Shown piece by piece: positions 1-64,000 of a stretch of DNA of 64,000 nt. The position numbers and the translations under genes are program-made. Below the pieces are notes generated by a model, which searched no databases, was not told where the DNA came from, and saw only the letters and a list, made by a program, of their open reading frames with translations. Position 1 is the stretch's first letter; each line of letters begins with the position of its first letter. The DNA comes from Patescibacteria group bacterium. Its GTDB lineage: Bacteria > Patescibacteriota > Minisyncoccia > Phycocordibacterales > CAIZLB01. Location of the stretch: positions 249,483 to 313,482 of the forward strand of contig JAZKJG010000001.1 of assembly GCA_040384445.1 (NCBI GenBank). The letters run 5' to 3'.

Positions 1-633
1 ATCAGGGTATGCTGCAAGAATATCTTTAATATCATTTAAATCTTGTATATTTCGTACAAATGAGTGAATGATGAAGTCGATATTATTTTTTGCACAGAAG
101 TGAATAAATCCAACATCTTTAGGAGTAAGTGAAGGTAAATTTATATGTACGTTTGGAATATTTAAACTTTTCTTTGTCTTAATAAGACCACTATTTTGCA
201 CAACACACTTAAGTCCTCCTTCAACAATTTCTTCTACTATAAATGAAATTGAGTTATCGTCATAACTAATAAGTTCTCCTACTGGAATTTCATTATGAAA
301 ATTTGGATAATCAACTCCGATAATCATTTCTCCTGTCTTTGTTAAATCTCCTGTAAAGATTACGTGGTCTCCTTTTTTCACTTCGAAAGGAATTTCTACA
401 CCCTTAGTTCTTGTTTCTGGACCTTTTGTATCTAGGAGAATACACATTTTTGAATCAGAAGCTGCTCTAATATTTGCAACTACACCAATAGCCTCTTCCT
501 CACCTTGGTGAGCGGTGTTAAGCCATGTTACATCGATTCCAGCATCAATAAGCTTTGTAATGTATTCTGGTGCTGCATTGTTGTCTGCAATTTTTGCAAT
601 AATTTTAGATTTTCTTCCGTGTGTCTTTATCAT
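1..633 (-). CDS. pyk: Pyruvate kinase, N-terminal ~211 aa; gene continues past window start
   Basis: Reverse translation from ATG at 631-633 gives MIKTHGRKSKIIAKI...LLDTKGPETRTKG, the typical PK N-terminal barrel motifs. No ORF-track entry because it runs off the edge. Confidence 0.75.
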   Translation of the reverse strand, partial: MIKTHGRKSKIIAKIADNNAAPEYITKLIDAGIDVTWLNTAHQGEEEAIGVVANIRAASDSKMCILLDTKGPETRTKGVEIPFEVKKGDHVIFTGDLTKTGEMIIGVDYPNFHNEIPVGELISYDDNSISFIVEEIVEGGLKCVVQNSGLIKTKKSLNIPNVHINLPSLTPKDVGFIHFCAKNNIDFIIHSFVRNIQDLNDIKDILAAYPD

Positions 634-696
634 AATTGTAATTTATTTTGAGTAAGGCTCTATAGTACTACAATTTTCAAATTTTTACCAGCTCTT

Positions 697-2481
697 CTAT
701 CTGTCTGGTGGAAGTTCATAATATTGGATCAAGAAATCTGTAAGGTCCAAGAATGAATTTGCAAGTGATTCAGATGAATATTGACTCACTTTTGGATCAA
801 CCGTGTACATAAAGACAATAAATCGTGGCTTATAAGCCGGAAAGAACCCAATGAACGTATGTATATTTTTTCCTTCTATGTATCCCCCGTTCTGTGATGC
901 AATCTGAGCAGTTCCTGTTTTGGCTGCAATCGAGTATCGTGGATTTTTTCTTTTACCATCAAGAAGTGCCTTATCAACATTTTCTACCAACATACTTCGA
1001 ATCTCATCAATCGTAGAAGCTTTAAGCACAGCTTTGTCTGGATCTAGCTTTAGAATAGGTGTTGTATCAAAAGTTCCAACTGAATGTTTTACTTTTTGTA
1101 CTACATGCGGATTAATCAAATGACCCCCATTTGCAAGCACTGAGAGCGCACGGATGGTTCCAACCGGTGTCATAGCAATACCTTGTCCAAAAGATGCTGT
1201 AGCGTGCTCTACATCGCCTTTGTCGAGGTTCTTAGTAAGTGGTGCAGACTCATCTGGTAAATCGATATTTGTTTTCTCCCCTAATCCAAAACTCTTAAAG
1301 TATTTTGTAAGTGTGTCATTTCCGACAAGTTGTGCAATACGGATGAATCCAGTGTTCAAAGATTTTGATAATGCTTCTTGGTATGTAATAACACCTCGTC
1401 CTTTTTTATCGAAGTTATACATCGTTCTATCTCGAACTTTTACAAACCCTTCGTCATTATAGGTTGTCTGCGCGTGAACTTTTCCTGTGTCAATTCCAAC
1501 AGCCATTGTCAGTGGTTTGATAATAGATCCCATTTCATGAGAACTTTCAACCATGTCATTTTTATAAATAGAAATATCAGTAATCTTTTTTGTGTCTTCA
1601 GGATTAAAGGTAGGAGTTTGTGCGAGAGCAAAAATTTCTCCAGTATACGGATCCATGATAATTGCTCCAGTCAAATCTGAGCTTTGTTTTGCTTGTACTG
1701 CAGCAACTGTCTGCTGTAATTCTTTTTGAACCGTAGGCTCGATTGTCGTGTATACATCGCCTTCAAGATTACCGCTATCTGCTATGATTTTTTTTGCTCC
1801 AGAAAATAGCTCAGCAAAAAAGTTTGTGTATGCTGAATTTCCTCTCACTAGAGTTTTCTCATATTGTTTCTCCAAACCATATCGACCTGCAAGTGAATCA
1901 CCTTTGTATCCAAGCAAGCCAATCACGTGTGGCGCTAGATCACCTCCTGGATAATATCTATCTTTCTCTTTCGCAACCCCGAGATAGGATAGTTTTAATT
2001 CTTTGATTTTCGTAACCTGCTCCTCTGATATGTCTTCAGTTATCTCTTCATATGGATCTTGTGGTTTGTTTTTGATGCCCGCAAAAGAATCAGAGTTAAC
2101 AGGTTTTGACGTTGTGCCTAGCGCAGCAACTATTCTAACTTGCAAATCAGACAAAGCATCTCCCACAGAGGTAATCACCTGTCCATCCTTATTTTTATAT
2201 CCATTTTTTGAAACAAGTACATGAAAAGATTTAGCATTGATATACAACACGTAGTTCGACCTTACTGTCGCAACAGCAACTGCAACACCATCTTTGGTGG
2301 TTACATAAATACTCCCTCTGTCTACAAATGCATTTGTCTTTTTTACATATTGCTTATCTGCAAGGTCCACGTAGGTCTCATGACGCGCAACTTGCACAAC
2401 ATACAATCTAAAAATTAAAACAAAACCAGCACAAAGACATAATAGAGATATAATACGAGCTCTAAAGATAAAAACGTTCAT
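697..2481 (-). CDS. ftsI: Class B penicillin-binding protein / peptidoglycan D,D-transpeptidase (FtsI/PBP2-like)
   Basis: 594 aa with N-terminal TM; SxxK (GSIIKP), SxN (SKS) and KTG(T) (KTGTA) motifs; sits in the dcw cluster after mraZ-rsmH-ftsL. Confidence 0.8.
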   Translation of the reverse strand: MNVFIFRARIISLLCLCAGFVLIFRLYVVQVARHETYVDLADKQYVKKTNAFVDRGSIYVTTKDGVAVAVATVRSNYVLYINAKSFHVLVSKNGYKNKDGQVITSVGDALSDLQVRIVAALGTTSKPVNSDSFAGIKNKPQDPYEEITEDISEEQVTKIKELKLSYLGVAKEKDRYYPGGDLAPHVIGLLGYKGDSLAGRYGLEKQYEKTLVRGNSAYTNFFAELFSGAKKIIADSGNLEGDVYTTIEPTVQKELQQTVAAVQAKQSSDLTGAIIMDPYTGEIFALAQTPTFNPEDTKKITDISIYKNDMVESSHEMGSIIKPLTMAVGIDTGKVHAQTTYNDEGFVKVRDRTMYNFDKKGRGVITYQEALSKSLNTGFIRIAQLVGNDTLTKYFKSFGLGEKTNIDLPDESAPLTKNLDKGDVEHATASFGQGIAMTPVGTIRALSVLANGGHLINPHVVQKVKHSVGTFDTTPILKLDPDKAVLKASTIDEIRSMLVENVDKALLDGKRKNPRYSIAAKTGTAQIASQNGGYIEGKNIHTFIGFFPAYKPRFIVFMYTVDPKVSQYSSESLANSFLDLTDFLIQYYELPPDR

Positions 2482-2492
2482 ACAATATAAAT

Positions 2493-2801
2493 TTATCGAA
2501 CAGCCAATGCAACATCCTTCACAGTATCAATATATGCAACTGCCCCTGTACTTCTTTCATACCCAAGCGCGAGTGCAGTTTCTACATCAATTGTAGAAGT
2601 TTTTTGAATATATTCATGTTCTTTCTGACCAACTACTGCCTGTAGTTCTGAAAAAGCAATTTGTTCTCTTTCATAATGTGAAGCAATAGTCACTGTTTTA
2701 TATACGCACACAATATACGTACATGAGAGAAGTATTATTAATGAAAATAACGCGGAAGTTCGGTTAATTTTTGCTAGTAATTTATATATATTTTTTTTCA
2801 T
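2493..2801 (-). CDS. Small bitopic membrane protein in the FtsL position of the dcw cluster
   Basis: 102 aa with a single N-terminal TM helix; positioned between rsmH and ftsI with a 4-nt overlap with rsmH. Assigned by synteny only. Confidence 0.4.
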   Translation of the reverse strand: MKKNIYKLLAKINRTSALFSLIILLSCTYIVCVYKTVTIASHYEREQIAFSELQAVVGQKEHEYIQKTSTIDVETALALGYERSTGAVAYIDTVKDVALAVR

Positions 2802-3706
2802 TTGTTTTTAAATATTCTTAGTTTTGCGCTTCGTGATCTCGGATTTAATTCGATCTCAGTCGCGGTAGGCAGTATAACTTTTTTATTCAAGCGTATCCCT
2901 AACCCTTCCTCTTCATATTTCTTAAACATATTCTTAACAATTCTGTCTTCAAGACTGTGGTAGCTTATGACGATTATTTTTCCTTCAGGAGCAAGAAGTT
3001 TCTGTGCATATTCCAACCCCTTCTCAAGAACTTGTAGTTCACCATTTACAGTGATTCTAATAGCTTGAAATGTTTTAGTTGCTGGATGGATTCCCCCTTT
3101 TCTTTTTACAACGCTTTCGATTAGGTCCGCTAGTTGTTTTGAAGTCTTGATTGGATTGATTTCTCGTGCCGCCTCGATTGCTTTGGCAATCTTCCAAGCA
3201 GACTGTTCTTCTGCATATGTTCGAAGGATAAGTGCAATGTTGTCTGGTGACCAACTGTTTACAATATCGTATGCAGTAAGTATGTCCCCTTGTTCATCTG
3301 TCAGTACATCTGTTGAGAATCTCATATCTAGAGGCTCGTCATATTTGAATGAAAACCCTCTTTCAGATGGACCAAGTTGATATGTACTTAGTCCGAGATC
3401 AAACAAGATACTGTCAAATGTTCCTTCATGCTCTTTTCCAATCAATGGTTCCAATTCTCCAAAATTTCCTTTGTGAATCGTTAATCGATCTTTTAAAGAT
3501 GTAATCTTTTTGTTTTGTTGTAAAAAGTTCTGGGCTCGTTCTATTGCGTTCTCATCTGCATCTATTGCATGTACATGGACGTTTGGATTTTGTACAAGAA
3601 GTTCTTCTACATGTCCTCCGTCTCCAAAGTTACAGTCTAAGTGAATCTTTGAGTCTGCACATAGTTCTGTAATTTCTTTCAGTAATACTGGAATGTGTCG
3701 TGTCAT
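2798..3706 (-). CDS. rsmH: 16S rRNA (cytosine1402-N4)-methyltransferase RsmH (MraW)
   Basis: 302 aa; N-terminal HIPVLLKE motif and SAM-MTase fold typical of RsmH; downstream of mraZ. Confidence 0.85.
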   Translation of the reverse strand: MTRHIPVLLKEITELCADSKIHLDCNFGDGGHVEELLVQNPNVHVHAIDADENAIERAQNFLQQNKKITSLKDRLTIHKGNFGELEPLIGKEHEGTFDSILFDLGLSTYQLGPSERGFSFKYDEPLDMRFSTDVLTDEQGDILTAYDIVNSWSPDNIALILRTYAEEQSAWKIAKAIEAAREINPIKTSKQLADLIESVVKRKGGIHPATKTFQAIRITVNGELQVLEKGLEYAQKLLAPEGKIIVISYHSLEDRIVKNMFKKYEEEGLGIRLNKKVILPTATEIELNPRSRSAKLRIFKNK

Positions 3707-3714
3707 ATAGTTGC

Positions 3715-4173
3715 TTAGAGTACACCAATTTCTCCTAATTTTGCAGCGAGGCTATCAGCTTCCTTCAAAATTCTTTCTTTATACACTTTCCACTTCTTCT
3801 CCTCCCAAATCTCAACTCTTGTATGAACTCCGGTAAATACAAGTTTTTGAGAACTTTTCTTATCTCCCGATGCATCTAGTCCCATATAATCTTTCAAAAA
3901 ATCTGGCATCAATATTCTTCCTGCACTATCAACTTCAACTTCTACTGCTCCTGCGAGCATAATTCGGTTGAAAGCTCTCGTATCAGGATTCAACATGGAC
4001 ATTTTTCCAAGTTGAGCGGCGATATTTGCCCACTCACTCAATGTAAACATGAACAGACAGCTGTCGAGACCGTGTGTGATTATAACGTTCTTTCCAAGCT
4101 CTTTTCTGAACTTAGAAGGAAGTGATAAACGTTTTTTTTCATCTAATGTGTGTGTAAATTCTCCTATGAACAT
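3715..4173 (-). CDS. mraZ: Transcriptional regulator MraZ
   Basis: 152 aa; MFIGEFTHTLDEKKRLSLPSKFR matches the duplicated MraZ DxxxR motif; first gene of the dcw cluster. Confidence 0.85.
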   Translation of the reverse strand: MFIGEFTHTLDEKKRLSLPSKFRKELGKNVIITHGLDSCLFMFTLSEWANIAAQLGKMSMLNPDTRAFNRIMLAGAVEVEVDSAGRILMPDFLKDYMGLDASGDKKSSQKLVFTGVHTRVEIWEEKKWKVYKERILKEADSLAAKLGEIGVL

Positions 4174-4182
4174 ATGCTTTTT

Positions 4183-4228
4183 AAGTGGTCTACCACTTTA
4201 TCCCACTTGATACCATTTTATACCACTT
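4183..4228 (-). promoter_or_regulatory. Putative MraZ operator: four direct AAGTGG/AAATGG repeats at 10-bp spacing plus one inverted copy
   Basis: On the minus strand: AAGTGGtataAAATGGtatcAAGTGGgataAAGTGGtaga, i.e. plus CCACTT at 4193, 4203, 4213(CCATTT), 4223; inverted AAGTGG at 4183-4188. The repeats overlap a TTTGCA-N17-TAAAAT-like promoter 20-55 nt upstream of the mraZ ATG. Confidence 0.45.
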
Positions 4229-4366
4229 CATGGGATTTGCAAATAGACATTACGGGGGTTTTGTGTGGGAATGTTGGGTTTTGATGATTATTTTTGTTTT
4301 GGTGCGAAAGTTGACAAAATTACTAAGGAATGATATTTTAAATAAGCACCTTTAACCTTTAAAAAT

Positions 4367-4690
4367 ATGCTCGGGGCATTTATTCAACTTTACGAAGACA
4401 ATAAACGCAAATCAGATTACTGTTCCAAAATCACGAAAATCAAACATTCACCAGAAAGAAAGATCAAAAAAGTAGTTCAAACCCTGAAAACATGGATCGA
4501 TGGGAAATATGAAAAGGGCTTAACAAAAAGAGAAGTAATTTCAGAGGTATATATTTGGGTTGTTACAGTCATGATCCAAAAGTATTACAAAGATCAACCT
4601 GAAGGTTCTGAATATGAGGAAACTTTTTACTGTGAGACTAAAGAAGCAGCTGAAAGAAAAGTTCCTGGTCATTCATGGAGTGGATTTTAA
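4367..4690 (+). CDS. Hypothetical protein (107 aa)
   Basis: Intact ORF followed by a perfect 10-bp-stem terminator; no recognisable motif. Confidence 0.4.
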   Translation: MLGAFIQLYEDNKRKSDYCSKITKIKHSPERKIKKVVQTLKTWIDGKYEKGLTKREVISEVYIWVVTVMIQKYYKDQPEGSEYEETFYCETKEAAERKVPGHSWSGF

Positions 4691-4715
4691 TTCTTTCTCA
4701 ATATCACAAACAAAC

Positions 4716-4750
4716 CACTAGAGGAGAATCCTCTAGTGTGTTTTTATTTT
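4716..4750 (+). terminator. Intrinsic terminator
   Basis: cactagagga-gaa-tcctctagtg followed by tgtttttatttt. Confidence 0.6.
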
Positions 4751-4755
4751 ACCTC

Positions 4756-5223
4756 CTACCGTCCCCCTCCATTCTCAATCATCTTCTCAATCACAGACAA
4801 ATGCGTGATCAAATCAGTTTTCGGAATCCCTTTCGCTAAAAATTTCATATGGACCCTTAATTCAACTTCAACTTTCTCAACAAACTTTCTTCCTTTAGCA
4901 GTTATAAACACATTCTTAGCTCTACTATCTAGTGGATCAGACTTAGTTTCTACCAACTCCTTTTTCGTTAACTCACGAACTAACACAGTAACAAAAGGAG
5001 GTTCTACAATCAATTCATCTGACAATGCACTGAACCTTAAACCTTTTTCGTCATCATATAAAATTCCAAGGAGTGCCCAATCAATTGTGGATATATTATG
5101 CTCAAGCAACTTTTCACCAGTGATCACTTTTAAAAGTCTATACACTTTTGCATGCAAAAGACCTACCCTATAGGTAGTTCGATGCTTTATTGCAGTTTGT
5201 ATTTTTTTAACGAGATCAAACAT
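4756..5223 (-). CDS. MarR-family transcriptional regulator
   Basis: 155 aa; winged-HTH pattern (DPLDSRAKNVFITAKGRKF...) typical of MarR/OhrR; adjacent to msrB. Confidence 0.6.
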   Translation of the reverse strand: MFDLVKKIQTAIKHRTTYRVGLLHAKVYRLLKVITGEKLLEHNISTIDWALLGILYDDEKGLRFSALSDELIVEPPFVTVLVRELTKKELVETKSDPLDSRAKNVFITAKGRKFVEKVEVELRVHMKFLAKGIPKTDLITHLSVIEKMIENGGGR

Positions 5224-5226
5224 AAT

Positions 5227-5703
5227 TTACTGTATCGTATCAGGTATAAATTTTAAGGCAAGACCATTAATACAATATCGAAGTCCTGTTGGAGTTTGAG
5301 GAGCATCATTAAATACATGTCCAAGGTGGCTTTTACATTTTGCAGAAATAATCTCTGTTCTATCCCCATCTGCCCGTTCTTCTACAGAACTTGATGCAAT
5401 CGGAGCCCAGAAACTTGGCCATCCTGTTCCTGTTTCAAACTTTTGTTCTGATCTAAACACTGGTTCGTTACAGTCAGCAGTTACATATGTTCCTTTTCGT
5501 TTTTCATATAGTAGATCACTCGTAAACGGACGCTCTGTTGCACCTTCTTTAAGAACTGCATATTGTGCTGGAGTGAGTGAAGAATCTACACTTTTAACTT
5601 CTGAAGGATTTTTGTGTATTCTTGACACAATAAAACCGAGTTGAACAATAACTATGACTATAAGTATTATTTTGATGAATTTTGATTGCATATATATGTG
5701 CAT
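5227..5703 (-). CDS. msrB: Peptide methionine-(R)-S-oxide reductase MsrB with N-terminal signal anchor
   Basis: 158 aa; GTGWPSF, CxxC...CxxC zinc motifs and RYCINGLAL catalytic region; hydrophobic N-terminus implies extracytoplasmic localisation. Confidence 0.8.
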   Translation of the reverse strand: MHIYMQSKFIKIILIVIVIVQLGFIVSRIHKNPSEVKSVDSSLTPAQYAVLKEGATERPFTSDLLYEKRKGTYVTADCNEPVFRSEQKFETGTGWPSFWAPIASSSVEERADGDRTEIISAKCKSHLGHVFNDAPQTPTGLRYCINGLALKFIPDTIQ

Positions 5704-5706
5704 TAA

Positions 5707-7374
5707 TTAACCGAATGTAAATGTGAATGCTTCAAGTCCTGGAGAACCTGTTCGAATCTCAAGCGTATGTTCTCCATATTCATTTCCATCAACTAGTGTA
5801 TATAGTTCATTTGCCTGAATCACAATATCTTTCACCTTTTTTCCATCTATATATATCTCAGTTGTAATTGGTTTCTCTGAACTTGCAACCATATATACAC
5901 TTCTTGCATCATACTTGTACAAAATTTTTCCTTTAGTTTTTGACATGGCTGATTCCGGAGTAAAATTCCATGTTCCTTCTAGATACAGTTTATTTTTAAT
6001 TATTGTCTGTGGGATTACAAATGTCTGAGTACCCAACACTCCAGCTTTACCATTTTCAAGAACCAAGTTTCTTGCAGAACCAAAGTACACCTCCTTACTA
6101 TTCACTCTTGAAGACTCATAGTTCATCACATTATTAGGATTTACGATATCAGTTGGAATCTTTATTTCAGGTCTCGTAGCATTTAATTTAAGCAATGCCA
6201 TTTGAATTGCTCTCTCTGTTTCAAGATATTCACCTTCACCAATATGGTCATATACGATATTCCCCTCTTCATCAATCAAATATTTTCGTGGCCAATATTG
6301 ATTTCCATATGCATTCCAAGTCTGATATGAGTTATCCAACACTACTGGATGTTTTACGTTAAATTTTCGAACTGCCTCTTCTACATTTTTCTCAACTTTT
6401 TCAAATGCAAATTCTGGCGTATGAAGGCCTATCACAACTAATCCTTTATCTTTATATTTTTCATACCACGCGTTTACATACGGAAGCGTTCTCTGACAAT
6501 TAATACAACTATACGTCCACACATCAAGGAGAATCACTTTTTTACCCTTAAACTCTGCAATAGTTATTGGCTGACCATCAGTATTTATATACCCATCTGG
6601 ACTCACAAGTTCTGGTGCCACGGTTCCAATAACTTCAGAATTATTCTTTTTATCTAGTGATAAGATTTTCTGTTCAACTTTTGTAACATCAAACAATCCA
6701 GCATCAAGAATACTTCTTTGAATCTTCTTATCTATTCCAAACATGATTCCCACTCCAACAATAATAAACAGAACACCAAGTCCTTTTTTAAACCATCCGT
6801 TAGGATCTGCCAGATTTCCAAGCTTACCAACAAACCTTTGTCCTACAAACGCAATAAGGAGAAGCATTCCCGATAAACCAATCGTATATACCACAAGGCA
6901 AAGTAGTCCAAATAAAAATGATTGTGGCAATACTGTTGCTAAAATAACAAAATATGTTGGACTACATGTTGAGAATACTGGACCTAAAGATGCTCCAATA
7001 ATAATGTCACCGTACGTACTCTCTTTATTTGAACCGATATTCATTACCTTGTTTGACTTCAAGGAGAGTTTATTTACAAAACGAAGTCTATCCCACAGAT
7101 TTGGAAACAAACTGATCAATCCAAATACAATAATAATTGTTCCGGAAATTATTGCCCAAACTGTTGGAGGAATATCAATAAACGCAGTACTTACTTTCAG
7201 AATGAGAGTAAAAATAATAATCGATGCTGCAAGAGAGCCTGCAATAACAAATGCTTTCTTTCTGTTATTTACTCCAGATACAGTACTTCCAATAATAATC
7301 GGTAGAATTGGCAGTGTACATGGGGCAAGTATTGTGAGAACTCCTGCGATAAATGAAATAAGTAGTAATATCAT
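5707..7374 (-). CDS. CcdA/DsbD-like membrane electron transporter fused to a TlpA/ResA-like thioredoxin domain plus a ~170-aa C-terminal domain of unknown function
   Basis: 555 aa; N-terminal ~6 TM with CcdA-type Cys pairs; central WTYSCINCQ (WCxxC thioredoxin motif); beta-rich C-terminal extension not recognised. Confidence 0.65.
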   Translation of the reverse strand: MILLLISFIAGVLTILAPCTLPILPIIIGSTVSGVNNRKKAFVIAGSLAASIIIFTLILKVSTAFIDIPPTVWAIISGTIIIVFGLISLFPNLWDRLRFVNKLSLKSNKVMNIGSNKESTYGDIIIGASLGPVFSTCSPTYFVILATVLPQSFLFGLLCLVVYTIGLSGMLLLIAFVGQRFVGKLGNLADPNGWFKKGLGVLFIIVGVGIMFGIDKKIQRSILDAGLFDVTKVEQKILSLDKKNNSEVIGTVAPELVSPDGYINTDGQPITIAEFKGKKVILLDVWTYSCINCQRTLPYVNAWYEKYKDKGLVVIGLHTPEFAFEKVEKNVEEAVRKFNVKHPVVLDNSYQTWNAYGNQYWPRKYLIDEEGNIVYDHIGEGEYLETERAIQMALLKLNATRPEIKIPTDIVNPNNVMNYESSRVNSKEVYFGSARNLVLENGKAGVLGTQTFVIPQTIIKNKLYLEGTWNFTPESAMSKTKGKILYKYDARSVYMVASSEKPITTEIYIDGKKVKDIVIQANELYTLVDGNEYGEHTLEIRTGSPGLEAFTFTFG

Positions 7375-7446
7375 ATGTTTATTATAATGTTGTTAATCAT
7401 CAAGACCAAACGTCATAATCGATTGATCTTGATTCAAACAACAATA

Positions 7447-8058
7447 CTATTTAGTTGGCATCAACACAGAGTCGATCACAAATGTAACTCCATTCGAAGA
7501 AATTACATCTGCTGTCTCAACCATTGCTGTTCCATTAACAGTAAGTTGTCCGCTAGCTGATTTTCCAATCTTAAGTGACTCACCCTGAACTGTTTTAAGC
7601 ATCATCCCATCCTTAAGATCTGCTGAAGTATATCTTCCTGCTACAACGTGGTACGTAAGGATATTTGTAAGTTTTGCTTTGTTCTCTGGTTTTACCAAAG
7701 TTTCAACTGTTCCTGCTGGAAGTTTTGCAAAGGCAGCGTTTGTTGGAGCGAAAACCGTAAATGGTCCAGCACTCTTTAATGTATCAACCAATCCAGCTGC
7801 TTTAACAGCTGCAACCACTGTTGTTACATTACTTGCATTCATAGCATTATCTACAATATCTTTACTTTTCACCATCATAGCTCCACCAACCATCACCCCT
7901 TCTTCTCTTGTCATCACTTCACCACTATTATTATCCATCATAGAATTATTCATCATACTGTTTGATTCCATCATTTTATCGTCTTTGTTCAATAGAACTA
8001 ATCCGATAATTCCAAGTATAACGATAATTATGATTGTTATTGTAGTTTCTTTTGACAT
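7447..8058 (-). CDS. Fasciclin (FAS1) domain protein with N-terminal TM and M/N-rich low-complexity segment
   Basis: FTVFAPTNAAFAKLP...VTFVIDSVLMP are fasciclin signature blocks. Confidence 0.7.
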   Translation of the reverse strand: MSKETTITIIIIVILGIIGLVLLNKDDKMMESNSMMNNSMMDNNSGEVMTREEGVMVGGAMMVKSKDIVDNAMNASNVTTVVAAVKAAGLVDTLKSAGPFTVFAPTNAAFAKLPAGTVETLVKPENKAKLTNILTYHVVAGRYTSADLKDGMMLKTVQGESLKIGKSASGQLTVNGTAMVETADVISSNGVTFVIDSVLMPTK

Positions 8059-8095
8059 AGTTTTGGATATTAATTTAATTATTAAAAGTTTATAG

Positions 8096-8117
8096 TACTT
8101 AAGTAGATACTTAAGTA
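8096..8117. promoter_or_regulatory. Two copies of the self-complementary 10-mer TACTTAAGTA in the fasciclin gene upstream region
   Basis: tacttaagta at 8096-8105 and 8108-8117, separated by ga, 40-60 nt upstream of the fasciclin start. Confidence 0.3.
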
Positions 8118-8195
8118 ACTTAACTATATCCTTTTTGCGTATTAAAAGCTATGTATTTTGTTGTGAAGAATTTTTATGACACTAAAATTTAATTC

Positions 8196-9116
8196 TTACC
8201 ACCCTCCACTACTCCCTCCTCCACCGGAACTTCCACCTCCTCCTGAAAATCCTCCACCCCCACCACTTCTTCCTCCCGATCCTGACATCCCTCCCCAGAA
8301 TCCACCTCCACCCCTAGATTTTTTTATACTTTTTTGCAGTGCATCCAGTATTTTCTCTGAAAAAGATGATTTACCAGAAAAGAACGCATCCACAATCAAC
8401 CCGAGTAATGCAATAATAAAGACAAATACTGTTTGAGTAATAATAAACAACACTACAGAAAGTATAAGCCCCAGAAAAAACCCTAACCATACAGATCTAG
8501 ATTTTGACATTGCCACAAGAATTGAAACAATAACTGTCACAAGTGAAGAAAGTATAAAGAATATGAAAAATAAAACACCAAACCAATCACTCGGATTCAC
8601 ATTTAACCCCTCATCCGCCACATATGCCTCACCACGCGACACAATATCAATCATTCTATCAACAGCATCATTCACCCCCTTCCCATAATCTCCAGCTTGA
8701 AAAGCCGGTGTTACATTTTCCCTTCTTATAATATCCGTCAATGAATCTGGCATTACCCCTTCAAGCCCATAACCAACTTCAAATCTATTCTTTCTATCTT
8801 CAAGCGAAATCAAAAACAATAATCCATTATTCTTATCCTTCTGCCCAATTTCATTATTTTGAAACAGCTCATATGCAAATGTCTCAATAGTCTGATCCGA
8901 TGGAAGTTTAGGAATTGTTACCACAACTATCTGGTTCGATGTAGATGCGTTAAATGAAGCCAGCTTACTCTCTATAACAGCCTGTACGTCGTCAGGAATC
9001 ATGTTTGCAGTATCTGTGACAAACATACTCAACTTCATATCAACACCTTGCGCAGAGACATCTACAACAAAAAAACTGCATACACTCAATATGGTAATGT
9101 ATAGCAGTTTTTTCAT
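8196..9116 (-). CDS. TPM-domain (TLP18.3/Psb32/MOLO-1) protein with TM segments and Gly/Ser-rich C-terminal tail
   Basis: 306 aa; signal peptide, TPM phosphatase-like domain, 4 TM, GGGGSSGGGG tail; classic partner of LemA. Confidence 0.7.
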   Translation of the reverse strand: MKKLLYITILSVCSFFVVDVSAQGVDMKLSMFVTDTANMIPDDVQAVIESKLASFNASTSNQIVVVTIPKLPSDQTIETFAYELFQNNEIGQKDKNNGLLFLISLEDRKNRFEVGYGLEGVMPDSLTDIIRRENVTPAFQAGDYGKGVNDAVDRMIDIVSRGEAYVADEGLNVNPSDWFGVLFFIFFILSSLVTVIVSILVAMSKSRSVWLGFFLGLILSVVLFIITQTVFVFIIALLGLIVDAFFSGKSSFSEKILDALQKSIKKSRGGGGFWGGMSGSGGRSGGGGGFSGGGGSSGGGGSSGGW

Positions 9117-9124
9117 AGTGTATT

Positions 9125-9676
9125 TTATAGATTAACTTCTGGTGCTACATCAGCTCCTCCTGCAGCTTCAAAGTATGGCTGTGCGTCAAATCCAAACATC
9201 GCAGCAAATATAGATCCAGGGAGTCTCTTTACCTTTAAGTTATAACTTTGAATCACAGAGTTGTATCCTTGTCTTTCAACCGCAATTCTGTTTTCAGTTC
9301 CTGCCAGTTCTACCATCAGAGTCTGAACTGCCTCGATAGATCGTAGTTGTGGATAATTTTCCATTACAACTAGTAGTCGAGATAGTGATGATTCTACTTG
9401 ATTTGCTGCCTGCACTTTATCAGCTTGAGTTGCCGCCCCGCTGTATCGTGTTCGAGCCTCAGCAAGAGCTGTGAATACTTCTGTTTCCTGCTTCATAACT
9501 CCTTGAACAGAGTTTACAAGGTTAGGAATAAGATCAAATCTTCTTTGATACTGATTTTCAACTTGTGCCCACTTGCTTGTATATTCTTCTCGTGAAGTTA
9601 CAAGTCCGTTATACGAACTTAACAAGACTAATCCGATAACTACAATAATTCCAATCCAAATGTATGTTTTTTTCAT
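9125..9676 (-). CDS. lemA: LemA family protein
   Basis: 183 aa; N-terminal TM and conserved LemA core (RRFDLIPNLVNSV...); 9-nt gap to the TPM gene. Confidence 0.75.
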   Translation of the reverse strand: MKKTYIWIGIIVVIGLVLLSSYNGLVTSREEYTSKWAQVENQYQRRFDLIPNLVNSVQGVMKQETEVFTALAEARTRYSGAATQADKVQAANQVESSLSRLLVVMENYPQLRSIEAVQTLMVELAGTENRIAVERQGYNSVIQSYNLKVKRLPGSIFAAMFGFDAQPYFEAAGGADVAPEVNL

Positions 9677-9704
9677 ACTTGGATTATAGCATAGGTGTCA
9701 AATA

Positions 9705-10655
9705 TTATGCACTCAATCCACAAAGCTTTTTTATCTCTTTAATTCTCTTAAGTGCAACTTTATTTGCCTGCTTATTTCCCTTTTCTACAACTTTCAAAAT
9801 TACCTTCATATTCTTCGCAAGCTTTTCTCGTCTTTCTCTTAAAGGTTTTATAAATGCATCAAGATCGTCTATAAGTGCCTCCTTTAAAGCTTTATACTTT
9901 CCTTTATGTAACTCATAAAGTGGTGCAAGCTCAGCCTCAGTCTTGATAAGTTTATGAATGTTGTAGACGTGAGTTGGAACATCGGATCCAGAGTCAGTCA
10001 CGATACTCATTACCAGTTTTTGAATTTCTTCTCGAGTAGAAAACAATGGGATTGTATTTCCATAACTCTTACTCATTTTCTTTCCATCGATTCCAGGTAC
10101 AAGTTGTGCATCGGCAATTAAAATCTCTTTTGGTTCTACAAAATATTCTCCATACTCATGATTAAATTTTCGTACTACGTCTCGAGCAATCTCAACATGC
10201 TGTTTATTATCAATTCCTACTGGCACATGAGTTGTTCCGTACAGGAGAATATCTGCAGCCATAAGCACTGGGTACAGAAACGTTCCGGCTAATACTTCTT
10301 TCCCTTTCGCCTCTGCGTCTTTATATAAATGTCCTCGCATCAAGTATGGTACCGTCATCAAGTAAGAGAAAATCATTGCCAGTTCAGAATGAGCAGGTAC
10401 TGCTGACTGAATAAACAACGTAGAGTTCTTTGGATCAATTCCAATAGCTAAATAGTCAAGTATGATGTCAAGACTTGCTTGTCTCATTGCTTCACCCTTA
10501 TTGGCGTCAAGCGTATGCATGTCTGCAACCATAAAAAACTTATCAGCACTTTTGTGCTCGTTTTGCATTTCCACAAATTGTCGCATTGCACCAAAATAAT
10601 TTCCAATATGCGGTCTTCCACTTGGTCGTACTCCTGATAAAATAATATTTTTCAT
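9705..10655 (-). CDS. trpS: Tryptophan--tRNA ligase
   Basis: 316 aa; HIGN (HIGH-class) and KMSKS motifs; N-terminus SGVRPSGRPHIGNYFGA typical of TrpRS. Confidence 0.85.
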   Translation of the reverse strand: MKNIILSGVRPSGRPHIGNYFGAMRQFVEMQNEHKSADKFFMVADMHTLDANKGEAMRQASLDIILDYLAIGIDPKNSTLFIQSAVPAHSELAMIFSYLMTVPYLMRGHLYKDAEAKGKEVLAGTFLYPVLMAADILLYGTTHVPVGIDNKQHVEIARDVVRKFNHEYGEYFVEPKEILIADAQLVPGIDGKKMSKSYGNTIPLFSTREEIQKLVMSIVTDSGSDVPTHVYNIHKLIKTEAELAPLYELHKGKYKALKEALIDDLDAFIKPLRERREKLAKNMKVILKVVEKGNKQANKVALKRIKEIKKLCGLSA

Positions 10656-10662
10656 ATAGTTT

Positions 10663-12141
10663 TTATTGTTTAGGTTTCAATAATGGAAACAATATCACAT
10701 CTCGTAGGTTTGGCTGATTTGTAAGCAAGGCGATCACACGCTCAACCCCCATTCCCCATCCTGACATTGGAGGCATTCCATGTTCCATCGCCTCTACATA
10801 TTCATCATCTTTTTGCATCGCTTCATCATCCCCCGCATCTCTAAATTCTCCCTGCTTTGCAAATCGTTCGGCTTGATCAATTGGATCAACCAACTCACTG
10901 TATGCATTTACAATTTCCCAGCCGTTTAACACTAGTTGGAATCTATCTGTTACTTCTCCGTTCTCATCGTTCTTTCGAGCAAGAGGAGAAATATCTATAG
11001 GATGATGCGTCAAAAACGTAGGCTTCACGAGTTTTGGTCGAGAAACTTTTTTGTACAATGAGTCAATCATGTTTCCCCGCCCAAGTGTATCAATATCTTT
11101 AATCTGAATATTTAATTTTTGGATAGCAGCTTTTAGAGTTTCTGTATCAGGATACAAATCAATATCAATTCCACAATCTGCAATTAATAATTCTCTAAAT
11201 GTTTTTCTATCCCACGGTGGCGTTAAATCAACTGTCACGAGTTCTCCGTCTCTATTCATACACTGAATTTCCATAGTACCTCGAAGTTTCCCAATAATTT
11301 CCGTAAACATTTCCTCTGTAAACTTCATATTATCTTTGTAATCCCAGTACGCCGCATAGTGCTCTATCATCGTAAATTCTTGTAAATGAGACGCGTCCAT
11401 TCCCTCATTTCGAAATACTCGAGCAACTTCAAATACTCGATCAAATCCCCCTACAATTGCTTCCTTAAGGTAAATCTCTGGCGCAATTCGAAGATACACA
11501 TCCATATCAAGTGCATTGTAGTGAGTTATAAAAGGTTTAGCTAAAGCACCAGAAGCAGATGTTTGCAGAACTGGTGTATCAACTTCTACGAAATTATGTT
11601 TGTTATAGAAATTTCGAAGTTCATGTAAAAAAGCAGAACGGAATTTAAATCTATCCATTGTTTCCTGATTACTAATAAGATCAAGATATCGTTTTCTGTA
11701 TACAGTTTCTGTATCAGTAAGTCCGTGCCATTTTTCAGGGAGTGGACGCAATGATTTTGAAAGAAATGTAAATCCAGTCACAAGTACTGAGATCTCACCT
11801 TTTTGAGTTGTAAAAATTGTTCCCTCTGCACCAACAAAATCACCAACATGAATCATATCTATTAATTCATCAAATGTTTCTCCCATTACATCAGCCTTAG
11901 CAACGATCTGTAATTGACCTGAAAAATCTTGCAGTTTAATGAATGCGAGCTTTCCCATATTTCGTAAAAAGACAATTCGTCCACACACTTTTACTTCTGC
12001 TCCTTCGGCCTTTTGTTTTGCATCATTCAACACATCACTTCTCTCAAATTTGTCGGCAAATGCAGTGATTCCTTTTTCTTGTATACTTTCTAGTTTTTTT
12101 ACACGGTCCAGTCGTTCGTCGTGTGATGATGCGGGTTCCAT
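10663..12141 (-). CDS. lysS: Lysine--tRNA ligase (class II)
   Basis: 492 aa; N-terminal OB anticodon-binding domain plus class II core (EFTMIEHYAAYWDY, GMGVERV). Confidence 0.85.
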   Translation of the reverse strand: MEPASSHDERLDRVKKLESIQEKGITAFADKFERSDVLNDAKQKAEGAEVKVCGRIVFLRNMGKLAFIKLQDFSGQLQIVAKADVMGETFDELIDMIHVGDFVGAEGTIFTTQKGEISVLVTGFTFLSKSLRPLPEKWHGLTDTETVYRKRYLDLISNQETMDRFKFRSAFLHELRNFYNKHNFVEVDTPVLQTSASGALAKPFITHYNALDMDVYLRIAPEIYLKEAIVGGFDRVFEVARVFRNEGMDASHLQEFTMIEHYAAYWDYKDNMKFTEEMFTEIIGKLRGTMEIQCMNRDGELVTVDLTPPWDRKTFRELLIADCGIDIDLYPDTETLKAAIQKLNIQIKDIDTLGRGNMIDSLYKKVSRPKLVKPTFLTHHPIDISPLARKNDENGEVTDRFQLVLNGWEIVNAYSELVDPIDQAERFAKQGEFRDAGDDEAMQKDDEYVEAMEHGMPPMSGWGMGVERVIALLTNQPNLRDVILFPLLKPKQ

Positions 12142-12452
12142 GGAGGGATTATAGCATAGGAATTTGAGTAAATATAATAAAAAAGATCCCCTCCCCGTGA
12201 AGGGAGGAGACGGTTTTGTTCCATACCAGGAGCTCAGGTATGCCTGAGAGTTAAGGATCTACCGGGGCAACATCAGTAGCTTGTTTGCTTGTCAGTAGTT
12301 TGATCCTGTAAACGCTTCACCGAAGCCTTCGGCACTTCGTTTACACACTCCTCCTCGGATTCATTAGCGTGTGCCAATTTAGCCATAGGTCTGGGCCGTT
12401 TTGGACCCTCTCGTACATACTGATCAAGTAGTGCACTTTCAGGAACGCAACC
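12142..12452 (-). promoter_or_regulatory. ~310-nt structured 5' leader of lysS (candidate riboswitch / T-box-like attenuator), class undetermined
   Basis: Putative promoter TTGTAA-N16-TAATCT at 12460-12487 on the minus strand; multiple hairpins (CUCAGG-CAUA-CCUGAG, GUAAACG...CGUUUAC, UUCG-type loop); the sequence UGGAACAAAACCG lies immediately 5' of the terminator strand; GAGGAGGAG upstream can pair alternatively with the CUCCUCC of the terminator. Confidence 0.4.
12175..12211 (-). terminator. Intrinsic terminator/attenuator ~35 nt upstream of the lysS start codon
   Basis: Minus-strand read: gtctcctccc-ttcacg-gggagggga followed by tcttttttatt; the lysS ATG follows 40 nt later. Confidence 0.55.
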
Positions 12453-12493
12453 TTTTTTCAGATTACTATATTTATAAAATTTTTACAAGCACA

Positions 12494-14086
12494 TTACATG
12501 CCCTTAAGCTCAATAATAAACGTAGAACCTTTGCCTTCTCCTGCAGATTCTGCCCACAAATGTCCTTCATGAGCTTCAACAAATGATTTTGCAATAAAGA
12601 GTCCAAGTCCAGTCCCTAAAATGTTTGCCTGTGAAGCGTCTGGCGCACGTGAGAATTTTACGAAAAGTTTTGGCATAACTTCAGCTGAAATTCCAACCCC
12701 TGTATCACTTACTTCTACCCGTACAATACCATCTGTTTTTCTGCATGCAGTTATCGTAATACTTCCCTTTGGTGTGTACTTGATAGAGTTGTCAATAATA
12801 TTCATGATAACTTGCTTCAACTTGGTTCTATCTGCACGTACGTTAAACAATCCTCCTTCATCAGTTTTTGGAATATTATCAACACATGCCAATCCAGATC
12901 GTTCAAATGAGGGAGCAAGTTCTGTCATACACTCTCGAAGTAATTCTCGTAGATCTAGATTCACAAAGTCGTAATGCATTCTCCCTTGTTCAATTCGAGT
13001 TACATCAAGGTAATCATTTACCACAGACGCAAGAGTTGTACACGAAAGTTCCATAACTCCGAGTGCTTCTTTAGCTTCTTTAGATACCGGACCAAGATCC
13101 TCATCACGAAGGAGTGAGATATATCCTTTGATTGATGTAAGCGGTCCTCGAATCTGATGTGATGCAAGAGATACGAACTCTGATTTTTCTTCTGAGATTC
13201 GGTGGAGTTCTGCGTTTTTCTTAACGAGGAGTTCGGATGATTTTTGCAATTCCTCTTTAGTTTTGATTTCCACTTTTACGCTTTTTATAAACAACCAACT
13301 AAAGATTGCCACAAAAATAAAGATTACAATCTTAAATGTAATTTGACTCACACCTTCTGATAAGATTATTTCTATAAATGAAATAAGAATGAGTGCAGAA
13401 GTAAACAGCTGCGCCGTAACCACCTTTGGACTCAATACCTTATATCGTATAACTCCATACACCATCACAATGATATATAAGATAACGATATAGTTTCCGA
13501 AAGGATATATATTAAAGAATTGCGGGAAAAAGTTTGTTCCACCTGCAGTAAATCCAATAAGGCACACGATAAGGGTGTTTTTCAACTGAGAACGGTATGT
13601 GCTTCCTGGTTCGATCTTTTTCAACGTATTCCAAATATGAAATACGCTTAAGATCACAGTACTAGCAAAAAATATTGGGAACAAAATATAAAGTGGTCCT
13701 GGATTAATCCAAAAGAAATCAAACTTTTGGACCATTCCAACTTTGAACAAAGGAGAGAAACTGAGGATAGCCATCGCAAAACTCACAATATACAAAATTG
13801 TTCTTGTATATGTTTTTTTATACCTAAGTAGCGTTGCAACAAAGGCAAAATATGTTGAAGGAATCCAGACTGCGGATGCATCCAAAATATATTGCCACTT
13901 AAATGCACTTTCTGCAGTTGATGCACTTGTAAGAAAATACAGTGCCATACTCCATGCTGCAAACGGGATCGAAAAATAGAACCAGTATCTGTTTACTTTA
14001 TTTTCTCTATCAGACTGGAATGCTACAACACTAAATAGAATTGTTGTGAGACTGAGTATAAGGCTCGAGAGACTAAAAGCTGACAT
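12494..14086 (-). CDS. Sensor histidine kinase with a multi-TM N-terminal sensor domain (orphan, no adjacent response regulator)
   Basis: 530 aa; ~7 TM; H-box HQIRGPLTSIKGY; HATPase_c G-boxes (GTGLGLFIAKSFVEAHEG). Confidence 0.8.
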   Translation of the reverse strand: MSAFSLSSLILSLTTILFSVVAFQSDRENKVNRYWFYFSIPFAAWSMALYFLTSASTAESAFKWQYILDASAVWIPSTYFAFVATLLRYKKTYTRTILYIVSFAMAILSFSPLFKVGMVQKFDFFWINPGPLYILFPIFFASTVILSVFHIWNTLKKIEPGSTYRSQLKNTLIVCLIGFTAGGTNFFPQFFNIYPFGNYIVILYIIVMVYGVIRYKVLSPKVVTAQLFTSALILISFIEIILSEGVSQITFKIVIFIFVAIFSWLFIKSVKVEIKTKEELQKSSELLVKKNAELHRISEEKSEFVSLASHQIRGPLTSIKGYISLLRDEDLGPVSKEAKEALGVMELSCTTLASVVNDYLDVTRIEQGRMHYDFVNLDLRELLRECMTELAPSFERSGLACVDNIPKTDEGGLFNVRADRTKLKQVIMNIIDNSIKYTPKGSITITACRKTDGIVRVEVSDTGVGISAEVMPKLFVKFSRAPDASQANILGTGLGLFIAKSFVEAHEGHLWAESAGEGKGSTFIIELKGM

Positions 14087-14110
14087 GTGATGATTGTATC
14101 ATATTATATT

Positions 14111-14806
14111 TTAATGAGGATATGTCTTTCCAGAAAGTTTTGCAATTTCTCGCATAATAGCACTCGTCACTTCTTCTAAAACAACAGGGTCCTTGTAACC
14201 ATCTTTAAGATGATCAAAATACATTGGTTCTCCAACAACTATCTCTGCAGTTTTTGAAAAATTAACTTTCTTACTTGCCTTGTTGTGAATATGATGTGTT
14301 CCTTTAATTCCAACAGGTATTACAGGTACATTATGTTGTAATGCATAGCGAGCCACACCAGTAAAAGCTTTCAACATTTCTGTATCTGAATGAGATCGTG
14401 TTCCTTCTGGGAAAATTCCAATCAAATTTTTCTTAAACAAATGTTTTTCAACTGTTGCGTGAACTTCAGATTTATCATGCGCATTCCTTTCAACTTTGAT
14501 TTGACCAGTTGAAAGCATGAGTGGTTTCCAAAGTTTATGGTGAAAAAATTTCTCCGCAGATAGGAAATGTATATTTCTTCCTGACACTGAGATCAAACAT
14601 AAGAAATCAAATATACTTTGGTGGTTTGCTGCGATTATTCCTGCCTCTTTATGCTTTTTAATATGATGAACATTCGAGTGAGATTTTACCCATATAGATT
14701 TTATAAACGGAGACATTATGGCTCGTACTGCCATATATGTATATTTAGTCAGAGTACTGTGGGATTTCATAGATATAATCATAAGCTTAATATCCATATA
14801 TTGCAA
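14111..14806 (-). CDS. plsC: 1-acyl-sn-glycerol-3-phosphate acyltransferase family (PlsC-like)
   Basis: 231 aa; HxxxxD (NHQSIFD) and FPEGTRS motifs. Confidence 0.65.
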   Translation of the reverse strand: MQYMDIKLMIISMKSHSTLTKYTYMAVRAIMSPFIKSIWVKSHSNVHHIKKHKEAGIIAANHQSIFDFLCLISVSGRNIHFLSAEKFFHHKLWKPLMLSTGQIKVERNAHDKSEVHATVEKHLFKKNLIGIFPEGTRSHSDTEMLKAFTGVARYALQHNVPVIPVGIKGTHHIHNKASKKVNFSKTAEIVVGEPMYFDHLKDGYKDPVVLEEVTSAIMREIAKLSGKTYPH

Positions 14807-14921
14807 TTGTTTTTCGGTATATACCTTGCTTTTATACCTTAATGGTGATATAATGTTTTCGTGTGAGGAACTTCCTACTCCTTACGATTCCCGTACCTTC
14901 ACCTATGGTCTGTAGGAGATC

Positions 14922-15653
14922 ATGTATCCCATCAATATATTGAAAACCTTATTTGTCCCCGGTCTCTGGTTCAACCCAGATGGACCGATTGGAGAGAAGC
15001 TCCAAGAACGCTTCGAACGCCTCACTGTTCTGCGTCATTGTGGAATGGATCTTAAAAGTCGTGTGAAAAATTTGAAAGAAAACATTCACCCGACCGACGA
15101 AACAACGATCGTTGGTCACAGCGCAGGCTGCGTTGTGATTCTTGAAGCAATGAAAGAGCTTCCAGCGGAACACAATATTAAGAACATCATCCTAATGAAT
15201 CCGGCTCCTGTTAAAGGGATCAAGTTCGGATTCAAGGATGAATTGTTCTGGAAAATGATGTACCCTCCCTACGTGGCAGCAATGATGTTTGGAAAGAAAT
15301 TCGAGTTAACTCCTACACACGTAGGACAACTCCTCTCCATTCAAAAAGAAAAGCTTCCTGCGGTCTGTGAAAACTTCACCCCAGATAGCGGAAAATTTGC
15401 TCGCGAGTTGGTTTTGAACCAGTTCAAACAGAAGGAGCGTATTACGATTCCGAAAAATATCAAACTTAGTGTTCTGGAGTCTGAAGGAGACATGATGATC
15501 GGCAGCACAATCAAGCAAACCATTCACCACCTCCGTCTCCACAACTCTGGACGTGTCACCACCACCGTACGAGTAGGCGGCCATCTCTGGGCCCTTCAAA
15601 ACGCCAAAGAGGTTGTGGACTACTTTGCTCCACTTCAACCTGCATTATCCTGA
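14922..15653 (+). CDS. Alpha/beta-hydrolase fold protein (putative esterase)
   Basis: 243 aa; GHSAG nucleophile elbow (GxSxG); AGGAG Shine-Dalgarno 5 nt upstream. Confidence 0.5.
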   Translation: MYPINILKTLFVPGLWFNPDGPIGEKLQERFERLTVLRHCGMDLKSRVKNLKENIHPTDETTIVGHSAGCVVILEAMKELPAEHNIKNIILMNPAPVKGIKFGFKDELFWKMMYPPYVAAMMFGKKFELTPTHVGQLLSIQKEKLPAVCENFTPDSGKFARELVLNQFKQKERITIPKNIKLSVLESEGDMMIGSTIKQTIHHLRLHNSGRVTTTVRVGGHLWALQNAKEVVDYFAPLQPALS

Positions 15654-15663
15654 TTCAAACGAA

Positions 15664-15701
15664 CCCCCCAGTACCCAACCCGGTACTCGGGGGTGTTTTT
15701 T
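15664..15701 (+). terminator. Intrinsic terminator
   Basis: ccccccagtacc...ggtactcggggg followed by tgtttttt. Confidence 0.6.
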
Positions 15702-15717
15702 ATGTTACACTCCTCAG

Positions 15718-16158
15718 ATGACCATCACTGTAATCACCATCTCAGGAGTAAAAAACAAAACAATCCTTCCTCTTATCGCAGAATACGTAAAAAGAATTAG
15801 TCGATATTCTAAAATCCAAGTTTTAGACATCAAAGAAGAAAAACGAGAGAATCACATCATCAATATCAAACACGCATATCCATCTTCATATATTTTCGCA
15901 TTAGATGAAGAAGGAAAAACCTACACCTCAGATTCATTTGCAAAACACATTGAACATATTCAAACCCATATCTCGAGTAATATTATCTTCGTTATCGGAC
16001 CTTCTGCAGGATTTAGTGTTGAAGAATTAAAAACTGCTAATCAAAAATTATCTCTCTCGTCCCTAACCTTTCCACATGAACTTGCAACAATGTTAGTTTG
16101 TGAACAGGTATATAGAGCGCTCACCATTTTAAACAATCATCCGTATCATAAAGAATAG
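15718..16158 (+). CDS. rlmH: 23S rRNA (pseudouridine1915-N3)-methyltransferase RlmH
   Basis: Start taken at internal ATG 15718 (MTITVITISGVK...); SPOUT fold; C-terminus NHPYHKE matches the RlmH NHPYHRE signature. Confidence 0.8.
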   Translation: MTITVITISGVKNKTILPLIAEYVKRISRYSKIQVLDIKEEKRENHIINIKHAYPSSYIFALDEEGKTYTSDSFAKHIEHIQTHISSNIIFVIGPSAGFSVEELKTANQKLSLSSLTFPHELATMLVCEQVYRALTILNNHPYHKE

Positions 16159-17403
16159 CTAGAAAATCTCCCCCCAAATCTCCCCTACATAATCTACAAC
16201 TTCATCCAACTTCACCTCCGTACTTACATTTGTCTTTCGCACCTTCACCTCACACATCCCTTTCTCCAAAGTCTTTGGACCCACAATAATCTGCACAGGC
16301 ATTCCGAGCATATCAGCATCTGTCATTTTATCTTTAATACTCATGATTCGGTCGTCGAACAAAGCATTGTCTAGTTTAGAATAAATCTCTTCACTCGCAG
16401 CATATACTGCATCACCTTTTTCTTTGTGTAAACTTACAATTTCAATTCCAAATGGCGCTACAGCTTTCGGCCATACAAGCCCAAGATCATCTGCATATTT
16501 TTCTACAATCACTCCCATCACTCGCGTGATTCCAATCCCGTATGATCCTAGAATTACAGGTTTCTGAACACCATCATTATCCATATATAGTAGACCCATT
16601 TTTTCTGACTTCTCACCTCCGAAGCTGAAAATATTTCCAACCTCTGCAGTTTTTACTTTCTCCAATTTCTCAGTATCCACTCCCTCAATAGCTTCTTCGT
16701 TATACGCAATCATTTTTTCTCTATCAATATAGACAACGTCCTCCCCCGCATCGCAGATTGTTTGAAACTCGTGAGAAGTATTTTTTGTAAATGCACCACC
16801 TGACGCCAGAGTTAAAAAGGTATCTTGTCCAAGACCAACTCTGTTATAGAAATTTGTGTACGCTTCAATCATTCGTGAATAAAATGCCGCGTGCATTTCA
16901 TCATCCTTTGAATATGAATATAAATCCTTCATCACAAATTCTCGTCCTCGCATAATACCACTTTTTGCTCGAAGTTCATTTCGAAGCTTTGTTTGAAACT
17001 GGTATACGTAAATTGGAAGATCTTTATAACTGTGAATAGAGTGCGTCATCATGTCTGTAATCGGTTCTTCATGCGACCATCCAAACCCAACTTCAGTTCC
17101 ATTTTTAAGTGTACTCTTAAACCATACATCTACATTTTCATCACTCCATCGATCTGTCTTTTCCCAAATATCTTTTCGCTGAAGTGCTGTCATGATAATC
17201 TCCTGCCCGTTCGCCTTATTCATCTCATCTCGAGCAATCTGTTTAAGTTTTTCAATCACCATCAACCCAAAAGGCATGTATGCGTACACTCCCGCCATTT
17301 CCTTATGAACATATCCTGCTTGAATCAGAATTTGAGCATTTTTTGCCGCCTCATCAGACGGAAATTCTTTCCGAGTTTTAGTGAAGATGTTGCTGTGTCG
17401 CAT
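16159..17403 (-). CDS. proS: Proline--tRNA ligase, short bacterial form without INS editing domain
   Basis: 414 aa; class II motifs, PFGLMVIEKL, FRNELRAKSGIMRGREFVMKD. Confidence 0.85.
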   Translation of the reverse strand: MRHSNIFTKTRKEFPSDEAAKNAQILIQAGYVHKEMAGVYAYMPFGLMVIEKLKQIARDEMNKANGQEIIMTALQRKDIWEKTDRWSDENVDVWFKSTLKNGTEVGFGWSHEEPITDMMTHSIHSYKDLPIYVYQFQTKLRNELRAKSGIMRGREFVMKDLYSYSKDDEMHAAFYSRMIEAYTNFYNRVGLGQDTFLTLASGGAFTKNTSHEFQTICDAGEDVVYIDREKMIAYNEEAIEGVDTEKLEKVKTAEVGNIFSFGGEKSEKMGLLYMDNDGVQKPVILGSYGIGITRVMGVIVEKYADDLGLVWPKAVAPFGIEIVSLHKEKGDAVYAASEEIYSKLDNALFDDRIMSIKDKMTDADMLGMPVQIIVGPKTLEKGMCEVKVRKTNVSTEVKLDEVVDYVGEIWGEIF

Positions 17404-17463
17404 AGATATATTGATACTATCATAACCTTGCTAAACATTCTATAAACGGCTATACTCACACCC

Positions 17464-18042
17464 ATGGCATTAATTGAATACAGTGACATTGTCACACGAA
17501 AAACTATTATCTTTGAAGGAGAACCGTATGAAATTTTGGATCACCATATTTTCCGAAAACAGATGCGAAAGCCTGTAAACGCAGTTAAAATGCGAAACCT
17601 TATCTCAGGGAGAACTATTGAACATTCTTTCCAAGCAACAGAAAAGGCAGAAGAAGCTGAACTAGAAACAGCTAAAGTTAAATATCTATTTAATAACAAG
17701 GGAGAATGGTGGTTCTGTCCTGAGAATGAACCGTCAAAACGTTTCAAACTTGCAGACACACTTATTGGAGACAGTCGAAAGTTTTTGAAGACAAATGCAA
17801 TTATCGATGTAAAGTACTTTGGAGAACTTGCTATCGGTGTAAAACTTCCTGTTAAGATTGATCTTGAAGTAACAGAAGCTCCGCCAACAGTCCGAGGCGA
17901 TACCGCAAAAGGAGGAAACAAAATTGTTACTCTTGAGACTGGCGCAGAAGTTCAATGTCCAATGTTCATCGGTCCTGGTGACATCATCAGAATCAATACC
18001 GATACTGGAGAGTACGCAGAGCGAGTGTCTGTTGCTAAGTAA
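17464..18042 (+). CDS. efp: Elongation factor P
   Basis: 192 aa; three OB/KOW-like domains; C-terminal GEYAERV block. The KPGKG loop reads RKQMRKP, so the modified Lys of E. coli EF-P is not conserved. Confidence 0.85.
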   Translation: MALIEYSDIVTRKTIIFEGEPYEILDHHIFRKQMRKPVNAVKMRNLISGRTIEHSFQATEKAEEAELETAKVKYLFNNKGEWWFCPENEPSKRFKLADTLIGDSRKFLKTNAIIDVKYFGELAIGVKLPVKIDLEVTEAPPTVRGDTAKGGNKIVTLETGAEVQCPMFIGPGDIIRINTDTGEYAERVSVAK

Positions 18043-18061
18043 GGAAATATATAATTAAAAA

Positions 18062-18094
18062 ACACATACCCGCAGACTAGGCATGTGTTTTTTA
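18062..18094. terminator. Bidirectional hairpin terminator between convergent efp and HAD genes
   Basis: A-run, acacat...atgtgt stem around the loop acccgcagactaggc, then tttttt. Confidence 0.45.
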
Positions 18095-18176
18095 ATTATA
18101 TATTTTTAGCATTGTACTCAAGAGTTTTAGAATTGAAAAATTTTTACAGCGTAATCATGCCTAGTCTGCGGGTATG
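18065..18176. repeat. Perfect 21-bp inverted repeat pair separated by 70 nt
   Basis: catacccgcagactaggcatg at 18065-18085 and its reverse complement catgcctagtctgcgggtatg at 18156-18176. Confidence 0.6.
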
Positions 18177-18197
18177 ATGGAGTTGTAAAAATTTTCA

Positions 18198-18833
18198 TTA
18201 CTCTAAAATAAACCACCCATGACTCTTTGCGTAATCTCTCAATTTCTTAGTTGGAGATACTGCATATCTATATGTTGCTTTAATCATAAGTGGAATATCT
18301 GAATGATGGTCAGAGTATGCAAATGATCCTTCGAAATCATACTTTTGAAGATTAGTAATCTTGTTTTCACCGTAGTTTGGAATTCCCAGAATCTCTCCTG
18401 TATATTTCCCGTCCTCAACTTTAAGCTGTGTTGATGTGTATTGTGGAATGTGAAAAAACTTGGCTGCAGCCTCTACAATAGGTTCAAAAGCAGCACTTGT
18501 GAGTACAACATGCTTACCTGCAGAGATGTGTTTCTCAAGCTCTTCTACAGCTCTAAAATTTTGTATTGATGCGAACTCTGCGAAAACAAACGCTCGAACA
18601 ACTTTTTTCATATATTCAACATCAACCCCTTTAAATAGCTTTGCCGATTCTTTGTATAGTTTCGGCATACTATCTTCTCCAATCAAATGAAGTTTGTATC
18701 GCAAGAAAAAAAAGTGTAATTTCAACACAGTAACAAGTGAAATTATTTTTCTTTTATATAGTACCTGTATAAGTAATCCCTGACTCTGAGTGCGAATAAG
18801 CGTTTTATCCAAATCAAAAAAGACATGTGACAT
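18198..18833 (-). CDS. HAD-superfamily hydrolase (subfamily IB, phosphoserine-phosphatase-like)
   Basis: 211 aa; motif I FDLDKTL; HAD cap/core pattern. Confidence 0.6.
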   Translation of the reverse strand: MSHVFFDLDKTLIRTQSQGLLIQVLYKRKIISLVTVLKLHFFFLRYKLHLIGEDSMPKLYKESAKLFKGVDVEYMKKVVRAFVFAEFASIQNFRAVEELEKHISAGKHVVLTSAAFEPIVEAAAKFFHIPQYTSTQLKVEDGKYTGEILGIPNYGENKITNLQKYDFEGSFAYSDHHSDIPLMIKATYRYAVSPTKKLRDYAKSHGWFILE

Positions 18834-18902
18834 AGGTAGATTATTATACTCGTATGAATTCTTTTTGCAAACCCAATATCACATTACACAACTCTTCTTG
18901 TA

Positions 18903-19388
18903 CTAAATGTTTGTAAAACAGTAGTAATTGGAACCATTGCTCCATGTTTTCAACTCAGGCAAATTAAGTGAGCTTTGAAACATGACATTGTATCCGCTAG
19001 CTGATGGACCAACACCTCCACAGGTACCACCAAGATCAGATCCTGATCCAATATAATTCATATGAAAATTTGCCTGCCCAACTCCTGTTGTAAATCCGAG
19101 TTGTCCAACTGGTAAATATGGATTGAGTGCAGTAATAAAAGGTGTCATGTTGTCCCCAACTAAAGTAAGTGTCCAAGCCTGTACAAGACCTGGATAATAT
19201 CCGTTATTCTGTAACCTATATTGCTCCATAGCAGTTTGGAACCGCTTCACTTCCTGAACAATTTTTGCCACCTGAGACTTTTTTTTAGATTCACTCAGGG
19301 ATACCAGAACTATACTTGAGAGAATTCCAATAATTGTAATCACAATCAATAATTCAATAAGCGTAAATCCTTTTTTTGTTGAATGCAT
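18903..19388 (-). CDS. Type IV pilin / pseudopilin (prepilin N-terminal methylation domain)
   Basis: 161 aa; KKGFTLIELLIVITIIGIL class III signal peptide. Confidence 0.75.
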   Translation of the reverse strand: MHSTKKGFTLIELLIVITIIGILSSIVLVSLSESKKKSQVAKIVQEVKRFQTAMEQYRLQNNGYYPGLVQAWTLTLVGDNMTPFITALNPYLPVGQLGFTTGVGQANFHMNYIGSGSDLGGTCGGVGPSASGYNVMFQSSLNLPELKTWSNGSNYYCFTNI

Positions 19389-19404
19389 AAATATATAAAA
19401 ATTA

Positions 19405-19659
19405 TTATTGTAATGGAGTTCCTACTGGATGTACATCGTTCGGATCAAACGTTAGAGGTTCTTCTAATGCTCGCATAGACAGAACAGCTGAAATTATAAG
19501 TAATACCGCCATCACAACATACAATAAAATAGTTGCTACCTCTTCTGTTTTTGCAATTCCTGTTTTTATTAAAAACAACACAGCCCGAGAGGGCTGATGT
19601 TGAGTGATATATACAGGAATGTTTTCTTCAACTTGAACTATGTCTTCGTCTTGTAACAT
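19405..19659 (-). CDS. Small membrane protein (84 aa), hypothetical
   Basis: One TM helix; immediately upstream of the pilin gene on the same strand. Confidence 0.3.
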   Translation of the reverse strand: MLQDEDIVQVEENIPVYITQHQPSRAVLFLIKTGIAKTEEVATILLYVVMAVLLIISAVLSMRALEEPLTFDPNDVHPVGTPLQ

Positions 19660-19674
19660 TCAATAAGTATACGT

Positions 19675-20409
19675 TTAGTTACGTACCTTGTCCATCACAT
19701 AGGCACTAATAAACTTACTTGTAGGAGCACCTGCCTCAACTCCTTGTGTTTTTGCTTTTTCCAGTACATCAGCAATTCGTACAATAGGTTTATAGATTAT
19801 TGATACCAAAGGTCTACGGAATGTAAAAACTTTAAACCAATCAATACGTTCAAACCCACTCAATTTTACAGGAATAATATCAGTCATTGTATATTCCGCA
19901 AGAAATCCAATTCCTCCTTTAGGCTCACTTGGTTTAAGTGTATTAACACTAATTTTACCTTCGGGGAAAATACACACTGATTTTCCATATTCAAGTAGTT
20001 CTATGTGATTTACAAGTGACGCGTGGTAGTCACGCATACCAAGATATGCCGGATACGCTCCAAGCATTTTAAAGAATGTTCCTCCGTATAAATACTTTCT
20101 CCATCCAAATTTTTCATATTGATAGTGGTCTTTTGTCATTGCCACAAAATACATAGGTGAAAAAATCGTGTGAAATGGAAGCATTGTTTGTACCATAACA
20201 CCATCCCATTCACTCACGTGATTTGGGGCAAATAATAGACCTTTTTCGTTTGCGTGAACAGCTTTAAGTTCTGCCGCAGCTTCTTTTTCTCCAACAACTT
20301 GTAATCTAAACAATAGTTTAAAAAGTACTAGAGTCGATAATTTAATAATTAACTGTAAGATAATTTGGATTTTTTCTATGTGGTCATTTTTACGACTTCC
20401 TATACTCAT
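19675..20409 (-). CDS. Lysophospholipid acyltransferase family protein (second PlsC-like paralog)
   Basis: 244 aa; HxxxxD (NHVSEWD) and FPEGKIS motifs. Confidence 0.55.
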   Translation of the reverse strand: MSIGSRKNDHIEKIQIILQLIIKLSTLVLFKLLFRLQVVGEKEAAAELKAVHANEKGLLFAPNHVSEWDGVMVQTMLPFHTIFSPMYFVAMTKDHYQYEKFGWRKYLYGGTFFKMLGAYPAYLGMRDYHASLVNHIELLEYGKSVCIFPEGKISVNTLKPSEPKGGIGFLAEYTMTDIIPVKLSGFERIDWFKVFTFRRPLVSIIYKPIVRIADVLEKAKTQGVEAGAPTSKFISAYVMDKVRN

Positions 20410-20456
20410 GTTAGTATTATACTATAGTTTTTCATATTTTGCAAGTTTTAGCCTTT

Positions 20457-20963
20457 TTACTTAAAATCCCCCTTTCCGAATCCGATATCAAACTTCTGCT
20501 TAGATAAAATAAACACTGAGATCATGGGTACAATCACGCAAACGAGGTAGCCTAAATTAGTCTGAAAAAATACTTCAAAGGGCTTACCAAGATTAAATAC
20601 ATCTTTATCTGGGAGTACGTGGAAACACACACCTATTGTCAGTAAAACTATTCCAAGAGATAAAACAATAGACTCAGCAACCCCCTTCAAACTATGATGC
20701 AGTTTGAACTCATTTACAATACGAATCATAGAAATATACACAGGAATAAGTACGAGAATAAATAAAGCAGTATGCATTGTAAACTCACTCGCTCCAAAAT
20801 TCATCTTATTTAAAAAATCAGTTCCCGCATATCCTATGATTGCTTTATAGATCACAGCTGTCGGATACGTCATCAAGATAATATTGAACAGCACATGTTT
20901 TCCACGCACGAAACACAACAGTACGAATGTGAATAAAACTATGTAGAGTGCTAAATATTGCAT
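20457..20963 (-). CDS. Polytopic membrane protein (168 aa), hypothetical
   Basis: 4-5 predicted TM helices; no motif recognised. Confidence 0.4.
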   Translation of the reverse strand: MQYLALYIVLFTFVLLCFVRGKHVLFNIILMTYPTAVIYKAIIGYAGTDFLNKMNFGASEFTMHTALFILVLIPVYISMIRIVNEFKLHHSLKGVAESIVLSLGIVLLTIGVCFHVLPDKDVFNLGKPFEVFFQTNLGYLVCVIVPMISVFILSKQKFDIGFGKGDFK

Positions 20964-20978
20964 GATGATATTGTAGCA

Positions 20979-22085
20979 CTAATATCCTGCCTTCTTCAAA
21001 GATTCAATCGCATGTTTAACCTCAGACGAAACTTTTTTTGGCATTTCAACTTTAATCGTAATCATCATATCACCTCTTTTTGATCCACCTCTACCACTAT
21101 CTATCACTCCTCCCTTTTCTTTTGCTCGAAGAATATCTCCGCTTCCAACTCCTGAAGGAACTTCTAATGTAAATTTTTGGTCAAATGAATTAATCACAAC
21201 ATCCCCTCCTCCAAGTGCAACTGAAAGTGGAATTGATTGTGTCATGTAGACTGTACTTTTCTCTTTTCTAAATATCATATCTGGTTTTACTGACACCCGG
21301 ATATATAAATCTCCTGCAACATTTCCAAGCCCACCTTCAACTTCACCTCGTCCTTGTACACGGAGTGATTCACCATTGTTGATTCCAGCCGGAATATGAA
21401 CTGTGATACTTTCTTTTTGTTTTGTAACTCCTGCACCTTTACATGTATGACATACACGAACCGGTATTTTTCCTGCACCGTCACACACATCACACACGTA
21501 TTGTTGTTCAACTTGTCCAAAAATAGATCGTTGCATTTTTGTGATATGGCCTGATCCTTTACACGTATCACATTTTTTAAAATCACTTCCAGGCTCTGCT
21601 TTACTTCCTTTACATGATACACAGGTATTGTGTCGAGAATATTCTATTGTTTTATCAATTCCAAGTGCAGAGTCTTTAAATGAAAGTGACACATCGACAG
21701 CAATGTCTGCTCCACGAGTTCTACTTCCACCTCTTGTTGCTCCACCTCTTCGCCCACCACTAAACATAGATCCAAAAATATCACCAAGATCAAATTCCAT
21801 ATCTGCTCCTTGTCCTTGTGAAAATCCCGAGAAATCAAAACCACCAAATCCTTGCCCAGCATGAGCTCCACCATGTGATGGACCTTCTGAACCGAACGTA
21901 TCATAGTGTTGACGTTTTTTGGCATCAGACAACGTACTGTATGCCTGATTTATTTCTTTAAATTTTTCATCTTTTCCTCCGTTTTTATCAGGATGATGTT
22001 CTAGTGCAAGTTTTCGAAATGCCTTTTTGATCTCGTCTTGTGACGCATTTTTCTCAACTCCAAGAATCTTATAATAGTCTTTCAT
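20979..22085 (-). CDS. dnaJ: Chaperone DnaJ
   Basis: 368 aa; J-domain with HPD (EHHPDKN), G/F region, four CxxCxGxG zinc-finger repeats. Confidence 0.9.
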
Positions 22086-22131
22086 GGGCCAATAATATCA
22101 TATCTGTCAATAATCTGCTTACGATAGGATT

Positions 22132-23451
22132 TTACTTCGGAAAATACACCAATGGATCAAGATACGCATTAACAGCAGATACAGGCATTGTCATACTTGT
22201 TCCAGGACATGAGTTACTTGGTCGAGTTACTGGATTTACAGCATCAGCAGCATACATACTTACATGTAAGTGAGGACCAGTTGAATATCCTGTGTTTCCA
22301 CTATATCCAACAACATCTCCTGCAGATACAGCTTGTCCAGGTGTTACAGAAATCTGTGATAAGTGTCCATATGTGGTTGCGAGACCGTTGTCGTATTTAA
22401 TAAGAATCCATTTTCCAAAAGAAACACCTCGACAATCTTTATCAGTATCTCCTGTTCCTGCAACTTTTCCATTTCCAGCAGATTTAAGAGGAGTTCCAAC
22501 AGGTGCTCTAAAGTCAACACCGTTATGTGTTCCTGATACATACAGTCTACCTGATGCATTTGTCTTACCGAACTTTTGAGTAATATACACATTATCTACC
22601 GGCCACTCGAGAGCGGTTGAGTTTGCTTTAGGCAGTGATCCAGGATTCAACACATATGTTAGTTTCTTTTCGTATTCAAAGATTTCTTTTTCAAACGCTA
22701 TTTTTTTCTTTTTCTTATCATCGAGAATTGCTTTGTAGTTTTTCTCTTGATTTTTAGTGAGCGCTAATTCTTTCTTCTGTTCTGCTTTTGCAATGTCCAA
22801 ACTTTTTTGCTTTGTTTGTAGTTTTACTTTTTCAGATTCAAGTTCTTGCTTCTTCTTTAATTCCCCTTCTTTGTTCGTTTCTAGAACTTCTTTTTCTTTC
22901 ACCACATCTTTTACAAGTTTATCCATTTCTTCTTGAATAACCTGAAGGTGATCAATATCTTGCACTGAACTCAAAATATTTCTATTTGCAAGAAAGTTCT
23001 CAATTACATTAATATCATCAGCAATATATTGTGAGTAAATTGTTTCAATAAGTCCAGCACGAATTCGCACCAGTTTTTCTTCACCTCCTTGAATTTCTGT
23101 TGAGAGCTGGGTGATTTCTAAATTACTCTTATCGATAGAAGTCTGACTTTTCTTAATATCAAGAGTCACAGAACTTACCTGTCGCTCAAGACCTTTAATA
23201 TATCCATTTAAAGTTTCTGCTTCTTTAGAAGATTTATCTGCGAGTTCCGCATATGCTTTAATTTCTTTTTCAAGATCAGCAATAAGCCGAGCACGTTCGT
23301 TGATTTGAGCTTGCAGTTGTGCAGCATCAGTAGGAGCTACTGTCTGTGCGTACACATATGTACACGATACACCCAATACACTCACCATAATTACTCCAAT
23401 TATAATATGTAGCAGTCTTTGCATATGGCACTTATTGTACCATGACATCAA
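22132..23451 (-). CDS. M23-family metallopeptidase with N-terminal coiled-coil (murein hydrolase / EnvC-like)
   Basis: 439 aa; signal/TM, long coiled-coil, C-terminal LytM motifs HNGVDF...GHLS...GPHLHV. Confidence 0.75.
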   Translation of the reverse strand: MMSWYNKCHMQRLLHIIIGVIMVSVLGVSCTYVYAQTVAPTDAAQLQAQINERARLIADLEKEIKAYAELADKSSKEAETLNGYIKGLERQVSSVTLDIKKSQTSIDKSNLEITQLSTEIQGGEEKLVRIRAGLIETIYSQYIADDINVIENFLANRNILSSVQDIDHLQVIQEEMDKLVKDVVKEKEVLETNKEGELKKKQELESEKVKLQTKQKSLDIAKAEQKKELALTKNQEKNYKAILDDKKKKKIAFEKEIFEYEKKLTYVLNPGSLPKANSTALEWPVDNVYITQKFGKTNASGRLYVSGTHNGVDFRAPVGTPLKSAGNGKVAGTGDTDKDCRGVSFGKWILIKYDNGLATTYGHLSQISVTPGQAVSAGDVVGYSGNTGYSTGPHLHVSMYAADAVNPVTRPSNSCPGTSMTMPVSAVNAYLDPLVYFPK

Positions 23452-24811
23452 TAGCTTTTTGAACTCTGACCATACTTTCTGATTTTCCCAAAATATAAAG
23501 CATTGAAAATGGATCTACAGACTTCTCTTGAAGTGTCAGTGCAATTCGAAGTGGCCACAACACAATCCCTCTTCCTTTTTCTTCGGCGAAGCTCCATAGC
23601 TTTTCTTTTATACTTTCTACAGTGTTGTAATCTTCTTCTGTTGTATTCTCTAAAATAGACTTCACTTCATTTAAAATAGCTGCAGTAGACTCCTTTGTGA
23701 CTTCAGTTCCTTTTCTCATTTTCTCTGGAACTAATAGTAAGTTTGAAATTTCTTCTGTACTCAGTGATGAATTTGAAGAATATAAATATGTATATGATGG
23801 ATCAGTATCCATATTTGCGAGTTCTCCAGCATACGAAAGTCTATCTCGAACTATGAGTAAAATTTTCTTAAGTGAGGCTGTATCTACATTTTCTACAACA
23901 GATGTTGGTATAAATGGAGTTACATACTCTATATAGGCATCTTCTGACATGAGCTTCATGTGCTCTTGATTGAACCAATCGAGTTTTACAGGATTAAACA
24001 CAGCTCCGCCTTTTTGTACTTTTGAAAGATCGAAAACTTGAATGAGTTCATCAAGTGTGTAAATTTCTTTTTCTCCACCTGGATTAAATCCGATGAATGC
24101 AGCTGCGTTTAGGATAGCCGATGGTAGGTATCCCATCTTCTTATACTCCAATACAGAAAGTGCCCCTTTTCGTTTTGAAAGTTTTTGTTTATCTTCACCA
24201 AGTACAAGAGGGATATGTGCGTACTCAGGAATTTTTCCACTAAGTGCTTCAATCAAAAGAATTTGTCGTGGTGTATTTGAAATATGATCCATCCCTCGAA
24301 TCACATGTGTTACACCAGATTCCATATCATCAACCACTACTGCTAAGTGATATAGTGGATCGTTTATATTTCGTGCAATAACAAAATCACCCAGATCAGT
24401 ACTGTCTACTGAAATTTCTCCTAGAATTAAATCATTAAATACAACTCTCTTGTTTGGGTTTTTAAATCGAACAATTTCTTTAATTACTCCGCTTCCATCT
24501 TTTGCTTCTTCTTTTGAAATATATGCATGTCCAGCATCAATAAGCGTATGAATTGCTTTTGTGTGTGATGCAACATTTTCAGTTTGAATAGAAACTTCTC
24601 CATCATATGATAGACCAAGCCACTCTAAACTTTCTAAAATTCCATCTTGATACTCTTTCTTTGATCGCTCTTTATCTGTATCTTCGATTCGGAGTAAAAA
24701 TTTTCCTCCTTTTTGTTTTGCATATAAATAGTTAAAAATTGCAGTACGGTATGAACCGATGTGAGCGTGACCTGTCGGACTTGGTGGAAATCGTACGACG
24801 ATGTGTGACAT
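23432..24811 (-). CDS. gltX: Glutamate--tRNA ligase
   Basis: 459 aa; RFPPSPTGHAHIGSYRTAIFNY (HIGH) and KLSKR motifs. Confidence 0.85.
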   Translation of the reverse strand: MSHIVVRFPPSPTGHAHIGSYRTAIFNYLYAKQKGGKFLLRIEDTDKERSKKEYQDGILESLEWLGLSYDGEVSIQTENVASHTKAIHTLIDAGHAYISKEEAKDGSGVIKEIVRFKNPNKRVVFNDLILGEISVDSTDLGDFVIARNINDPLYHLAVVVDDMESGVTHVIRGMDHISNTPRQILLIEALSGKIPEYAHIPLVLGEDKQKLSKRKGALSVLEYKKMGYLPSAILNAAAFIGFNPGGEKEIYTLDELIQVFDLSKVQKGGAVFNPVKLDWFNQEHMKLMSEDAYIEYVTPFIPTSVVENVDTASLKKILLIVRDRLSYAGELANMDTDPSYTYLYSSNSSLSTEEISNLLLVPEKMRKGTEVTKESTAAILNEVKSILENTTEEDYNTVESIKEKLWSFAEEKGRGIVLWPLRIALTLQEKSVDPFSMLYILGKSESMVRVQKAIDVMVQ

Positions 24812-24815
24812 ATAA

Positions 24816-25025
24816 TTATCTTCTTCTTACTAGTTTTGGTTTTCCTCCGTATGAATCTAATTCAATCTCTACTGTATCTCCAACTAAAATTCGAATTCGG
24901 TTGTATTTCATTTTACCACTTAAATACGCAAGCATAAGAGTTCCATCTTCAAGTTGCACACGAAAATGAGTGTCTGGGAGTGATTCTACCACTGTTCCGG
25001 TGAGGATGATTTTGTCTTGTGCCAT
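24816..25025 (-). CDS. infA: Translation initiation factor IF-1
   Basis: 69 aa; AKDKIILTGTVVESLPDTHFRVQLEDG...ISGKMKYNRIRILVGD aligns to IF-1 (S1/OB fold). Confidence 0.9.
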   Translation of the reverse strand: MAQDKIILTGTVVESLPDTHFRVQLEDGTLMLAYLSGKMKYNRIRILVGDTVEIELDSYGGKPKLVRRR

Positions 25026-25068
25026 ATGGGGTTATGGTACAGTAGAATGGTAATTTTGGCAATTGAGG

Positions 25069-25096
25069 TTGACAGGTAGTATATGTATGGTATTAT
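25069..25096 (+). promoter_or_regulatory. Strong sigma70-type promoter (TTGACA-N16-TGgTATTAT) at the left edge of the accessory islet
   Basis: TTGACA 25069-25074; extended -10 TGgTATTAT 25088-25096. Confidence 0.5.
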
Positions 25097-25155
25097 ATAT
25101 CCAGGCACTTTATATTTGAAGAGTGCTAATTTCAAACCATCATTTGATATTTATT

Positions 25156-25410
25156 ATGGACGATAGAGATTATTGGCTCAAAGAAGACGGAGAACTATGG
25201 AAGAATGTAACTCGGAGTGAGTTTACATATGCCGAACGTCGTGCGGGATACAAGCCTAAAGTAGGCGGTAGTCCTGTAGCAACTCCAGGCTTTTCAAAAG
25301 GCACTGTTGAGGGTCGAATTACCTACCCGGACACTAACCCTTCAGCATATGCGGACTGGGATCCAGCTTTTGCAAAAATTTTGGAAGCACACCAAGCAGT
25401 GGCTGCGTAA
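25156..25410 (+). CDS. Hypothetical small protein (84 aa from first ATG; ORF track begins at an upstream GTG 25123)
   Basis: MDDRDYWLKEDGELWKN...; bracketed by the promoter at 25069 and terminator at 25427. Confidence 0.35.
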   Translation: MDDRDYWLKEDGELWKNVTRSEFTYAERRAGYKPKVGGSPVATPGFSKGTVEGRITYPDTNPSAYADWDPAFAKILEAHQAVAA

Positions 25411-25426
25411 TTGCCACAACTATAGA

Positions 25427-25460
25427 ACACCGACCAGAAATGGTATCGGTGTTTTCTTTT
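25427..25460 (+). terminator. Intrinsic terminator
   Basis: acaccga-cagaaatggta-tcggtgt followed by tttcttttt. Confidence 0.5.
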
Positions 25461-25462
25461 TG

Positions 25463-25491
25463 TTGACACATCACTTTATTAGTGGTATTTT
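25463..25491 (+). promoter_or_regulatory. Promoter TTGACA-N17-TGgTATTTT
   Basis: TTGACA 25463-25468; extended -10 at 25483-25491. Confidence 0.5.
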
Positions 25492-25564
25492 TCACACAGT
25501 ACATTCATCAGGTAGAGGTCCCAGAAAAACCCAGGTGTCCTTATTACACCAAAGATATATACGT

Positions 25565-25774
25565 ATGCAACTTTCTTACCCTCCAGATACAGCCTTATGT
25601 GATATGTGTGGTGGACATGAAGTTGAATGTCATGTATGTGAAGGCAGACGTCATGTCTCAAAACACAGCCCACATGCAAGGCGATGCGCGGGTGATCAAT
25701 GCTTCAAAGTCGTCCCTTCAGACGCAGTCTTCACACTTTACTGCACTATACGTTGCAAATTCACAAACGAATAA
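25565..25774 (+). CDS. Cys-rich small protein (69 aa; 8 Cys, zinc-ribbon-like)
   Basis: MQLSYPPDTALCDMCGGHEVECHVCEGRRHV...CAGDQCFKV...LYCTIRCKF; first in-frame ATG after the promoter; terminator follows. Confidence 0.4.
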   Translation: MQLSYPPDTALCDMCGGHEVECHVCEGRRHVSKHSPHARRCAGDQCFKVVPSDAVFTLYCTIRCKFTNE

Positions 25775-25784
25775 TAACTCACCG

Positions 25785-25820
25785 CTCGGGAATTCCCGCT
25801 TCGGTGGGTTTTCTTTTTTG
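25785..25820 (+). terminator. Intrinsic terminator (cgggaattcccg palindrome + cccgc-ttcg-gtggg hairpin + T-run)
   Basis: Read directly from the sequence; the T-run ttttctttttt runs into repeat copy A. Confidence 0.5.
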
Positions 25821-25842
25821 ATGAAAGTACTTTGTTTGACAT
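25819..25842 (+). repeat. 24-nt repeat TTGATGAAAGTACTTTGTTTGACA, copy A (ends in a -35-like TTGACA)
   Basis: Identical 24-mer recurs at 26486-26509. Confidence 0.65.
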
Positions 25843-25929
25843 TTTACAGAGTAATGATACTGTTACTCTCGGCACTGAAGAAAGGTAGTACTCAGTCCAG
25901 CACCTCATATTTAACAAAAGGAGTCTCGT

Positions 25930-26259
25930 ATGGTAACACTCACGACTAGTCACAAAAATCCTCGCAGAAAATTTCGGAAATTTAATCGGAAGAAAGTAGT
26001 GAAGCTACTTGAACAGGCGCCGAAGTTCTTTATTTTTCACAAGTTTGTCAGGTGTCACTTTAACGACGAAATTAGGGTTTTAAATCTTGATACTCATCTC
26101 AACCTCGGAAAATACGGCAGGTTTGCACTTGTTGCCTTTGACGGATCCTCAGCAATCATCATGCACAGAGCACGACGTCAAAAAAACGATCGATTCATTT
26201 CCATTAGGAACAACAAAAATGTTAAGATCGGACACGGCATGTTCGTTGAGGAACGGTAA
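25930..26259 (+). CDS. Hypothetical basic protein (109 aa)
   Basis: ATG at 25930 preceded by AAAGAG; Lys/Arg-rich N-terminus; no motif recognised. Confidence 0.4.
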   Translation: MVTLTTSHKNPRRKFRKFNRKKVVKLLEQAPKFFIFHKFVRCHFNDEIRVLNLDTHLNLGKYGRFALVAFDGSSAIIMHRARRQKNDRFISIRNNKNVKIGHGMFVEER

Positions 26260-26281
26260 ACATCTCCCTCGCATACCTTTC

Positions 26282-26437
26282 ATGGAAAATATTATTCAAG
26301 CCCTATTTGGAATCCTTAAAATTATTGGATGCCTTCTTACTGTTGTCGTTATTGTATGCATCATTTGCTACAAGGAAATGCCACATGTCTGGACATGCAT
26401 AACAATACTCTGGGAAGAATGGAGGAAAAAGAAGTGA
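26282..26437 (+). CDS. Possible small hydrophobic protein (51 aa), low confidence
   Basis: MENIIQALFGILKIIGCLLTVVVIVCIICYKEMPHVW...; C-terminal part of ORF 26087..26437; ends 3 nt before terminator/repeat B. Confidence 0.25.
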   Translation: MENIIQALFGILKIIGCLLTVVVIVCIICYKEMPHVWTCITILWEEWRKKK

Positions 26438-26439
26438 TT

Positions 26440-26485
26440 AAAACAACCTCCCGCACTGTCATGGTGTGGGAGGGTTTTTGTTTTC
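26440..26485 (+). terminator. Terminator hairpin, copy B of a ~44-nt repeat (cctcccgcac-tgtcatg-gtgtgggagg + T-run)
   Basis: Near-identical copy at 27286-27331 (2 substitutions, 1 indel). Confidence 0.6.
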
Positions 26486-26509
26486 TTGATGAAAGTACTT
26501 TGTTTGACA
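26486..26509 (+). repeat. 24-nt repeat TTGATGAAAGTACTTTGTTTGACA, copy B
   Basis: Identical to 25819-25842; its TTGACA serves as the -35 for TGgTATTTT at 26524-26532. Confidence 0.65.
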
Positions 26510-26532
26510 CAACCATTGACATGTGGTATTTT
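26504..26532 (+). promoter_or_regulatory. Promoter TTGACA-N17-TGgTATTTT driving the MazG-like gene
   Basis: TTGACA 26504-26509, spacer 17 nt, -10 TATTTT 26527-26532 with a TG extension. Confidence 0.5.
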
Positions 26533-26567
26533 GCAAACAGAAACAAAACCTTTACTACCCTACCCTC

Positions 26568-27287
26568 ATGACCCTTGAAGAATTCCTGTCTCACTTTGGA
26601 AAAATATACGGAAAAAACAATAGGATATTTTATTCTCCTTTAGAGCACGTTGGATTTATCTCCGCTGCCATTCGGAATGTTCAAGAAACGCTGCGCAAAA
26701 AACCTGGCAACACAAGAGCTCTTGAAGAATCAATCGGCGGTCTCATTGCTCGAATTTTTGCAATCGCAACATTCTATCGGAAATTACCATTGAACAGTGG
26801 CTTTTGTACTAAATTCCCAGCCGGAGTTTGCGGAGATTGCCAGACATCAACATGTTCTTGTGATTATCAAAATCGTCCCAAGCATTCTGGAAATAAGCCT
26901 CCTGAAGAACAGTTCGCCTGGACATTGGCACAGCATCAAGAAAACATGCGAGCAGTATATGGACAAAGCAACACCGAAAAAGGAGGCACTTCTTTCTGCT
27001 TCGAAAGACTTCATTCCGAAGCTGCAGAACTTGTCTCGATTCTAATCGGTTCCGATTACACAGGTTGCACCGCTGTTGAAATTGAAAAAGGTCTCGTGGA
27101 AGAAATTTCCGATGTTTTGGCTTGGACATTGTCTTTAGCTGTTCAACTCAATGTCGATGCACAACATGTTGCTCTCCATATGTATGGCAATGGGTGTCCT
27201 ATCTGCTCCGACAATCCATGTAGGTGTCAAAAGTTCAGAATCGATCCGAGAAATCAGATTGAAACTGCCCGGACTCAACCCGCGTAA
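26568..27287 (+). CDS. MazG-like all-alpha NTP pyrophosphohydrolase domain protein with two Cys clusters
   Basis: 239 aa from ATG 26568; HSEAAELVSILIG...EISDVLAWTLSLAVQLNVD resembles the MazG EExxE/D helix pair; CGDCQTSTCSC and CPICSDNPCRC clusters. Confidence 0.5.
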   Translation: MTLEEFLSHFGKIYGKNNRIFYSPLEHVGFISAAIRNVQETLRKKPGNTRALEESIGGLIARIFAIATFYRKLPLNSGFCTKFPAGVCGDCQTSTCSCDYQNRPKHSGNKPPEEQFAWTLAQHQENMRAVYGQSNTEKGGTSFCFERLHSEAAELVSILIGSDYTGCTAVEIEKGLVEEISDVLAWTLSLAVQLNVDAQHVALHMYGNGCPICSDNPCRCQKFRIDPRNQIETARTQPA

Positions 27288-27331
27288 AACAACCTCCCAC
27301 ACTGTTATGGTGTGGGAGGGTTTTTTGTTTT
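27286..27331 (+). terminator. Terminator hairpin, copy C of the ~44-nt repeat
   Basis: cctcccacac-tgttatg-gtgtgggagg followed by gttttttgttttt. Confidence 0.6.
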
Positions 27332-27335
27332 TATA

Positions 27336-27364
27336 CTTGACCGTATACATAATAGGCGCTATTA
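27336..27364 (+). promoter_or_regulatory. Promoter TTGACC-N17-TATTAT
   Basis: TTGACC 27336-27341; TATTAT 27359-27364. Confidence 0.45.
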
Positions 27365-27370
27365 TACTTG

Positions 27371-27562
27371 AGGAAAACTGGTTGTAACAAACACTGAAGC
27401 AAAATCTAGATTGTGAGTAGTGTCAATTTTCAACCCAAGACTTAACAAACACGAACCTAAATTTATTCAGCAAGTACTGTCACTTTAAGTTATGAAAAGA
27501 ATTCCCCCGTTTGCTCGTTTTTCCGTTCAAACCCCTCCTTCGCACCGAAGGAGGGGTTTTTT
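27371..27562 (+). ncRNA. Candidate ~190-nt small RNA bounded by a promoter and an intrinsic terminator
   Basis: No credible ORF; the only long frame (27511..27726) runs through the terminator cccctccttcg-cac-cgaaggagggg + tttttt at 27532-27562. Confidence 0.3.
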
Positions 27563-27572
27563 ATATTTATAT

Positions 27573-27914
27573 TCATTTATACATCTCATCACGAATTCTT
27601 GTCAGCCCCTCAATCACTTTTTCATCGGTGATCAGAGTAAATCTTGAAACTGATTCTCCGTCGATCTCAACATTTCCCATCCACATTTCAAGTGGACGGA
27701 TATCAAAGAACTTTCCTGCTTTGTAAACTGAGGATTCGTAGATGGGTTGATAAACCACAAAGTGCACATCATCTTCTTCCGTGTGATAACCCACACCTAC
27801 CACTTGGTATACATAATTATTCATTGAACCATTGGGATTGTGCTTGTAATGGTAGTAAAAAGCACCTTTAACTGGGATGTTGGTTGGAATTTTCATGTGG
27901 GGGTAGTATAGCAT
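27573..27914 (-). CDS. DUF1653-family protein
   Basis: 113 aa; YYHYKHNPNGSMNNYVYQVVGVGYHTEEDDVHFVVYQPIY...RPLEMW matches the DUF1653 pattern (recalled from memory). Confidence 0.55.
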   Translation of the reverse strand: MLYYPHMKIPTNIPVKGAFYYHYKHNPNGSMNNYVYQVVGVGYHTEEDDVHFVVYQPIYESSVYKAGKFFDIRPLEMWMGNVEIDGESVSRFTLITDEKVIEGLTRIRDEMYK

Positions 27915-28040
27915 TTTTGGGAGAGGTGGAAATCTTTATCTTTTCTTTAACAAAACTTTTAAAAATATTTACATTGATAAAGTTATATTTATTTTGTGTT
28001 AAAATAATTAACATAAATTATTCATTATAAAAATCTATCC

Positions 28041-28778
28041 ATGCGAATATTACTTATCGAGGATGATGTCGATTTAGCAAAAAGTTTAGTAGAATGTCTT
28101 AAAACTGAACATATGATAGTAGACACTTGTGCAGAAGGTGATACTGGATCTTACGTAGCCAGAACCAATACCTATGACTTAATTCTTTTGGATCAAATTC
28201 TTCCTAAAAAATTAGGTACTGAAGTTTGTCAGGAACTCAGAAGATCTTATATTAAAACACCCATCCTAATAATGAGTGTGCGAAGTAATACAGAGGAGCG
28301 AATTTCATATCTCGAATCTGGTGCAGATGATTGTATTGCAAAACCGTTCTCAGTTGCTGAGTTAGTAATGAAGATAAAAGCATTAGTAAGAAGACCTTAC
28401 GATATCAAAGAGAGCGTAATTACAATAGATGACTTAACAATTGATGCAGGAACTCTAACAGTATCAAAAAATGGTAAAGGTTTATATTTTACCAGAAAAG
28501 AATTTTTAATTCTTGAACAAATTGCCAAAAAACCCGGACAAGTAGTAAGTCGTATGGATATTATGGACCATGTTTGGAATAAAGATTTTGATCCATTCTC
28601 AAACACGATAGAAACACATATTAGAAATATCCGTAAGAAAATTGGAGATAAAAGAAATACAAAAATAGAAACAGTTCCCGGGCGAGGATACAGGGTTTCA
28701 ACAAAAGAAACAGGTACTCTACGAGATCAAAGAATTCGAACCAATAAAAAGATTAACAAACCTACCCCCACTTCTTAA
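28041..28778 (+). CDS. OmpR/PhoB-family response regulator (orphan)
   Basis: 245 aa; receiver domain with EDD, phospho-acceptor LLDQILP, S/T and K residues; C-terminal winged helix (GRGYRV). Confidence 0.85.
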   Translation: MRILLIEDDVDLAKSLVECLKTEHMIVDTCAEGDTGSYVARTNTYDLILLDQILPKKLGTEVCQELRRSYIKTPILIMSVRSNTEERISYLESGADDCIAKPFSVAELVMKIKALVRRPYDIKESVITIDDLTIDAGTLTVSKNGKGLYFTRKEFLILEQIAKKPGQVVSRMDIMDHVWNKDFDPFSNTIETHIRNIRKKIGDKRNTKIETVPGRGYRVSTKETGTLRDQRIRTNKKINKPTPTS

Positions 28779-29472
28779 CCTGCAACCCCTTATACGCAGC
28801 CTGAGTCTCCGCTTCCTGCTTTGACTTCCCATCCCCGCTCGCGATGTGAATATCCCCCAAGAACACTCCGACTGTAAACAACTTATCATGATCTGGACCA
28901 AACTCTTTCATGAGCTCATATCGTGGAGTAACTCCAGCGTGTTCCTGTGACATTTCTTGAAACAAACTCTTTGGATCAATAAACTTCTTCTTCTCAATCA
29001 CTTCATGAATCAACGTATGCACATGCGCATCAATAAACTTTGCTGCAGCGTCATATCCAAGATCAAGATAAATAGCACCAATCAACGCTTCAATAGTGTT
29101 TGCCAAAATATATTGTCGTGCACGACCTGTATCTTTTGCTTCTCCTTTTGAAAGAAGTAGGTATGTGTTTAACCCAAGTTCTTCTGCAACAACCGCCAGT
29201 GTCTGTGCATTTACAAGTGCAGAGCGAAAGGCCGTCATTTCACCTTCAGGTTTTTTCGGATATGTTTTGTATAAAAAATTAGTTACAACCAATTCCAAAA
29301 CAGCATCTCCCAAAAACTCTAGTCGTTCGTTATGTTCTAGACCTGAATTTCTGTGTTCATTTAAATATGAACGGTGCGTAAATGCCTGAGCGAGTAAATG
29401 AATGTTTCCGAATTGTATTCCTAACTTTTTTGAGAGCTCTTCAAATTTTTCAATTTTTATCATATGTTTCAA
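28762..29472 (-). CDS. rnc: Ribonuclease III
   Basis: 236 aa; signature ERLEFLGDAVLELVV; C-terminal dsRBD. Confidence 0.9.
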   Translation of the reverse strand: MKHMIKIEKFEELSKKLGIQFGNIHLLAQAFTHRSYLNEHRNSGLEHNERLEFLGDAVLELVVTNFLYKTYPKKPEGEMTAFRSALVNAQTLAVVAEELGLNTYLLLSKGEAKDTGRARQYILANTIEALIGAIYLDLGYDAAAKFIDAHVHTLIHEVIEKKKFIDPKSLFQEMSQEHAGVTPRYELMKEFGPDHDKLFTVGVFLGDIHIASGDGKSKQEAETQAAYKGLQVKKWG

Positions 29473-29476
29473 TGTT

Positions 29477-30385
29477 TTATAGTGTTTCGATCGCAGCCAA
29501 TGCTTTCTTGATCACAGGTATCATATCTTCGTACAAATTCAGATCAAGCACTGCATCAATTTTAAACCAAGCTGCATCTTTTAATCCTCCTTCTTTTTTT
29601 GCTGTTAATGGAGTAAACTTTGCTTCGGCAATAATATACTCTACTTGCTTACGAACTTTCTTAAACTCAGGATGCGATGCAATGTATTCACTCGTATCGA
29701 TAGTTTGTTTATATTCACAAGCAATTCCCAACTCTTCCTGTACTTTTCTTTTGGCCGCATCAATAAGAGTTTCATCTTCTAGAAACTTTCCTTTTGACAA
29801 TGTCCAGAATCCAAACACATCGTGCACAAGAGCAAGATATGTATCACCCTCATGTCGGGCATATACAATACTTCCCACAAGTTTCTGGACTGGTAGTGCC
29901 GCTTTTTCTTCTTCAGTCAGTTCTTTTCGAACTTTTGGTTCTTTCTTAGTTTTTGGTTCTTCAGCACCATATAGATCTCTATACACTGCCCCAAGAACTC
30001 CGTTTACAAATTTTCCAGATGTTTCTCCTGAGAAAAACTTAGCGACTTCAATTGCTTCGTTGATTGCTACTTTTGCCGGAACTTCTTTTTTATCAGCATA
30101 AATAAGCTCATAGAGTCCGAGTCGTAGAACATTTCTATCAACTGTTCCAATCTTTTCAAGAGGCCATTCTGGTGCTGCCTTTACTATAATTGCATCAATT
30201 TCTTTTTGCTTTTTCAAAATACCATCAAGAAGCGCCTTCGCATATGTAAGATCAACATCATCTTGTGAAAACTCCTGAACATTATGTACAAGAACTTCCT
30301 CAAATAAGTTAGGGTCAATACCACGAAAATCTATCTCATACAGAGATTGTAGTGCTATTGTTCGGGATTGATGTCGACTTGCCAT
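29477..30385 (-). CDS. nusB: NusB antitermination factor fused to a C-terminal NUDIX hydrolase domain
   Basis: 302 aa; residues 1-140 are NusB (RTIALQSLYEIDF, VAINEAIEVAKFF, KFVNGVLGAV); residues ~165-302 carry a Nudix box GKFLEDETLIDAAKRKVQEELGI (Gx5Ex7R[K]VxEExGI). Confidence 0.7.
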   Translation of the reverse strand: MASRHQSRTIALQSLYEIDFRGIDPNLFEEVLVHNVQEFSQDDVDLTYAKALLDGILKKQKEIDAIIVKAAPEWPLEKIGTVDRNVLRLGLYELIYADKKEVPAKVAINEAIEVAKFFSGETSGKFVNGVLGAVYRDLYGAEEPKTKKEPKVRKELTEEEKAALPVQKLVGSIVYARHEGDTYLALVHDVFGFWTLSKGKFLEDETLIDAAKRKVQEELGIACEYKQTIDTSEYIASHPEFKKVRKQVEYIIAEAKFTPLTAKKEGGLKDAAWFKIDAVLDLNLYEDMIPVIKKALAAIETL

Positions 30386-30432
30386 GGTTTTTTGTTTGTT
30401 TAAATGAACTTTGACCGATGCTGCGTATAATA

Positions 30433-30651
30433 TTACGCTTTAACTGCTTGAGATTTTGCAGCTTTTTTATCGATTTTAGCAGCCATATCAATAACCATAC
30501 GTCCTTTAAAGTGACCGCAATTCTTGCATACTGTATGTTTTAGACCTGGTTGACCACAGTTTGTACAAAGTGTTAAATCTACCGCCTTAAGAGCATGGTG
30601 ACTTCTTCGGTTACCAGTATGCCCTCGCGTGTGTCGCATGTTATTTACCAT
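30433..30651 (-). CDS. rpmF: 50S ribosomal protein L32
   Basis: 72 aa; N-terminal basic RHTRGHTGNRRSHHALK and CxxC...CxxC zinc ribbon typical of L32. Confidence 0.75.
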   Translation of the reverse strand: MVNNMRHTRGHTGNRRSHHALKAVDLTLCTNCGQPGLKHTVCKNCGHFKGRMVIDMAAKIDKKAAKSQAVKA

Positions 30652-30807
30652 AATACTATGAGTATACGTATTTTCAGGCGGATTGCAAGGGATTATAGTG
30701 TGATTATTGGGGATTTTGTGGATTATTGTGTTTTAAGGGTATTTATGGTATAATAATGGCTATGGTCTTACGTTAGACTAAACCCTCTACCCCATCCTGA
30801 CCTTTAT

Positions 30808-31185
30808 ATGCAACTAGCACCCTGGATCAAATTCGTCATTCTCTTACTGTTTGTCGGAGTACTTGGTTACAACCGAATCGTTTACCGACAACTTGCAGAA
30901 AACGAGAAACCTCATCCTACCCCAACAATCAAGCTCGATATTATTCCACTCAGTAAACTCCCTCCGGGACAATACAGAGTACTCGAGAAAATTTCGAGAG
31001 TGCCAACCAAGAAATACTCCAAGATGGACTGGCTGACCATCAAAGTACAGGACATCACTGAATCTTTTCCACACACTACACACGTGGTGCAAATGATGCA
31101 GCTCGGCAATGAAGATGATGCACACCTCGTAAACTCAACGTTCATCAAAAACGTCGATGGATCAACATTCCAAGCAATGAAGTAA
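30808..31185 (+). CDS. Membrane-anchored hypothetical protein (125 aa)
   Basis: N-terminal TM; TGgTATAAT extended -10 about 65 nt upstream; terminator follows at 31198-31240. Confidence 0.4.
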   Translation: MQLAPWIKFVILLLFVGVLGYNRIVYRQLAENEKPHPTPTIKLDIIPLSKLPPGQYRVLEKISRVPTKKYSKMDWLTIKVQDITESFPHTTHVVQMMQLGNEDDAHLVNSTFIKNVDGSTFQAMK

Positions 31186-31281
31186 GCCACTCAAACCTCC
31201 CCTCGGACCCACAAAGTCTGAGGGGATTTTTTAATATAAAAACACTCGAGGTAACCGAAGTTACCTCGAGTGGTGTGGGTG

Positions 31282-31881
31282 TTAAGGGGTATTGATTAAG
31301 AAAGAATGGACAGCTTCATATTGAGCTTTCTTCAACAGTTCTGATTGTTCAATCTCAATTTTCTTTTTCTTTGCTTGTTCGACTGCTTTTTTAATATTCT
31401 CAACACAATCCTGTAAACCAAATTCGGCACTCCGAATATCAAAAATAAAATCAATCATCTCTTTTTTTCGAGGCACATCATCCTCGATAGTAATAGTATC
31501 GATCTTCAGTTCATATCCTCCAGGAATACAACGAATCCAGATTTGCTTCCCCTTAATGATCCCAGAGTGTGTTAAGGACTCTTTATCATAACTGAGTGAC
31601 ATCACCTCTTGAATTTCCCTCGGGTTCGCACCAAGGTCCTGGAGAATCTGTCTGTTCATCTTTATTGCCAAGTCCGTTTCCTTTTCAATTACCTGGGCTA
31701 CCTCAACTTCATCCAGTAGATCCATAATCGCCTGACCTCCGTAGGTTCTAAAAGCAGGTACAGGCTTTTCCTTCTTCTTAAACAGTTTTCTAAAAAATTT
31801 CATAAAGTGCAATGGTTGAATTAACCTCAAAGCAACGTGCTTCACTGAGAGAATACTATACCCCACTACATTTGACAACAC
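31282..31881 (-). CDS. Hypothetical protein (199 aa; possible alternative start at 31803)
   Basis: No motif recognised; a 13-bp perfect-stem terminator (cactcgaggtaac-cgaa-gttacctcgagtg) lies downstream. Confidence 0.4.
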   Translation of the reverse strand: MLSNVVGYSILSVKHVALRLIQPLHFMKFFRKLFKKKEKPVPAFRTYGGQAIMDLLDEVEVAQVIEKETDLAIKMNRQILQDLGANPREIQEVMSLSYDKESLTHSGIIKGKQIWIRCIPGGYELKIDTITIEDDVPRKKEMIDFIFDIRSAEFGLQDCVENIKKAVEQAKKKKIEIEQSELLKKAQYEAVHSFLINTP

Positions 31882-31947
31882 TTACTTTGGGTGTATAAAT
31901 AACTCACGACACAACGTAGTGTTAAAATTCCAACTCTCATTACCGCC

Positions 31948-32262
31948 ATGAACATTCAACTTTTCTTTAAGGAACATCCGGTTTATTTCACGATTATTCT
32001 CTGCCATTTTTTAGTGGGGATGTTTAGCTACTGGAGCAAACTTCTCAAGCATGAATATAGTGGATTAAAAAAATTCATTGCAAAGAAACATGCAGTTCAT
32101 GCTATCACTTTTGAAATCATGCTTGAACTCGTAGGGGTTTCGCTTTTAGCTGGAATCGCTGGGTTTTTAACTGTGCCGTATTTAATCATTGAACATTACC
32201 GCGCAACACTTCCACAACCCCAAGCTTCAAGTCTCCAAAAACCTGAGCTCACAACACCCTAA
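31948..32262 (+). CDS. Small membrane protein (104 aa), hypothetical
   Basis: Two TM helices; terminator cacctcccgg-acccaat-ccgggaggtg + tttt follows. Confidence 0.4.
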   Translation: MNIQLFFKEHPVYFTIILCHFLVGMFSYWSKLLKHEYSGLKKFIAKKHAVHAITFEIMLELVGVSLLAGIAGFLTVPYLIIEHYRATLPQPQASSLQKPELTTP

Positions 32263-32358
32263 CCACCACCTCCCGGACCCCAATCCGGGAGGTGTTTTCA
32301 TAACATATCACCGTACTTTACAACTATTCACAATCTCTACATATCGTATAATACTCCT

Positions 32359-35300
32359 ATGTCTTTTACTCATCTCCATGTACATAGTCATTACAGCCTT
32401 CTTCAAGCTGTACCTAAAATTGATGAGCTTGTAAAGAAAACAAAAGAGTTTGGTATGACTTCCCTTGCGCTTACAGACAACGGTAATCTGTACGGTGCAA
32501 TTGAATTTTATAAAGAATGTACAGCAAAAGGAATTAAACCTATTATTGGTGTAGATTTTTATGTTGCAGCTCGAACACGTTTTGATAAAGAGGGGCGACT
32601 CGATACAAAAAGAACACGACATGTGTTGCTGGCAAAAAACTATGAAGGATATCTCAATCTTATAAAGCTTGTTACTGATTCAAATCTTGAAGGATATTAT
32701 TATAAACCTAGAATTGATGCAGAATTGATTGAAAAATATCATACTGATCTTATTTGTATATTACCTTTTTGGTCAAGTGCAGTTTCTGAAGCATTAAAAG
32801 TTGATGACGAAACTGTTGCACATCAAGAGTATGAGAAGTTAAAAAAGATCTACGGTGACGATAATATTTTTTATGAAATCACTCGTCACGAAGAATTGCA
32901 TGGTCACGATAAGTTAGAGGAGCGTGTTCTTGCATTTATAAAAAAATATAATGTAAAACCGGTTGCAACAAACGATGTCTTCTACATGAATCCGGAAGAT
33001 AAGAAAGCGAGGACAACTATGATGATGATTCAAAGTAGCGGTGAGCGCGTGATCGAAGATGATGCTGACCTCTCTTTTGCATCACCAGACCGGATGGAAG
33101 AATTATTTGCAGATGAACATAATCCAGAAAGAAATGCAGTATTTAAAGAGGCACTTAAGAATGCTGAAGTGATTTCTGATGCATGTAATGTGGAAATCGA
33201 ACTTGGAAAATGGGTGTTTCCTAAAATGGATTTACCAGAAGGAAAAGATGCAAACGAAGCACTTCGAGATGTCGTATATGAAGGATTTGCAAAACGTGGA
33301 GTAGAAAAAACAGAAGCAGTTCTTAAACGTGTTGAGTACGAACTAGAAGTTATTAAAAATAAAGGATACTCCCCTTACTTCCTCATCGTGTCTGACCTAC
33401 TTGCATATGCAAAAGCTCATGAGATTCTTTCAAACATTCGAGGATCTGTTTCTGGATCTATGGTGACATTCTTGTCTGGTATTACAAACATTGACCCACT
33501 CGAGTTTCAGATTCCTTTTGAACGATTCCTAAACCCAGAACGTCCATCTGCTCCGGACATCGACATGGACTACGCTGATGATAGACGAGATGAGATTATT
33601 GATTATGCTCGTTTTAAATATGGAGCTGACAAGGTGGCGCAGATTGGAACATTCGGAACTATGGCAGCAAAGGGTTCTATTAAAGATGTAACGCGAGCTA
33701 TGGGATTTCCATATACTCTCGGTGATCAGATTTCAAAACTTGTTCCGCTTGGATCACAAGGTTTTTTAATGACGATCGAACATGCGCTTGAAATCACAGA
33801 AGAATTAAAAACATTGTACGATACAAATCCAGATGTCCGAACAATTATAGACATGGCGAAGAAAGTTGAAGGGTGTGCGAGACATATCGGAGTGCATGCG
33901 GCCGGTGTGGTTATTTCCCCTACCGCCTTAACCGACTTTACCCCACTCCAGTATGATACAAAAGGTGAACAGAAAATTATTAGTCAGTATGACATGTACT
34001 CTATTGAAGAAGCAGGGCTTTTAAAGTTTGACTTCTTGGGACTCAAAAACTTAAAAATTATTTACGAGGCAAAAAAACTTGTACGGAATCGTTTCGGAAT
34101 TGACATTGATATTGACAACTTACGAATGGACGACAAAAAAACATTTGAAATGCTTGCGAGGGGTGAGACACAAGATTTATTTCAGTTGAACGGTGACGGA
34201 ATGACAAAATATTTGGTTGACCTTAAGCCAACAACCATTCACGATATCAATGCGATGGTGGCTTTGTATCGACCTGGACCTATTCAGTTTATTCCCATGT
34301 ATATTGAACGAAAGCATAATCCAACTCTTGTAACATACATGGACCCGATGCTTGAAGATATTCTTGAAAAAACATATGGAGTTCTTGTGTACCAAGATGA
34401 CCTTCTGATGATGGCACATAAGATTGCTGGATATTCTTGGGGAGAAGTAGATAAATTCCGAAAAGCTGTAGGTAAAAAAATCCCAGAAGAAATGGCCGCC
34501 CAAAAAGATAAGTTCATCAAAGGATGTGTTACTCATAGTAAGTGGACAGAAAAAAAGGCGTCAGATGTATGGAAATGGATTGAACCGTTTGCTGCGTACG
34601 GATTTAACAAAGCTCACTCAGTGTCATATGGACGAGTGGCATACGTAACGGCATTTCTAAAAGCAAACTATCCAACAGAATACATGACAGCGGTTTTGAC
34701 TGCAGAGTCTGGAGACCTAGAAGGAGTAGCTGTATCCATTAAAGAGTGTAGACGAATGGGTATTACTATTTTACCTTCAAGTATTAATGAAAGTTTTGGA
34801 ACATTTACCGTAATTCCCGAATACAATACAGAAACAGGAAAAGATGCGATTCGGTTTGGACTCTTCAGTATTAAAAACCTTGGTGAAGGTATTGCACAAA
34901 GTATTATTGAAAACAGAACTACACATGGAGATTTTACGAGTATTGAAAATTTCTTAGAAAGAATTCAAGATAGAAACTTAAACAGAAAATCTCTTGAAGC
35001 ATTAATCAAAGCTGGAGCCATGGATGATCTTGGTGATCGAATTGAATTGCTTGATGGACTTGAAAAATATTTGGAGTACAACAAATCAAATGCAAAAATG
35101 GATAGTTCTCAAACAAGTTTGTTTGATTTATTTGCCGCACCTGTTGAAGAAGTTGAAGTTATTAAAGGAAAGATTTTACAGAGACCTGAGACATTACAAC
35201 AACGACTTGTGTGGGAGAAAGAACTTCTTGGATTTTACATTTCTGGTCACCCACTTGATAAGTATAAATCTGTGTTTGAAAAACGAGATATTGATGTGCT

Positions 35301-35580
35301 TAAAGTTATAGCCACTGGAGTGAACGAAAAAATGTACATCCTTGGAGGAATTGTTGAAAAAGTAAAAGAAATTCCAACAAAGAAAGATCCGATGAAAAAG
35401 ATTATGTTTTTCACACTGAAGGATTTATCTGGAGAGATTGAGTGTGTGGTGTTTCCGAAGCAAATTGACCTTGCACGAAAAGTGATTATAGAAGAGTCGT
35501 GTATTGTGTTTAAAGGAAAGTTTTCAGAGCATGAGGATAAGAAGAGTTTGGTGTTTGAGAGCGCACAGAAGTTAAACTAA
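32359..35580 (+). CDS. dnaE: DNA polymerase III alpha subunit
   Basis: 1073 aa; N-terminal PHP domain (HLHVHSHYSLL), polymerase core, C-terminal OB domain. Confidence 0.9.
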   Translation: MSFTHLHVHSHYSLLQAVPKIDELVKKTKEFGMTSLALTDNGNLYGAIEFYKECTAKGIKPIIGVDFYVAARTRFDKEGRLDTKRTRHVLLAKNYEGYLNLIKLVTDSNLEGYYYKPRIDAELIEKYHTDLICILPFWSSAVSEALKVDDETVAHQEYEKLKKIYGDDNIFYEITRHEELHGHDKLEERVLAFIKKYNVKPVATNDVFYMNPEDKKARTTMMMIQSSGERVIEDDADLSFASPDRMEELFADEHNPERNAVFKEALKNAEVISDACNVEIELGKWVFPKMDLPEGKDANEALRDVVYEGFAKRGVEKTEAVLKRVEYELEVIKNKGYSPYFLIVSDLLAYAKAHEILSNIRGSVSGSMVTFLSGITNIDPLEFQIPFERFLNPERPSAPDIDMDYADDRRDEIIDYARFKYGADKVAQIGTFGTMAAKGSIKDVTRAMGFPYTLGDQISKLVPLGSQGFLMTIEHALEITEELKTLYDTNPDVRTIIDMAKKVEGCARHIGVHAAGVVISPTALTDFTPLQYDTKGEQKIISQYDMYSIEEAGLLKFDFLGLKNLKIIYEAKKLVRNRFGIDIDIDNLRMDDKKTFEMLARGETQDLFQLNGDGMTKYLVDLKPTTIHDINAMVALYRPGPIQFIPMYIERKHNPTLVTYMDPMLEDILEKTYGVLVYQDDLLMMAHKIAGYSWGEVDKFRKAVGKKIPEEMAAQKDKFIKGCVTHSKWTEKKASDVWKWIEPFAAYGFNKAHSVSYGRVAYVTAFLKANYPTEYMTAVLTAESGDLEGVAVSIKECRRMGITILPSSINESFGTFTVIPEYNTETGKDAIRFGLFSIKNLGEGIAQSIIENRTTHGDFTSIENFLERIQDRNLNRKSLEALIKAGAMDDLGDRIELLDGLEKYLEYNKSNAKMDSSQTSLFDLFAAPVEEVEVIKGKILQRPETLQQRLVWEKELLGFYISGHPLDKYKSVFEKRDIDVLKVIATGVNEKMYILGGIVEKVKEIPTKKDPMKKIMFFTLKDLSGEIECVVFPKQIDLARKVIIEESCIVFKGKFSEHEDKKSLVFESAQKLN

Positions 35581-35584
35581 AAAG

Positions 35585-35628
35585 AAAAAACCCTATACTC
35601 GCCGACTGGTATAGGGTTTTTTCTTTTT
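35585..35628 (+). terminator. Intrinsic terminator after dnaE
   Basis: A-run, ccctatac-tcgccgactg-gtataggg, then tttttt. Confidence 0.6.
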
Positions 35629-35743
35629 AGTTTTCATGATAGAGTATCAAAGCCTCCCCACCTTTTAAATCGAGAGATCACCTTGAACGAGTTCCCTAAC
35701 TATAAGGGTAAGTGTTCCAGGAAGTGTGTGGAGGTTTATTATT

Positions 35744-35830
35744 TGCTATAATACTGTACGTACGAGGGTAGCTTTGGTAGGCTGCTACTCTACAGGTGGT
35801 CCTGCACGCGTATGCGTGGGGACCACTTTT

Positions 35831-35832
<2 letters not shown>
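35744..35832 (+). ncRNA. Candidate ~75-nt small RNA: extended -10 promoter (TGcTATAAT) then two hairpins and a T-run
   Basis: TGcTATAAT at 35744-35752; hairpin guagc...gcuac; terminal nested hairpin gtggtcc-[cacgcgtatgcgtg]-ggaccac followed by tttttt at 35827-35832; no downstream plus-strand gene; lacks a tRNA T-loop. Confidence 0.3.
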
Positions 35833-37400
<1,568 letters not shown>

Positions 37401-37468
37401 TTATCATGCATGGACGATCTTTTTTGTCTTCAAACCAACTCAACCACCTTTCACCCTAATTTTAAATT

Positions 37469-37636
37469 ATGAGCAACGAGGTCATATCAAGACTAACAGG
37501 AGATACTGACTGCATCGACCCTGGAGACATGGAGAATTCACTTCTTCCATGTCAACGTCGTCCAGCACCACATAGAACTCTGGAATTCGAACTTCAAGAA
37601 GCAGCCAAAGGAACAGAGATTGTTCTCATCTCCTAA
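37469..37636 (+). CDS. Possible small ORF (55 aa), low confidence
   Basis: MSNEVISRLTGDTDCIDPGDMENSLLPCQRR...; ends 9 nt before copy 1 of the 42-nt hairpin repeat; below the ORF-track length cutoff. Confidence 0.2.
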   Translation: MSNEVISRLTGDTDCIDPGDMENSLLPCQRRPAPHRTLEFELQEAAKGTEIVLIS

Positions 37637-37644
37637 TCCTGACC

Positions 37645-37686
37645 AACTCAAAAGACCCGCAGCTCATCGCTCCGGGTCTTTCTTTA
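37645..37686. repeat. 42-nt hairpin/terminator repeat, copy 1 (aactcaaaagacccgcagctcatcgctccgggtctttcttta)
   Basis: Identical 42-mer at 38329-38370; stem agacccg/cgggtct. Confidence 0.65.
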
Positions 37687-37742
37687 TATATGCAAAATCC
37701 TCACTGCCCATATTTTGACGCAGTGAGGATATTTTTTCCACT

Positions 37743-38297
37743 TCAGATATCAGACACAAGAAACACCATTGAATTTTGTTTCAACTCTTCTTCTGGTGAA
37801 AATGGTTTTACTTGCAAAAATCCAGTAAAGAGTCCATCCCACTCCAAAGTAAAGTTTTCATCTTGAATTTTTCCAAAAGTAAAAATATGATTCAATAAAA
37901 TTTCCCTAGTTTCTTCAGGATATGCAACCAGGAGCCGAACAAATTCCAAAGGTGTTCCGAGTCTTATAGTTGGTAAATCGTTTTTAATACTCACATCAGA
38001 TATGTGCCCTATAGGCTCCCAAGTGTGTACTGTCGCCGTGTGGGCCTGAAAAGACGTGGGTGAATCTGGCTCATTTCGGACTGCATTTATAAACCGTTCT
38101 TCATAACAATCCAGAAGACATACACTACCACTGTGATAAAGACTTACCCTACTCGGTATAACAAAAAGCGTTTTTAAAGCTTCTTGGGTGAATGACGAAT
38201 TGAAACCAGCAACCTGAGGCGGAACAATAAGAGGGCTTGAAATAACATCTGTAAAGATCATAATATAAGGAAGGTGAATTGTTGTAACTCTACACAA
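37743..38297 (-). CDS. Hypothetical protein (184 aa) flanked by the identical 42-nt repeats
   Basis: No motif recognised; alternative start at 38262. Confidence 0.35.
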   Translation of the reverse strand: MCRVTTIHLPYIMIFTDVISSPLIVPPQVAGFNSSFTQEALKTLFVIPSRVSLYHSGSVCLLDCYEERFINAVRNEPDSPTSFQAHTATVHTWEPIGHISDVSIKNDLPTIRLGTPLEFVRLLVAYPEETREILLNHIFTFGKIQDENFTLEWDGLFTGFLQVKPFSPEEELKQNSMVFLVSDI

Positions 38298-38328
38298 GAG
38301 AGTATCACCACTTATAATATTAAGTCAA

Positions 38329-38370
38329 TAACTCAAAAGACCCGCAGCTCATCGCTCCGGGTCTTTCTTT
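38329..38370. repeat. 42-nt hairpin/terminator repeat, copy 2; likely terminator of rplI
   Basis: Identical to 37645-37686; lies 13 nt downstream of the rplI stop on the minus strand. Confidence 0.65.
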
Positions 38371-38382
38371 ATTCTGTATTTC

Positions 38383-38808
38383 TTACTTCGCTACAACCGT
38401 AATCTTAATCTCCTTCGTCACATCCTTTACAGTAACTGAAACTGTATGCTCTCCAACTTCTTTAATAGGAGTTGAGATTGTTATATACATTGGATCTACT
38501 CCAATAACTGTACCAACTTCTTCTTTGTGCACTGATGCAAAAAGATGCCCTTGTTCGTTAGCCTTAGCTTCGATAGTAAATTCTTTTTGAGCAATTGATC
38601 CAAGCTCTTTTACAAGCTCTTCTTCTCGTAGAAGTCGTGCAGCAGACTCTACTTCTTTTAGTTTTGTATATTTCTCAACTGTCTTTGCAGTAGCAATCTC
38701 AGCTACTCGTGTTGGAATAAGACTGTTAAGTGCATATCCGTCGGCAACAGTAACAACCTCATATTTTTTTCCCACTTTGTGCAGGTCTTTAAGAAGAATG
38801 ATTTTCAT
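38383..38808 (-). CDS. rplI: 50S ribosomal protein L9
   Basis: Start taken at internal ATG (MKIILLKDLHKVGKKYEVVTVADGYALNSLIP...), which aligns to the L9 N-domain; the ORF track extends 25 codons upstream. Confidence 0.8.
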   Translation of the reverse strand: MKIILLKDLHKVGKKYEVVTVADGYALNSLIPTRVAEIATAKTVEKYTKLKEVESAARLLREEELVKELGSIAQKEFTIEAKANEQGHLFASVHKEEVGTVIGVDPMYITISTPIKEVGEHTVSVTVKDVTKEIKITVVAK

Positions 38809-38824
38809 AGATGTCCAGTATACA

Positions 38825-40093
38825 CTATTTAGCCAATATTTCAACTGCTTTCTTCTGCTGTGAGTCATTCTGCTTCTTAGCATCTTCTTCCGTGATTTTC
38901 ACTTCTATATCAGGAGTAAGACCATTTACAGAAATAGAACGACCTTCTGGAGTCAGCCATCGTGCAATAGTTACCTTAAGACCAGTTGTTGGAGTTACCT
39001 TGATATATTCCTGTACAGATCCTTTTCCAAATGTTTTCTGACCTACAAGTGTTGCAAGCTTGTAATCCTGAAGTGCACCTGCCAAAATTTCAGATGCTGA
39101 TGCAGAACCTCCATCAATAAGCACAACCACCTTCACATCTGACCCAATAGTTCCATATCCTAGACTTCGCATATATTCTGTCTCTTTCTTTTTTCCATAA
39201 TCCTGACTCACGATAATTTTTCCTTGTGGAATAAAATGACTTGCAATATCAACAGCAGAATCTAAATATCCTCCTGGATTTCCTCGTAAATCAATAATCA
39301 ACTTTTTAGCACCTGCTGCTTTAAACTCTTTCAGAGCTTGAGTAAACATACTTGCCACCTGTTCTGAGAATGAATGAATCTTTATAGTATACACTCCAGT
39401 TGCTTGATCAAAGTTTTTTGTAATTGTTGGAAGTTCAATTGTGTCTCGAAGTACCTTGATCTCTAGAGGCTGATCAATCCCTTCTCTATATATCGTAAGT
39501 GCAACCTCTGTACCTTTTTTACCTCGGATCAGATTTACCGCAGCATCAATAGCCATATCTGTTGTAATTGTTTTATCAATTTTCAAAATCTTATCCCCTG
39601 ACTTTAGGCCAGCTTTCTCAGCAGGACTTCCAGGAAGAGGAGAAATAATTGTAATTATTCCATCCTTCTTTCCAACCTCCATTCCCACACCCTCAAAACT
39701 ACCTTTGATCTCACTTTCAAACGAGCTCGCCTCAGTTGGCACAAAGAATGTTGTATATGGATCCCCTTCAGCATCTACCATACCTTTAATTGCCCCATAT
39801 AATCTTCTCTCTGCAACAGACAAAGAGTCAGATGAAGTTGTGGCTGTACTTGTTGAACCTCTATCATCATCAGAACTAAACGGATCTCTGTGAGATGTTG
39901 TTACGAATTCATTGTCTAATATTTCCCAGACTTTTGTGAATGTCTTTGTGTCAAAGCCCTCTGGGGTGTTTCTTGAAGCAGAGTTAGCAGCAATTGCTGG
40001 TGAAAAATTACCAATCAGAAAACCACCAAGAAATATCAACCCTACAATCAATATTTTTTCTAAATTCTTTGTTTTACTAGGTGTTGTTTCCAT
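38825..40093 (-). CDS. ctpA: Carboxyl-terminal processing protease (S41) with PDZ domain
   Basis: 422 aa; N-terminal TM, PDZ (GSPAEKAGLKSGDKILKID), S41 signature DLRGNPGGYL and catalytic Ser/Lys region. Confidence 0.85.
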   Translation of the reverse strand: METTPSKTKNLEKILIVGLIFLGGFLIGNFSPAIAANSASRNTPEGFDTKTFTKVWEILDNEFVTTSHRDPFSSDDDRGSTSTATTSSDSLSVAERRLYGAIKGMVDAEGDPYTTFFVPTEASSFESEIKGSFEGVGMEVGKKDGIITIISPLPGSPAEKAGLKSGDKILKIDKTITTDMAIDAAVNLIRGKKGTEVALTIYREGIDQPLEIKVLRDTIELPTITKNFDQATGVYTIKIHSFSEQVASMFTQALKEFKAAGAKKLIIDLRGNPGGYLDSAVDIASHFIPQGKIIVSQDYGKKKETEYMRSLGYGTIGSDVKVVVLIDGGSASASEILAGALQDYKLATLVGQKTFGKGSVQEYIKVTPTTGLKVTIARWLTPEGRSISVNGLTPDIEVKITEEDAKKQNDSQQKKAVEILAK

Positions 40094-40153
40094 ATATATT
40101 CAAGTATACCTTATGTTAAAAAATATGCTATACTACCTTTGTAACTATTACAT

Positions 40154-40690
40154 ATGGCACAATATACACCACGTCCAACAACACCTAGAACAAATATTAA
40201 CTATCATATTCGGGCGCCCGAATTGCGACTTATTGATGAAAATGGAGAAAACATTGGCGTTGTAAGTAACGCAGAAGCTCAGAAGTTGGCTCAAACAGCA
40301 GGACTTGACCTTATTGAGATATCCCCAAATGCTAACCCTCCGGTTGCAAAAATCATGGATTATGGTAGATTTCAATATGACGAGAACAAAAAGCAGAAAG
40401 CCTCAAAAGCTACTGCAAAAGTTGTCGAAGTGAAAAATATTCAGGTAAAGATTGGTACAGGTGAAGCAGACCTTGCCCTTAAGGCAAAAAAAGCTTCAGA
40501 ATGGCTCGCAGATGGTCAGCAGGTACGAGTAGAATTATTCGTGTCAGGACGATCAAAGTTTTTAAAGGATGACTTTTTAAATGAGAGACTACAACGGTAC
40601 CTTAATCTTATCTCTGTTGATTTCAAGATCACAGTACCTCTTAAGCGAGGACCTAAAGGACCAGCACTTGTTATTGAAAAAAAGAAGTAG
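40154..40690 (+). CDS. infC: Translation initiation factor IF-3
   Basis: 178 aa; IRAPELRLIDENGENIGVVS...LDLIEISPNANPPVAKIMDYG; starts the infC-rpmI-rplT operon. Confidence 0.85.
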   Translation: MAQYTPRPTTPRTNINYHIRAPELRLIDENGENIGVVSNAEAQKLAQTAGLDLIEISPNANPPVAKIMDYGRFQYDENKKQKASKATAKVVEVKNIQVKIGTGEADLALKAKKASEWLADGQQVRVELFVSGRSKFLKDDFLNERLQRYLNLISVDFKITVPLKRGPKGPALVIEKKK

Positions 40691-40815
40691 GCTGTTTATC
40701 ACTTTTGACAACTAAAAGATCCGTCGAAAAGGCACTTGAAGTGAGAACATATGTTCTCCGCCTCGAGACTTATAAATAAGTACTTCCTTAACGGAAGTGA
40801 AATAAAATAAAAATT

Positions 40816-41007
40816 ATGACTGTAAAATCAAACAAGTCTTTTGCTAAACGTCTTAAAGTTAGTAAAAACGGTAAAATCAAAGCACGAGTTCCAGGACATA
40901 ACCACTTTAACTCAAAAGAAAGTGGACGTTCTCAGCTAGCTAAAAAACGACAGGTAGACTTTCACATGTCTAGTCAAGAAAAGAGACGATTTCTTGCTCA
41001 CCTATAA
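40816..41007 (+). CDS. rpmI: 50S ribosomal protein L35
   Basis: 63 aa, highly basic; conserved position between infC and rplT. Confidence 0.7.
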   Translation: MTVKSNKSFAKRLKVSKNGKIKARVPGHNHFNSKESGRSQLAKKRQVDFHMSSQEKRRFLAHL

Positions 41008-41042
41008 TTCTTATTCATCATTAATAATACTTACATACATAT

Positions 41043-41390
41043 ATGGTACGAGTTAAAAAAGGCGTTCACGCCGCAAAAACAAGACGAAATGTCCTTAGAA
41101 TGGCTAAGGGTTTTAGAGGAGGAAGAAGTACAAAAGAAAAACTAGCGTATGAACAGATCGTTCACTCACTAAACACAGCCTTTGCACACCGACGAGACAA
41201 GAAAGGAGATTTCCGAAGACTATGGAATGTTAAAATCAACGCAGCACTTCGAACATATGGAACTACGTACAGTAAGTTCATAGGAATTCTTAAGAAAAAA
41301 GAAATCGAAGTTGACCGAAAGATTATGGCTGACCTAGCTCAGAATGATCCAACTGTTTTCGAAAGATTTGTGAAAAACGTGTTGGCGTAA
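41043..41390 (+). CDS. rplT: 50S ribosomal protein L20
   Basis: 115 aa; MVRVKKGVHAAKTRRNVLRMAKGFRGGRS...RRLWNVKINAALR. Confidence 0.9.
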   Translation: MVRVKKGVHAAKTRRNVLRMAKGFRGGRSTKEKLAYEQIVHSLNTAFAHRRDKKGDFRRLWNVKINAALRTYGTTYSKFIGILKKKEIEVDRKIMADLAQNDPTVFERFVKNVLA

Positions 41391-41400
41391 GCTACACATA

Positions 41401-41431
41401 AAAAAGACCTTCACTGCGAAGGTCTTTTTTA
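41401..41431 (+). terminator. Intrinsic terminator after rplT
   Basis: aaaaagaccttc-actgc-gaaggtct followed by tttttt. Confidence 0.6.
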
Positions 41432-41442
41432 TTTACAATTTT

Positions 41443-41691
41443 CTACTGAAGTTCAATACTTGTTGATGCCAACTGCTCCTCTGTAGGAGGTTGTGCCCAT
41501 CGTCCTTGCTGAGCAGGTACTGCACCTTGCATCATCATATGACCTCCTCTCATATCCGCATTGCCTCGAATCATCATCATTTTATCGTGTCGCCCCCCTC
41601 GACCACAAAGTGCAATGATGAATCCTAGAATAATAATCGACACTAGGATTAACATATTTCTGTTAATACTAAATTGTATTTGTTTGTCCAT
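41443..41691 (-). CDS. Small membrane protein with His/Met-rich tail (82 aa)
   Basis: N-terminal TM, then MMMIRGNADMRGGHMMMQG...; Met-rich motifs can bind Cu(I). Confidence 0.3.
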   Translation of the reverse strand: MDKQIQFSINRNMLILVSIIILGFIIALCGRGGRHDKMMMIRGNADMRGGHMMMQGAVPAQQGRWAQPPTEEQLASTSIELQ

Positions 41692-41727
41692 GTTTTTAAA
41701 TTAATGATTAATAATAGGTATAGTATA

Positions 41728-42195
41728 CTACTTTTTCACTTTACCCTTACCTTTCGTTGGAAAATTTGTCACAATATCTACCTTAGTTGCGTTGATAATT
41801 AAATCAGCGGCGTGAATTTGCCCTGAAACAATAACCTTCTGTCCTACTGCCAGATCTGCGAACGTTGCAGCAAGACCATCTTTCTTAATAGTTGTTGTTG
41901 CAGTAGTTTGTGCATCTACTGAAATCACTTTTTCAACCCCTTTTGTTGTACTTGCATGCTTATGATGAACTTCAAATGTAAATCCAGTTCCACTCACAGC
42001 AGTAATGGTACCTACACTATGTTTAACTCTAGACCTGATTTTATTCGGATCTTTCATGTGTAATGCACCATTTCTGGTTGAAGTTGCATATGACGAACCA
42101 GTAGACGTTGCTGCATACGTTTTGATTGAGGATGTGCCTCCAACCAATAATGTGAGTGCAAACGCACCAGTGATGATTCTTTGTTTGTATTTCAT
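41728..42195 (-). CDS. Secreted hypothetical protein (155 aa)
   Basis: Signal peptide; Thr/Ser-rich; no motif recognised. Confidence 0.4.
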   Translation of the reverse strand: MKYKQRIITGAFALTLLVGGTSSIKTYAATSTGSSYATSTRNGALHMKDPNKIRSRVKHSVGTITAVSGTGFTFEVHHKHASTTKGVEKVISVDAQTTATTTIKKDGLAATFADLAVGQKVIVSGQIHAADLIINATKVDIVTNFPTKGKGKVKK

Positions 42196-42262
42196 TATGT
42201 ATGTATATATTAATTAGTTGGTAACGTATACTAGTACACCAACCACACACATTTATTTCATT

Positions 42263-42622
42263 TTATCTCACGTAGAATCTCACAAGTAGTCCAAACAACA
42301 GCAAAGTCATTGCAAGTAACATGATCGTAGATATATATCGCTCTTTTACAATTGCAAATATTGAACCAAACAAAAACACAGTAGGAATAATAAAATGATG
42401 TACACCGGCCACACACGCATCTGTACACAGCAGTAATATTATAAACGGATATATACTTCCAACACACACAACAACTATTCCAACCCAACTCAGCACAGTA
42501 GTGAGTGTTTCAAATCTCTCATTTGCTGGTGTAAAATTTACCATGCGGAGGATGTGAGATTCGAACTCACGGAACCATTTCTGGCTCGACAGTTTAGTAA
42601 ACTGTTGATTTAAACCACTCAT
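42263..42622 (-). CDS. Membrane protein (119 aa), hypothetical
   Basis: 2-3 TM helices. Confidence 0.35.
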   Translation of the reverse strand: MSGLNQQFTKLSSQKWFREFESHILRMVNFTPANERFETLTTVLSWVGIVVVCVGSIYPFIILLLCTDACVAGVHHFIIPTVFLFGSIFAIVKERYISTIMLLAMTLLLFGLLVRFYVR

Positions 42623-42665
42623 CCAATCCTCCTTTCTTATAGGGATAATACCCTACAAGTTTATG

Positions 42666-43211
42666 TTATGCAAACCAATGTTTTATCTCATCCTCCGCCT
42701 CTTTAACGCTCCCAGAAGCGTGTACAAGGTTCTTCACTGATCGATCTTCATCAACTGCAATCTGGTACGAATCAACCACGTAATCCCCTCGTATTGTCCC
42801 CACATCAGACGACAGAGGTTCTGTGCCTCCGATAAGCTTTCGTACAATCTTCACCGCATGTGGACCTTCCCAAACCATAGGGATTACAGGACCTGCTGTC
42901 ATGTATCGTGACAATCTTCCAAGTACTGCATCAGCCAACACGATAGGATCTTCGCTTGGTGGCGTTAATCCTTTTTCCCTATAACTCGCAAGCGTTTTCT
43001 GTCCCACTGAATCTTTCCATCCTGCCTCAAGTGTATAGTGCTTTTCAACATGGTCAGGAGTAGTACTAACCATTTTCATATCAACTAACTTCAAACCAAC
43101 TCTCTCAAATCGAGAAATGATTTCACCAACAAGACTTCTCTCTACTCCGTCTGGTTTTACTATTATAAGTGTTCTTTCTACGTGATTATGTGCCATAAAA
43201 TTATGATTCAC
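42666..43211 (-). CDS. ndk: Nucleoside diphosphate kinase
   Basis: 181 aa; ERTLIIVKPDGVERSLVGEIISRFERVGLKLV, NLVHASGS (catalytic His region). Confidence 0.9.
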   Translation of the reverse strand: MNHNFMAHNHVERTLIIVKPDGVERSLVGEIISRFERVGLKLVDMKMVSTTPDHVEKHYTLEAGWKDSVGQKTLASYREKGLTPPSEDPIVLADAVLGRLSRYMTAGPVIPMVWEGPHAVKIVRKLIGGTEPLSSDVGTIRGDYVVDSYQIAVDEDRSVKNLVHASGSVKEAEDEIKHWFA

Positions 43212-44871
43212 AACTTACACAAACCTTCTTTCGACTTAACACCTGAGCAGCGTTCATACTGTGTTGGTAATACAATGTTTTCACACCACTTTTCCATGCA
43301 TCAATATATAGAGCGTTGATCTCTTTTGCTGTAGTTGTTTTAGGATTGATCATCAGGTTAAGAGACTGACTCTGATCGATAAACATTTGTCGTGCTCCGG
43401 CTTGATCAATAATCGCATACTGGTCGATTTCAGCGAATGTTTTAAATACATCTTTTTCTTCTTGAGAAAGAAAATCAATATGCTGCACAGATCCATCTTT
43501 ATCTCGAATATCTTGCCATACATCTTTTGTATTCTTTCCTTTTGACTCAAGAAGTTTTTCCAAGAATGGATTTGTAATTGTTACTTTCATTTTCTCAATA
43601 TCTTTCACGTAACAGTTTGACCATACAGGTTCGATACTCTGAGATACTTGTCCTAGAATAAACGCAGAAGATGTTGTGGGTGCAACAGCACATAATGTTG
43701 TATGTCTTCGTCCAATCCCTTCAAGCATTTTAGGTTCTCCGTACTTCACCGCCATTTCCGCTGATGCTTCGTACGCTTTTGTTTTTATAAATTTAAATAG
43801 TTCAACATTAAGAACTGCAGCTTCCTGACTTTCAAAAGAAATCATTTTACTTTGTAGGAATGAGTGCCATCCAAGTACCCCTAATCCAATCGCTCGGTTC
43901 TCAACAGCAAATCTGTATGATTTTTCCATAAAATAAAACTCTTGTCGTCGCTCTGCATCTTCTGAATCTCGATATCCTTCTAGTTTATTGATAAAATCAG
44001 TCATCACCGCATCAAGGAAATATGTCAGAGTCTGAACTGCATCTGTTGTTTTCCAATCATCATAATACAATGCATTCATTGAAGATAAGCAACACACAAA
44101 AGACCATTCATTGTTTGAAGGTAGTGCAATTTCACTACACAGGTTACTTGCATAAATCTTATGCTTATCTTTATACACCTCAACAGTATTATTGTTTACG
44201 TTATCTGAGAACAAAATATATGGATATCCGATTTCTGTTCGTCGTTTAATTACTTTCGCCCATACATTTCGCTTCTCTTCATCTCCATCTTGCATCTCTT
44301 TCATCCACTTGTCTGTTACCGTAACTGCATGTGTAAGTCCTTGAATTGGATCTCCTTCTGTTCCTACATTTAAAAACTCATCAATATCTGGATGCTCAAC
44401 AGGAAGATACGCAGCTAAATGTCCTCTTCTTGTTGACCCTTGACTCACCACGTTTGTAACCGTATCAAACAATCGCATAAAATGAACTGGTCCTGATGAT
44501 GTACCGTTGTTTGTGATCGCTGCCCCTCGAGCTCTAAGATCTCCAAAATATGCAGATGTTCCTCCTCCTTTTTTACTCATCATACCCACTTCTGCTGTTG
44601 TATATAGAATGTCTCCCATTGTGTCTCCAACATATGAACCAAAGCAACTAATTGGTAGCCCTTTAGCAAAACCGAAGTTAACCCACACAGGTGTGGCAAG
44701 AGAATAATATCCCTTTTCCATATATCCATAAAATTTATCGGCAAATCCTGGAATTCCTAGGATTTTTTCTGCATGCTCTGCAAGAAAACGAATTCGTTCT
44801 TCTGCTGTTGACCCATCGTTAATATAATCTTTTGCAAGGAATTTTCTACTATTTTCGTTGAGCCATTTCAT
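43201..44871 (-). CDS. nrdA: Class I ribonucleotide reductase alpha subunit, short form lacking an N-terminal ATP-cone
   Basis: 556 aa; active-site NLCSEI; begins directly in the catalytic barrel with no VxKRDG ATP-cone motif. Confidence 0.75.
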   Translation of the reverse strand: MKWLNENSRKFLAKDYINDGSTAEERIRFLAEHAEKILGIPGFADKFYGYMEKGYYSLATPVWVNFGFAKGLPISCFGSYVGDTMGDILYTTAEVGMMSKKGGGTSAYFGDLRARGAAITNNGTSSGPVHFMRLFDTVTNVVSQGSTRRGHLAAYLPVEHPDIDEFLNVGTEGDPIQGLTHAVTVTDKWMKEMQDGDEEKRNVWAKVIKRRTEIGYPYILFSDNVNNNTVEVYKDKHKIYASNLCSEIALPSNNEWSFVCCLSSMNALYYDDWKTTDAVQTLTYFLDAVMTDFINKLEGYRDSEDAERRQEFYFMEKSYRFAVENRAIGLGVLGWHSFLQSKMISFESQEAAVLNVELFKFIKTKAYEASAEMAVKYGEPKMLEGIGRRHTTLCAVAPTTSSAFILGQVSQSIEPVWSNCYVKDIEKMKVTITNPFLEKLLESKGKNTKDVWQDIRDKDGSVQHIDFLSQEEKDVFKTFAEIDQYAIIDQAGARQMFIDQSQSLNLMINPKTTTAKEINALYIDAWKSGVKTLYYQHSMNAAQVLSRKKVCVSCES

Positions 44872-44907
44872 GATGTTGTGTAGTTAGTTTGTTATGTATG
44901 TTTTTAA

Positions 44908-46218
44908 TTAAAATAGATCATTTCCAGTGATACTTGTAACTCGTTTGTTGTAGTTCACCGATCTCTTAACGAAGAAGTCTCCATGTTTCGTTGTCATAAT
45001 CTCGTCGTCAAACCAATCTGTTTTTGCAAGTGTTGCTGGGTCGATATCGAAGATTTTCTTAATTCCAAGTGATACCAATGAGTTGTTGAATCTATTTTTT
45101 ATAAATTCCTTGATCACATCTTTTGGCAAGAAATCCAACTCTCCCTTCTCAAAAATCCAATCAATAATTCTTTCTTCTGCCTTATATGCCTCTTCGCACA
45201 GGCTGATAACACTTTCTTCGTATTGTGCATCAAACCATTCTGGATGCTCTTGTTGAATAATCTTAATCAAATCGATACCAAATAGTCCATGAATCTGCTC
45301 TTCTTTCGATGTGGCCTCAATCACATTCGACATTCCTCTAAACATTGATTTATGTTTATTGAACGACATAATGATCAAAAACTGTGAGAACAACGATACA
45401 TGTTCTATGAATAAAGAAAACAGTAGTAGAGTTTTAGAATAATCTTTCTCGCTTCCAAATGATGCATATGAAATCGCTTTCTCTACATAATTTACCCGAT
45501 CCATGATTGCTGGAATAGATTTGATGTTATCAAACTCATCGTTCAAACCTAAAATATCAAGCAGGTTCGCATACGCATCAGCGTGTCGAACTTCTGACTC
45601 TGCAAACGTAGCTCCAACCGCCCCAATCTCTGGTTTTGGAATCTTTTTGTACACATCTCCCCAAAAAGTTTTTACAGACACCTCAACTTGTGCAATTGCA
45701 AGCATTGCATTCTTAAGTGCACTTCGTTCTACCTCGTTAATGTTTGCTTTGTAGTCATGAATGTCAGATGTGAAGTTAAATTCACTATGTAACCAGTACG
45801 AGTGTCGGATTCCATCCACGTATTCGAGTAATTCTGGGTATTCGTATGGACGTAATGCCACTCTTTTTTTAAATAGATCTCTTTTTCGAGCTTCTGCATG
45901 CTTTTCTCGGTACAGGATGTATGCTTTTGCTGTTGCAAACAGATCAGATCGCATCAACATAATTTCAACAACATCTTGAACACCCTCTACTGAAGGTGTA
46001 AAAGATCCATCTTTGTTCTTTCCTTCTAGATTTTCAATAACTTTCTGTGATAGTTCCTGCGCTAGTCCGTTTTTATACTCACCAGACTCTTTTAGCGCTT
46101 TTTCAATGGCAACAACAACTTTTTCAGGATTAAAATTAACGATTGATCGATCTCGTTTAAGAACAAAACTTATTTTGTGATGTGCTGCTTTTGTCATAGG
46201 TACTATATATAATATCAT
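44908..46218 (-). CDS. nrdB: Class I ribonucleotide reductase beta subunit (R2, ferritin-like) with N-terminal ATP-cone
   Basis: 436 aa; residues ~15-105 form an ATP-cone (VLKRDRSIVNFNPEKVVVAIEKAL...); the remainder has diiron ligand motifs ESEVRHADAY and SKEEQIHG. Confidence 0.8.
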   Translation of the reverse strand: MILYIVPMTKAAHHKISFVLKRDRSIVNFNPEKVVVAIEKALKESGEYKNGLAQELSQKVIENLEGKNKDGSFTPSVEGVQDVVEIMLMRSDLFATAKAYILYREKHAEARKRDLFKKRVALRPYEYPELLEYVDGIRHSYWLHSEFNFTSDIHDYKANINEVERSALKNAMLAIAQVEVSVKTFWGDVYKKIPKPEIGAVGATFAESEVRHADAYANLLDILGLNDEFDNIKSIPAIMDRVNYVEKAISYASFGSEKDYSKTLLLFSLFIEHVSLFSQFLIIMSFNKHKSMFRGMSNVIEATSKEEQIHGLFGIDLIKIIQQEHPEWFDAQYEESVISLCEEAYKAEERIIDWIFEKGELDFLPKDVIKEFIKNRFNNSLVSLGIKKIFDIDPATLAKTDWFDDEIMTTKHGDFFVKRSVNYNKRVTSITGNDLF

Positions 46219-46376
46219 TAAAACTCTGATAAAGAATACATCAATACCTCCTTTGGTACCTTACAGTACACATACATCCATATGTAAATAGTTACGGTGG
46301 AAAATGTACAAAAGTAAGGAACTATATACTTTCAACCTGTCGTCAACTTGACAATTCTGCAACAAATTTTTTAGTG

Positions 46377-46407
46377 AAAAAACACTCAAGATTATGAGTG
46401 TTTTTTT
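46377..46407. terminator. Bidirectional hairpin terminator downstream of the LOG-family gene
   Basis: A-run, cactca-agatta-tgagtg, then ttttttt. Confidence 0.5.
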
Positions 46408-46423
46408 ATTTGAAAAATATTTT

Positions 46424-47020
46424 TTAGAGCAATTGTTTTTTTTCTCGAACCATATTCATCACTTTCGTTACCAACTTTCGAGGATCTTTATCAAACGCAA
46501 TGTATTTATTTGTTCTATGACTCTTTTCAATGATAAATTTTATCACTTCATCAGTCTCCCATCCATCTCCCTCTAGAATCCCCATCGGTGTCTCACCTTC
46601 AAATGCAATTGTAAACTCATGAATCGTTCCAATTCTTCCTGGTCCAATAATAATCCCATCACATGAACGAGTAAAGATAATATCTCTTCCTGGATACCCA
46701 AAACCTGTGAACGAAATTAAATCCATATAATCAAGAGGAAGTCGATACACATCAGTATGCTCTTTTGGACCTACAGCTGGAGAAAAACCAATTGATAATC
46801 CACCAGCATGTTTCGCCCCCATCGCAGACCAGTGAGGAAAACCAGTTGAAGCACCAGTTACAAGTATTCCTCCCTGCTCAACAATCTCAGCTCCAAGCTG
46901 TTTTCCAATCTGACATACTTCCTGAGTTAAAAAACTTCCGTCAGCACTTGCACTTACTCCAATCTTTGGTGTAAGGTATGCTTTTTTTATATCAGTCTGC
47001 ACAGTTGAAGTTACTTTCAT
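46424..47020 (-). CDS. LOG/TIGR00725-family Rossmann-fold protein
   Basis: 198 aa; VTGASTG...GGLSIGFSP...GPGRIGTIHEF resemble LOG-family PGGxGTxxE and glycine-rich motifs. Confidence 0.5.
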   Translation of the reverse strand: MKVTSTVQTDIKKAYLTPKIGVSASADGSFLTQEVCQIGKQLGAEIVEQGGILVTGASTGFPHWSAMGAKHAGGLSIGFSPAVGPKEHTDVYRLPLDYMDLISFTGFGYPGRDIIFTRSCDGIIIGPGRIGTIHEFTIAFEGETPMGILEGDGWETDEVIKFIIEKSHRTNKYIAFDKDPRKLVTKVMNMVREKKQLL

Positions 47021-47070
47021 GCTATGTATTGTAGCATTATATACTTTGCAGTTGCAAAATTTTTTCTTTT

Positions 47071-47550
47071 TTATTCGAGCACATCAATACCTTCAATCAC
47101 AACTGGTGATGTTGGTCTGTCATTTGCACCAGTTTCTGTATTTTCAATTTCATGTACAACATCCATGCCGTTCGACACTCTTCCAAACACTGTATGTTTT
47201 GCATCTAAAAAATTATTATCTTTAACATTTATAAAAAACTGACTTCCGTTTGTATTTGGTCCAGCATTAGCCATAGAAATAGTTCCTGTGTAGTTTCCAT
47301 TTGTATCTCCAATCTCATCCTCGAACATATATCCAGGTCCTCCTGTACCCCATCGGTGTGATTCAGCTTCTTCCTTACTCAAAGGATCCCCACCCTGAAT
47401 CATAAATCCTTTAATAACTCTGTGGAATTTAACTCCATTATAAAATCCCTCTTTTGCAAGCTTTATAAAGTTTGCAACTGTATTAGGTGCAATTTCTTCG
47501 AATAATTCTAGATCAATAGATCCTCGGCTTGTGTGTAGTTTTATATTCAT
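47071..47550 (-). CDS. ppiB: Peptidyl-prolyl cis-trans isomerase, cyclophilin type
   Basis: 159 aa; FHRVIKGFMIQGGDP, FFINVKDNNFLD. Confidence 0.9.
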   Translation of the reverse strand: MNIKLHTSRGSIDLELFEEIAPNTVANFIKLAKEGFYNGVKFHRVIKGFMIQGGDPLSKEEAESHRWGTGGPGYMFEDEIGDTNGNYTGTISMANAGPNTNGSQFFINVKDNNFLDAKHTVFGRVSNGMDVVHEIENTETGANDRPTSPVVIEGIDVLE

Positions 47551-47571
47551 AGATCGATACTATATCATAAT

Positions 47572-48138
47572 TTAATATTTCCGTATAACTCCTTTTACAA
47601 TCGCCACAATCTGGAATGATTCAGTTGGATAAATATCCTTAAAATCTTTATTTGCAGGTCGTAAGAAAATAGTGTCACCTTTTTTCTTGAAATATTTCAT
47701 AGTGAATCCTCCGTCAACTTCAGCGATCACTATTTCCCCATCTTTCGCATCTGACTTTTTCTCAACAATCACATAATCTCCTTCCTTGATACCTTCATCA
47801 ATCATAGAGTCACCTTTTACCTCAAGAATGTAACTGTTCTCTTTGTGTGGCATCAAGTACTGATCTATATCAATCGTGTCTAACAAATCTTCCTCGGCAA
47901 GTGAAGGTAAACCGGCTTCAACATATCCAAGGAAAGGAACTTCATCACTCATGAACGCTGGTGTAATCTTTCCTTTCGCATCTTTAAGAATTACCCCAAG
48001 CTCAACAAGCTTATTAATAAGCTTGTAGACTGCGTTCTTAGATTTAAAACCAGTAAGCGACATGATCTCGGCATAACCGGGCATACGCTTATTGTTTTCA
48101 TAAAATGAGAGTATCTTTTTTTTGTAGGTGTCTATCAT
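47572..48138 (-). CDS. lexA: LexA repressor
   Basis: 188 aa; N-terminal wHTH; cleavage site VEAGLPS (Ala-Gly); S24 peptidase Ser (GDSM) and Lys. Confidence 0.85.
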   Translation of the reverse strand: MIDTYKKKILSFYENNKRMPGYAEIMSLTGFKSKNAVYKLINKLVELGVILKDAKGKITPAFMSDEVPFLGYVEAGLPSLAEEDLLDTIDIDQYLMPHKENSYILEVKGDSMIDEGIKEGDYVIVEKKSDAKDGEIVIAEVDGGFTMKYFKKKGDTIFLRPANKDFKDIYPTESFQIVAIVKGVIRKY

Positions 48139-48150
48139 CTTGTATATTGA

Positions 48151-48366
48151 TTATAGCAAGAAAGATGCCATTGCGTGAGATAATCTCATAGTCCAAGATT
48201 CTCGTTTTACATCACCTCGAATTGCTTGAGTTAAATGTGAGATAAGAAACTTATGTCTCTTTGACTCTTTTTTATACTCTAGCCCTTGAATAATTTTCAG
48301 ATCAATTTGTTCGTTGATCTTCTCTAATTCAGTATGTATTGTTGTAATTAATTTTTGTTTACTCAT
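48151..48366 (-). CDS. Small helical protein (71 aa), first gene of the lexA operon
   Basis: 12-nt gap to the lexA start; its promoter carries the LexA box. Confidence 0.4.
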   Translation of the reverse strand: MSKQKLITTIHTELEKINEQIDLKIIQGLEYKKESKRHKFLISHLTQAIRGDVKRESWTMRLSHAMASFLL

Positions 48367-48367
48367 A

Positions 48368-48401
48368 TTTATAGTATAGTGAACTACGGTTCACCTGTCA
48401 A
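48368..48401 (-). promoter_or_regulatory. SOS promoter: TTGACA-N17-TATACT with a Cheo-type LexA box GTGAACcgtaGTTCAC inside the spacer
   Basis: Plus-strand palindrome gtgaactacggttcac at 48379-48394; -35 ttgaca (plus tgtcaa 48396-48401); -10 tatact (plus agtata 48373-48378); 6 nt before the ATG. Confidence 0.55.
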
Positions 48402-48495
48402 AGAATATGCATGTGGATAACGAAGTATGATACATGGAATTTATTTTGTAAATAAAAATCCCCTCCCTAGCGGTGAAGCATAGGAAGGGTCTTGA

Positions 48496-49065
48496 TTACT
48501 TTTTCTTTTTTTGTTTTACTTTTTTCTTGACCACAGAAAGTGGTTTGAGTTTTGGAGGAACAAAAGCTAAGATGTGCGGCCTTAGACCATGAATTTCCTG
48601 GTTATTAACGTAGATGAAGTTTTTTGGACACCATCGTTTTTTAACCTCATTCCAATATGCTCCAAAAGTCTGAACTATTTTTCCGTCAGTAACCACAATA
48701 TGTCGAGTTTCTAACAGAGTAATACCGTAAGGTTTACAAAGACTATTGAGCACAGTCTGCCTATCATCTTTGATAAGCCTACCAAGCTCAAGATAACTCA
48801 TGAGACTTTTCTTTTTAAATTTTGCAGACACTGGTTGGTGATGAAAAATGAGATACATCCTAAGCGATGGATCCAAACTTTCTCTTAGCCGAGTATCAGC
48901 AAAGATGAAAAATCCATTACCTTGACCAAAACGACGAGGGTTAAATAATTCAGCACCTGGCTTAGCCATAATTGGGAAAGGTACTTTAAGCTCCTGATAC
49001 CTTTGATATTCTGCTCTAGGTTGCATAAGAAGAAGTGGGTTAATTGTTGAAAGAACTGCTTTCAA
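48496..49065 (-). CDS. Hypothetical protein, paralog B (189 aa, Lys-rich C-tail)
   Basis: Shares blocks P[FY]P..K.G..L...GxG[ND]G..(6)DT..R, LM..L.L..L[IL]KD..Q..L, [IV]VQT[FI]GA, W...RP.ILA..P.K with the gene at 49123..49638. Confidence 0.45.
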   Translation of the reverse strand: MKAVLSTINPLLLMQPRAEYQRYQELKVPFPIMAKPGAELFNPRRFGQGNGFFIFADTRLRESLDPSLRMYLIFHHQPVSAKFKKKSLMSYLELGRLIKDDRQTVLNSLCKPYGITLLETRHIVVTDGKIVQTFGAYWNEVKKRWCPKNFIYVNNQEIHGLRPHILAFVPPKLKPLSVVKKKVKQKKKK

Positions 49066-49122
49066 AGTACCACACTATATAAGAAGAAACCACCCTTTCG
49101 TGAGATTGGGTGGCCGAAGTAA

Positions 49123-49638
49123 TTATTTTTTCTCAACTTTTTGAGGAAGACACGCAAGAATCATTGGACGATATTTCCGGCTGACTCCTCTGTAATAGTT
49201 ATAGTGGTATACAAACCAGGTTCCAGTAGTACTACTCCGCTCAGCACCAATTGTCTGAACATGATCTTCCGATTCAGTAAAAGCAAAACGCGCTTCCACT
49301 CTTGAACATGTATATACCTTGTGAATTTTCCTTAAGAATTTTTGTGTTGGATCCTTAAGTAACATTTCCAAAGCAATATGATCCATAAGCAGTTTGTCGT
49401 TTAGCACAGGATCAGCTTTTCTTGAAAATGCATGAACGCTCGGTAAGGCTACACCCTCCCATTCATCCTGGTTGCAAAACCTATCAATTGTATCAAGGAG
49501 CAAACTGTGACCATCACCTATTCCAATGGTTCGAAGAGAATATCCATCTTTGTCCGAAAGTGGGTAAGGTTCCTTCAACCTTTCTGTTTGGCCTGCAAGA
49601 TAAACACGGTGTACAATAGGGCAAATTTTTTGAGACAT
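49123..49638 (-). CDS. Hypothetical protein, paralog A (171 aa)
   Basis: Paralog of 48496..49065; no known motif. Confidence 0.45.
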   Translation of the reverse strand: MSQKICPIVHRVYLAGQTERLKEPYPLSDKDGYSLRTIGIGDGHSLLLDTIDRFCNQDEWEGVALPSVHAFSRKADPVLNDKLLMDHIALEMLLKDPTQKFLRKIHKVYTCSRVEARFAFTESEDHVQTIGAERSSTTGTWFVYHYNYYRGVSRKYRPMILACLPQKVEKK

Positions 49639-49700
49639 AACAAAGATTGGTTAATATTTACTCACACAACAGTGTAAAGAGCTGTATTCAAAACTACCAC

Positions 49701-49734
49701 AAAAAAAGGACCCCGTACAGAGGTCCTTTTTTTC
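49701..49734. terminator. Bidirectional hairpin terminator
   Basis: aaaaaaa-ggacc-ccgtacaga-ggtcc-ttttttt. Confidence 0.5.
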
Positions 49735-49755
49735 TTATTAAAATTTTTAAATAAA

Positions 49756-50025
49756 TTAGATTTTTGTAAGGTGATTTGAAATCAGCTTAGTCATCTCAAA
49801 CATTGTAACAACTTTTTTTCCTCCGAAAACTTTTAGAAGTTTTTCGTCAGCAACGATATTTCGTTTATTTTTTGGATCTTGTAGATCAAGTTTTTTGATA
49901 TAAACCCAGATCTGCTTTGCAACCTCTGGTCGAGACAATGGTCCCTTCCCTACTACTGCTGCAAGATCTGCACTTAGATTCATAGGTTGAGTTAATCCTG
50001 AACCTGCTGTTTTTTTTGTTGGCAT
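49756..50025 (-). CDS. SWIB/MDM2-domain protein (~89 aa; start taken at internal ATG 50025)
   Basis: PMNLSADLAAVVGKGPLSRPEVAKQIWVYIKKLDLQDPKNKRNIVADEKLLKVFG matches the SWIB fold; the 166-aa ORF-track form would overlap the pheA start. Confidence 0.5.
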   Translation of the reverse strand: MPTKKTAGSGLTQPMNLSADLAAVVGKGPLSRPEVAKQIWVYIKKLDLQDPKNKRNIVADEKLLKVFGGKKVVTMFEMTKLISNHLTKI

Positions 50026-50116
50026 GGGGTTAGTATAGCCTATCCTAGGGGAGATTGCCATATGTTGACAACTAGCATATACTCTAGTCCAGCCCTTTAA
50101 CCCCCCCATACATATC

Positions 50117-51001
50117 ATGAAAACCTTACCGTACACATACCTAGGTCCCATTGGTACCACATTTTCTGCAGTTGCTTGGAAGCATTTCGTAAAACTATTT
50201 GGTGCACCTGATGGAGATGAGGTGAATTGTTTGCCAGCAGTGGCAAATGGAGACATCCTGAAAAGAGTAATGAGTCACCACGGCTATGGAGCTGTTGCTA
50301 TAACTACAAAATGCAGAGGAAAACTAAGAGAGTCATTAGATCCGTACGCAGATCTTTTGCTTCATTACTCTTCAAACGATGAGTGTCCGTTCACTGTAAT
50401 TGGTGCAGTCAACCTTAAGCTCAATTTCTGCCTGATGGCTAAGTCTACAGCTTCTATCACATCACTCAAAGGAGTTCTTTCTCATGAGGTTGGACTAGCA
50501 GCTTGCAAGAAATACATCAAAAAGCATGGTTTGGAAGAAATTAAAATGCAGACCAATGGACTTGCAGCTCGCGCTATAGCAAGTGAGGAAAAATATTCTC
50601 AGTTTGCTGCATTGGGTCCCTGTGAAGCCGCTGAAATATACGACCTCAACATCCTTGAGGAAAATGTGCAGGACAAGGAAGCATTTACATTGTTTACACT
50701 CGTAGGACCAAAGCAGCATAAAATCATACACGCAGAAAACAATTTGGCCATAGTAGTCTTCAATATACCAAATAGTCCAAATTCTCTCACACATGTTTTA
50801 TCACTGTTTGGTAGCCCAGGTTTAAATTTATCGTATATCCACCTCACTCATATTGAGGATTCGGAACGATATAATTTTCTCATAACAATGGAGGTACACA
50901 GAGATCAAATCCCTGACTTTAATCTGGCGATTCAACTCCTAGGTGAACAGGTCACTAGAAAATTCCTCACCTTCGGACCATTCCCAGTCATCCAAAAGTA
51001 G
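50117..51001 (+). CDS. pheA: Prephenate dehydratase (PDT domain + C-terminal ACT domain)
   Basis: 294 aa; N-terminus YLGPIGTTFSAVA resembles the PDT start; C-terminal ACT-like segment LFTLVGPK...LSLFGSPGLNLSYIHL. Confidence 0.5.
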   Translation: MKTLPYTYLGPIGTTFSAVAWKHFVKLFGAPDGDEVNCLPAVANGDILKRVMSHHGYGAVAITTKCRGKLRESLDPYADLLLHYSSNDECPFTVIGAVNLKLNFCLMAKSTASITSLKGVLSHEVGLAACKKYIKKHGLEEIKMQTNGLAARAIASEEKYSQFAALGPCEAAEIYDLNILEENVQDKEAFTLFTLVGPKQHKIIHAENNLAIVVFNIPNSPNSLTHVLSLFGSPGLNLSYIHLTHIEDSERYNFLITMEVHRDQIPDFNLAIQLLGEQVTRKFLTFGPFPVIQK

Positions 51002-51013
51002 GATAAAACCTCA

Positions 51014-51051
51014 AACCCCGGACGTCACATCAACGTTCCGGGGTTCTTTTA
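51014..51051 (+). terminator. Intrinsic terminator
   Basis: aaccccgga-(cgtcacatcaacgt)-tccggggtt followed by ctttt. Confidence 0.55.
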
Positions 51052-51097
51052 TATACAGTACCTTGCACTACATAGTACTATATGATACATTTTAGAT

Positions 51098-51436
51098 ATG
51101 CCAATAAAAGATTCACAAATCGAAAACACAAAAGCGCAAATGAGAAAAGGAACTCTTGAGTTTTGTATTCTACTTATTATTGCTCGTGGACGTGTATACG
51201 CTTCTGAAATTCTAGAAGAATTAAAAAGTTCTGACATGATTGTTGTCGAAGGAACACTCTATCCCCTTTTGAGTAGATTACGAACTGCCGGACTCTTAGA
51301 ACATACATGGGAAGAATCACGGAGTGGACCACCTCGGAAATACTACACCCTCACTCCAGATGGAAAAGAAAGTTTGCACGACTTAAAGACAACATGGAAA
51401 AAATTATCAGCATCAATAACTACACTTACAAAATAA
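51098..51436 (+). CDS. PadR-family transcriptional regulator
   Basis: 112 aa; GTLEFCILLIIARGRVYASEILEEL...GTLYPLLSRLRTAGLLE is the PadR wHTH. Confidence 0.8.
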   Translation: MPIKDSQIENTKAQMRKGTLEFCILLIIARGRVYASEILEELKSSDMIVVEGTLYPLLSRLRTAGLLEHTWEESRSGPPRKYYTLTPDGKESLHDLKTTWKKLSASITTLTK

Positions 51437-51440
51437 CTAT

Positions 51441-53144
51441 ATGAAAAAAGCACTCCAAATAACACTCGCAGGAAATCTCTTCACCATAGAAGAAGATGCG
51501 TACAACACATTACATAGTTACCTTACCTCTATTAAAGAGTATTTTACACACATAACTGATAGTGATGATGTTGTTGAAGATATTGAGGCTCGTATTGCCG
51601 AGCAACTGTTGGAGAAAATAAAACATCACAACAATATTGTAACTCTCACTGATGTGGATCATGTTATGGAGTCAATGGGAACTATTGAAGAAATCAGTGG
51701 TACGTCCACTACAGAACCTACAAAAACAAATACAGCAGAGGAATCTACTCCAACTCGAAGATTGTATAGAAGCGCAGATGATGTTGTAATCGCCGGAGTC
51801 GCTTCTGGAGTGGCATCATATTTTGGAGTAGATACATTTGCAATGAGAATAGTATTTGTTCTTGCACTTATGGCAACAGGAGGAGGATTTATCTTTGTAT
51901 ACATTGCAGCCGCACTTTTAATCCCTCAAGCAAAAACTGCAACTGATAAGGTAAAAATGAAAGGTGGTCCAGTGACACTCGCTTCATTTAAAGACACATT
52001 TAACGAACAAATGGATGCGGTAAAAGTAAACAGTTCATCCCTTCGACAAACTGTAGAGAAAATGTTTTACATGATTGGAAATATTATAAGAACAATTGTT
52101 AAAGTTATTGTAAAAATAATTGGAGCATTTCTTGTGGTTGGCGCTGCATTTGCTAGTTTTGTACAAATTTTTATTGCAGGCAATCTTCTCTTTAACTACA
52201 ATTCTCCGTATATTGATTTTCCTCTTACACAAGTAATTTCACAACCAATCTATTATCTTCTTATTCTTATTGCATTCTTAACAGTCTTCATTCCGACACT
52301 ATTTGTAGGCTCACTTGGAATAATGATTCTGTCGCGTAAATCAAGAATAAGTAATACAACAGCTATGATTTTGGGTGGAATCTGGATTATTGCAGTTATA
52401 CTTGCAGGAACTCTTGGATTTAGAACAGGTCTTGATGTACAACAAAAAATCAAGAGTTTACCTGAGTATCAATCAGCAACTCAAACTCTTGAGCAAAGTC
52501 CATTTACAGGAATAGAACTTCACGGAAGACACGAAGTGACATATGTTGAAAGTGATATCTATAAAGTAACTGTACAAGGACGACAAATTGATATCGACAA
52601 AGCACTCATAATTGTTGAGAATAATATTTTGAAAATTGATACTGCACCTCGAAAAGATTTCTGTCTTATCTGTATGGATGGTGAAAGATTACAAATAGAA
52701 GTAGCAGCTCCAAGTATGAATTCAGTATTTATTGATGACGTAGGACATTTCAAATCATCAAATCTCGATGCTGAAAATATTTCAATTACAATAAAAGATG
52801 CAGGTTCTGCACACATTGGCGTAAACGCAAAAATCCTGCATGTCGATGTTGAACAAGCAGGAAGATTGAGAATGCATGGCACATCGACAGATGTAACACT
52901 TTTACTTGAAGATGCAGCACGATTTGATGGAGACGAATTAGCGATGACAAATGTAACTGCAACACTGAAGGATGGTGGACGTGCTCACATTGAAGCAACG
53001 GGCTCAATACAAATTACTGCTGCAGATGGAGCTCGAGCTACGTATGTAGGAACGAATCCAAACATCACGATTGAAGATGGTGCGCGAGTTGAGAATGTGA
53101 GTTCAAGCACAAAGAGAGCTGTTGATCTTTCAAATAGTTATTAG
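51441..53144 (+). CDS. PspC-domain membrane protein with C-terminal DUF4097/DUF2807 beta-helical repeats
   Basis: 567 aa; PspC motif YRSADDVVIAGVASGVASYFGVDTFAMRIVFVL; several TM; C-terminal G/D-rich repeats; 4-nt gap after padR. Confidence 0.7.
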   Translation: MKKALQITLAGNLFTIEEDAYNTLHSYLTSIKEYFTHITDSDDVVEDIEARIAEQLLEKIKHHNNIVTLTDVDHVMESMGTIEEISGTSTTEPTKTNTAEESTPTRRLYRSADDVVIAGVASGVASYFGVDTFAMRIVFVLALMATGGGFIFVYIAAALLIPQAKTATDKVKMKGGPVTLASFKDTFNEQMDAVKVNSSSLRQTVEKMFYMIGNIIRTIVKVIVKIIGAFLVVGAAFASFVQIFIAGNLLFNYNSPYIDFPLTQVISQPIYYLLILIAFLTVFIPTLFVGSLGIMILSRKSRISNTTAMILGGIWIIAVILAGTLGFRTGLDVQQKIKSLPEYQSATQTLEQSPFTGIELHGRHEVTYVESDIYKVTVQGRQIDIDKALIIVENNILKIDTAPRKDFCLICMDGERLQIEVAAPSMNSVFIDDVGHFKSSNLDAENISITIKDAGSAHIGVNAKILHVDVEQAGRLRMHGTSTDVTLLLEDAARFDGDELAMTNVTATLKDGGRAHIEATGSIQITAADGARATYVGTNPNITIEDGARVENVSSSTKRAVDLSNSY

Positions 53145-53617
53145 ATTTGTTGTGATTTACTTTTCACACATATTCCCGCAATTACACCAATCAAAAGACC
53201 AAACACGAGAGCAAATACAAATTGTGCAGCCATATCTATTCCAATAATTTGTGTATTTGTTTTATCGGTCAACTTATACACTTCGCCGATAGAAGCCACG
53301 ATTTCAGGATTGATGAACGTGTAGTATGCAAGAAATATAAATGGTGAAATCAAACCAAAGACAAGGGAAATTTTAAGACTCTCTCTTATTGCCTCTTTGT
53401 ATGACAATATGCCTGCTCGTTCTTTTTTCTTAGAGACCATTCCCCAGATGATTACAATAACAGGTGCAATCATAAGAAATATAGTTTGAACCATAGCATG
53501 ATCTTCGAAAGACTGATTTCTTCCAGTAAACTCCATGATTGCTAAACAAATGATTGTAAGTGAGCAAAGTATGAGTGCAAATTTTGTATGGTTTTTCATA
53601 TGTATGTAGTATATCAA
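53141..53617 (-). CDS. Membrane protein (158 aa), hypothetical
   Basis: 4 TM helices; probable start at internal Met 53599. Confidence 0.4.
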   Translation of the reverse strand: MIYYIHMKNHTKFALILCSLTIICLAIMEFTGRNQSFEDHAMVQTIFLMIAPVIVIIWGMVSKKKERAGILSYKEAIRESLKISLVFGLISPFIFLAYYTFINPEIVASIGEVYKLTDKTNTQIIGIDMAAQFVFALVFGLLIGVIAGICVKSKSQQI

Positions 53618-53647
53618 TAATACCGTGAAAAATCCCTAGCTAGGGAG

Positions 53648-54109
53648 CTAGTCTAGCTCACTCAACAGATTTTCAATATCAAGCTTTTCAGTTACCATTT
53701 CCACTTCTCCATCATTACTCACTTTCCATTCAGACCTCGGACGATCTACATATAACTCTAATCCAATATCATCAGGATCATTTAAATACAATGCTTCAGA
53801 TACTCCGTGATCAGCACTTCCTGTAAGTGGATAGTTTGCATCAATAAGTTTCTGTAGTGCTTGTGCGAGTGATTTTCGTGTTGGAAATAAAATTGCAAAA
53901 TGAAACAACCCTGAGTGACCTTTAGGCGGTGGAGTAACACCCTTACCTGCCCATGTGTTTAATCCAATATGATGATGGTAACCACCCGTAGAAAGAAATA
54001 CAGCAGAATCACCGTACCGAGTTGTAATTTCAAATCCCAGCAAATCTTTATAGAACGCGAGTGAGCGATCGAGATCTGCAACAGTAAGATGTACGTGACC
54101 TATATTCAT
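53648..54109 (-). CDS. VOC-family (glyoxalase/bleomycin-resistance/dioxygenase) protein
   Basis: 153 aa; IGHVHLTVADLDRSLAFYKDLLGFE.... Confidence 0.7.
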   Translation of the reverse strand: MNIGHVHLTVADLDRSLAFYKDLLGFEITTRYGDSAVFLSTGGYHHHIGLNTWAGKGVTPPPKGHSGLFHFAILFPTRKSLAQALQKLIDANYPLTGSADHGVSEALYLNDPDDIGLELYVDRPRSEWKVSNDGEVEMVTEKLDIENLLSELD

Positions 54110-54570
54110 TAGATTGTTTCCACCAAAGTCTTAAGTGCCTCAAGAGCTTTAGGCCATGCTTCATTCATATATGGAATAAATTCATCAATCACCATTAATT
54201 CAATTGTAAGCTCAGTTCCTCCTTCTTTTTCAATAACAGTATAATTCTCATGTGATCCTGCCCATTTTTGTACACGTTCACTTTCAGTATCTTCAACTCC
54301 ATCATTTATTTCACCAATATGTTTAAAAGAAATAAACTCGTTAGGAATATATTTTTCTACAACAGAAACCATTCCCCCGATGCTTTCTGGTTTTTCTGGA
54401 TTTGGTCCGAGGAAGTGGATTTTTGATCCTTCTGTTATTTCCCCTTCATACCATGACCCACCTTCGTTAAATGGAAGCGTCCAGATTTTATATGATTCTT
54501 TATCAAGCATTGTTGAGAGTACTTTCTCAGGCGATGCGTTGATGTGTGTTGTGAAGTGTAGTGTTTGCAT
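54109..54570 (-). CDS. SRPBCC (AHSA1/START-like) domain protein
   Basis: 153 aa; helix-grip-type pattern; overlaps the VOC gene by 1 nt. Confidence 0.55.
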   Translation of the reverse strand: MQTLHFTTHINASPEKVLSTMLDKESYKIWTLPFNEGGSWYEGEITEGSKIHFLGPNPEKPESIGGMVSVVEKYIPNEFISFKHIGEINDGVEDTESERVQKWAGSHENYTVIEKEGGTELTIELMVIDEFIPYMNEAWPKALEALKTLVETI

Positions 54571-54584
54571 ATGGTTATTATAAA

Positions 54585-54821
54585 TTATTTTTGTTTTTTT
54601 GAAAATATATCTAGTTTTTTAAAGGTTATATATATCCCTAAAGGTACAATTATTAATATGAATGGATCATAAAATTTAATTATCCCTAGTTGAATGAAAA
54701 CAGTCTGAAAAAGCCTATCTGCAGATGTTGCCCATAAACTACCTAAAAATCCAAGCATAACACCTAAAGCCAATAATCCTATATTGAAATTATATTCATT
54801 GGGTTTAATTTTATTAGACAT
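54585..54821 (-). CDS. Small membrane protein (~78 aa; start taken at internal ATG 54821)
   Basis: Two TM helices; the longer ORF-track form would overlap the Nudix gene by 120 nt. Confidence 0.3.
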   Translation of the reverse strand: MSNKIKPNEYNFNIGLLALGVMLGFLGSLWATSADRLFQTVFIQLGIIKFYDPFILIIVPLGIYITFKKLDIFSKKQK

Positions 54822-55194
54822 AATATTTTTTATTATTTTTATACGCATCAAAAGAAAGCTTACACAAATCAAACATCGGCTCAGGGATACTATCCAGATC
54901 ATACCAATCCCAACCCTCCGTCTTCTCTGGCTCAATCACCTGAGGCTCACCACTTTCCCATTCTGCAGTCATAGTTAAGTGTACATAATGTTTTGGTGCA
55001 TATTGTTTTGCATTTGTTAAATATAAAAACTGTAAATTTTTAATCTCTATTCCAGTTTCTTCTTTAGTTTCTCGAATTGCACACTCTTCAAATGATTCCA
55101 TGTATTCAAGATGTCCTCCTGGAAAACTATACTCACCAGCACCATGAGATCCTTTTCGTTTAGACATTAACACTTTCCCATTTTTGAATATCAT
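54814..55194 (-). CDS. NUDIX hydrolase
   Basis: Nudix box GGHLEYMESFEECAIRETKEETGI (Gx5Ex7REUxEExGU); start taken at MIFKNGK. Confidence 0.75.
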   Translation of the reverse strand: MIFKNGKVLMSKRKGSHGAGEYSFPGGHLEYMESFEECAIRETKEETGIEIKNLQFLYLTNAKQYAPKHYVHLTMTAEWESGEPQVIEPEKTEGWDWYDLDSIPEPMFDLCKLSFDAYKNNKKYYV

Positions 55195-55313
55195 CACGCC
55201 CACTCCAACTTTAGTTATATGTTGTGAATTTTCCATATGTGAATATTACCATTTCCATCATTTGCTATTTACCCCAAAACATGACATAGTGTTCCTCAGA
55301 ACCTTCCATCTTT

Positions 55314-55571
55314 ATGCACCCTACAACAAACACACCCGCCCCTCCCTTGTGGAGTTCCCTATTCTGGTTTGGACTCATTGCCTTCATCTTACAGGAAAAA
55401 GGCATGCTCACCTTCGGCATCTGCCTATTTGCCGTCCTGTTTCTTGCAATGACTTATGCAGTCAAATGCAGGATCAATACAGGAAACAAGTGGGTAGCCA
55501 CACTCGTAGCAACTCTCTGGAGCCTTGCAATTGGTCTCTGGTTTACCTACCTCAAAGCCTTCCGTGTATGA
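55314..55571 (+). CDS. Small membrane protein (85 aa), hypothetical
   Basis: 2-3 TM helices. Confidence 0.35.
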   Translation: MHPTTNTPAPPLWSSLFWFGLIAFILQEKGMLTFGICLFAVLFLAMTYAVKCRINTGNKWVATLVATLWSLAIGLWFTYLKAFRV

Positions 55572-55816
55572 ACAATAATCAGTCCTTCATTCCATCATAC
55601 GGTTCATTCCTTATCCTCGCCTTGTCTGCTTCCATTTTTTATTTCTGCGGAAAGGAAAGCGGGTATGCATTGATGTTCTGGATTGGAGCAGGATCATTCA
55701 CTTTTGCAGCCCTCATGTTTCTCCGACACAACGGGGATCTGCACTTGAGAAATATCTTAGCTTGCATCCTTTCTTTTGCATTCGCCTTCGCATTCTTTAA
55801 GCTCGCCCGAGGATAA
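55568..55816 (+). CDS. Small membrane protein (82 aa), hypothetical; tandem to the previous gene
   Basis: In-frame ATG at 55568 inside ORF 55184..55816; similar size and TM architecture to 55314..55571. Confidence 0.3.
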   Translation: MNNNQSFIPSYGSFLILALSASIFYFCGKESGYALMFWIGAGSFTFAALMFLRHNGDLHLRNILACILSFAFAFAFFKLARG

Positions 55817-55908
55817 AACTCCCAACACCCACCAAGGTCACACTTGTGTGGGTTGTTTTTATATCACACCACAACATTTCAAAAACTTCTCCTGTATACT
55901 CTCTAGAT

Positions 55909-56541
55909 ATGACAAACATCACAAAAGCATTGCATTGGCGCTATGCAACAAAAAAATTTGATCTATCTAAAAAGATTTCTCCTGAGACACTTACAGATCT
56001 TAAAGAAAGTATCAGATTAGCACCTTCATCGTACGGACTACAACCATATACAATTATTGATGTTTCAATTCCAGAAATTAGAGAAAAATTAAAAGATGCT
56101 GCATACGGACAAACACAGCTCACAGATGCGTCACATCTTTTTGTGTTTGCTGTCCCTACAGATATGAATGAAGCTCATGCTGATGAGTTTATTAGTGCCC
56201 ATGCAACTATTCGCAATGTACCAGTTGAATCTCTTGCAGGATATGCAGGTATGATTAAAGATAATATCGCATCGAAAACAACTGAACAGAAAATTATATG
56301 GGCGGAAAAGCAGGCATATATTGCTCTTGGATTTTTACTTGAAACTGCAGCACTGCTTGAAGTGGATGCTGCTCCTATGGAAGGTTTTGAAGCAGCGAAA
56401 TTTGATGAGATTCTCGGATTAAAAGCAAAGAATCTGACCACTGCAGTTATCTGCCCCATTGGATACCGCGCACACGATGATGAATATGCAAATCAACCAA
56501 AGGTACGAAAAACTGAGAGTGAATTGTTTTTGAGTCTATAA
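55909..56541 (+). CDS. NAD(P)H nitroreductase family protein
   Basis: Start at internal ATG (MTNITKALHWRYATKKF...); nitroreductase fold motifs. Confidence 0.7.
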   Translation: MTNITKALHWRYATKKFDLSKKISPETLTDLKESIRLAPSSYGLQPYTIIDVSIPEIREKLKDAAYGQTQLTDASHLFVFAVPTDMNEAHADEFISAHATIRNVPVESLAGYAGMIKDNIASKTTEQKIIWAEKQAYIALGFLLETAALLEVDAAPMEGFEAAKFDEILGLKAKNLTTAVICPIGYRAHDDEYANQPKVRKTESELFLSL

Positions 56542-57876
56542 TTTTACCTCCATCAACTCCTCCCACACTGTCGTAAACCTCGGACTCATAAGATTACGCT
56601 TCATGCCCCAGCCTGAAGCGTTTTTCTTTGCAGAATTAATTCTCTTCAACTTATCAGGAGTACCCTGTGATGCCAACACAAGAGAATGTTGTCCATACTT
56701 TTTATTTATCCTATCAAGAGCATCCATCACTTCGTTTTTATCTGTATTCATAAAATCAAACAACGAATTCACTTGTGACGATTCAGGATTCAAATCATTA
56801 AACACAACTCCCGCTTTTACATATTGAAACAGCTCTCCATTATTCGCATATTTTTTAAAACATTTTTTAAATAAATTAAACGCAACTCTGTTTAAAATAA
56901 ATGTATCGTTTGTAGCTCGTACTAAGTTAGCTGATGCAGTCCCTTGATACCTAAGCTCCGCATGACGGCCAGTTGAAATATATACCGTAATTCTCGAGCA
57001 GATTAATTTTTCTTGCCGTAACTTTTCTGCCCCTCTTCCAATGTGTGTTGATACTGCTTGGAGTATCAATTTTGGATCAGTTACTTTTTGACCGAACATT
57101 CGACTCCGAATTAAACTCTTTCTCTGCTCACCTACAAGATCGAGAAATATACACGGAATTCCTTTAAGCTCTAGACATGTTCGCTCTAACACTACGTTAT
57201 ACTTTTTCCGCATTGCTAAAGGTTCAGCATTCATCAAATCTCGTGCCGTCAACAATCCAACATCTTGTAGTCTTCTTCCCCACGCTCGTCCAACACCCCA
57301 CACATCAGTGATACTTAAATTTTCTATAAACGTTGCTTTATCCTCATGCTCCCAAAAACATACACATGGTATCTTTTTCGCTTTCAATAATTTCTTCGCA
57401 TATTCACTTCCAACTTTGGCAAGTGTTTTTGTTTCAGCAATAGAAATTCGAACTGGAATACCAGTACCCTTAAGAACCTCTCTGTACATAGTCTCCGCAA
57501 GATTTTGTAAACGTATTCGCTCATCTGCAATATTATCTTCATCAGTATTTAAATAAATAAAAGCCTCATCAATAGAACACTGTTCAACCTCATCGCTAAA
57601 TCGTGAGATCACCTGCATTACTCTTCTACTCATATCTGCATACAAACAATAGTTAGAGGAAAATACTGAAACCTTAAATTCCTCAAGTGTTTTCTTTACT
57701 TGATAAAACGGTGTACCTACCATCACACCGAGAGCTTTTACTTCTGGAGTAAGTGATACGACGGCCCCATCATTGTTCGACAATACGCATATTGGTTTAT
57801 CTTTTAAATCAGGCCGAAATGCCCGCTCGCATGAACAGTAAAAAGATGAGCAATCGATGAGTGCAAAGAGTTTCAT
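56536..57876 (-). CDS. umuC: Y-family translesion DNA polymerase (UmuC-like)
   Basis: 446 aa; MKLFALIDCSSFYCSCERAF... N-terminus typical of UmuC/ImpB; 4-nt overlap with the upstream umuD. Confidence 0.8.
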   Translation of the reverse strand: MKLFALIDCSSFYCSCERAFRPDLKDKPICVLSNNDGAVVSLTPEVKALGVMVGTPFYQVKKTLEEFKVSVFSSNYCLYADMSRRVMQVISRFSDEVEQCSIDEAFIYLNTDEDNIADERIRLQNLAETMYREVLKGTGIPVRISIAETKTLAKVGSEYAKKLLKAKKIPCVCFWEHEDKATFIENLSITDVWGVGRAWGRRLQDVGLLTARDLMNAEPLAMRKKYNVVLERTCLELKGIPCIFLDLVGEQRKSLIRSRMFGQKVTDPKLILQAVSTHIGRGAEKLRQEKLICSRITVYISTGRHAELRYQGTASANLVRATNDTFILNRVAFNLFKKCFKKYANNGELFQYVKAGVVFNDLNPESSQVNSLFDFMNTDKNEVMDALDRINKKYGQHSLVLASQGTPDKLKRINSAKKNASGWGMKRNLMSPRFTTVWEELMEVKL

Positions 57877-58271
57877 TTTCGAAGTATTCGAGCAAAACCT
57901 GTAACCACTCCCCAGATCTGCACATCTTGTTCACTCTCAGGGATGATGTCAGGAAATTCTTCGTTCGACGCTTCGAAGATAATGCAGCTTCCTTTTTTTC
58001 TAAATGTTTTAACCGTAAATTCACTATCAATTACCGCAATTACAATATCTCCGTCACGAGCATCCAAATCTCTGCGCACATGTAAAATATCACCTGGCAT
58101 AATGCCAGAATTTTTCATCGACATTCCAACAGCCCTCACGTAAAAAGATGTTGCTTCATCAACTTGAAACAAATCATTTATATCTATATTTTTTTCCAAA
58201 TAGTCATCTGCTTGAGATGGAAATCCTGCCTGAACTTGAGTTGTAAAAAATGGGATTGTTTTCGCGAGCAT
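57873..58271 (-). CDS. umuD: UmuD-like S24 self-cleaving protein (no HTH)
   Basis: 132 aa; aligns to E. coli UmuD (VQAGFPSQADDY...GMSM...GDIVIA...EFTVK); Ser and Lys catalytic residues present. Confidence 0.75.
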   Translation of the reverse strand: MLAKTIPFFTTQVQAGFPSQADDYLEKNIDINDLFQVDEATSFYVRAVGMSMKNSGIMPGDILHVRRDLDARDGDIVIAVIDSEFTVKTFRKKGSCIIFEASNEEFPDIIPESEQDVQIWGVVTGFARILRK

Positions 58272-58277
58272 GGTGTA

Positions 58278-58306
58278 AGTGTACCACGGTTCACCACTTT
58301 ACTACT
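58278..58306 (-). promoter_or_regulatory. Putative SOS operator upstream of umuD: GTGAACcgtgGTAC plus shared 18-mer AGTAGTAAAGTGGTGAAC
   Basis: Plus gtaccacggttcac at 58281-58294 is a Cheo-like box with one mismatch; 18-mer gttcaccactttactact at 58289-58306 is identical to 61331-61348. Confidence 0.4.
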
Positions 58307-58341
58307 GTAGAGATTTGTTTGGTTTTAATTGCAAACTACAC

Positions 58342-61278
58342 CTACAACCCCAAAGCCTCCTTTGTCTTCTCTCCAACCACACCCCACCCTGTGGTTATTG
58401 GAGTTCCAGAGCAGATAATATTCTTGTCACATTGATATTTCTTGACTGCATTCTCTGTCTCGATACCGAAGTATGTTGTTTCGGTTTGTGCAGAGGCTGG
58501 GACTTTGAGAGATGATCCATAGGGTGAGAAGTATCCCAGAGATCGAAGTTTTGTTCTCATGAGCTTGACGTTTTGATTGGAGTCACCAAGTTTGAGTGTA
58601 GAACCAGATGATGTGATGGATGATGGAGCACGAGAGTTAGACAGCTTGTTTATAAAGGCACGAGTGATGAACCCAAAGTAGCCTTGTGATGGCGTAATCT
58701 TGTAAAATCTTTGGAATTTAATGAGAGCAGCACGAGTTGCTGGACCAAAGTAGGTTGATTCTTTAGTTGGTGATCCGTTTCCAGTTTGAGCAACAACAAA
58801 ACCATGAGTATTCAGAAATTGTTGGAGTTTTTTCACATCATTCTGTGTCATACCTAGTTTTAAGTCGCGAGTGAAGGTGTATGAAGGAGATTGAGTTGTG
58901 GTAGAAGATGATGAGACGTTCATCGCAATCAAAGACGGTGTTCCTGTTGTTGTGGCAGTCTGTATGGTCACAGCAGCTGGAGCAACATATGATGACGATC
59001 CACCACCTGAAGTTACTGAAGAGACAGGTGTTGTAACAACAGGTGTAGTTGATGTTGTGGCTACAGTAGTTGTTGCTGGAGTAGTCACAGTTACTGCTGC
59101 TGTTGTGAAAGTTCTTTCTGTTGAAGTTGAGATATTACCTGCTGCGTCGCTTGATACGACAACAAAATAGTATGTGGTTACAGGAGCAAGATCAGTGAGC
59201 GTACGTGAGTGTTGTGATGTATATGTTTGAGATGATGAGGTTGTTGGATATAAAGTAGAAGTGGTTCCATAGGACACACGGGAGGTTGCACTTTCGTTTG
59301 TGTTCCATGTGACGGTTGCAGTTGCATCCGTGGTTGTTGAGGAGATATTGGTTAGGTTTGGAGAAGTAAGATCAGCACTAGGGGGTGCGCTATTAAAATA
59401 TCGATATCCCGCAGGTATAGCTTGATAATTTAAAACTGGATTATACGGATCAAATGGTGGCCATGCTAATGAACCAAAATACTCTGGCTTTGATGTTCTA
59501 AAAAGTGAATCTGGAAGAGCAACAGCTGTTGCTTCATTAGGATAAATGCCCAATCCTCTTCGGTAGTTTGCAAGGAGTAATGTTGTTGATGCAACATCGA
59601 GATCGAGTTCTTGAAATCCAGATGAACCTGGCCAGATGAGAAGCACGGAATCGAGTGGTGGCAGAACACCAGCAAATGCAGATGTATCGACATCTACAAC
59701 ATTTCCATTAATAGCAGTTACAAGCACTGTTTTGCTGAGGCTACCGTAATACACTATTAGTGCACCGCCTTGTGCAACCGTACCACTCGATAATGTGATT
59801 TGCCCTACAGTATCTGTAGTTCTTGCAGTTAATATTCCGGCAGTTGTAGGGGTTCCATCAGGATTTAGGTCTGCCCACCAATCTCCTACGCTTGGTTGCG
59901 CAGTACCTGACCATGCACCATTACCAATGTTTGGCTGACCATATGAATCACAGTTTCCAGTTGATGCAGCATTTCCAAAAATATTACCTATGACTGAGAA
60001 GTTTCGAGAGAATCGTTTCAAACTCATACAATACGTTTGCGTTTGAACCTCCGATCGATTTGATGCTGACAGACCAGCTGCTGTTAACCAGTTACGATAC
60101 ACGGTTGTTTCAGATTCTCCACCAAAGTACCCATCAGACATAAGGTTATGTGCAATGTTACCTTCAAAAAGATTGAATGTGTTGTGTGGGGCATGATTTG
60201 TATCAATACCAATTATTCCGGCTGCATTGTTAACAAAGTTATATGCAAACACATTACCTGACGATCCACCAAAATATTCAACATTTGGGAATGCCTCAAC
60301 AAAAATATTGTCTTCAAACAAACAGCCAGATATTGATGACGTAAGTAGCCCTGATCCATTACTTCCTGAATGATTAAGTTCACCAACATAACCTCCTCGC
60401 ATTTCACAATTCAATGAGTCTGAGAAATATACAGTGTAATTGGACATGTGTATTAACTTAACGTTTTTGATCCAACTATTATCTGTTTCGGAAAACCAAA
60501 TACCAAAAGCAACACTACCATTCTCTCCATCAGCAGTTAACTCCTCAACCCCCATGCCTTCTCCACGATAACCTGAGTATGTTACGTCAGCCCCTTCAGT
60601 TGTATAGTCATCATACAGTGCTGGAAAGAATGAGAGGGTTGAGCCGGTTTTTGCAGTGATTCGTACCATTTGAATTCTCATATGATCAAAACCTGATGTA
60701 CTGACAACTGGTAACGTAGGGTCGTTGTGTGCAGCAATTTTAATTACATCACCAACAGCATACGGAGATGTATCACTGACTGAAATTTGAGTACTGCCAC
60801 GTGTTAGTCCACTATTAATAGTGACGTATGGTTGATAACTTGCTTGTGATCCACCGTACATACAAACACTGGACCTACAATCAAGTATTGTGACGTCCAT
60901 ACCAGCACCTCGTACGGTAATAAAATCTCTGCTTGCACTAAGATTAAGAGCTAAATTTAATCTCCATGTACCAGCTGGAATATATACATAGGTATGTGGC
61001 AGCGCAGAATCAATTGCCGCCTGTATGAGTGGAGCAGCATTTGTTGAACCGTCCTTATACTCTGCTGCAGCATTTACAAGATCTGTACAAGCAGCAGTAT
61101 CACACTGAGTCCTATTAGTAGGAATACCTCCAACCACACCAACATTTACACCTGGTGTCCAATCAATTATATGATTGTCTGGAATAAGGCTTGGAGCAGG
61201 GTTTGCATCAATATTAAGTGTAAAATATCCTAAACCAAGAATAAATAGAAATAAATACGTGAGATGCGCTTTTTTCAT
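58342..61278 (-). CDS. Large secreted protein: right-handed beta-helix (pectate-lyase-like) + FN3-like domain + Thr/Val-rich linker + two C-terminal peptidoglycan-binding (PG_binding_1-like) repeats
   Basis: 978 aa; signal peptide; many NxxG/GxxS beta-helix rungs; TVTWNTNESATSRVSYGT...YYFVVVSSDAAGN (FN3-like); two LKLG...V..LQ..L...G repeats. Confidence 0.6.
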   Translation of the reverse strand: MKKAHLTYLFLFILGLGYFTLNIDANPAPSLIPDNHIIDWTPGVNVGVVGGIPTNRTQCDTAACTDLVNAAAEYKDGSTNAAPLIQAAIDSALPHTYVYIPAGTWRLNLALNLSASRDFITVRGAGMDVTILDCRSSVCMYGGSQASYQPYVTINSGLTRGSTQISVSDTSPYAVGDVIKIAAHNDPTLPVVSTSGFDHMRIQMVRITAKTGSTLSFFPALYDDYTTEGADVTYSGYRGEGMGVEELTADGENGSVAFGIWFSETDNSWIKNVKLIHMSNYTVYFSDSLNCEMRGGYVGELNHSGSNGSGLLTSSISGCLFEDNIFVEAFPNVEYFGGSSGNVFAYNFVNNAAGIIGIDTNHAPHNTFNLFEGNIAHNLMSDGYFGGESETTVYRNWLTAAGLSASNRSEVQTQTYCMSLKRFSRNFSVIGNIFGNAASTGNCDSYGQPNIGNGAWSGTAQPSVGDWWADLNPDGTPTTAGILTARTTDTVGQITLSSGTVAQGGALIVYYGSLSKTVLVTAINGNVVDVDTSAFAGVLPPLDSVLLIWPGSSGFQELDLDVASTTLLLANYRRGLGIYPNEATAVALPDSLFRTSKPEYFGSLAWPPFDPYNPVLNYQAIPAGYRYFNSAPPSADLTSPNLTNISSTTTDATATVTWNTNESATSRVSYGTTSTLYPTTSSSQTYTSQHSRTLTDLAPVTTYYFVVVSSDAAGNISTSTERTFTTAAVTVTTPATTTVATTSTTPVVTTPVSSVTSGGGSSSYVAPAAVTIQTATTTGTPSLIAMNVSSSSTTTQSPSYTFTRDLKLGMTQNDVKKLQQFLNTHGFVVAQTGNGSPTKESTYFGPATRAALIKFQRFYKITPSQGYFGFITRAFINKLSNSRAPSSITSSGSTLKLGDSNQNVKLMRTKLRSLGYFSPYGSSLKVPASAQTETTYFGIETENAVKKYQCDKNIICSGTPITTGWGVVGEKTKEALGL

Positions 61279-61325
61279 ATTGGAAATATTTGTAGCTTTA
61301 TTTTACCACGCCTTACATAGGAAAC

Positions 61326-61348
61326 AAATCGTTCACCACTTTACTACT
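61326..61348 (-). promoter_or_regulatory. Second copy of the 18-mer with a GAAC half-site upstream of the 978-aa gene; TTGTTT-N16-TAAAAT promoter adjacent
   Basis: gttcaccactttactact at 61331-61348; minus strand reads AGTAGTAAAGTGGTGAACgatTTGTTTc...TAAAAT. Confidence 0.35.
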
Positions 61349-62261
61349 CCTTATACTTCTGATCTATGTAGTGATATTTCACAAGGTCATGCATCCATGC
61401 ACACATTTCTTTAAACTTGCCTGTGTAGAGTACAGGACATCGTCGAATGACAAGAGAAGGGTCTTTTGCTTTTGGAGACGCGGCAGTATATTCATGTGCT
61501 TCTTTTATAAACCCTGGAGAAATTTTCAGCATTGGCCCAGTCTCATTGTATTCAATAATAAATTCTTCAGGAATCATTTTTGCAACAGGATCTTCAAAGT
61601 CTTCTTTCACACCTTCAGGAAATTCAAGAAGTTTATACGCGATCGAGATCGAAGGTGCTTGATTATTATTCATAAGTTGAGTCATGAGTGTTTGGAAGGA
61701 TGAATCCTGAAGCATATGTTCATACTCTTCTTCACTTGGTTCTAAACCTGTTACATTTTTAAACACTTTAGGTGCAACCTCAGCAAATCTTCCGTAGAGT
61801 AAAACCAAATCTGTAAATGAAGGAAATCCTAATCCTTTTCCCGCATTTCTATTCATATTCAAAAACGTAAACCTCATCAAGATTTGCTCTTCCCTATCTA
61901 ATTCTCCTCCGGCCATCATTTTAGCAGAAGTCTCATATGCCTTATCCCACATTGCTTGCTGATGCACACGTGCAAGCTCAATATATTTTTTTTCAAAATT
62001 AATCCAAAATTCTTCATCTAGTGGAATTTTTTCTCCCAACATTTCCTCTTCATTCATCCCCATAATCCCTTCCCATTCTTTTTCTATAATATGTCCTGCA
62101 ATAGCAAATGATTCATGTGTTAGTCCAGGCTCTTGAACTTCCCTAAATATATCAACATCTCCTTCTCCTTTTTTATATTCCACATACTGCCTAAAAGCAG
62201 TGTTGTCTATTGGTAGATTTGCGAGTCGTGCAAGTGTTTTCGGTTGTTCTGGTTTTTCCAT
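61344..62261 (-). CDS. Hypothetical acidic cytoplasmic protein (305 aa)
   Basis: No motif recognised; its stop codon lies inside the shared 18-mer. Confidence 0.4.
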   Translation of the reverse strand: MEKPEQPKTLARLANLPIDNTAFRQYVEYKKGEGDVDIFREVQEPGLTHESFAIAGHIIEKEWEGIMGMNEEEMLGEKIPLDEEFWINFEKKYIELARVHQQAMWDKAYETSAKMMAGGELDREEQILMRFTFLNMNRNAGKGLGFPSFTDLVLLYGRFAEVAPKVFKNVTGLEPSEEEYEHMLQDSSFQTLMTQLMNNNQAPSISIAYKLLEFPEGVKEDFEDPVAKMIPEEFIIEYNETGPMLKISPGFIKEAHEYTAASPKAKDPSLVIRRCPVLYTGKFKEMCAWMHDLVKYHYIDQKYKE

Positions 62262-62324
62262 GGGTTTATTATATCAGTTTACTTTGATTCATATGCATCA
62301 CAAACCCAGATCGTTTGAAGTTCC

Positions 62325-64000
62325 TTAAATAGAAATATCAACCCCTTTTTGACCAATCACATTTCCATTCTTATCTTTTGCAACAAAGTTAATATTGTAT
62401 GGTCCATGACCTTTCCAATTCCAGTTTGTGAGATCAACTATTGCTTCCTTATGTGTACCTGCGTCATACATGTCATTATATCTATCTCCATCCACTTGCC
62501 AAAACATCACATAGTCAGATAACGATAATCCTGTCATATATGCTTTAAAAAATTGGACACCTGTTACATTTCCAGAAGGAGACATAATAGTCAGAGCTGG
62601 TGGAGCAACTGTGATTCCTGAAGTAACCGTTACACTACCTGCATTATCAACCCAGAGTTTATTTGTTGCCCATCCATTTGAGAATATACCAACTTTAACA
62701 GTGTAGGTACCAACTTTTTGCGGAGTAAATGTTATAGAATACTGCTTCGATTCACCTGTACCAAAAGTTTGGTTCTCAAACACATTTTGTGCAACTTTTT
62801 CACCAAATGAATTATACACCTCAATGTCTGCTAAAATATCAGAGACTGAACTTGCACTTCGGATCAAAGCATTGACTGTTACGGCCTGGGATACAGTACT
62901 TGTTGTAGAAGCAACGTTCACTATATACCCTTCAGCAGGAACAGGAGTATTTTCCACAACTGCTTTAACTGTAAATTGTTGCGCAACATCCTGCCACAGA
63001 AAATTCTTGGTCCAGTTGTAATTAAATACTCCTACTTTTACTTTATAATTTCCAGTTTGTGTAGGTGTCCAAGTTGTTGTAAATGATTTTGTTCCAAGTA
63101 TAGTTTGATTTTCATAAAACTTCTGAAAAACCTTTCTATCACTACTATCATAAATTTCTACATCAACAACAATATTACTTGCATTAGTTCCATTTGTTGA
63201 AATCTTTGTATCTACATTCACAGGAGTATTTACAAACAAATTTCCTGGAGGAACAGACGTAATTGCACTGAACACATGAGCGGTGGAACTTGCAGACAAA
63301 GAAATTGGAAATGTAGTGACAGTAGTAGTTCCAAACCACTTCTTCATTACAGGCTCTGCAAGTTTGTTTTGTGGAGTATAGTCTGGATCATTCGCTCCTC
63401 CTGCATCTGGCTTCGCATCCCAATTCCATACATGAATTCCATCTATATAACTTTTATCATTCCAGAAAGAAAATAAGGCTTCGTATAAATTTGCTTGAGC
63501 CTGTTGATTTAATCCATCAGTATGATGGTAATTTCCAGGATCAATATGAGTTCCGTTTGTACTTCTATATCCAACCTCAGTAAATACGATTGGTCTATTT
63601 ACCTTCTGCTGGAACGGTTTAATATCATACTCTTCAATTTGTGCCCAGTAATTTCTAAAATTCTCAACTGATGTTTCTGCATAATTTCCTCCCAGTGGAT
63701 AATACGCATCAATCCCAACCACATCTACGGCGTCCCAAAATGCAATTCTGTTTTTCTCATCTGCGAGTCCTGATCCCCAATTCGCAGCATACACAATTTT
63801 ACCAGTGTAAATTTTTCTCACTTCGGCAATAAGCGCTCTCCATGCGGGCGTATTTTGTACGTTGTGATCATGAGCAGTAAGTGCGATTAATTCAGTTCCA
63901 ATTATAAACTGCTCCGCACCTTGTGCTTGCGCTATTGCTGCATATCTTTTTATAAATGCACCATAATTCTCAAACCAGAGTGTCCTGTTTGCTGGATCTA
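62325..64000 (-). CDS. Secreted glycoside-hydrolase-like protein (TIM-barrel, clan GH-A-like) with three tandem Ig-like domains; 5' end beyond the window
   Basis: Frame stays open to position 64000 (..FIIGTELIALT..VFTEVGY.. resemble GH-A acid/base and nucleophile strands); three ~95-aa repeats (VVDVEIYDS..YKVKVGVF; ILADIEVYNS..YTVKVGIF). Confidence 0.5.
   Translation of the reverse strand, partial: DPANRTLWFENYGAFIKRYAAIAQAQGAEQFIIGTELIALTAHDHNVQNTPAWRALIAEVRKIYTGKIVYAANWGSGLADEKNRIAFWDAVDVVGIDAYYPLGGNYAETSVENFRNYWAQIEEYDIKPFQQKVNRPIVFTEVGYRSTNGTHIDPGNYHHTDGLNQQAQANLYEALFSFWNDKSYIDGIHVWNWDAKPDAGGANDPDYTPQNKLAEPVMKKWFGTTTVTTFPISLSASSTAHVFSAITSVPPGNLFVNTPVNVDTKISTNGTNASNIVVDVEIYDSSDRKVFQKFYENQTILGTKSFTTTWTPTQTGNYKVKVGVFNYNWTKNFLWQDVAQQFTVKAVVENTPVPAEGYIVNVASTTSTVSQAVTVNALIRSASSVSDILADIEVYNSFGEKVAQNVFENQTFGTGESKQYSITFTPQKVGTYTVKVGIFSNGWATNKLWVDNAGSVTVTSGITVAPPALTIMSPSGNVTGVQFFKAYMTGLSLSDYVMFWQVDGDRYNDMYDAGTHKEAIVDLTNWNWKGHGPYNINFVAKDKNGNVIGQKGVDISI

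Follow-up and report, generated by a model that had tools for sequence, protein, structure and literature searches.

The locus described here raises two linked questions: how a member of the Patescibacteria controls its lexA gene, and what is contributed by the 71-aa protein encoded just ahead of it. The window, i.e. the whole stretch of 64 kb that was analysed, carries the operon on its minus strand. According to the initial annotation a palindrome lies between TTGACA and TATACT, 6 nt before the 71-aa ORF, and lexA follows 12 nt after that ORF; all of these elements are present exactly where it had placed them. Read in the direction of transcription, the -35 hexamer TTGACA (48396..48401; TTGACA, TTGCAG or TTGACN in relatives) is followed by a 17-nt spacer, GGTGAACCGTAGTTCAC (48395-48379), which holds the perfect 16-nt palindrome GTGAAC-N4-GTTCAC. 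This putative LexA operator, here GTGAAC-CGTA-GTTCAC (48379..48394), consists of a GAAC-N4-GTTC core with conserved GT/AC flanks and fills the spacer. The -10 hexamer TATACT (48373..48378) ends 6 nt 5' of the ATG at 48366, from which it is separated by ATAAAT. The 71-aa ORF (48151..48366; GenBank MES2985811.1, annotated 'hypothetical protein') is joined through a 12-nt intercistronic spacer lacking a Shine-Dalgarno motif (48139..48150) to lexA, which starts at 48138 and encodes 188 aa (47572..48138; GenBank MES2985810.1). The promoter agrees with the consensus at 11 of 12 positions and is the best within the 2.3 kb scanned. Further upstream on the same strand, the preceding gene ends in an intrinsic-terminator-like hairpin (48450..48489; MFE -18.4 kcal/mol, z = -3.0), whose loop is longer than a simple terminator scan allows and which is followed by the U-run AUUUUUAUUU. 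The position of this hairpin 5' of the lexA promoter indicates that the promoter serves a separate transcription unit. A search of Rfam returned no RNA family in the region.

Is the palindrome an SOS operator? The bare core GAAC-N4-GTTC occurs twice in 64 kb against 0.9 copies expected, a number reached by 18 of 100 shuffles, and is by itself without significance. The assignment rests instead on conservation at related loci and on a scan with a position weight matrix. The arrangement TTGACA-GGT-GAAC-N4-GTTC-AC(C)-TATAMT was found in all 73 related loci with enough upstream sequence, as well as in 84 of 90 loci from an independent metagenome sample that was collected with a degenerate DNA pattern. 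The matrix, built from relatives only, gave the lexA-promoter site 26.9 bits, with a shuffle maximum of 13.4 bits. The initial annotation had proposed a scan of this kind and, run on the window, it returned one further strong match and no other above the shuffle maximum: TGGTGAACCGTGGTACACTT (58277..58296, minus strand; 18.3 bits). It lies directly upstream of a umuD/umuC-like operon (56536..58271, minus strand) and overlaps a TACACT -10-like hexamer 6 nt 5' of the umuD-like ATG. The first gene of this operon (57873-58271) encodes a Peptidase_S24 protein and the second (56536-57876) a umuC-like protein with IMS, IMS_C and DUF4113 domains. As umuDC is a canonical SOS target, the box in front of it supports the operator assignment. 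A weaker box of 15.4 bits stands ahead of nrd in the closest relative, L001, and points the same way. Kept across relatives and recurring at umuDC, the conserved palindrome is very likely a LexA box, of the Cheo type that had been proposed for the promoter spacer. This box type is not new for the Patescibacteria, since a Gram-positive-like LexA motif was reportedly published for them in 2017 by Sanchez-Osuna, Barbe and Erill in Environ Microbiol 19:3465, a paper that PMC8565304 cites. The second copy of the core in the window (40745-40756) was rejected as an SOS box; the matrix gives it -4.4 bits, and it is an RNA-hairpin-like palindrome in the interval from infC to rpmI.

The naming of the downstream gene as lexA also held. 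Its product exceeds the cut-off of the NCBI equivalog model TIGR00498 (128.3 bits against 110.95, residues 12-187) and matches Peptidase_S24 (E = 8.5e-30), with no match to the Pfam LexA_DNA_bind model. The protein combines an N-terminal winged helix with an autopeptidase domain of the S24 type. When aligned to E. coli LexA (7b5g, 1jhh), its VEAG, GDSM and TMKY motifs stand opposite VAAG, GMSM and TVKR, respectively, and A75-G76, S111 and K148 coincide with A84-G85, S119 and K156. Going by this alignment, the predicted Ala-Gly cleavage site and the Ser/Lys dyad are retained.

 

Directly upstream of the -35 hexamer, at a distance of 10 nt, stands the DnaA-box consensus TTATCCACA (48412..48420, minus strand). 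Two exact copies are present in the 64 kb of the window. In all 73 related loci the element lies in the same orientation and at most 50 nt upstream of the LexA box (52 exact), and 79 of 84 independent loci likewise carry it (62 exact); elsewhere, 10 exact copies were counted in 445 kb. The distances between the element and GAAC fall into groups of 9-10, 15-20 and 27-30 nt, spacings that differ by about one helical turn. The element accompanies the composite promoter whichever gene comes first and is absent from the umuDC promoter. TTATCCACA is probably a second regulatory input. As for its reader, we infer DnaA, the more economical candidate given that the element is the textbook DnaA box; neither dnaA nor an oriC region occurred among the fetched loci. 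With 6 nt between the -10 hexamer and the ATG, the mRNA is predicted to be leaderless and to begin with the A of the start codon or a nucleotide adjoining it. Across 69 ORFs of the genome, TAnnWT is most frequent with its 3' end 6 nt from the ATG (13 ORFs), and Shine-Dalgarno motifs are nearly absent (4 ORFs). Thus the lexA-operon mRNA is probably leaderless, a habit that appears to be common in the genome. The same geometry was seen in 16 of the 73 related and 23 of the 84 independent loci, and the others have leaders of 30-60 nt without a Shine-Dalgarno motif. The DnaA-box-like element and the leaderless geometry were both absent from the initial annotation.

From these features we consider it highly probable that the locus is the autoregulated SOS master operon of one member of the Patescibacteria (Paceibacterota/Parcubacteria-type), repressed by a LexA dimer, derepressed upon damage and read as a bicistronic transcript. 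A LexA dimer on GTGAAC-N4-GTTCAC, the palindrome that fills the spacer between the near-consensus -35 and -10, would block RNA polymerase. Following DNA damage, RecA-stimulated self-cleavage of LexA at A75-G76 by the S111/K148 dyad would free the promoter. The resulting transcript, probably leaderless, would encode the 71-aa protein first and LexA second, so that both would be made together, at basal level as well as on induction. The DnaA-box-like element just upstream of -35 probably adds a second input, in which DnaA would report replication status. Much of this scheme is familiar from the Cheo-type lexA systems of Bacillus subtilis and Actinobacteria, which share the core palindrome, the overlap of operator and lexA promoter, a LexA with winged helix-turn-helix and S24 autopeptidase domains, and the same box at error-prone polymerase genes. 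In contrast to these systems, the flanks here are GT/AC (GTGAAC-N4-GTTCAC) and not C/G, the operator sits exactly in the 17-nt spacer, the mRNA is predicted to be leaderless, lexA is the second cistron and a DnaA-box-like element is attached to the promoter.

The 71-aa ORF could in principle be non-functional, either a chance ORF or an upstream ORF that delivers ribosomes to lexA. Translational coupling is plausible, as lexA begins 12 nt past the small ORF and has no Shine-Dalgarno motif of its own. Nevertheless, conservation of the amino-acid sequence extends down to about 35% identity and includes seven invariant residues, pN/pS is 0.04-0.16 with synonymous sites near saturation, and the family comprises at least 365 clusters at 50% identity and yields a confident hairpin model. 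Conservation, pN/pS and family size effectively refute the idea of a non-functional ORF, to which we give hardly any credence; by its pattern of substitution the ORF is a real gene under purifying selection. The initial annotation had suggested looking for the small ORF upstream of lexA in relatives, and had regarded lack of conservation as grounds against its reading; the ORF is conserved there, under purifying selection and tightly linked to lexA. The small gene is present at about 79 of 79 usable lexA loci, lexA lies immediately downstream in about 73 of 77 independently sampled small-ORF loci, and overall the two adjoin in about 95-100% of loci. They overlap by 4 nt (ATGA) in 11 related loci and are separated by at most 12 nt in many more. 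Exceptions are few. In locus L114 the two genes are apart, each with its own copy of the composite promoter, which marks the small gene as an SOS gene in its own right; in L096 and L150 their order is reversed, and at L102, where the small gene and the TTATCCACA box are both retained, the fetched flank lacks lexA.

The family is apparently confined to Patescibacteria. Searches of Pfam (query and 35 family members), NCBIfam, PHROGs and, by sequence profile, PDB gave no match, so that no relationship to SulA, YneA/SosA or DinI emerged, nor to any further family covered by them. Specifically, neither the query nor the 35 members matched the SulA models of Pfam and NCBIfam, or LysM or Sda in Pfam, which contains an Sda model. 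A ribbon-helix-helix reading was rejected, as a weak DUF6290 match (E = 0.024) was absent in other members and the model lacks an N-terminal strand. A phage origin was rejected as well, since 2.9 million viral contigs yielded no relative of the small protein. Across 128 sequences E13, N18, D22, G28, Y31 and H38 are invariant. According to prediction, two helices (residues 3-27 and 32-50) form a basic hairpin, from which a variable linker leads to a C-terminal tail of hydrophobic character. The AF2 model is an all-helical soluble hairpin with a mean pLDDT of 81 (above 90 in the hairpin), for which Foldseek retrieved from the PDB generic hairpins only, with E of 2 or more. The family mean net charge is about +8 in about 70 aa. 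F, W, S, G, K and R abound in the tail, which ends in the motif F-[LMIV]-[FL]; the net charge of the last 25 residues is +3. No transmembrane segment is predicted, the longest stretch without charged or polar residues measuring 8 in the median and at most 13 across the family, and the tail is only moderately amphipathic (mean hydrophobic moment 0.34, z = 0.84 vs shuffles).

What, then, might the small protein do? It is probably a new damage-response effector or a LexA helper; the initial annotation had raised a division inhibitor or a LexA modulator as hypotheses. As our best guess, it may be an SOS-induced checkpoint effector, a counterpart of the lexA-adjacent division inhibitors SulA, YneA, SosA, ChiZ and DivS, a reading that we propose tentatively and rate as somewhat short of an even chance. 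The conserved basic hairpin would engage a component of the division or replication machinery as its cell-cycle target. The aromatic, basic C-terminal tail would attach the protein peripherally to the membrane, mark it for proteolysis or do both, which would keep the block short-lived. A small lineage-specific gene beside lexA has repeatedly proved to be an SOS division inhibitor (PMC6851548), and in bacteria with GAAC-N4-GTTC boxes a division inhibitor belongs to the core regulon (PMC7739468). YneA of Bacillus and Listeria, SosA of Staphylococcus, ChiZ/Rv2719c of Mycobacterium and DivS of Corynebacterium are also small, lineage-specific, LexA-controlled and encoded beside lexA, and such inhibitors share no sequence similarity between lineages. 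In Pseudomonas, SulA is in an operon with lexA. The likeness has its limits, however: the known Gram-positive inhibitors are single-pass membrane proteins encoded divergently from lexA, whereas the protein studied here is predicted to lack a transmembrane segment and its gene is co-transcribed upstream of lexA. Furthermore, no LysM domain was found in it, a domain that YneA/SosA/ChiZ-type proteins may or may not combine with their N-terminal transmembrane segment, and it has no homology to SulA. Its position upstream of lexA in the same transcript also implies synthesis at basal level, an awkward trait in a toxic inhibitor.

A physical partner of LexA would account at least equally well for the 4-nt overlaps and the near-obligate linkage. 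The main rival to the checkpoint reading is a LexA accessory factor that would bind LexA and, as a co-repressor or by modulating RecA-stimulated cleavage, tune operator occupancy or the induction threshold; we rate it a little below the checkpoint reading. In its favour are the linkage in both directions, co-transcription with short gaps or overlaps, the restriction of the family to the lineage with a LexA clade of this type, and the invariant polar surface residues of a small helical protein. It also has precedents in gp7 of phage GIL01, which binds host LexA, enhances its DNA binding and inhibits autocleavage (PMC4551915), and in Acinetobacter DdrR, a genus-restricted protein of 78-81 aa that is always encoded beside the LexA-like umuDAb and behaves as a co-repressor (PMC7273328). 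Both resemble the small protein in size (~50-80 aa), narrow taxonomic range and tie to a LexA-type repressor, and DdrR, always beside its repressor gene, is damage-inducible. Searches of Pfam, NCBIfam, PHROGs and PDB detected no homology to either. Moreover, gp7 is phage-encoded while the small-protein family has no viral copy among the contigs searched, and ddrR is divergent from its repressor gene whereas the small gene is co-transcribed with lexA. Against an accessory factor also speak the lack of homology to any Pfam, NCBIfam or PHROGs family, the separability of the gene from lexA in L114, L096, L150 and L102, and the basic, aromatic C-terminal tail, which a soluble co-repressor does not need.

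An SOS-induced factor with another target, such as RecA filaments, the beta-clamp or replisome, SSB or nucleic acid, possibly TTATCCACA itself with feedback on its own promoter, seems improbable to us. The strongly basic character of the family agrees with it, as does the way in which TTATCCACA follows this promoter type irrespective of the leading gene and is missing at umuDC. RecA is a known target of small SOS proteins such as DinI. On the other hand, no DNA-binding fold was recognised, the structural matches being generic hairpins, and DnaA is the more economical reader of the box. Another parallel is Sda of Bacillus subtilis, a small helical hairpin in a replication and DNA-damage checkpoint that targets a sporulation kinase. 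Replication stress and DNA damage act on its promoter, which contains DnaA boxes, and Sda is short-lived via its C-terminal residues. The likeness to the small protein is limited to the hairpin fold class and the promoter logic, without sequence similarity; to our knowledge the sporulation kinase target of Sda is lacking in Patescibacteria and, unlike that of Sda, the promoter here is LexA-repressed and also drives lexA.

Returning to the operon as a whole, a bolder proposal can be made. The small protein could be a co-translated chromosomal LexA partner in a two-input SOS switch, in which damage and replication-initiator status are combined through a DnaA box fused to the operator, or else the first cell-cycle checkpoint protein of these ultra-small symbionts; we see this as on the unlikely side. 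We know of no LexA system for which a two-input SOS switch with a dedicated co-factor has been described. Patescibacteria (CPR) represent a large share of bacterial diversity, with tiny genomes and almost entirely uncultured, and for this reason their cell-cycle control and stress response are little known. A 70-aa gene that these reduced genomes retain beside lexA in essentially all members of a large clade, under strong purifying selection and behind a composite promoter of DnaA box and LexA box, probably belongs to the core of their DNA-damage response, and an identified target would give a new class of SOS checkpoint or a host-encoded LexA co-factor. The promoter provides a compact test case for the integration of replication and damage signals and for the expression of a leaderless operon, and all components are small enough for direct in vitro and heterologous work.

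Finally, a larger operon was rejected, as the downstream cyclophilin and SLOG genes are kept only in the closest relatives and a separate promoter of the leaderless type precedes the SLOG gene.

The lexA operon lies on the minus strand of the window, behind the terminator hairpin and U-run of an upstream gene (48489-48450; -18.4 kcal/mol, z = -3.0). The DnaA-box consensus TTATCCACA (48420-48412) stands 10 nt 5' of a -35 TTGACA (48401-48396), which is followed by the 17-nt spacer GGTGAACCGTAGTTCAC (48395-48379), a -10 TATACT (48378-48373), ATAAAT and the ATG of an ORF of 71 aa (48366-48151; MES2985811.1, 'hypothetical protein'); 12 nt further on begins lexA (48138-47572; 188 aa; MES2985810.1, 'transcriptional repressor LexA'). 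The promoter scored 11/12 in a promoter scan, the top of the region, and all elements named in the initial annotation were recovered at their positions. Both proteins have exact GenBank matches, from a Patescibacteria MAG. The MAGs with the 80 closest lexA loci are designated Paceibacterota or Parcubacteria (Taylorbacteria, Zambryskiibacteria, Vogelbacteria, Nomurabacteria), and some have automatic 'Saccharibacteria' labels. The conserved unit is the promoter, the small gene and lexA; genes 3' of lexA (cyclophilin, SLOG) are not conserved among the related loci. Immediately 5' of the operon lie two adjoining minus-strand ORFs of 189 aa (48496-49065) and 171 aa (49123-49638), mutual paralogues (~27% identity) without a Pfam, NCBIfam or PHROG match and without a homologue among the 80 related lexA loci.

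The palindrome in the promoter spacer had been read as a Cheo-type LexA box. By itself its 12-nt GAAC-N4-GTTC core is not significant, with 2 copies in the window versus 0.9 expected. Among related loci with enough sequence 5' of the operon, however, it occupies the same place between -35 and -10 in 73/73, exact save for a single mismatch in one, with the consensus AGGTGAAC-N4-GTTCACCT. The box was also present in 84 of 90 further metagenome loci, sampled from the small-ORF side. Furthermore, on a PWM made without the window sequence the lexA-promoter site scored 26.9 bits against a shuffle maximum of 13.4 bits, and the only other window site above that maximum (58277-58296, 18.3 bits) precedes umuDC. 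The PWM scan, which the initial annotation had proposed, was extended to the 1.24 Mb of all fetched loci, where 160 of 177 strong matches were assigned to the small-ORF promoter, the rest being mostly the same lexA promoter and one a site before nrd in the closest relative. From these three supports (related loci, metagenome loci and PWM) we infer with high confidence that the spacer palindrome is the LexA operator, in agreement with the Cheo-type assignment. The box type is probably ordinary rather than new, since a 2017 study, cited in PMC8565304, reportedly described a Gram-positive-like LexA motif for Patescibacteria. The core copy at 40745, in the infC-rpmI interval, was rejected as an SOS box: it forms an RNA-type hairpin and scores poorly on the PWM. 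It sits in the 16-nt perfect palindrome GAGAACATATGTTCTC (40741-40760, plus strand; hairpin -15.4 kcal/mol, z = -2.7), which may serve as an attenuator or as the leader of the L20/L35 operon.

The second operator match belongs to a minus-strand operon (56536-58296 with the box) and stands directly 5' of its umuD-like gene (132 aa, Peptidase_S24, PHROG 'UmuD-like'), which is paired with a umuC-like Y-family gene (446 aa, IMS, IMS_C and DUF4113). In addition, a moderate match (15.4 bits) was found 32 nt 5' of the ATP-cone NrdB gene in the closest relative, L001 (5851-5870), whereas the window's own region 5' of nrd (46197-46423) held no LexA-box match; SOS control of ribonucleotide reductase may thus vary among close relatives. 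In the window, too, the small subunit (44908-46218, minus strand) carries an N-terminal ATP-cone, an unusual placement for a domain normally found on the large subunit. As listed, the ORF probably begins 7 codons too early; the actual N-terminus appears to read MTKAAHH…, and the start codon there has leaderless geometry.

The lexA gene itself is ordinary and was annotated before. Its product passed the NCBI lexA equivalog model (128.3 bits versus a cut-off of 110.95), contains the S24 domain and, by alignment with structures of E. coli LexA, retains both the A75-G76 cleavage site and the S111/K148 Ser/Lys dyad. Across 33 orthologues the recognition-helix region GFKSKNAVYKL hardly varies, in keeping with the invariant operator.

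By its conservation, the small ORF is a real gene and is linked with lexA. Searching with the single sequence returned 24 homologues (62-90% identity), and searching with a profile 381 proteins; when 1.84 billion representatives were searched exhaustively with a profile, 365 clusters came out at E <= 0.001, the best 150 of which are small proteins of 48-147 aa. The longer members were rejected as true long proteins; their starts are miscalled, so that the LexA box itself is translated (…ERSFTYT…). Seven residues (M1, E13, N18, D22, G28, Y31 and H38) are invariant in 128 sequences, and comparison with the closest relative gave pS 0.63-0.69 and pN 0.02-0.10. Conservation ahead of lexA, on which the initial annotation had made its reading depend, was borne out by tblastn in 76 of 80 lexA loci; three of the four misses have a more diverged copy and one is cut by a contig end. 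Sampled from the small-ORF side, lexA follows directly in ~73 of 77 loci with room, and in 11 loci the two genes overlap by ATGA. Variant layouts belong to distant relatives: the order is reversed in L096 (LexA box, lexA directly behind, small gene) and L150 (lexA, small gene, Y-family polymerase), and L081 (3479-5844) has the small gene, a MazG-like NTP pyrophosphohydrolase-like gene, lexA and a Cho-like exonuclease fusion. In L114 two genes separate the small gene from lexA, and the small gene and lexA each have a promoter, and no lexA was found near the small gene in L102 and L200.

As the -10 ends 6 nt 5' of the small-gene ATG, transcription should start at the start codon and the mRNA should be leaderless. 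Such mRNAs seem common in this genome, because Shine-Dalgarno motifs are nearly absent (4/69 long ORFs in the window) and -10-like hexamers peak sharply at an end position 6 nt ahead of the start codon (13/69, about one fifth). Leaderless-type ORFs include 5707-7374, 19675-20409, 20457-20963 and 46424-47020 (minus) and 17464-18042 (plus); this spacing also precedes the umuD-like gene (TACACT, 6 nt, ATG). A leaderless small gene occurs in 16 of 73 related and 23 of 84 metagenome loci; in other relatives the gene follows an AT-rich leader of 30-60 nt.

The element TTATCCACA, which has the textbook DnaA-box sequence, recurs in the same orientation 5' of the -35 in 73/73 related loci (52 exact) and 79/84 metagenome loci (62 exact); elsewhere only 10 exact copies occur in 445 kb. 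Its distances to the operator form three groups (9-10, 15-20 and 27-30 nt), spaced by about one helical turn, which suggests a reader bound to one DNA face relative to RNA polymerase. The element goes with the lexA-operon promoter type whichever gene is first, is present at both L114 promoters and was not found at the umuDC promoter. DnaA would be the candidate reader; the fetched loci contained no dnaA or oriC region for comparison, and we found no paper joining 'DnaA box' with 'lexA promoter'. Both this element and the leaderless layout are absent from the initial annotation.

The small protein had no match in Pfam, NCBIfam, PHROGs or PDB sequence profiles, and no viral copy of the family was found. 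An AlphaFold model from 128 sequences (mean pLDDT 81) predicts a hairpin of helices 3-27 and 32-50 (pLDDT 85-97), then a linker of low confidence and a C-terminal helix (57-70); Foldseek returned generic hairpins alone (E >= 2). Members of the family are strongly basic, with a mean net charge of +8, and lack a transmembrane stretch. Its tail, moderately amphipathic and rich in W/F/S/G/K/R, ends in F-[LMIV]-[FL] and is reminiscent of degron or membrane-targeting sequences; in more distant members the basic linker is longer, and the hairpin and a hydrophobic tail are kept.

In the regulation we propose, LexA on the spacer palindrome would shut out RNA polymerase, RecA-stimulated self-cleavage would lift repression, and a leaderless bicistronic mRNA would yield the small protein together with new LexA, which would reset the switch. 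We hold this core with high confidence, given the sequence and established LexA biology. A second factor at TTATCCACA probably modulates the promoter.

For the small protein, the conservation data rule out a non-functional upstream ORF. We tentatively favour an SOS checkpoint effector. This reading draws on the tail, on the small gene of L114, which keeps its own LexA-box promoter apart from lexA, on L102, which holds the small gene without lexA, and on a likeness to B. subtilis Sda, a helical-hairpin protein driven by a damage-responsive promoter with a DnaA box. It also has precedents, as small lineage-specific genes beside lexA have repeatedly been identified as division inhibitors (PMC6851548; PMC7739468). 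The main rival, which we rate somewhat less likely, is a LexA co-factor comparable to gp7 or DdrR (PMC4551915, PMC7273328); it is favoured by linkage that is nearly obligate, by co-translation and by basal co-expression with LexA. Action on RecA, the clamp or nucleic acid is, even taken together, the least likely. The orphan partner gene, its strict lexA coupling, the leaderless layout and the DnaA-box-like element seem to exceed the descriptions we found.

Two further features of the window were recorded. Its sole tRNA (42545-42632, minus strand) is a candidate call by ARAGORN as tRNA-Ser with anticodon ACT, unusual for its A at the wobble position. Moreover, a 166-aa protein (49756-50256, minus strand) contains a SWIB/MDM2 domain, a type found mostly in eukaryotes or chlamydiae.

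Follow-up and report, generated by a model that had tools for sequence, protein, structure and literature searches.

Does an exact sequence repeat that ends in a LexA half-site place the two genes behind it in one SOS regulon, or does the repeat have another origin? The question is raised by a 64-kb stretch of DNA from a Patescibacteria lineage (hereafter the window), in which the 18-mer GTTCACCACTTTACTACT occurs exactly twice, each time 5' of a minus-strand gene. Copy 1 lies 18 nt before the ATG of umuD, while copy 2 lies 53 nt before the ATG of a 978-aa ORF. Both positions, given in an earlier reading of the sequence (the original prediction), were reproduced here (Table 1).

The recurrence of the 18-mer is real and far beyond chance: shuffled sequences yield an expectation of 0.04 matches with up to three mismatches, and no further match of this kind was observed in the window. 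The GTGAAC hexamer that ends the repeat on the gene strand is uninformative when taken alone: the window holds 22 occurrences, fewer than the 33 expected. As direct repeats, the two copies have perfectly sharp edges, their identity extending 0 nt beyond the 18-mer on both sides, and they bound a 3,024-bp segment of which the 978-aa gene fills nearly all. Elsewhere, the exact 18-mer gave eight matches in JGI metagenome contigs and one in viral contigs, all in unrelated contexts, and in none of these matches was it followed by the second half of the operator. The 18-mer is not a dispersed element.

Table 1. Features of the umuDC and lexA loci, with window coordinates
Feature	Position	Strand	Remarks
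lexA	47572-48138	-	Peptidase_S24 and N-terminal HTH-like match
71-aa ORF	48151-48366	-	between perfect operator and lexA
Perfect LexA operator (reference site)	48379-48394	-	GTGAAC-CGTA-GTTCAC; 0 mismatches
umuC	56536-57876	-	446 aa; IMS, IMS_C, DUF4113
umuD	57873-58271	-	132 aa; Peptidase_S24
-10-like hexamer TACACT	58278-58283	-	preceded by TGg; overlaps right half of operator; 6 nt before umuD start codon
Complete LexA operator of umuDC	58279-58294	-	GTGAAC-CGTG-GTACAC; 1 mismatch to dyad; PWM rank 1
18-mer, copy 1	58289-58306	-	gene strand AGTAGTAAAGTGGTGAAC; last 6 nt are left half-site of umuDC operator
35 nt between 978-aa stop codon and copy 1	58307-58341	-	homologous to L006/L008 umuD upstream region
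9-bp inverted repeat, right arm	58312-58320		AAACAAATC (gene strand); near segment end
978-aa gene	58342-61278	-	Pfam, AF2, Foldseek
Upstream region of 978-aa gene	61279-61330	-	joins copy 2 at 61331/61330
Putative extended -10 of 978-aa gene	61300-61308	-	TGGTAAAAT
Weak -35-like hexamer of 978-aa gene	61322-61327	-	TTGTTT
9-bp inverted repeat, left arm	61322-61330		GATTTGTTT
18-mer, copy 2	61331-61348	-	orphan LexA half-site; PWM 1.1 bits
305-aa gene	61344-62261	-	function unassigned; lineage-specific, only two protein clusters known

LexA operators of umuDC and lexA

The site completed by copy 1 differs at a single position from GTGAAC-N4-GTTCAC, the perfect box of the window's own lexA operon. 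Scored with a PWM that was built without it, the umuD site reached 30.5 bits, the highest value in the window, and the lexA site 27.9 bits. Orthologous umuD operator sites are found in six relatives (L001, L003, L004, L006, L007, and L008). With the exception of L004, whose operator is the GTTCAC variant, these share the arrangement GGTGAAC-YRTG-GTACACT, 6 nt, start codon, including the same TACACT hexamer at the same 6-nt spacing. By these sequence comparisons, umuDC has a genuine and conserved LexA operator, and copy 1 supplies its left half, as had been predicted. The operator lies 7 nt 5' of the start codon, and the overlapping TACACT probably belongs to a leaderless umuDC promoter. A protein identical to the umuD product is named DNA polymerase V autoproteolytic subunit at NCBI.

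The reference site is located within the 17-nt spacer of a TTGACA/TATACT pair, 5' of the 71-aa ORF and lexA. Here too the hexamer (TATACT) is followed by 6 nt and then ATG, and L007 shows the same lexA operon architecture as the window. The lexA and umuD sites are the only two credible LexA sites in the window, with 0 and 1 mismatches, respectively.

The Gram-positive-type LexA operator ("Cheo box"), GAAC-N4-GTTC, and the Patescibacteria SOS network have been treated by Sanchez-Osuna, Barbe & Erill (Environ Microbiol 2017, as cited in PMC8565304 and PMC7739468). As in that system, a translesion-polymerase operon has a GAAC-N4-GT(A/T)C dyad in its promoter, completed here by copy 1, and lexA is predicted to be autoregulated through its perfect dyad. 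Unlike the Cheo box, the consensus at these loci extends further (GGTGAAC-N4-GTWCACT), the conserved GTAC variant at umuD also contributes to a -10-like hexamer, and both operons look leaderless, with 6 nt from hexamer to start codon.

Copy 2 and the 978-aa gene

Copy 2, in contrast to the Cheo box, fails the dyad definition. In the corresponding site, GTGAAC-GATT-TGTTTC, the right half matches at 2 of 6 bases, and the site is absent from the window's list of dyad sites with up to three mismatches. Its PWM score of 1.1 bits ranks 93rd of approximately 128,000 positions and rises to 11.4 bits when a 5-nt spacer is allowed. Copy 2 also contains the last 2 nt of the final sense codon of the 305-aa gene together with its stop codons (TAG at 61344-61346 and the next in-frame TAA at 61341-61343). 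The AGTAGTAAAGTG extension beyond the half-site, in which the original prediction saw the sign of an additional factor, is thus at copy 2 the 3' end and stops of a neighboring gene. At copy 1, the part kept in L001, L006, and L008 is (A)GTGGTGAAC, and the stretch beyond it varies among orthologous umuD promoters (AGTAGTAA, AACAGTAA, and AATAGTCC).

The region upstream of the 978-aa gene carries what may be a promoter of its own, consisting of a putative extended -10 and a weak -35-like hexamer whose scores do not reach the threshold set for the consensus scan. A 39%-identical homologue in another Patescibacteria genome (L018) has neither a LexA box nor a half-site upstream; this check covers the single homologue for which DNA was available, and no close ortholog exists, the best match being 62% identical. 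The sequence features do not support the proposed SOS control of the 978-aa gene.

A functional copy 2, acting either as a LexA half-site or as the site AGTAGTAAAGTGGTGAAC of another factor and placing the 978-aa gene under damage co-regulation with umuDC, is in our judgment very unlikely. LexA binds dyad operators as a dimer, and the second half-site is missing here, although the half-site that is present abuts the -35-like hexamer of the gene. The 305-aa gene, the 978-aa gene, and umuDC all point the same way, and the intervals separating them contain no terminator-like hairpins, so transcription could be coupled. Purifying selection could explain the 18/18 identity of the copies, which would be somewhat surprising if the duplication were as old as the split between the window and L006. 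Beyond (A)GTGGTGAAC, however, the sequence varies in orthologous umuD promoters, and at copy 2 this part closes the reading frame of the 305-aa gene and provides its stops; moreover, the one homologue checked lacks a box, and the structural explanation given below suffices for the duplication. LexA may bind weakly to the copy-2 half-site beside the -35-like hexamer. We infer that transcription of the 978-aa gene starts from its own promoter and that the adjacent half-site is non-functional.

The product of the 978-aa gene agrees with its initial description as a surface protein, with Pfam, AF2, and Foldseek in accord. An N-terminal signal/anchor is followed by a right-handed beta-helix (residues ~30-630), an FN3-like domain, a Thr/Ser-rich linker, and two PG_binding_1 domains. 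The AF2 model has a pLDDT of 81, with values mostly above 90 for residues ~30-630. Foldseek matched it to tailspikes and capsule depolymerases with E-values of 1e-14 to 1e-12 and also to GH28 and GH110, and homologues of the protein bear PF12708/PF13229. The model thus predicts a tailspike-like beta-helix surface enzyme, of a glycan-degrading type by fold. In the modeled fold of residues ~30-630 the protein resembles phage tailspikes, capsule depolymerases, and GH28-type enzymes (PDB 4ru4, 7w1c, 4y9v, and 2uve), but sequence identity to these is only ~10-13%. Unlike tailspikes, it has no phage genes around it. A tblastn search of 50,697 GenBank phage records gave no match, and no phage or tailocin context was found among its neighbors, namely umuDC, a hypothetical gene, and a GH113-like gene. 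Fusion of the beta-helix to FN3-like and PG_binding_1 domains is seen in many Patescibacteria surface proteins. Codon usage of the gene is mid-range for the window and hence native-like.

Comparison with relatives and origin of the duplication

The locus was compared with its relatives, of which five are close and represented by short contigs. In L001 and L002, from two independent samples, a 306-aa ortholog that is 84% identical to the 305-aa protein directly abuts the umuD operator, in the order 306-aa gene-TAA-AGTGGTGAAC-CATG-GTACAC-umuD. These loci have one copy of the 18-mer type and no 978-aa gene, and the window minus the segment and one repeat aligns gap-free with L001 across the junction. 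The genes 5' of the umuD operator differ in every relative, and in no relative compared did we find a 978-like gene at umuD or a second GGTGAAC copy.

Chance recurrence of the 18-mer, or an artefact in the assembly of this contig, is extremely unlikely in view of this arrangement. Even with three mismatches allowed, hardly any match is expected in 64 kb, and the copies fall exactly at the insertion/deletion boundaries against L001. The window does come from a metagenome-assembled genome, and related populations with alternative contexts evidently exist, but the k-mers usually employed by assemblers are longer than 18 nt, which puts an 18-nt identity below them. Furthermore, a chimeric join would switch contexts inside the shared sequence without duplicating it.

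The left flanks of the two copies differ in ancestry. With the register fixed, the copy-2 flank is identical to L001 at 28 of 35 positions (P ~1e-5) but to L006/L008 at only 10 of 35. The copy-1 flank, by comparison, matches L006 at 22 of 35 (P ~1.8e-5) and L008 at 17 of 35 (P 0.006), as against 13 of 35 for L001 and 12 of 35 for the copy-2 flank. By these values, the sequence next to copy 2 is L001-like, and that next to copy 1 is homologous to the L006/L008 sequence upstream of umuD. A similar change occurs within umuD, where 14 of the first 15 informative sites are L006-like (alignment columns 21-59, which run from just 3' of the operator's right half to approximately umuD codon 11), whereas after column 59 there are 53 L001-like and 39 L006-like sites. 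With a maximum chi-square of 13.4 (permutation P 0.004) and the switch at column 59/60, umuD is, as judged from its informative sites, a mosaic of ancestries. Three of the 18 positions separate the L001-type 18-mer from the L006-type one, and both window copies have a G at position 2 that is absent from L001, L006, and L008.

We consider it probable (roughly 0.7) that the two 18-mers are the scar of a structural duplication or recombination and that a shared regulatory motif is not the reason for their identity. The copies would be identical because of a structural duplication at an insertion/deletion boundary that is seen against the relatives, and the stacking of two contexts at one novel junction points to recombination. 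The earlier suggestion of a duplicated promoter module came close in this respect, in that what was duplicated as the 18-mer is a piece of the umuD promoter/operator region. Copy 1 would occupy its native place, with GTGAAC pairing with the GTACAC 4 nt downstream to form a LexA site that represses umuDC, and copy 2 would be a second copy left at the far end of the 3-kb segment with the 978-aa gene.

The window would then represent a tandem stack of two left-hand umuD operator contexts that are separate in relatives. One is the 305-aa gene followed by the 18-mer, of the L001/L002 type; the other is the 35-nt upstream region followed by the 18-mer, of the L006/L008 type, with the 978-aa gene ahead of it in this case. 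Homology between the contexts would end at the left edge of the repeat, and the right edge would be the single novel junction, GTGAAC/GATTTG. The upstream region of the 978-aa gene, including this junction, has no homology in any relative compared. One illegitimate join, either of two chromosomes or of a chromosome with incoming related DNA, the partners bearing the two contexts, would be the most likely origin, the other side having been resolved by homologous exchange inside umuD. The single-copy arrangement of L001 would be either the state before the event or the product of a later deletion between the repeats. As a result, umuDC presumably keeps an intact operator, and the 305-aa gene ends inside copy 2.

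Such an event would resemble the homology-facilitated illegitimate recombination of natural transformation (de Vries & Wackernagel 2002; Prudhomme et al. 2002; as summarised in PMC6382021), in which one end of the tract is homologous, here the ancestry switch inside umuD, and the other is without homology, here GTGAAC/GATTTG. It would differ in the place of the join, 18 nt into the shared region, which leads to duplication rather than deletion of recipient sequence.

Two observations sit less easily with two stacked contexts. The 18/18 identity of the copies, including the G at position 2, counts against this model in needing a very close donor or luck, and duplication of one template, for example of a target site, explains it more simply. 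The 9-bp inverted repeat GATTTGTTT...AAACAAATC is not accounted for. Its arms stand 0 nt (left, flush) and 5 nt (right) from the 18-mer copies, and it has P ~6.5e-4 against random 20-mer pairs in a post hoc test.

These features would fit a target-site duplication by a mobile cassette, an origin that we regard as unlikely. In this scenario, a non-autonomous 3,024-bp element, GATTTGTTT ... AAACAAATC-TCTAC, carrying the 978-aa gene inserted between the 305-aa gene and the operator through a staggered cut 18 nt wide. Insertion may have been site-specific for the umuD operator, in which case the upstream region of L006/L008 would represent the right end of related elements that occupy the same position. 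As in transposon and casposon-like target-site duplications, the direct repeats are exact and sharp, L001/L002 provide an empty site, and a short, putatively terminal inverted repeat lies near the ends with its left arm flush with the 18-mer; the shared position-2 G is expected from one copied template, and the homology core with L006, AAACAAA, coincides with the right arm. Unlike in such insertions, neither a transposase nor an integrase turned up in the segment, in the 30 scanned window ORFs, or in the relatives' neighbor genes, and no second copy of the segment ends or the element was found in the window, the relatives' loci, or the sequence collections searched. A transposase-made duplication of 18 bp would be unusually long, the right arm stands off from its repeat, and the codon usage is native. 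In addition, the right 35 nt are homologous, in the same register, to the relatives' umuD upstream region, which relates the element end to the target locus, and the model consequently needs the extra assumption of site-specific related elements in L006 and L008. It also leaves unexplained the L006-like tract that runs into umuD.

In its most specific form, the segment would be a site-specific non-autonomous cassette with 9-bp terminal inverted repeats and an 18-bp duplication at the left half-site of the umuDC operator, L006 and L008 would carry sister-cassette remnants, and the orphan half-site might give a weak SOS response. We consider this combination quite improbable; if it is true, surface-protein genes in this Patescibacteria clade would repeatedly land at the umuDC operator. 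An integrase-mediated att duplication, as left by a genomic island or prophage, is not supported: no site-specific recombinase was found at the locus, and the window's sole tRNA is at 42545-42632.

Implications for SOS regulation and gene content

An SOS-controlled, tailspike-like, peptidoglycan-binding enzyme in an uncultured episymbiont would be notable; it is unsupported by the sequence, and our analysis removes this false lead. What remains is useful but ordinary, namely a comparatively supported lexA/umuDC operator, GGTGAAC-N4-GTWCACT, which in this Patescibacteria lineage overlaps the -10-like hexamers of apparently leaderless operons. For regulon prediction, the locus is a caution that exact repeats containing half-sites can be rearrangement scars. 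On the preferred reading of a recombination scar, it would also offer a worked example of gene-content change in small genomes, in which synteny breaks at the left edge of the umuD operator and the stacking of two contexts in this genome left an 18-bp scar.

A duplicated 18-mer at the umuD operator

As the original prediction stated, the window contains exactly two copies of GTTCACCACTTTACTACT (gene-strand, i.e. minus-strand, form AGTAGTAAAGTGGTGAAC), and a scan of the window allowing up to three mismatches found no third copy, against an expectation from shuffled sequence of 0.04. The two copies are direct repeats with sharp edges, identity extending zero nucleotides to either side, and the 3,024-bp segment between them consists almost entirely of a gene for a 978-aa protein. 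Copy 2 overlaps the TAG stop (61344-61346) of the 305-aa ORF and an in-frame TAA. The GTGAAC hexamer by itself is less frequent in the window than expected (22 occurrences versus 33). Elsewhere, the exact 18-mer was matched eight times in JGI metagenome contigs and once in viral contigs, always in unrelated sequence, and at none of these matches did we find an operator half or the GATTTG junction. We therefore rejected the 18-mer as a dispersed element, the collection matches being chance occurrences in unrelated contexts.

Coordinates of the 18-mer copies and associated genes in the window
Feature	Position	Strand	Remark
lexA	47572-48138		Peptidase_S24 and N-terminal HTH-like match
umuC	56536-57876	minus	
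umuD	57873-58271	minus	
18-mer copy 1	58289-58306	minus	18 nt 5' of umuD start codon
978-aa ORF	58342-61278	minus	
18-mer copy 2	61331-61348	minus	53 nt 5' of ATG of 978-aa ORF
305-aa ORF	61344-62261	minus	

LexA operators and the half-site of copy 2

In this window (G+C 37.7%), the promoter of the lexA operon reads TTGACA-GGTGAACCGTAGTTCAC-TATACT-ATAAAT-ATG, with a perfect GTGAAC-N4-GTTCAC dyad inside its 17-nt spacer and the -10 hexamer, TATACT, 6 nt ahead of the start codon. The same architecture is found in L007, a relative's umuD-locus contig, whose LexA is 96% identical. A 71-aa ORF matching no Pfam family (48151-48366) precedes lexA and is 87% identical in L007; together with the promoter it spans 48151-48401 in the window and 14140-14393 in L007.

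The umuD site, GTGAAC-CGTG-GTACAC, differs from the dyad by one mismatch. Orthologous umuD promoters were found via UmuC, UmuD and the 305-aa protein; in the genome collection, UmuC retrieved L003-L005 only and the 305-aa protein found no relative, while exact-protein look-ups of the window's 305-aa protein, UmuD and the protein P0001 returned no record. The promoters of five relatives (L001, L003, L006, L007 and L008) share GGTGAAC-YRTG-GTACACT, and that of L004 reads GTGAAC-GTTT-GTTCACT. The LexA box originally proposed at umuDC is thus real, being a one-mismatch dyad conserved in orthologous promoters. Reportedly, LexA boxes of the umuDC kind have already been described in a paper on the SOS response of Patescibacteria. 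The operator pattern GTGGTGAACYRTGGTACACT had zero matches in JGI metagenomes. TACACT lies 6 nt ahead of the umuD start in all five GTACACT genomes, and from this conservation, together with the analogy to the lexA promoter, we infer a leaderless umuDC transcript whose putative -10, TACACT preceded by TGg, LexA would occlude. The lexA operon likewise looks leaderless.

To rank candidate sites, a position weight matrix was built from eight sites without the window's umuD site and 127,966 positions were scored; umuD came out on top with 30.5 bits, followed by lexA with 27.9 bits. The copy-2 site, GGTGAACGATTTGTTTCC, scored 1.1 bits (rank 93), its left half supplying the entire score, and 11.4 bits when a 5-nt spacer was allowed. 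It is not among the 23 window sites within three mismatches of the dyad, a number about as large as chance alone would give. Since LexA occupies dyad operators as a dimer, a duplicated half-site standing alone is no evidence for regulation. Furthermore, neither box nor half-site was found upstream of the homologue of the 978-aa gene in L018 (39% identity), the sole homologue with an available DNA sequence. The proposal that the 978-aa beta-helix gene belongs with umuDC to an SOS regulon is therefore not borne out by this low-ranking half-site.

Another palindrome, GAGAAC-ATAT-GTTCTC (40743-40758, upstream of rpmI), fits GAAC-N4-GTTC but differs at the flanking bases conserved in the lexA and umuD sites; it is absent from the top of the matrix list and was not taken for a LexA site. 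This perfect palindrome sits between infC (40154-40690) and rpmI/rplT, and may be part of a regulatory leader of the infC-rpmI-rplT operon.

Origin of the duplication

The 305-aa protein has a single relative (P0002, 84% identical) among 5.8 billion proteins. In L001 and L002, contigs from different samples, a 306-aa ortholog runs straight into umuD with one copy of the motif and without the 978-aa gene, the junction being ...AAA CAG TAA AGTGGTGAAC CATG GTACAC TAACCGT GTG. Excising the 3,024-bp segment together with one repeat leaves a window sequence that aligns to L001 without gaps through this junction; the window's TAG aligns to a CAG codon of L001, which accounts for the difference in protein length, and the same TAA comes next in both. 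Neither a 978-like gene upstream of umuD nor a nearby second GGTGAAC was found in six relatives.

The sequences flanking the two copies differ in their affinities. The copy-1 flank (the 35 nt from the stop of the 978-aa gene to copy 1) matches its L006 equivalent at 22/35 positions in fixed register (P about 1.8e-5, with agreement between a shuffling test and one using all 270,000 35-mers from the compared sequences) and L008 at 17/35 (P 0.006), and is dissimilar to L001 (13/35) and to the copy-2 flank (12/35). The copy-2 flank matches L001 at 28/35 positions, versus 10/35 for L006/L008. Within umuD, 14 of the first 15 sites that discriminate L001 from L006 are L006-like (alignment columns 21-59, a stretch that starts shortly after the right half of the operator and reaches approximately codon 11), followed by an abrupt switch to mixed informative sites, 53 L001-like and 39 L006-like (maximum chi-square 13.4, permutation P 0.004). 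UmuD as a whole is closest to L006 (89% amino acid identity) and the 5' end of umuC to L001 (96%), and runs of L001-like and L006-like sites alternate across window 57200-58295 when it is compared with L001, L006 and L008. Judged from sequence comparison, this suggests repeated recombination among the lineages of the window, L001, L006 and L008.

Our first model was a foreign cassette inserted with an 18-bp target-site duplication, and its simple form was downgraded by four results: the homology of the copy-1 35 nt to L006/L008; the umuD mosaic; the codon usage of the 978-aa gene, which is typical of the window (GC3 0.27; RSCU distance 4.4, mid-range); and a search for transposase and integrase domains that found none, whether within the segment, among 30 window ORFs scanned or beside the relatives' loci. 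On the reading we favour, the window probably holds, stacked, two alternative left-hand contexts of the umuD operator, each terminating in the same 18 nt: the 305-aa gene followed by the 18-mer, as in L001, and the 978-aa gene followed by 35 nt and the 18-mer, with an upstream region of the L006/L008 type. The left edge of the repeat would then be where homology between the two contexts ends, and its right edge would be one novel junction, GTGAAC|GATTTG (61331/61330). The structure would follow from one illegitimate join of two DNA molecules, each with one of the contexts, the other end being resolved within umuD by homologous exchange close to alignment column 59/60. Such an event would resemble homology-facilitated illegitimate recombination, which PMC6382021 summarises for naturally transformable bacteria. 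A single-copy haplotype would read 305-aa gene-18-mer-CGTGGTACAC; L001 may represent either the pre-event state or the product of a later deletion between the two copies.

This two-context reading does not explain two features. The copies are identical at 18/18 positions, including a G at position 2 that is A in L001, L006 and L008, and the L001-type and L006-type 18-mers differ at 3/18 positions. In addition, a 9-bp inverted repeat, GATTTGTTT (61322-61330) and AAACAAATC (58312-58320), lies 0 and 5 nt from the 18-bp repeats, with a post hoc P of about 6.5e-4. Copying from one template, as in target-site duplication, explains the identity more simply, and for these two features we retain a transposition-like or site-specific cassette, of which L006/L008 would carry sister-element remnants, as an unlikely alternative.

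Since the left half-site is part of the duplication, umuDC would keep its operator complete on the downstream side of the inserted gene. Translation of the 305-aa gene stops inside copy 2, and the 978-aa gene has its own putative extended -10, TGGTAAAAT (61300-61308). Terminator-like hairpins are missing from the two intergenic regions separating the 305-aa gene, the 978-aa gene and umuD, so that read-through into umuDC may be possible, as already in L001.

The window contains other repeats. At 37645-37687 and 38330-38372 lies a sharply bounded direct repeat of 43 nt, perfect in sequence, that includes a terminator-like hairpin (AAAGACCCG...CGGGTCTTT). In one case it comes after rplI (38383-38883, minus strand), in the other after a 642-nt segment whose sole long ORF (184 aa, 37743-38297) is without a Pfam match. 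The arrangement has the appearance of a second single-segment insertion flanked by repeats in this genome. ORFs 26087-26437 and 26523-27287 are surrounded by repeated terminator/promoter modules, formed by two intergenic pairs that are each 91% identical: 25809-25841 with 26477-26509 (33 nt, ending in TTGACA) and 26439-26484 with 27285-27330 (46 nt, a hairpin terminator). An Rfam scan of the window found one tRNA and no other family.

The 978-aa protein and the region upstream of umuDC

Pfam identifies two PG_binding_1 domains and an FN3-like domain in the 978-aa protein, and no match to its beta-helix part on its own. Its homologues, which bear PF12708/PF13229 beta-helix domains, are common among Patescibacteria and also in other phyla; the best match apart from the protein itself shares 62% identity across 66% of the query. 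An AlphaFold2 model (40-sequence alignment, pLDDT 81) predicts a long right-handed beta-helix at about residues 30-630, a beta-sandwich at about 640-725, a disordered Thr/Ser linker and two helical PG-binding modules. Foldseek matched the beta-helix part to phage tailspike/capsule depolymerases, GH28/GH110 enzymes and alginate epimerases (E 1e-14 to 1e-5, about 10-13% identity), and no sequence relative of this part or of the 305-aa protein was found in the PDB. No phage context surrounds the gene, and tblastn of the protein against 50,697 phage records gave no match. As far as fold goes, these results confirm the original description of a peptidoglycan-binding beta-helix protein.

The gene upstream of the umuD operator varies among relatives: L001 has the 306-aa gene there, L003 an Mrr-like gene, L006/L008 a divergent 177/160-aa gene and L007 a divergent nitroreductase gene. 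Synteny with L007 is partly retained 3' of umuC (AHSA1, DUF4199, lexA and ribonucleotide reductase genes), so that the operator marks the boundary at which conserved gene content gives way to variable content. The best explanation of the repeat at this boundary is a scar of recombination or insertion. LexA operators and short direct-repeat scars of rearrangements are both elements of known kinds.

In the window (55846-56541), a nitroreductase ortholog (72% identical) follows umuC in convergent orientation, whereas that of L007 (9291-9923) is upstream of umuD and divergent, so that umuDC and its operator have switched sides relative to this gene. In L003, a metagenome-assembled genome, the assembly breaks exactly at the variable boundary, with a ten-N scaffold gap (5529-5538) 4 nt upstream of the umuD operator truncating an Mrr/Zn-ribbon gene. 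The GGGTTGTAG before this gap, which also ends the 978-aa ORF, was dismissed as a chance match, since in L003 it is in-frame Mrr/Zn-ribbon coding sequence.

Upstream of umuDC we observed many secreted or surface carbohydrate-active and PG_binding_1 proteins, different in each relative, such as a GH113-like protein with Ig-like repeats in the window (62325-63821), a Big_5 and PG_binding_1 protein in L001 (2-1402) and a Lectin_C, Big_5 and PG_binding_1 protein in L007 (4525-6879). This suggests that the neighbourhood upstream of umuDC is a variable surface-protein region.
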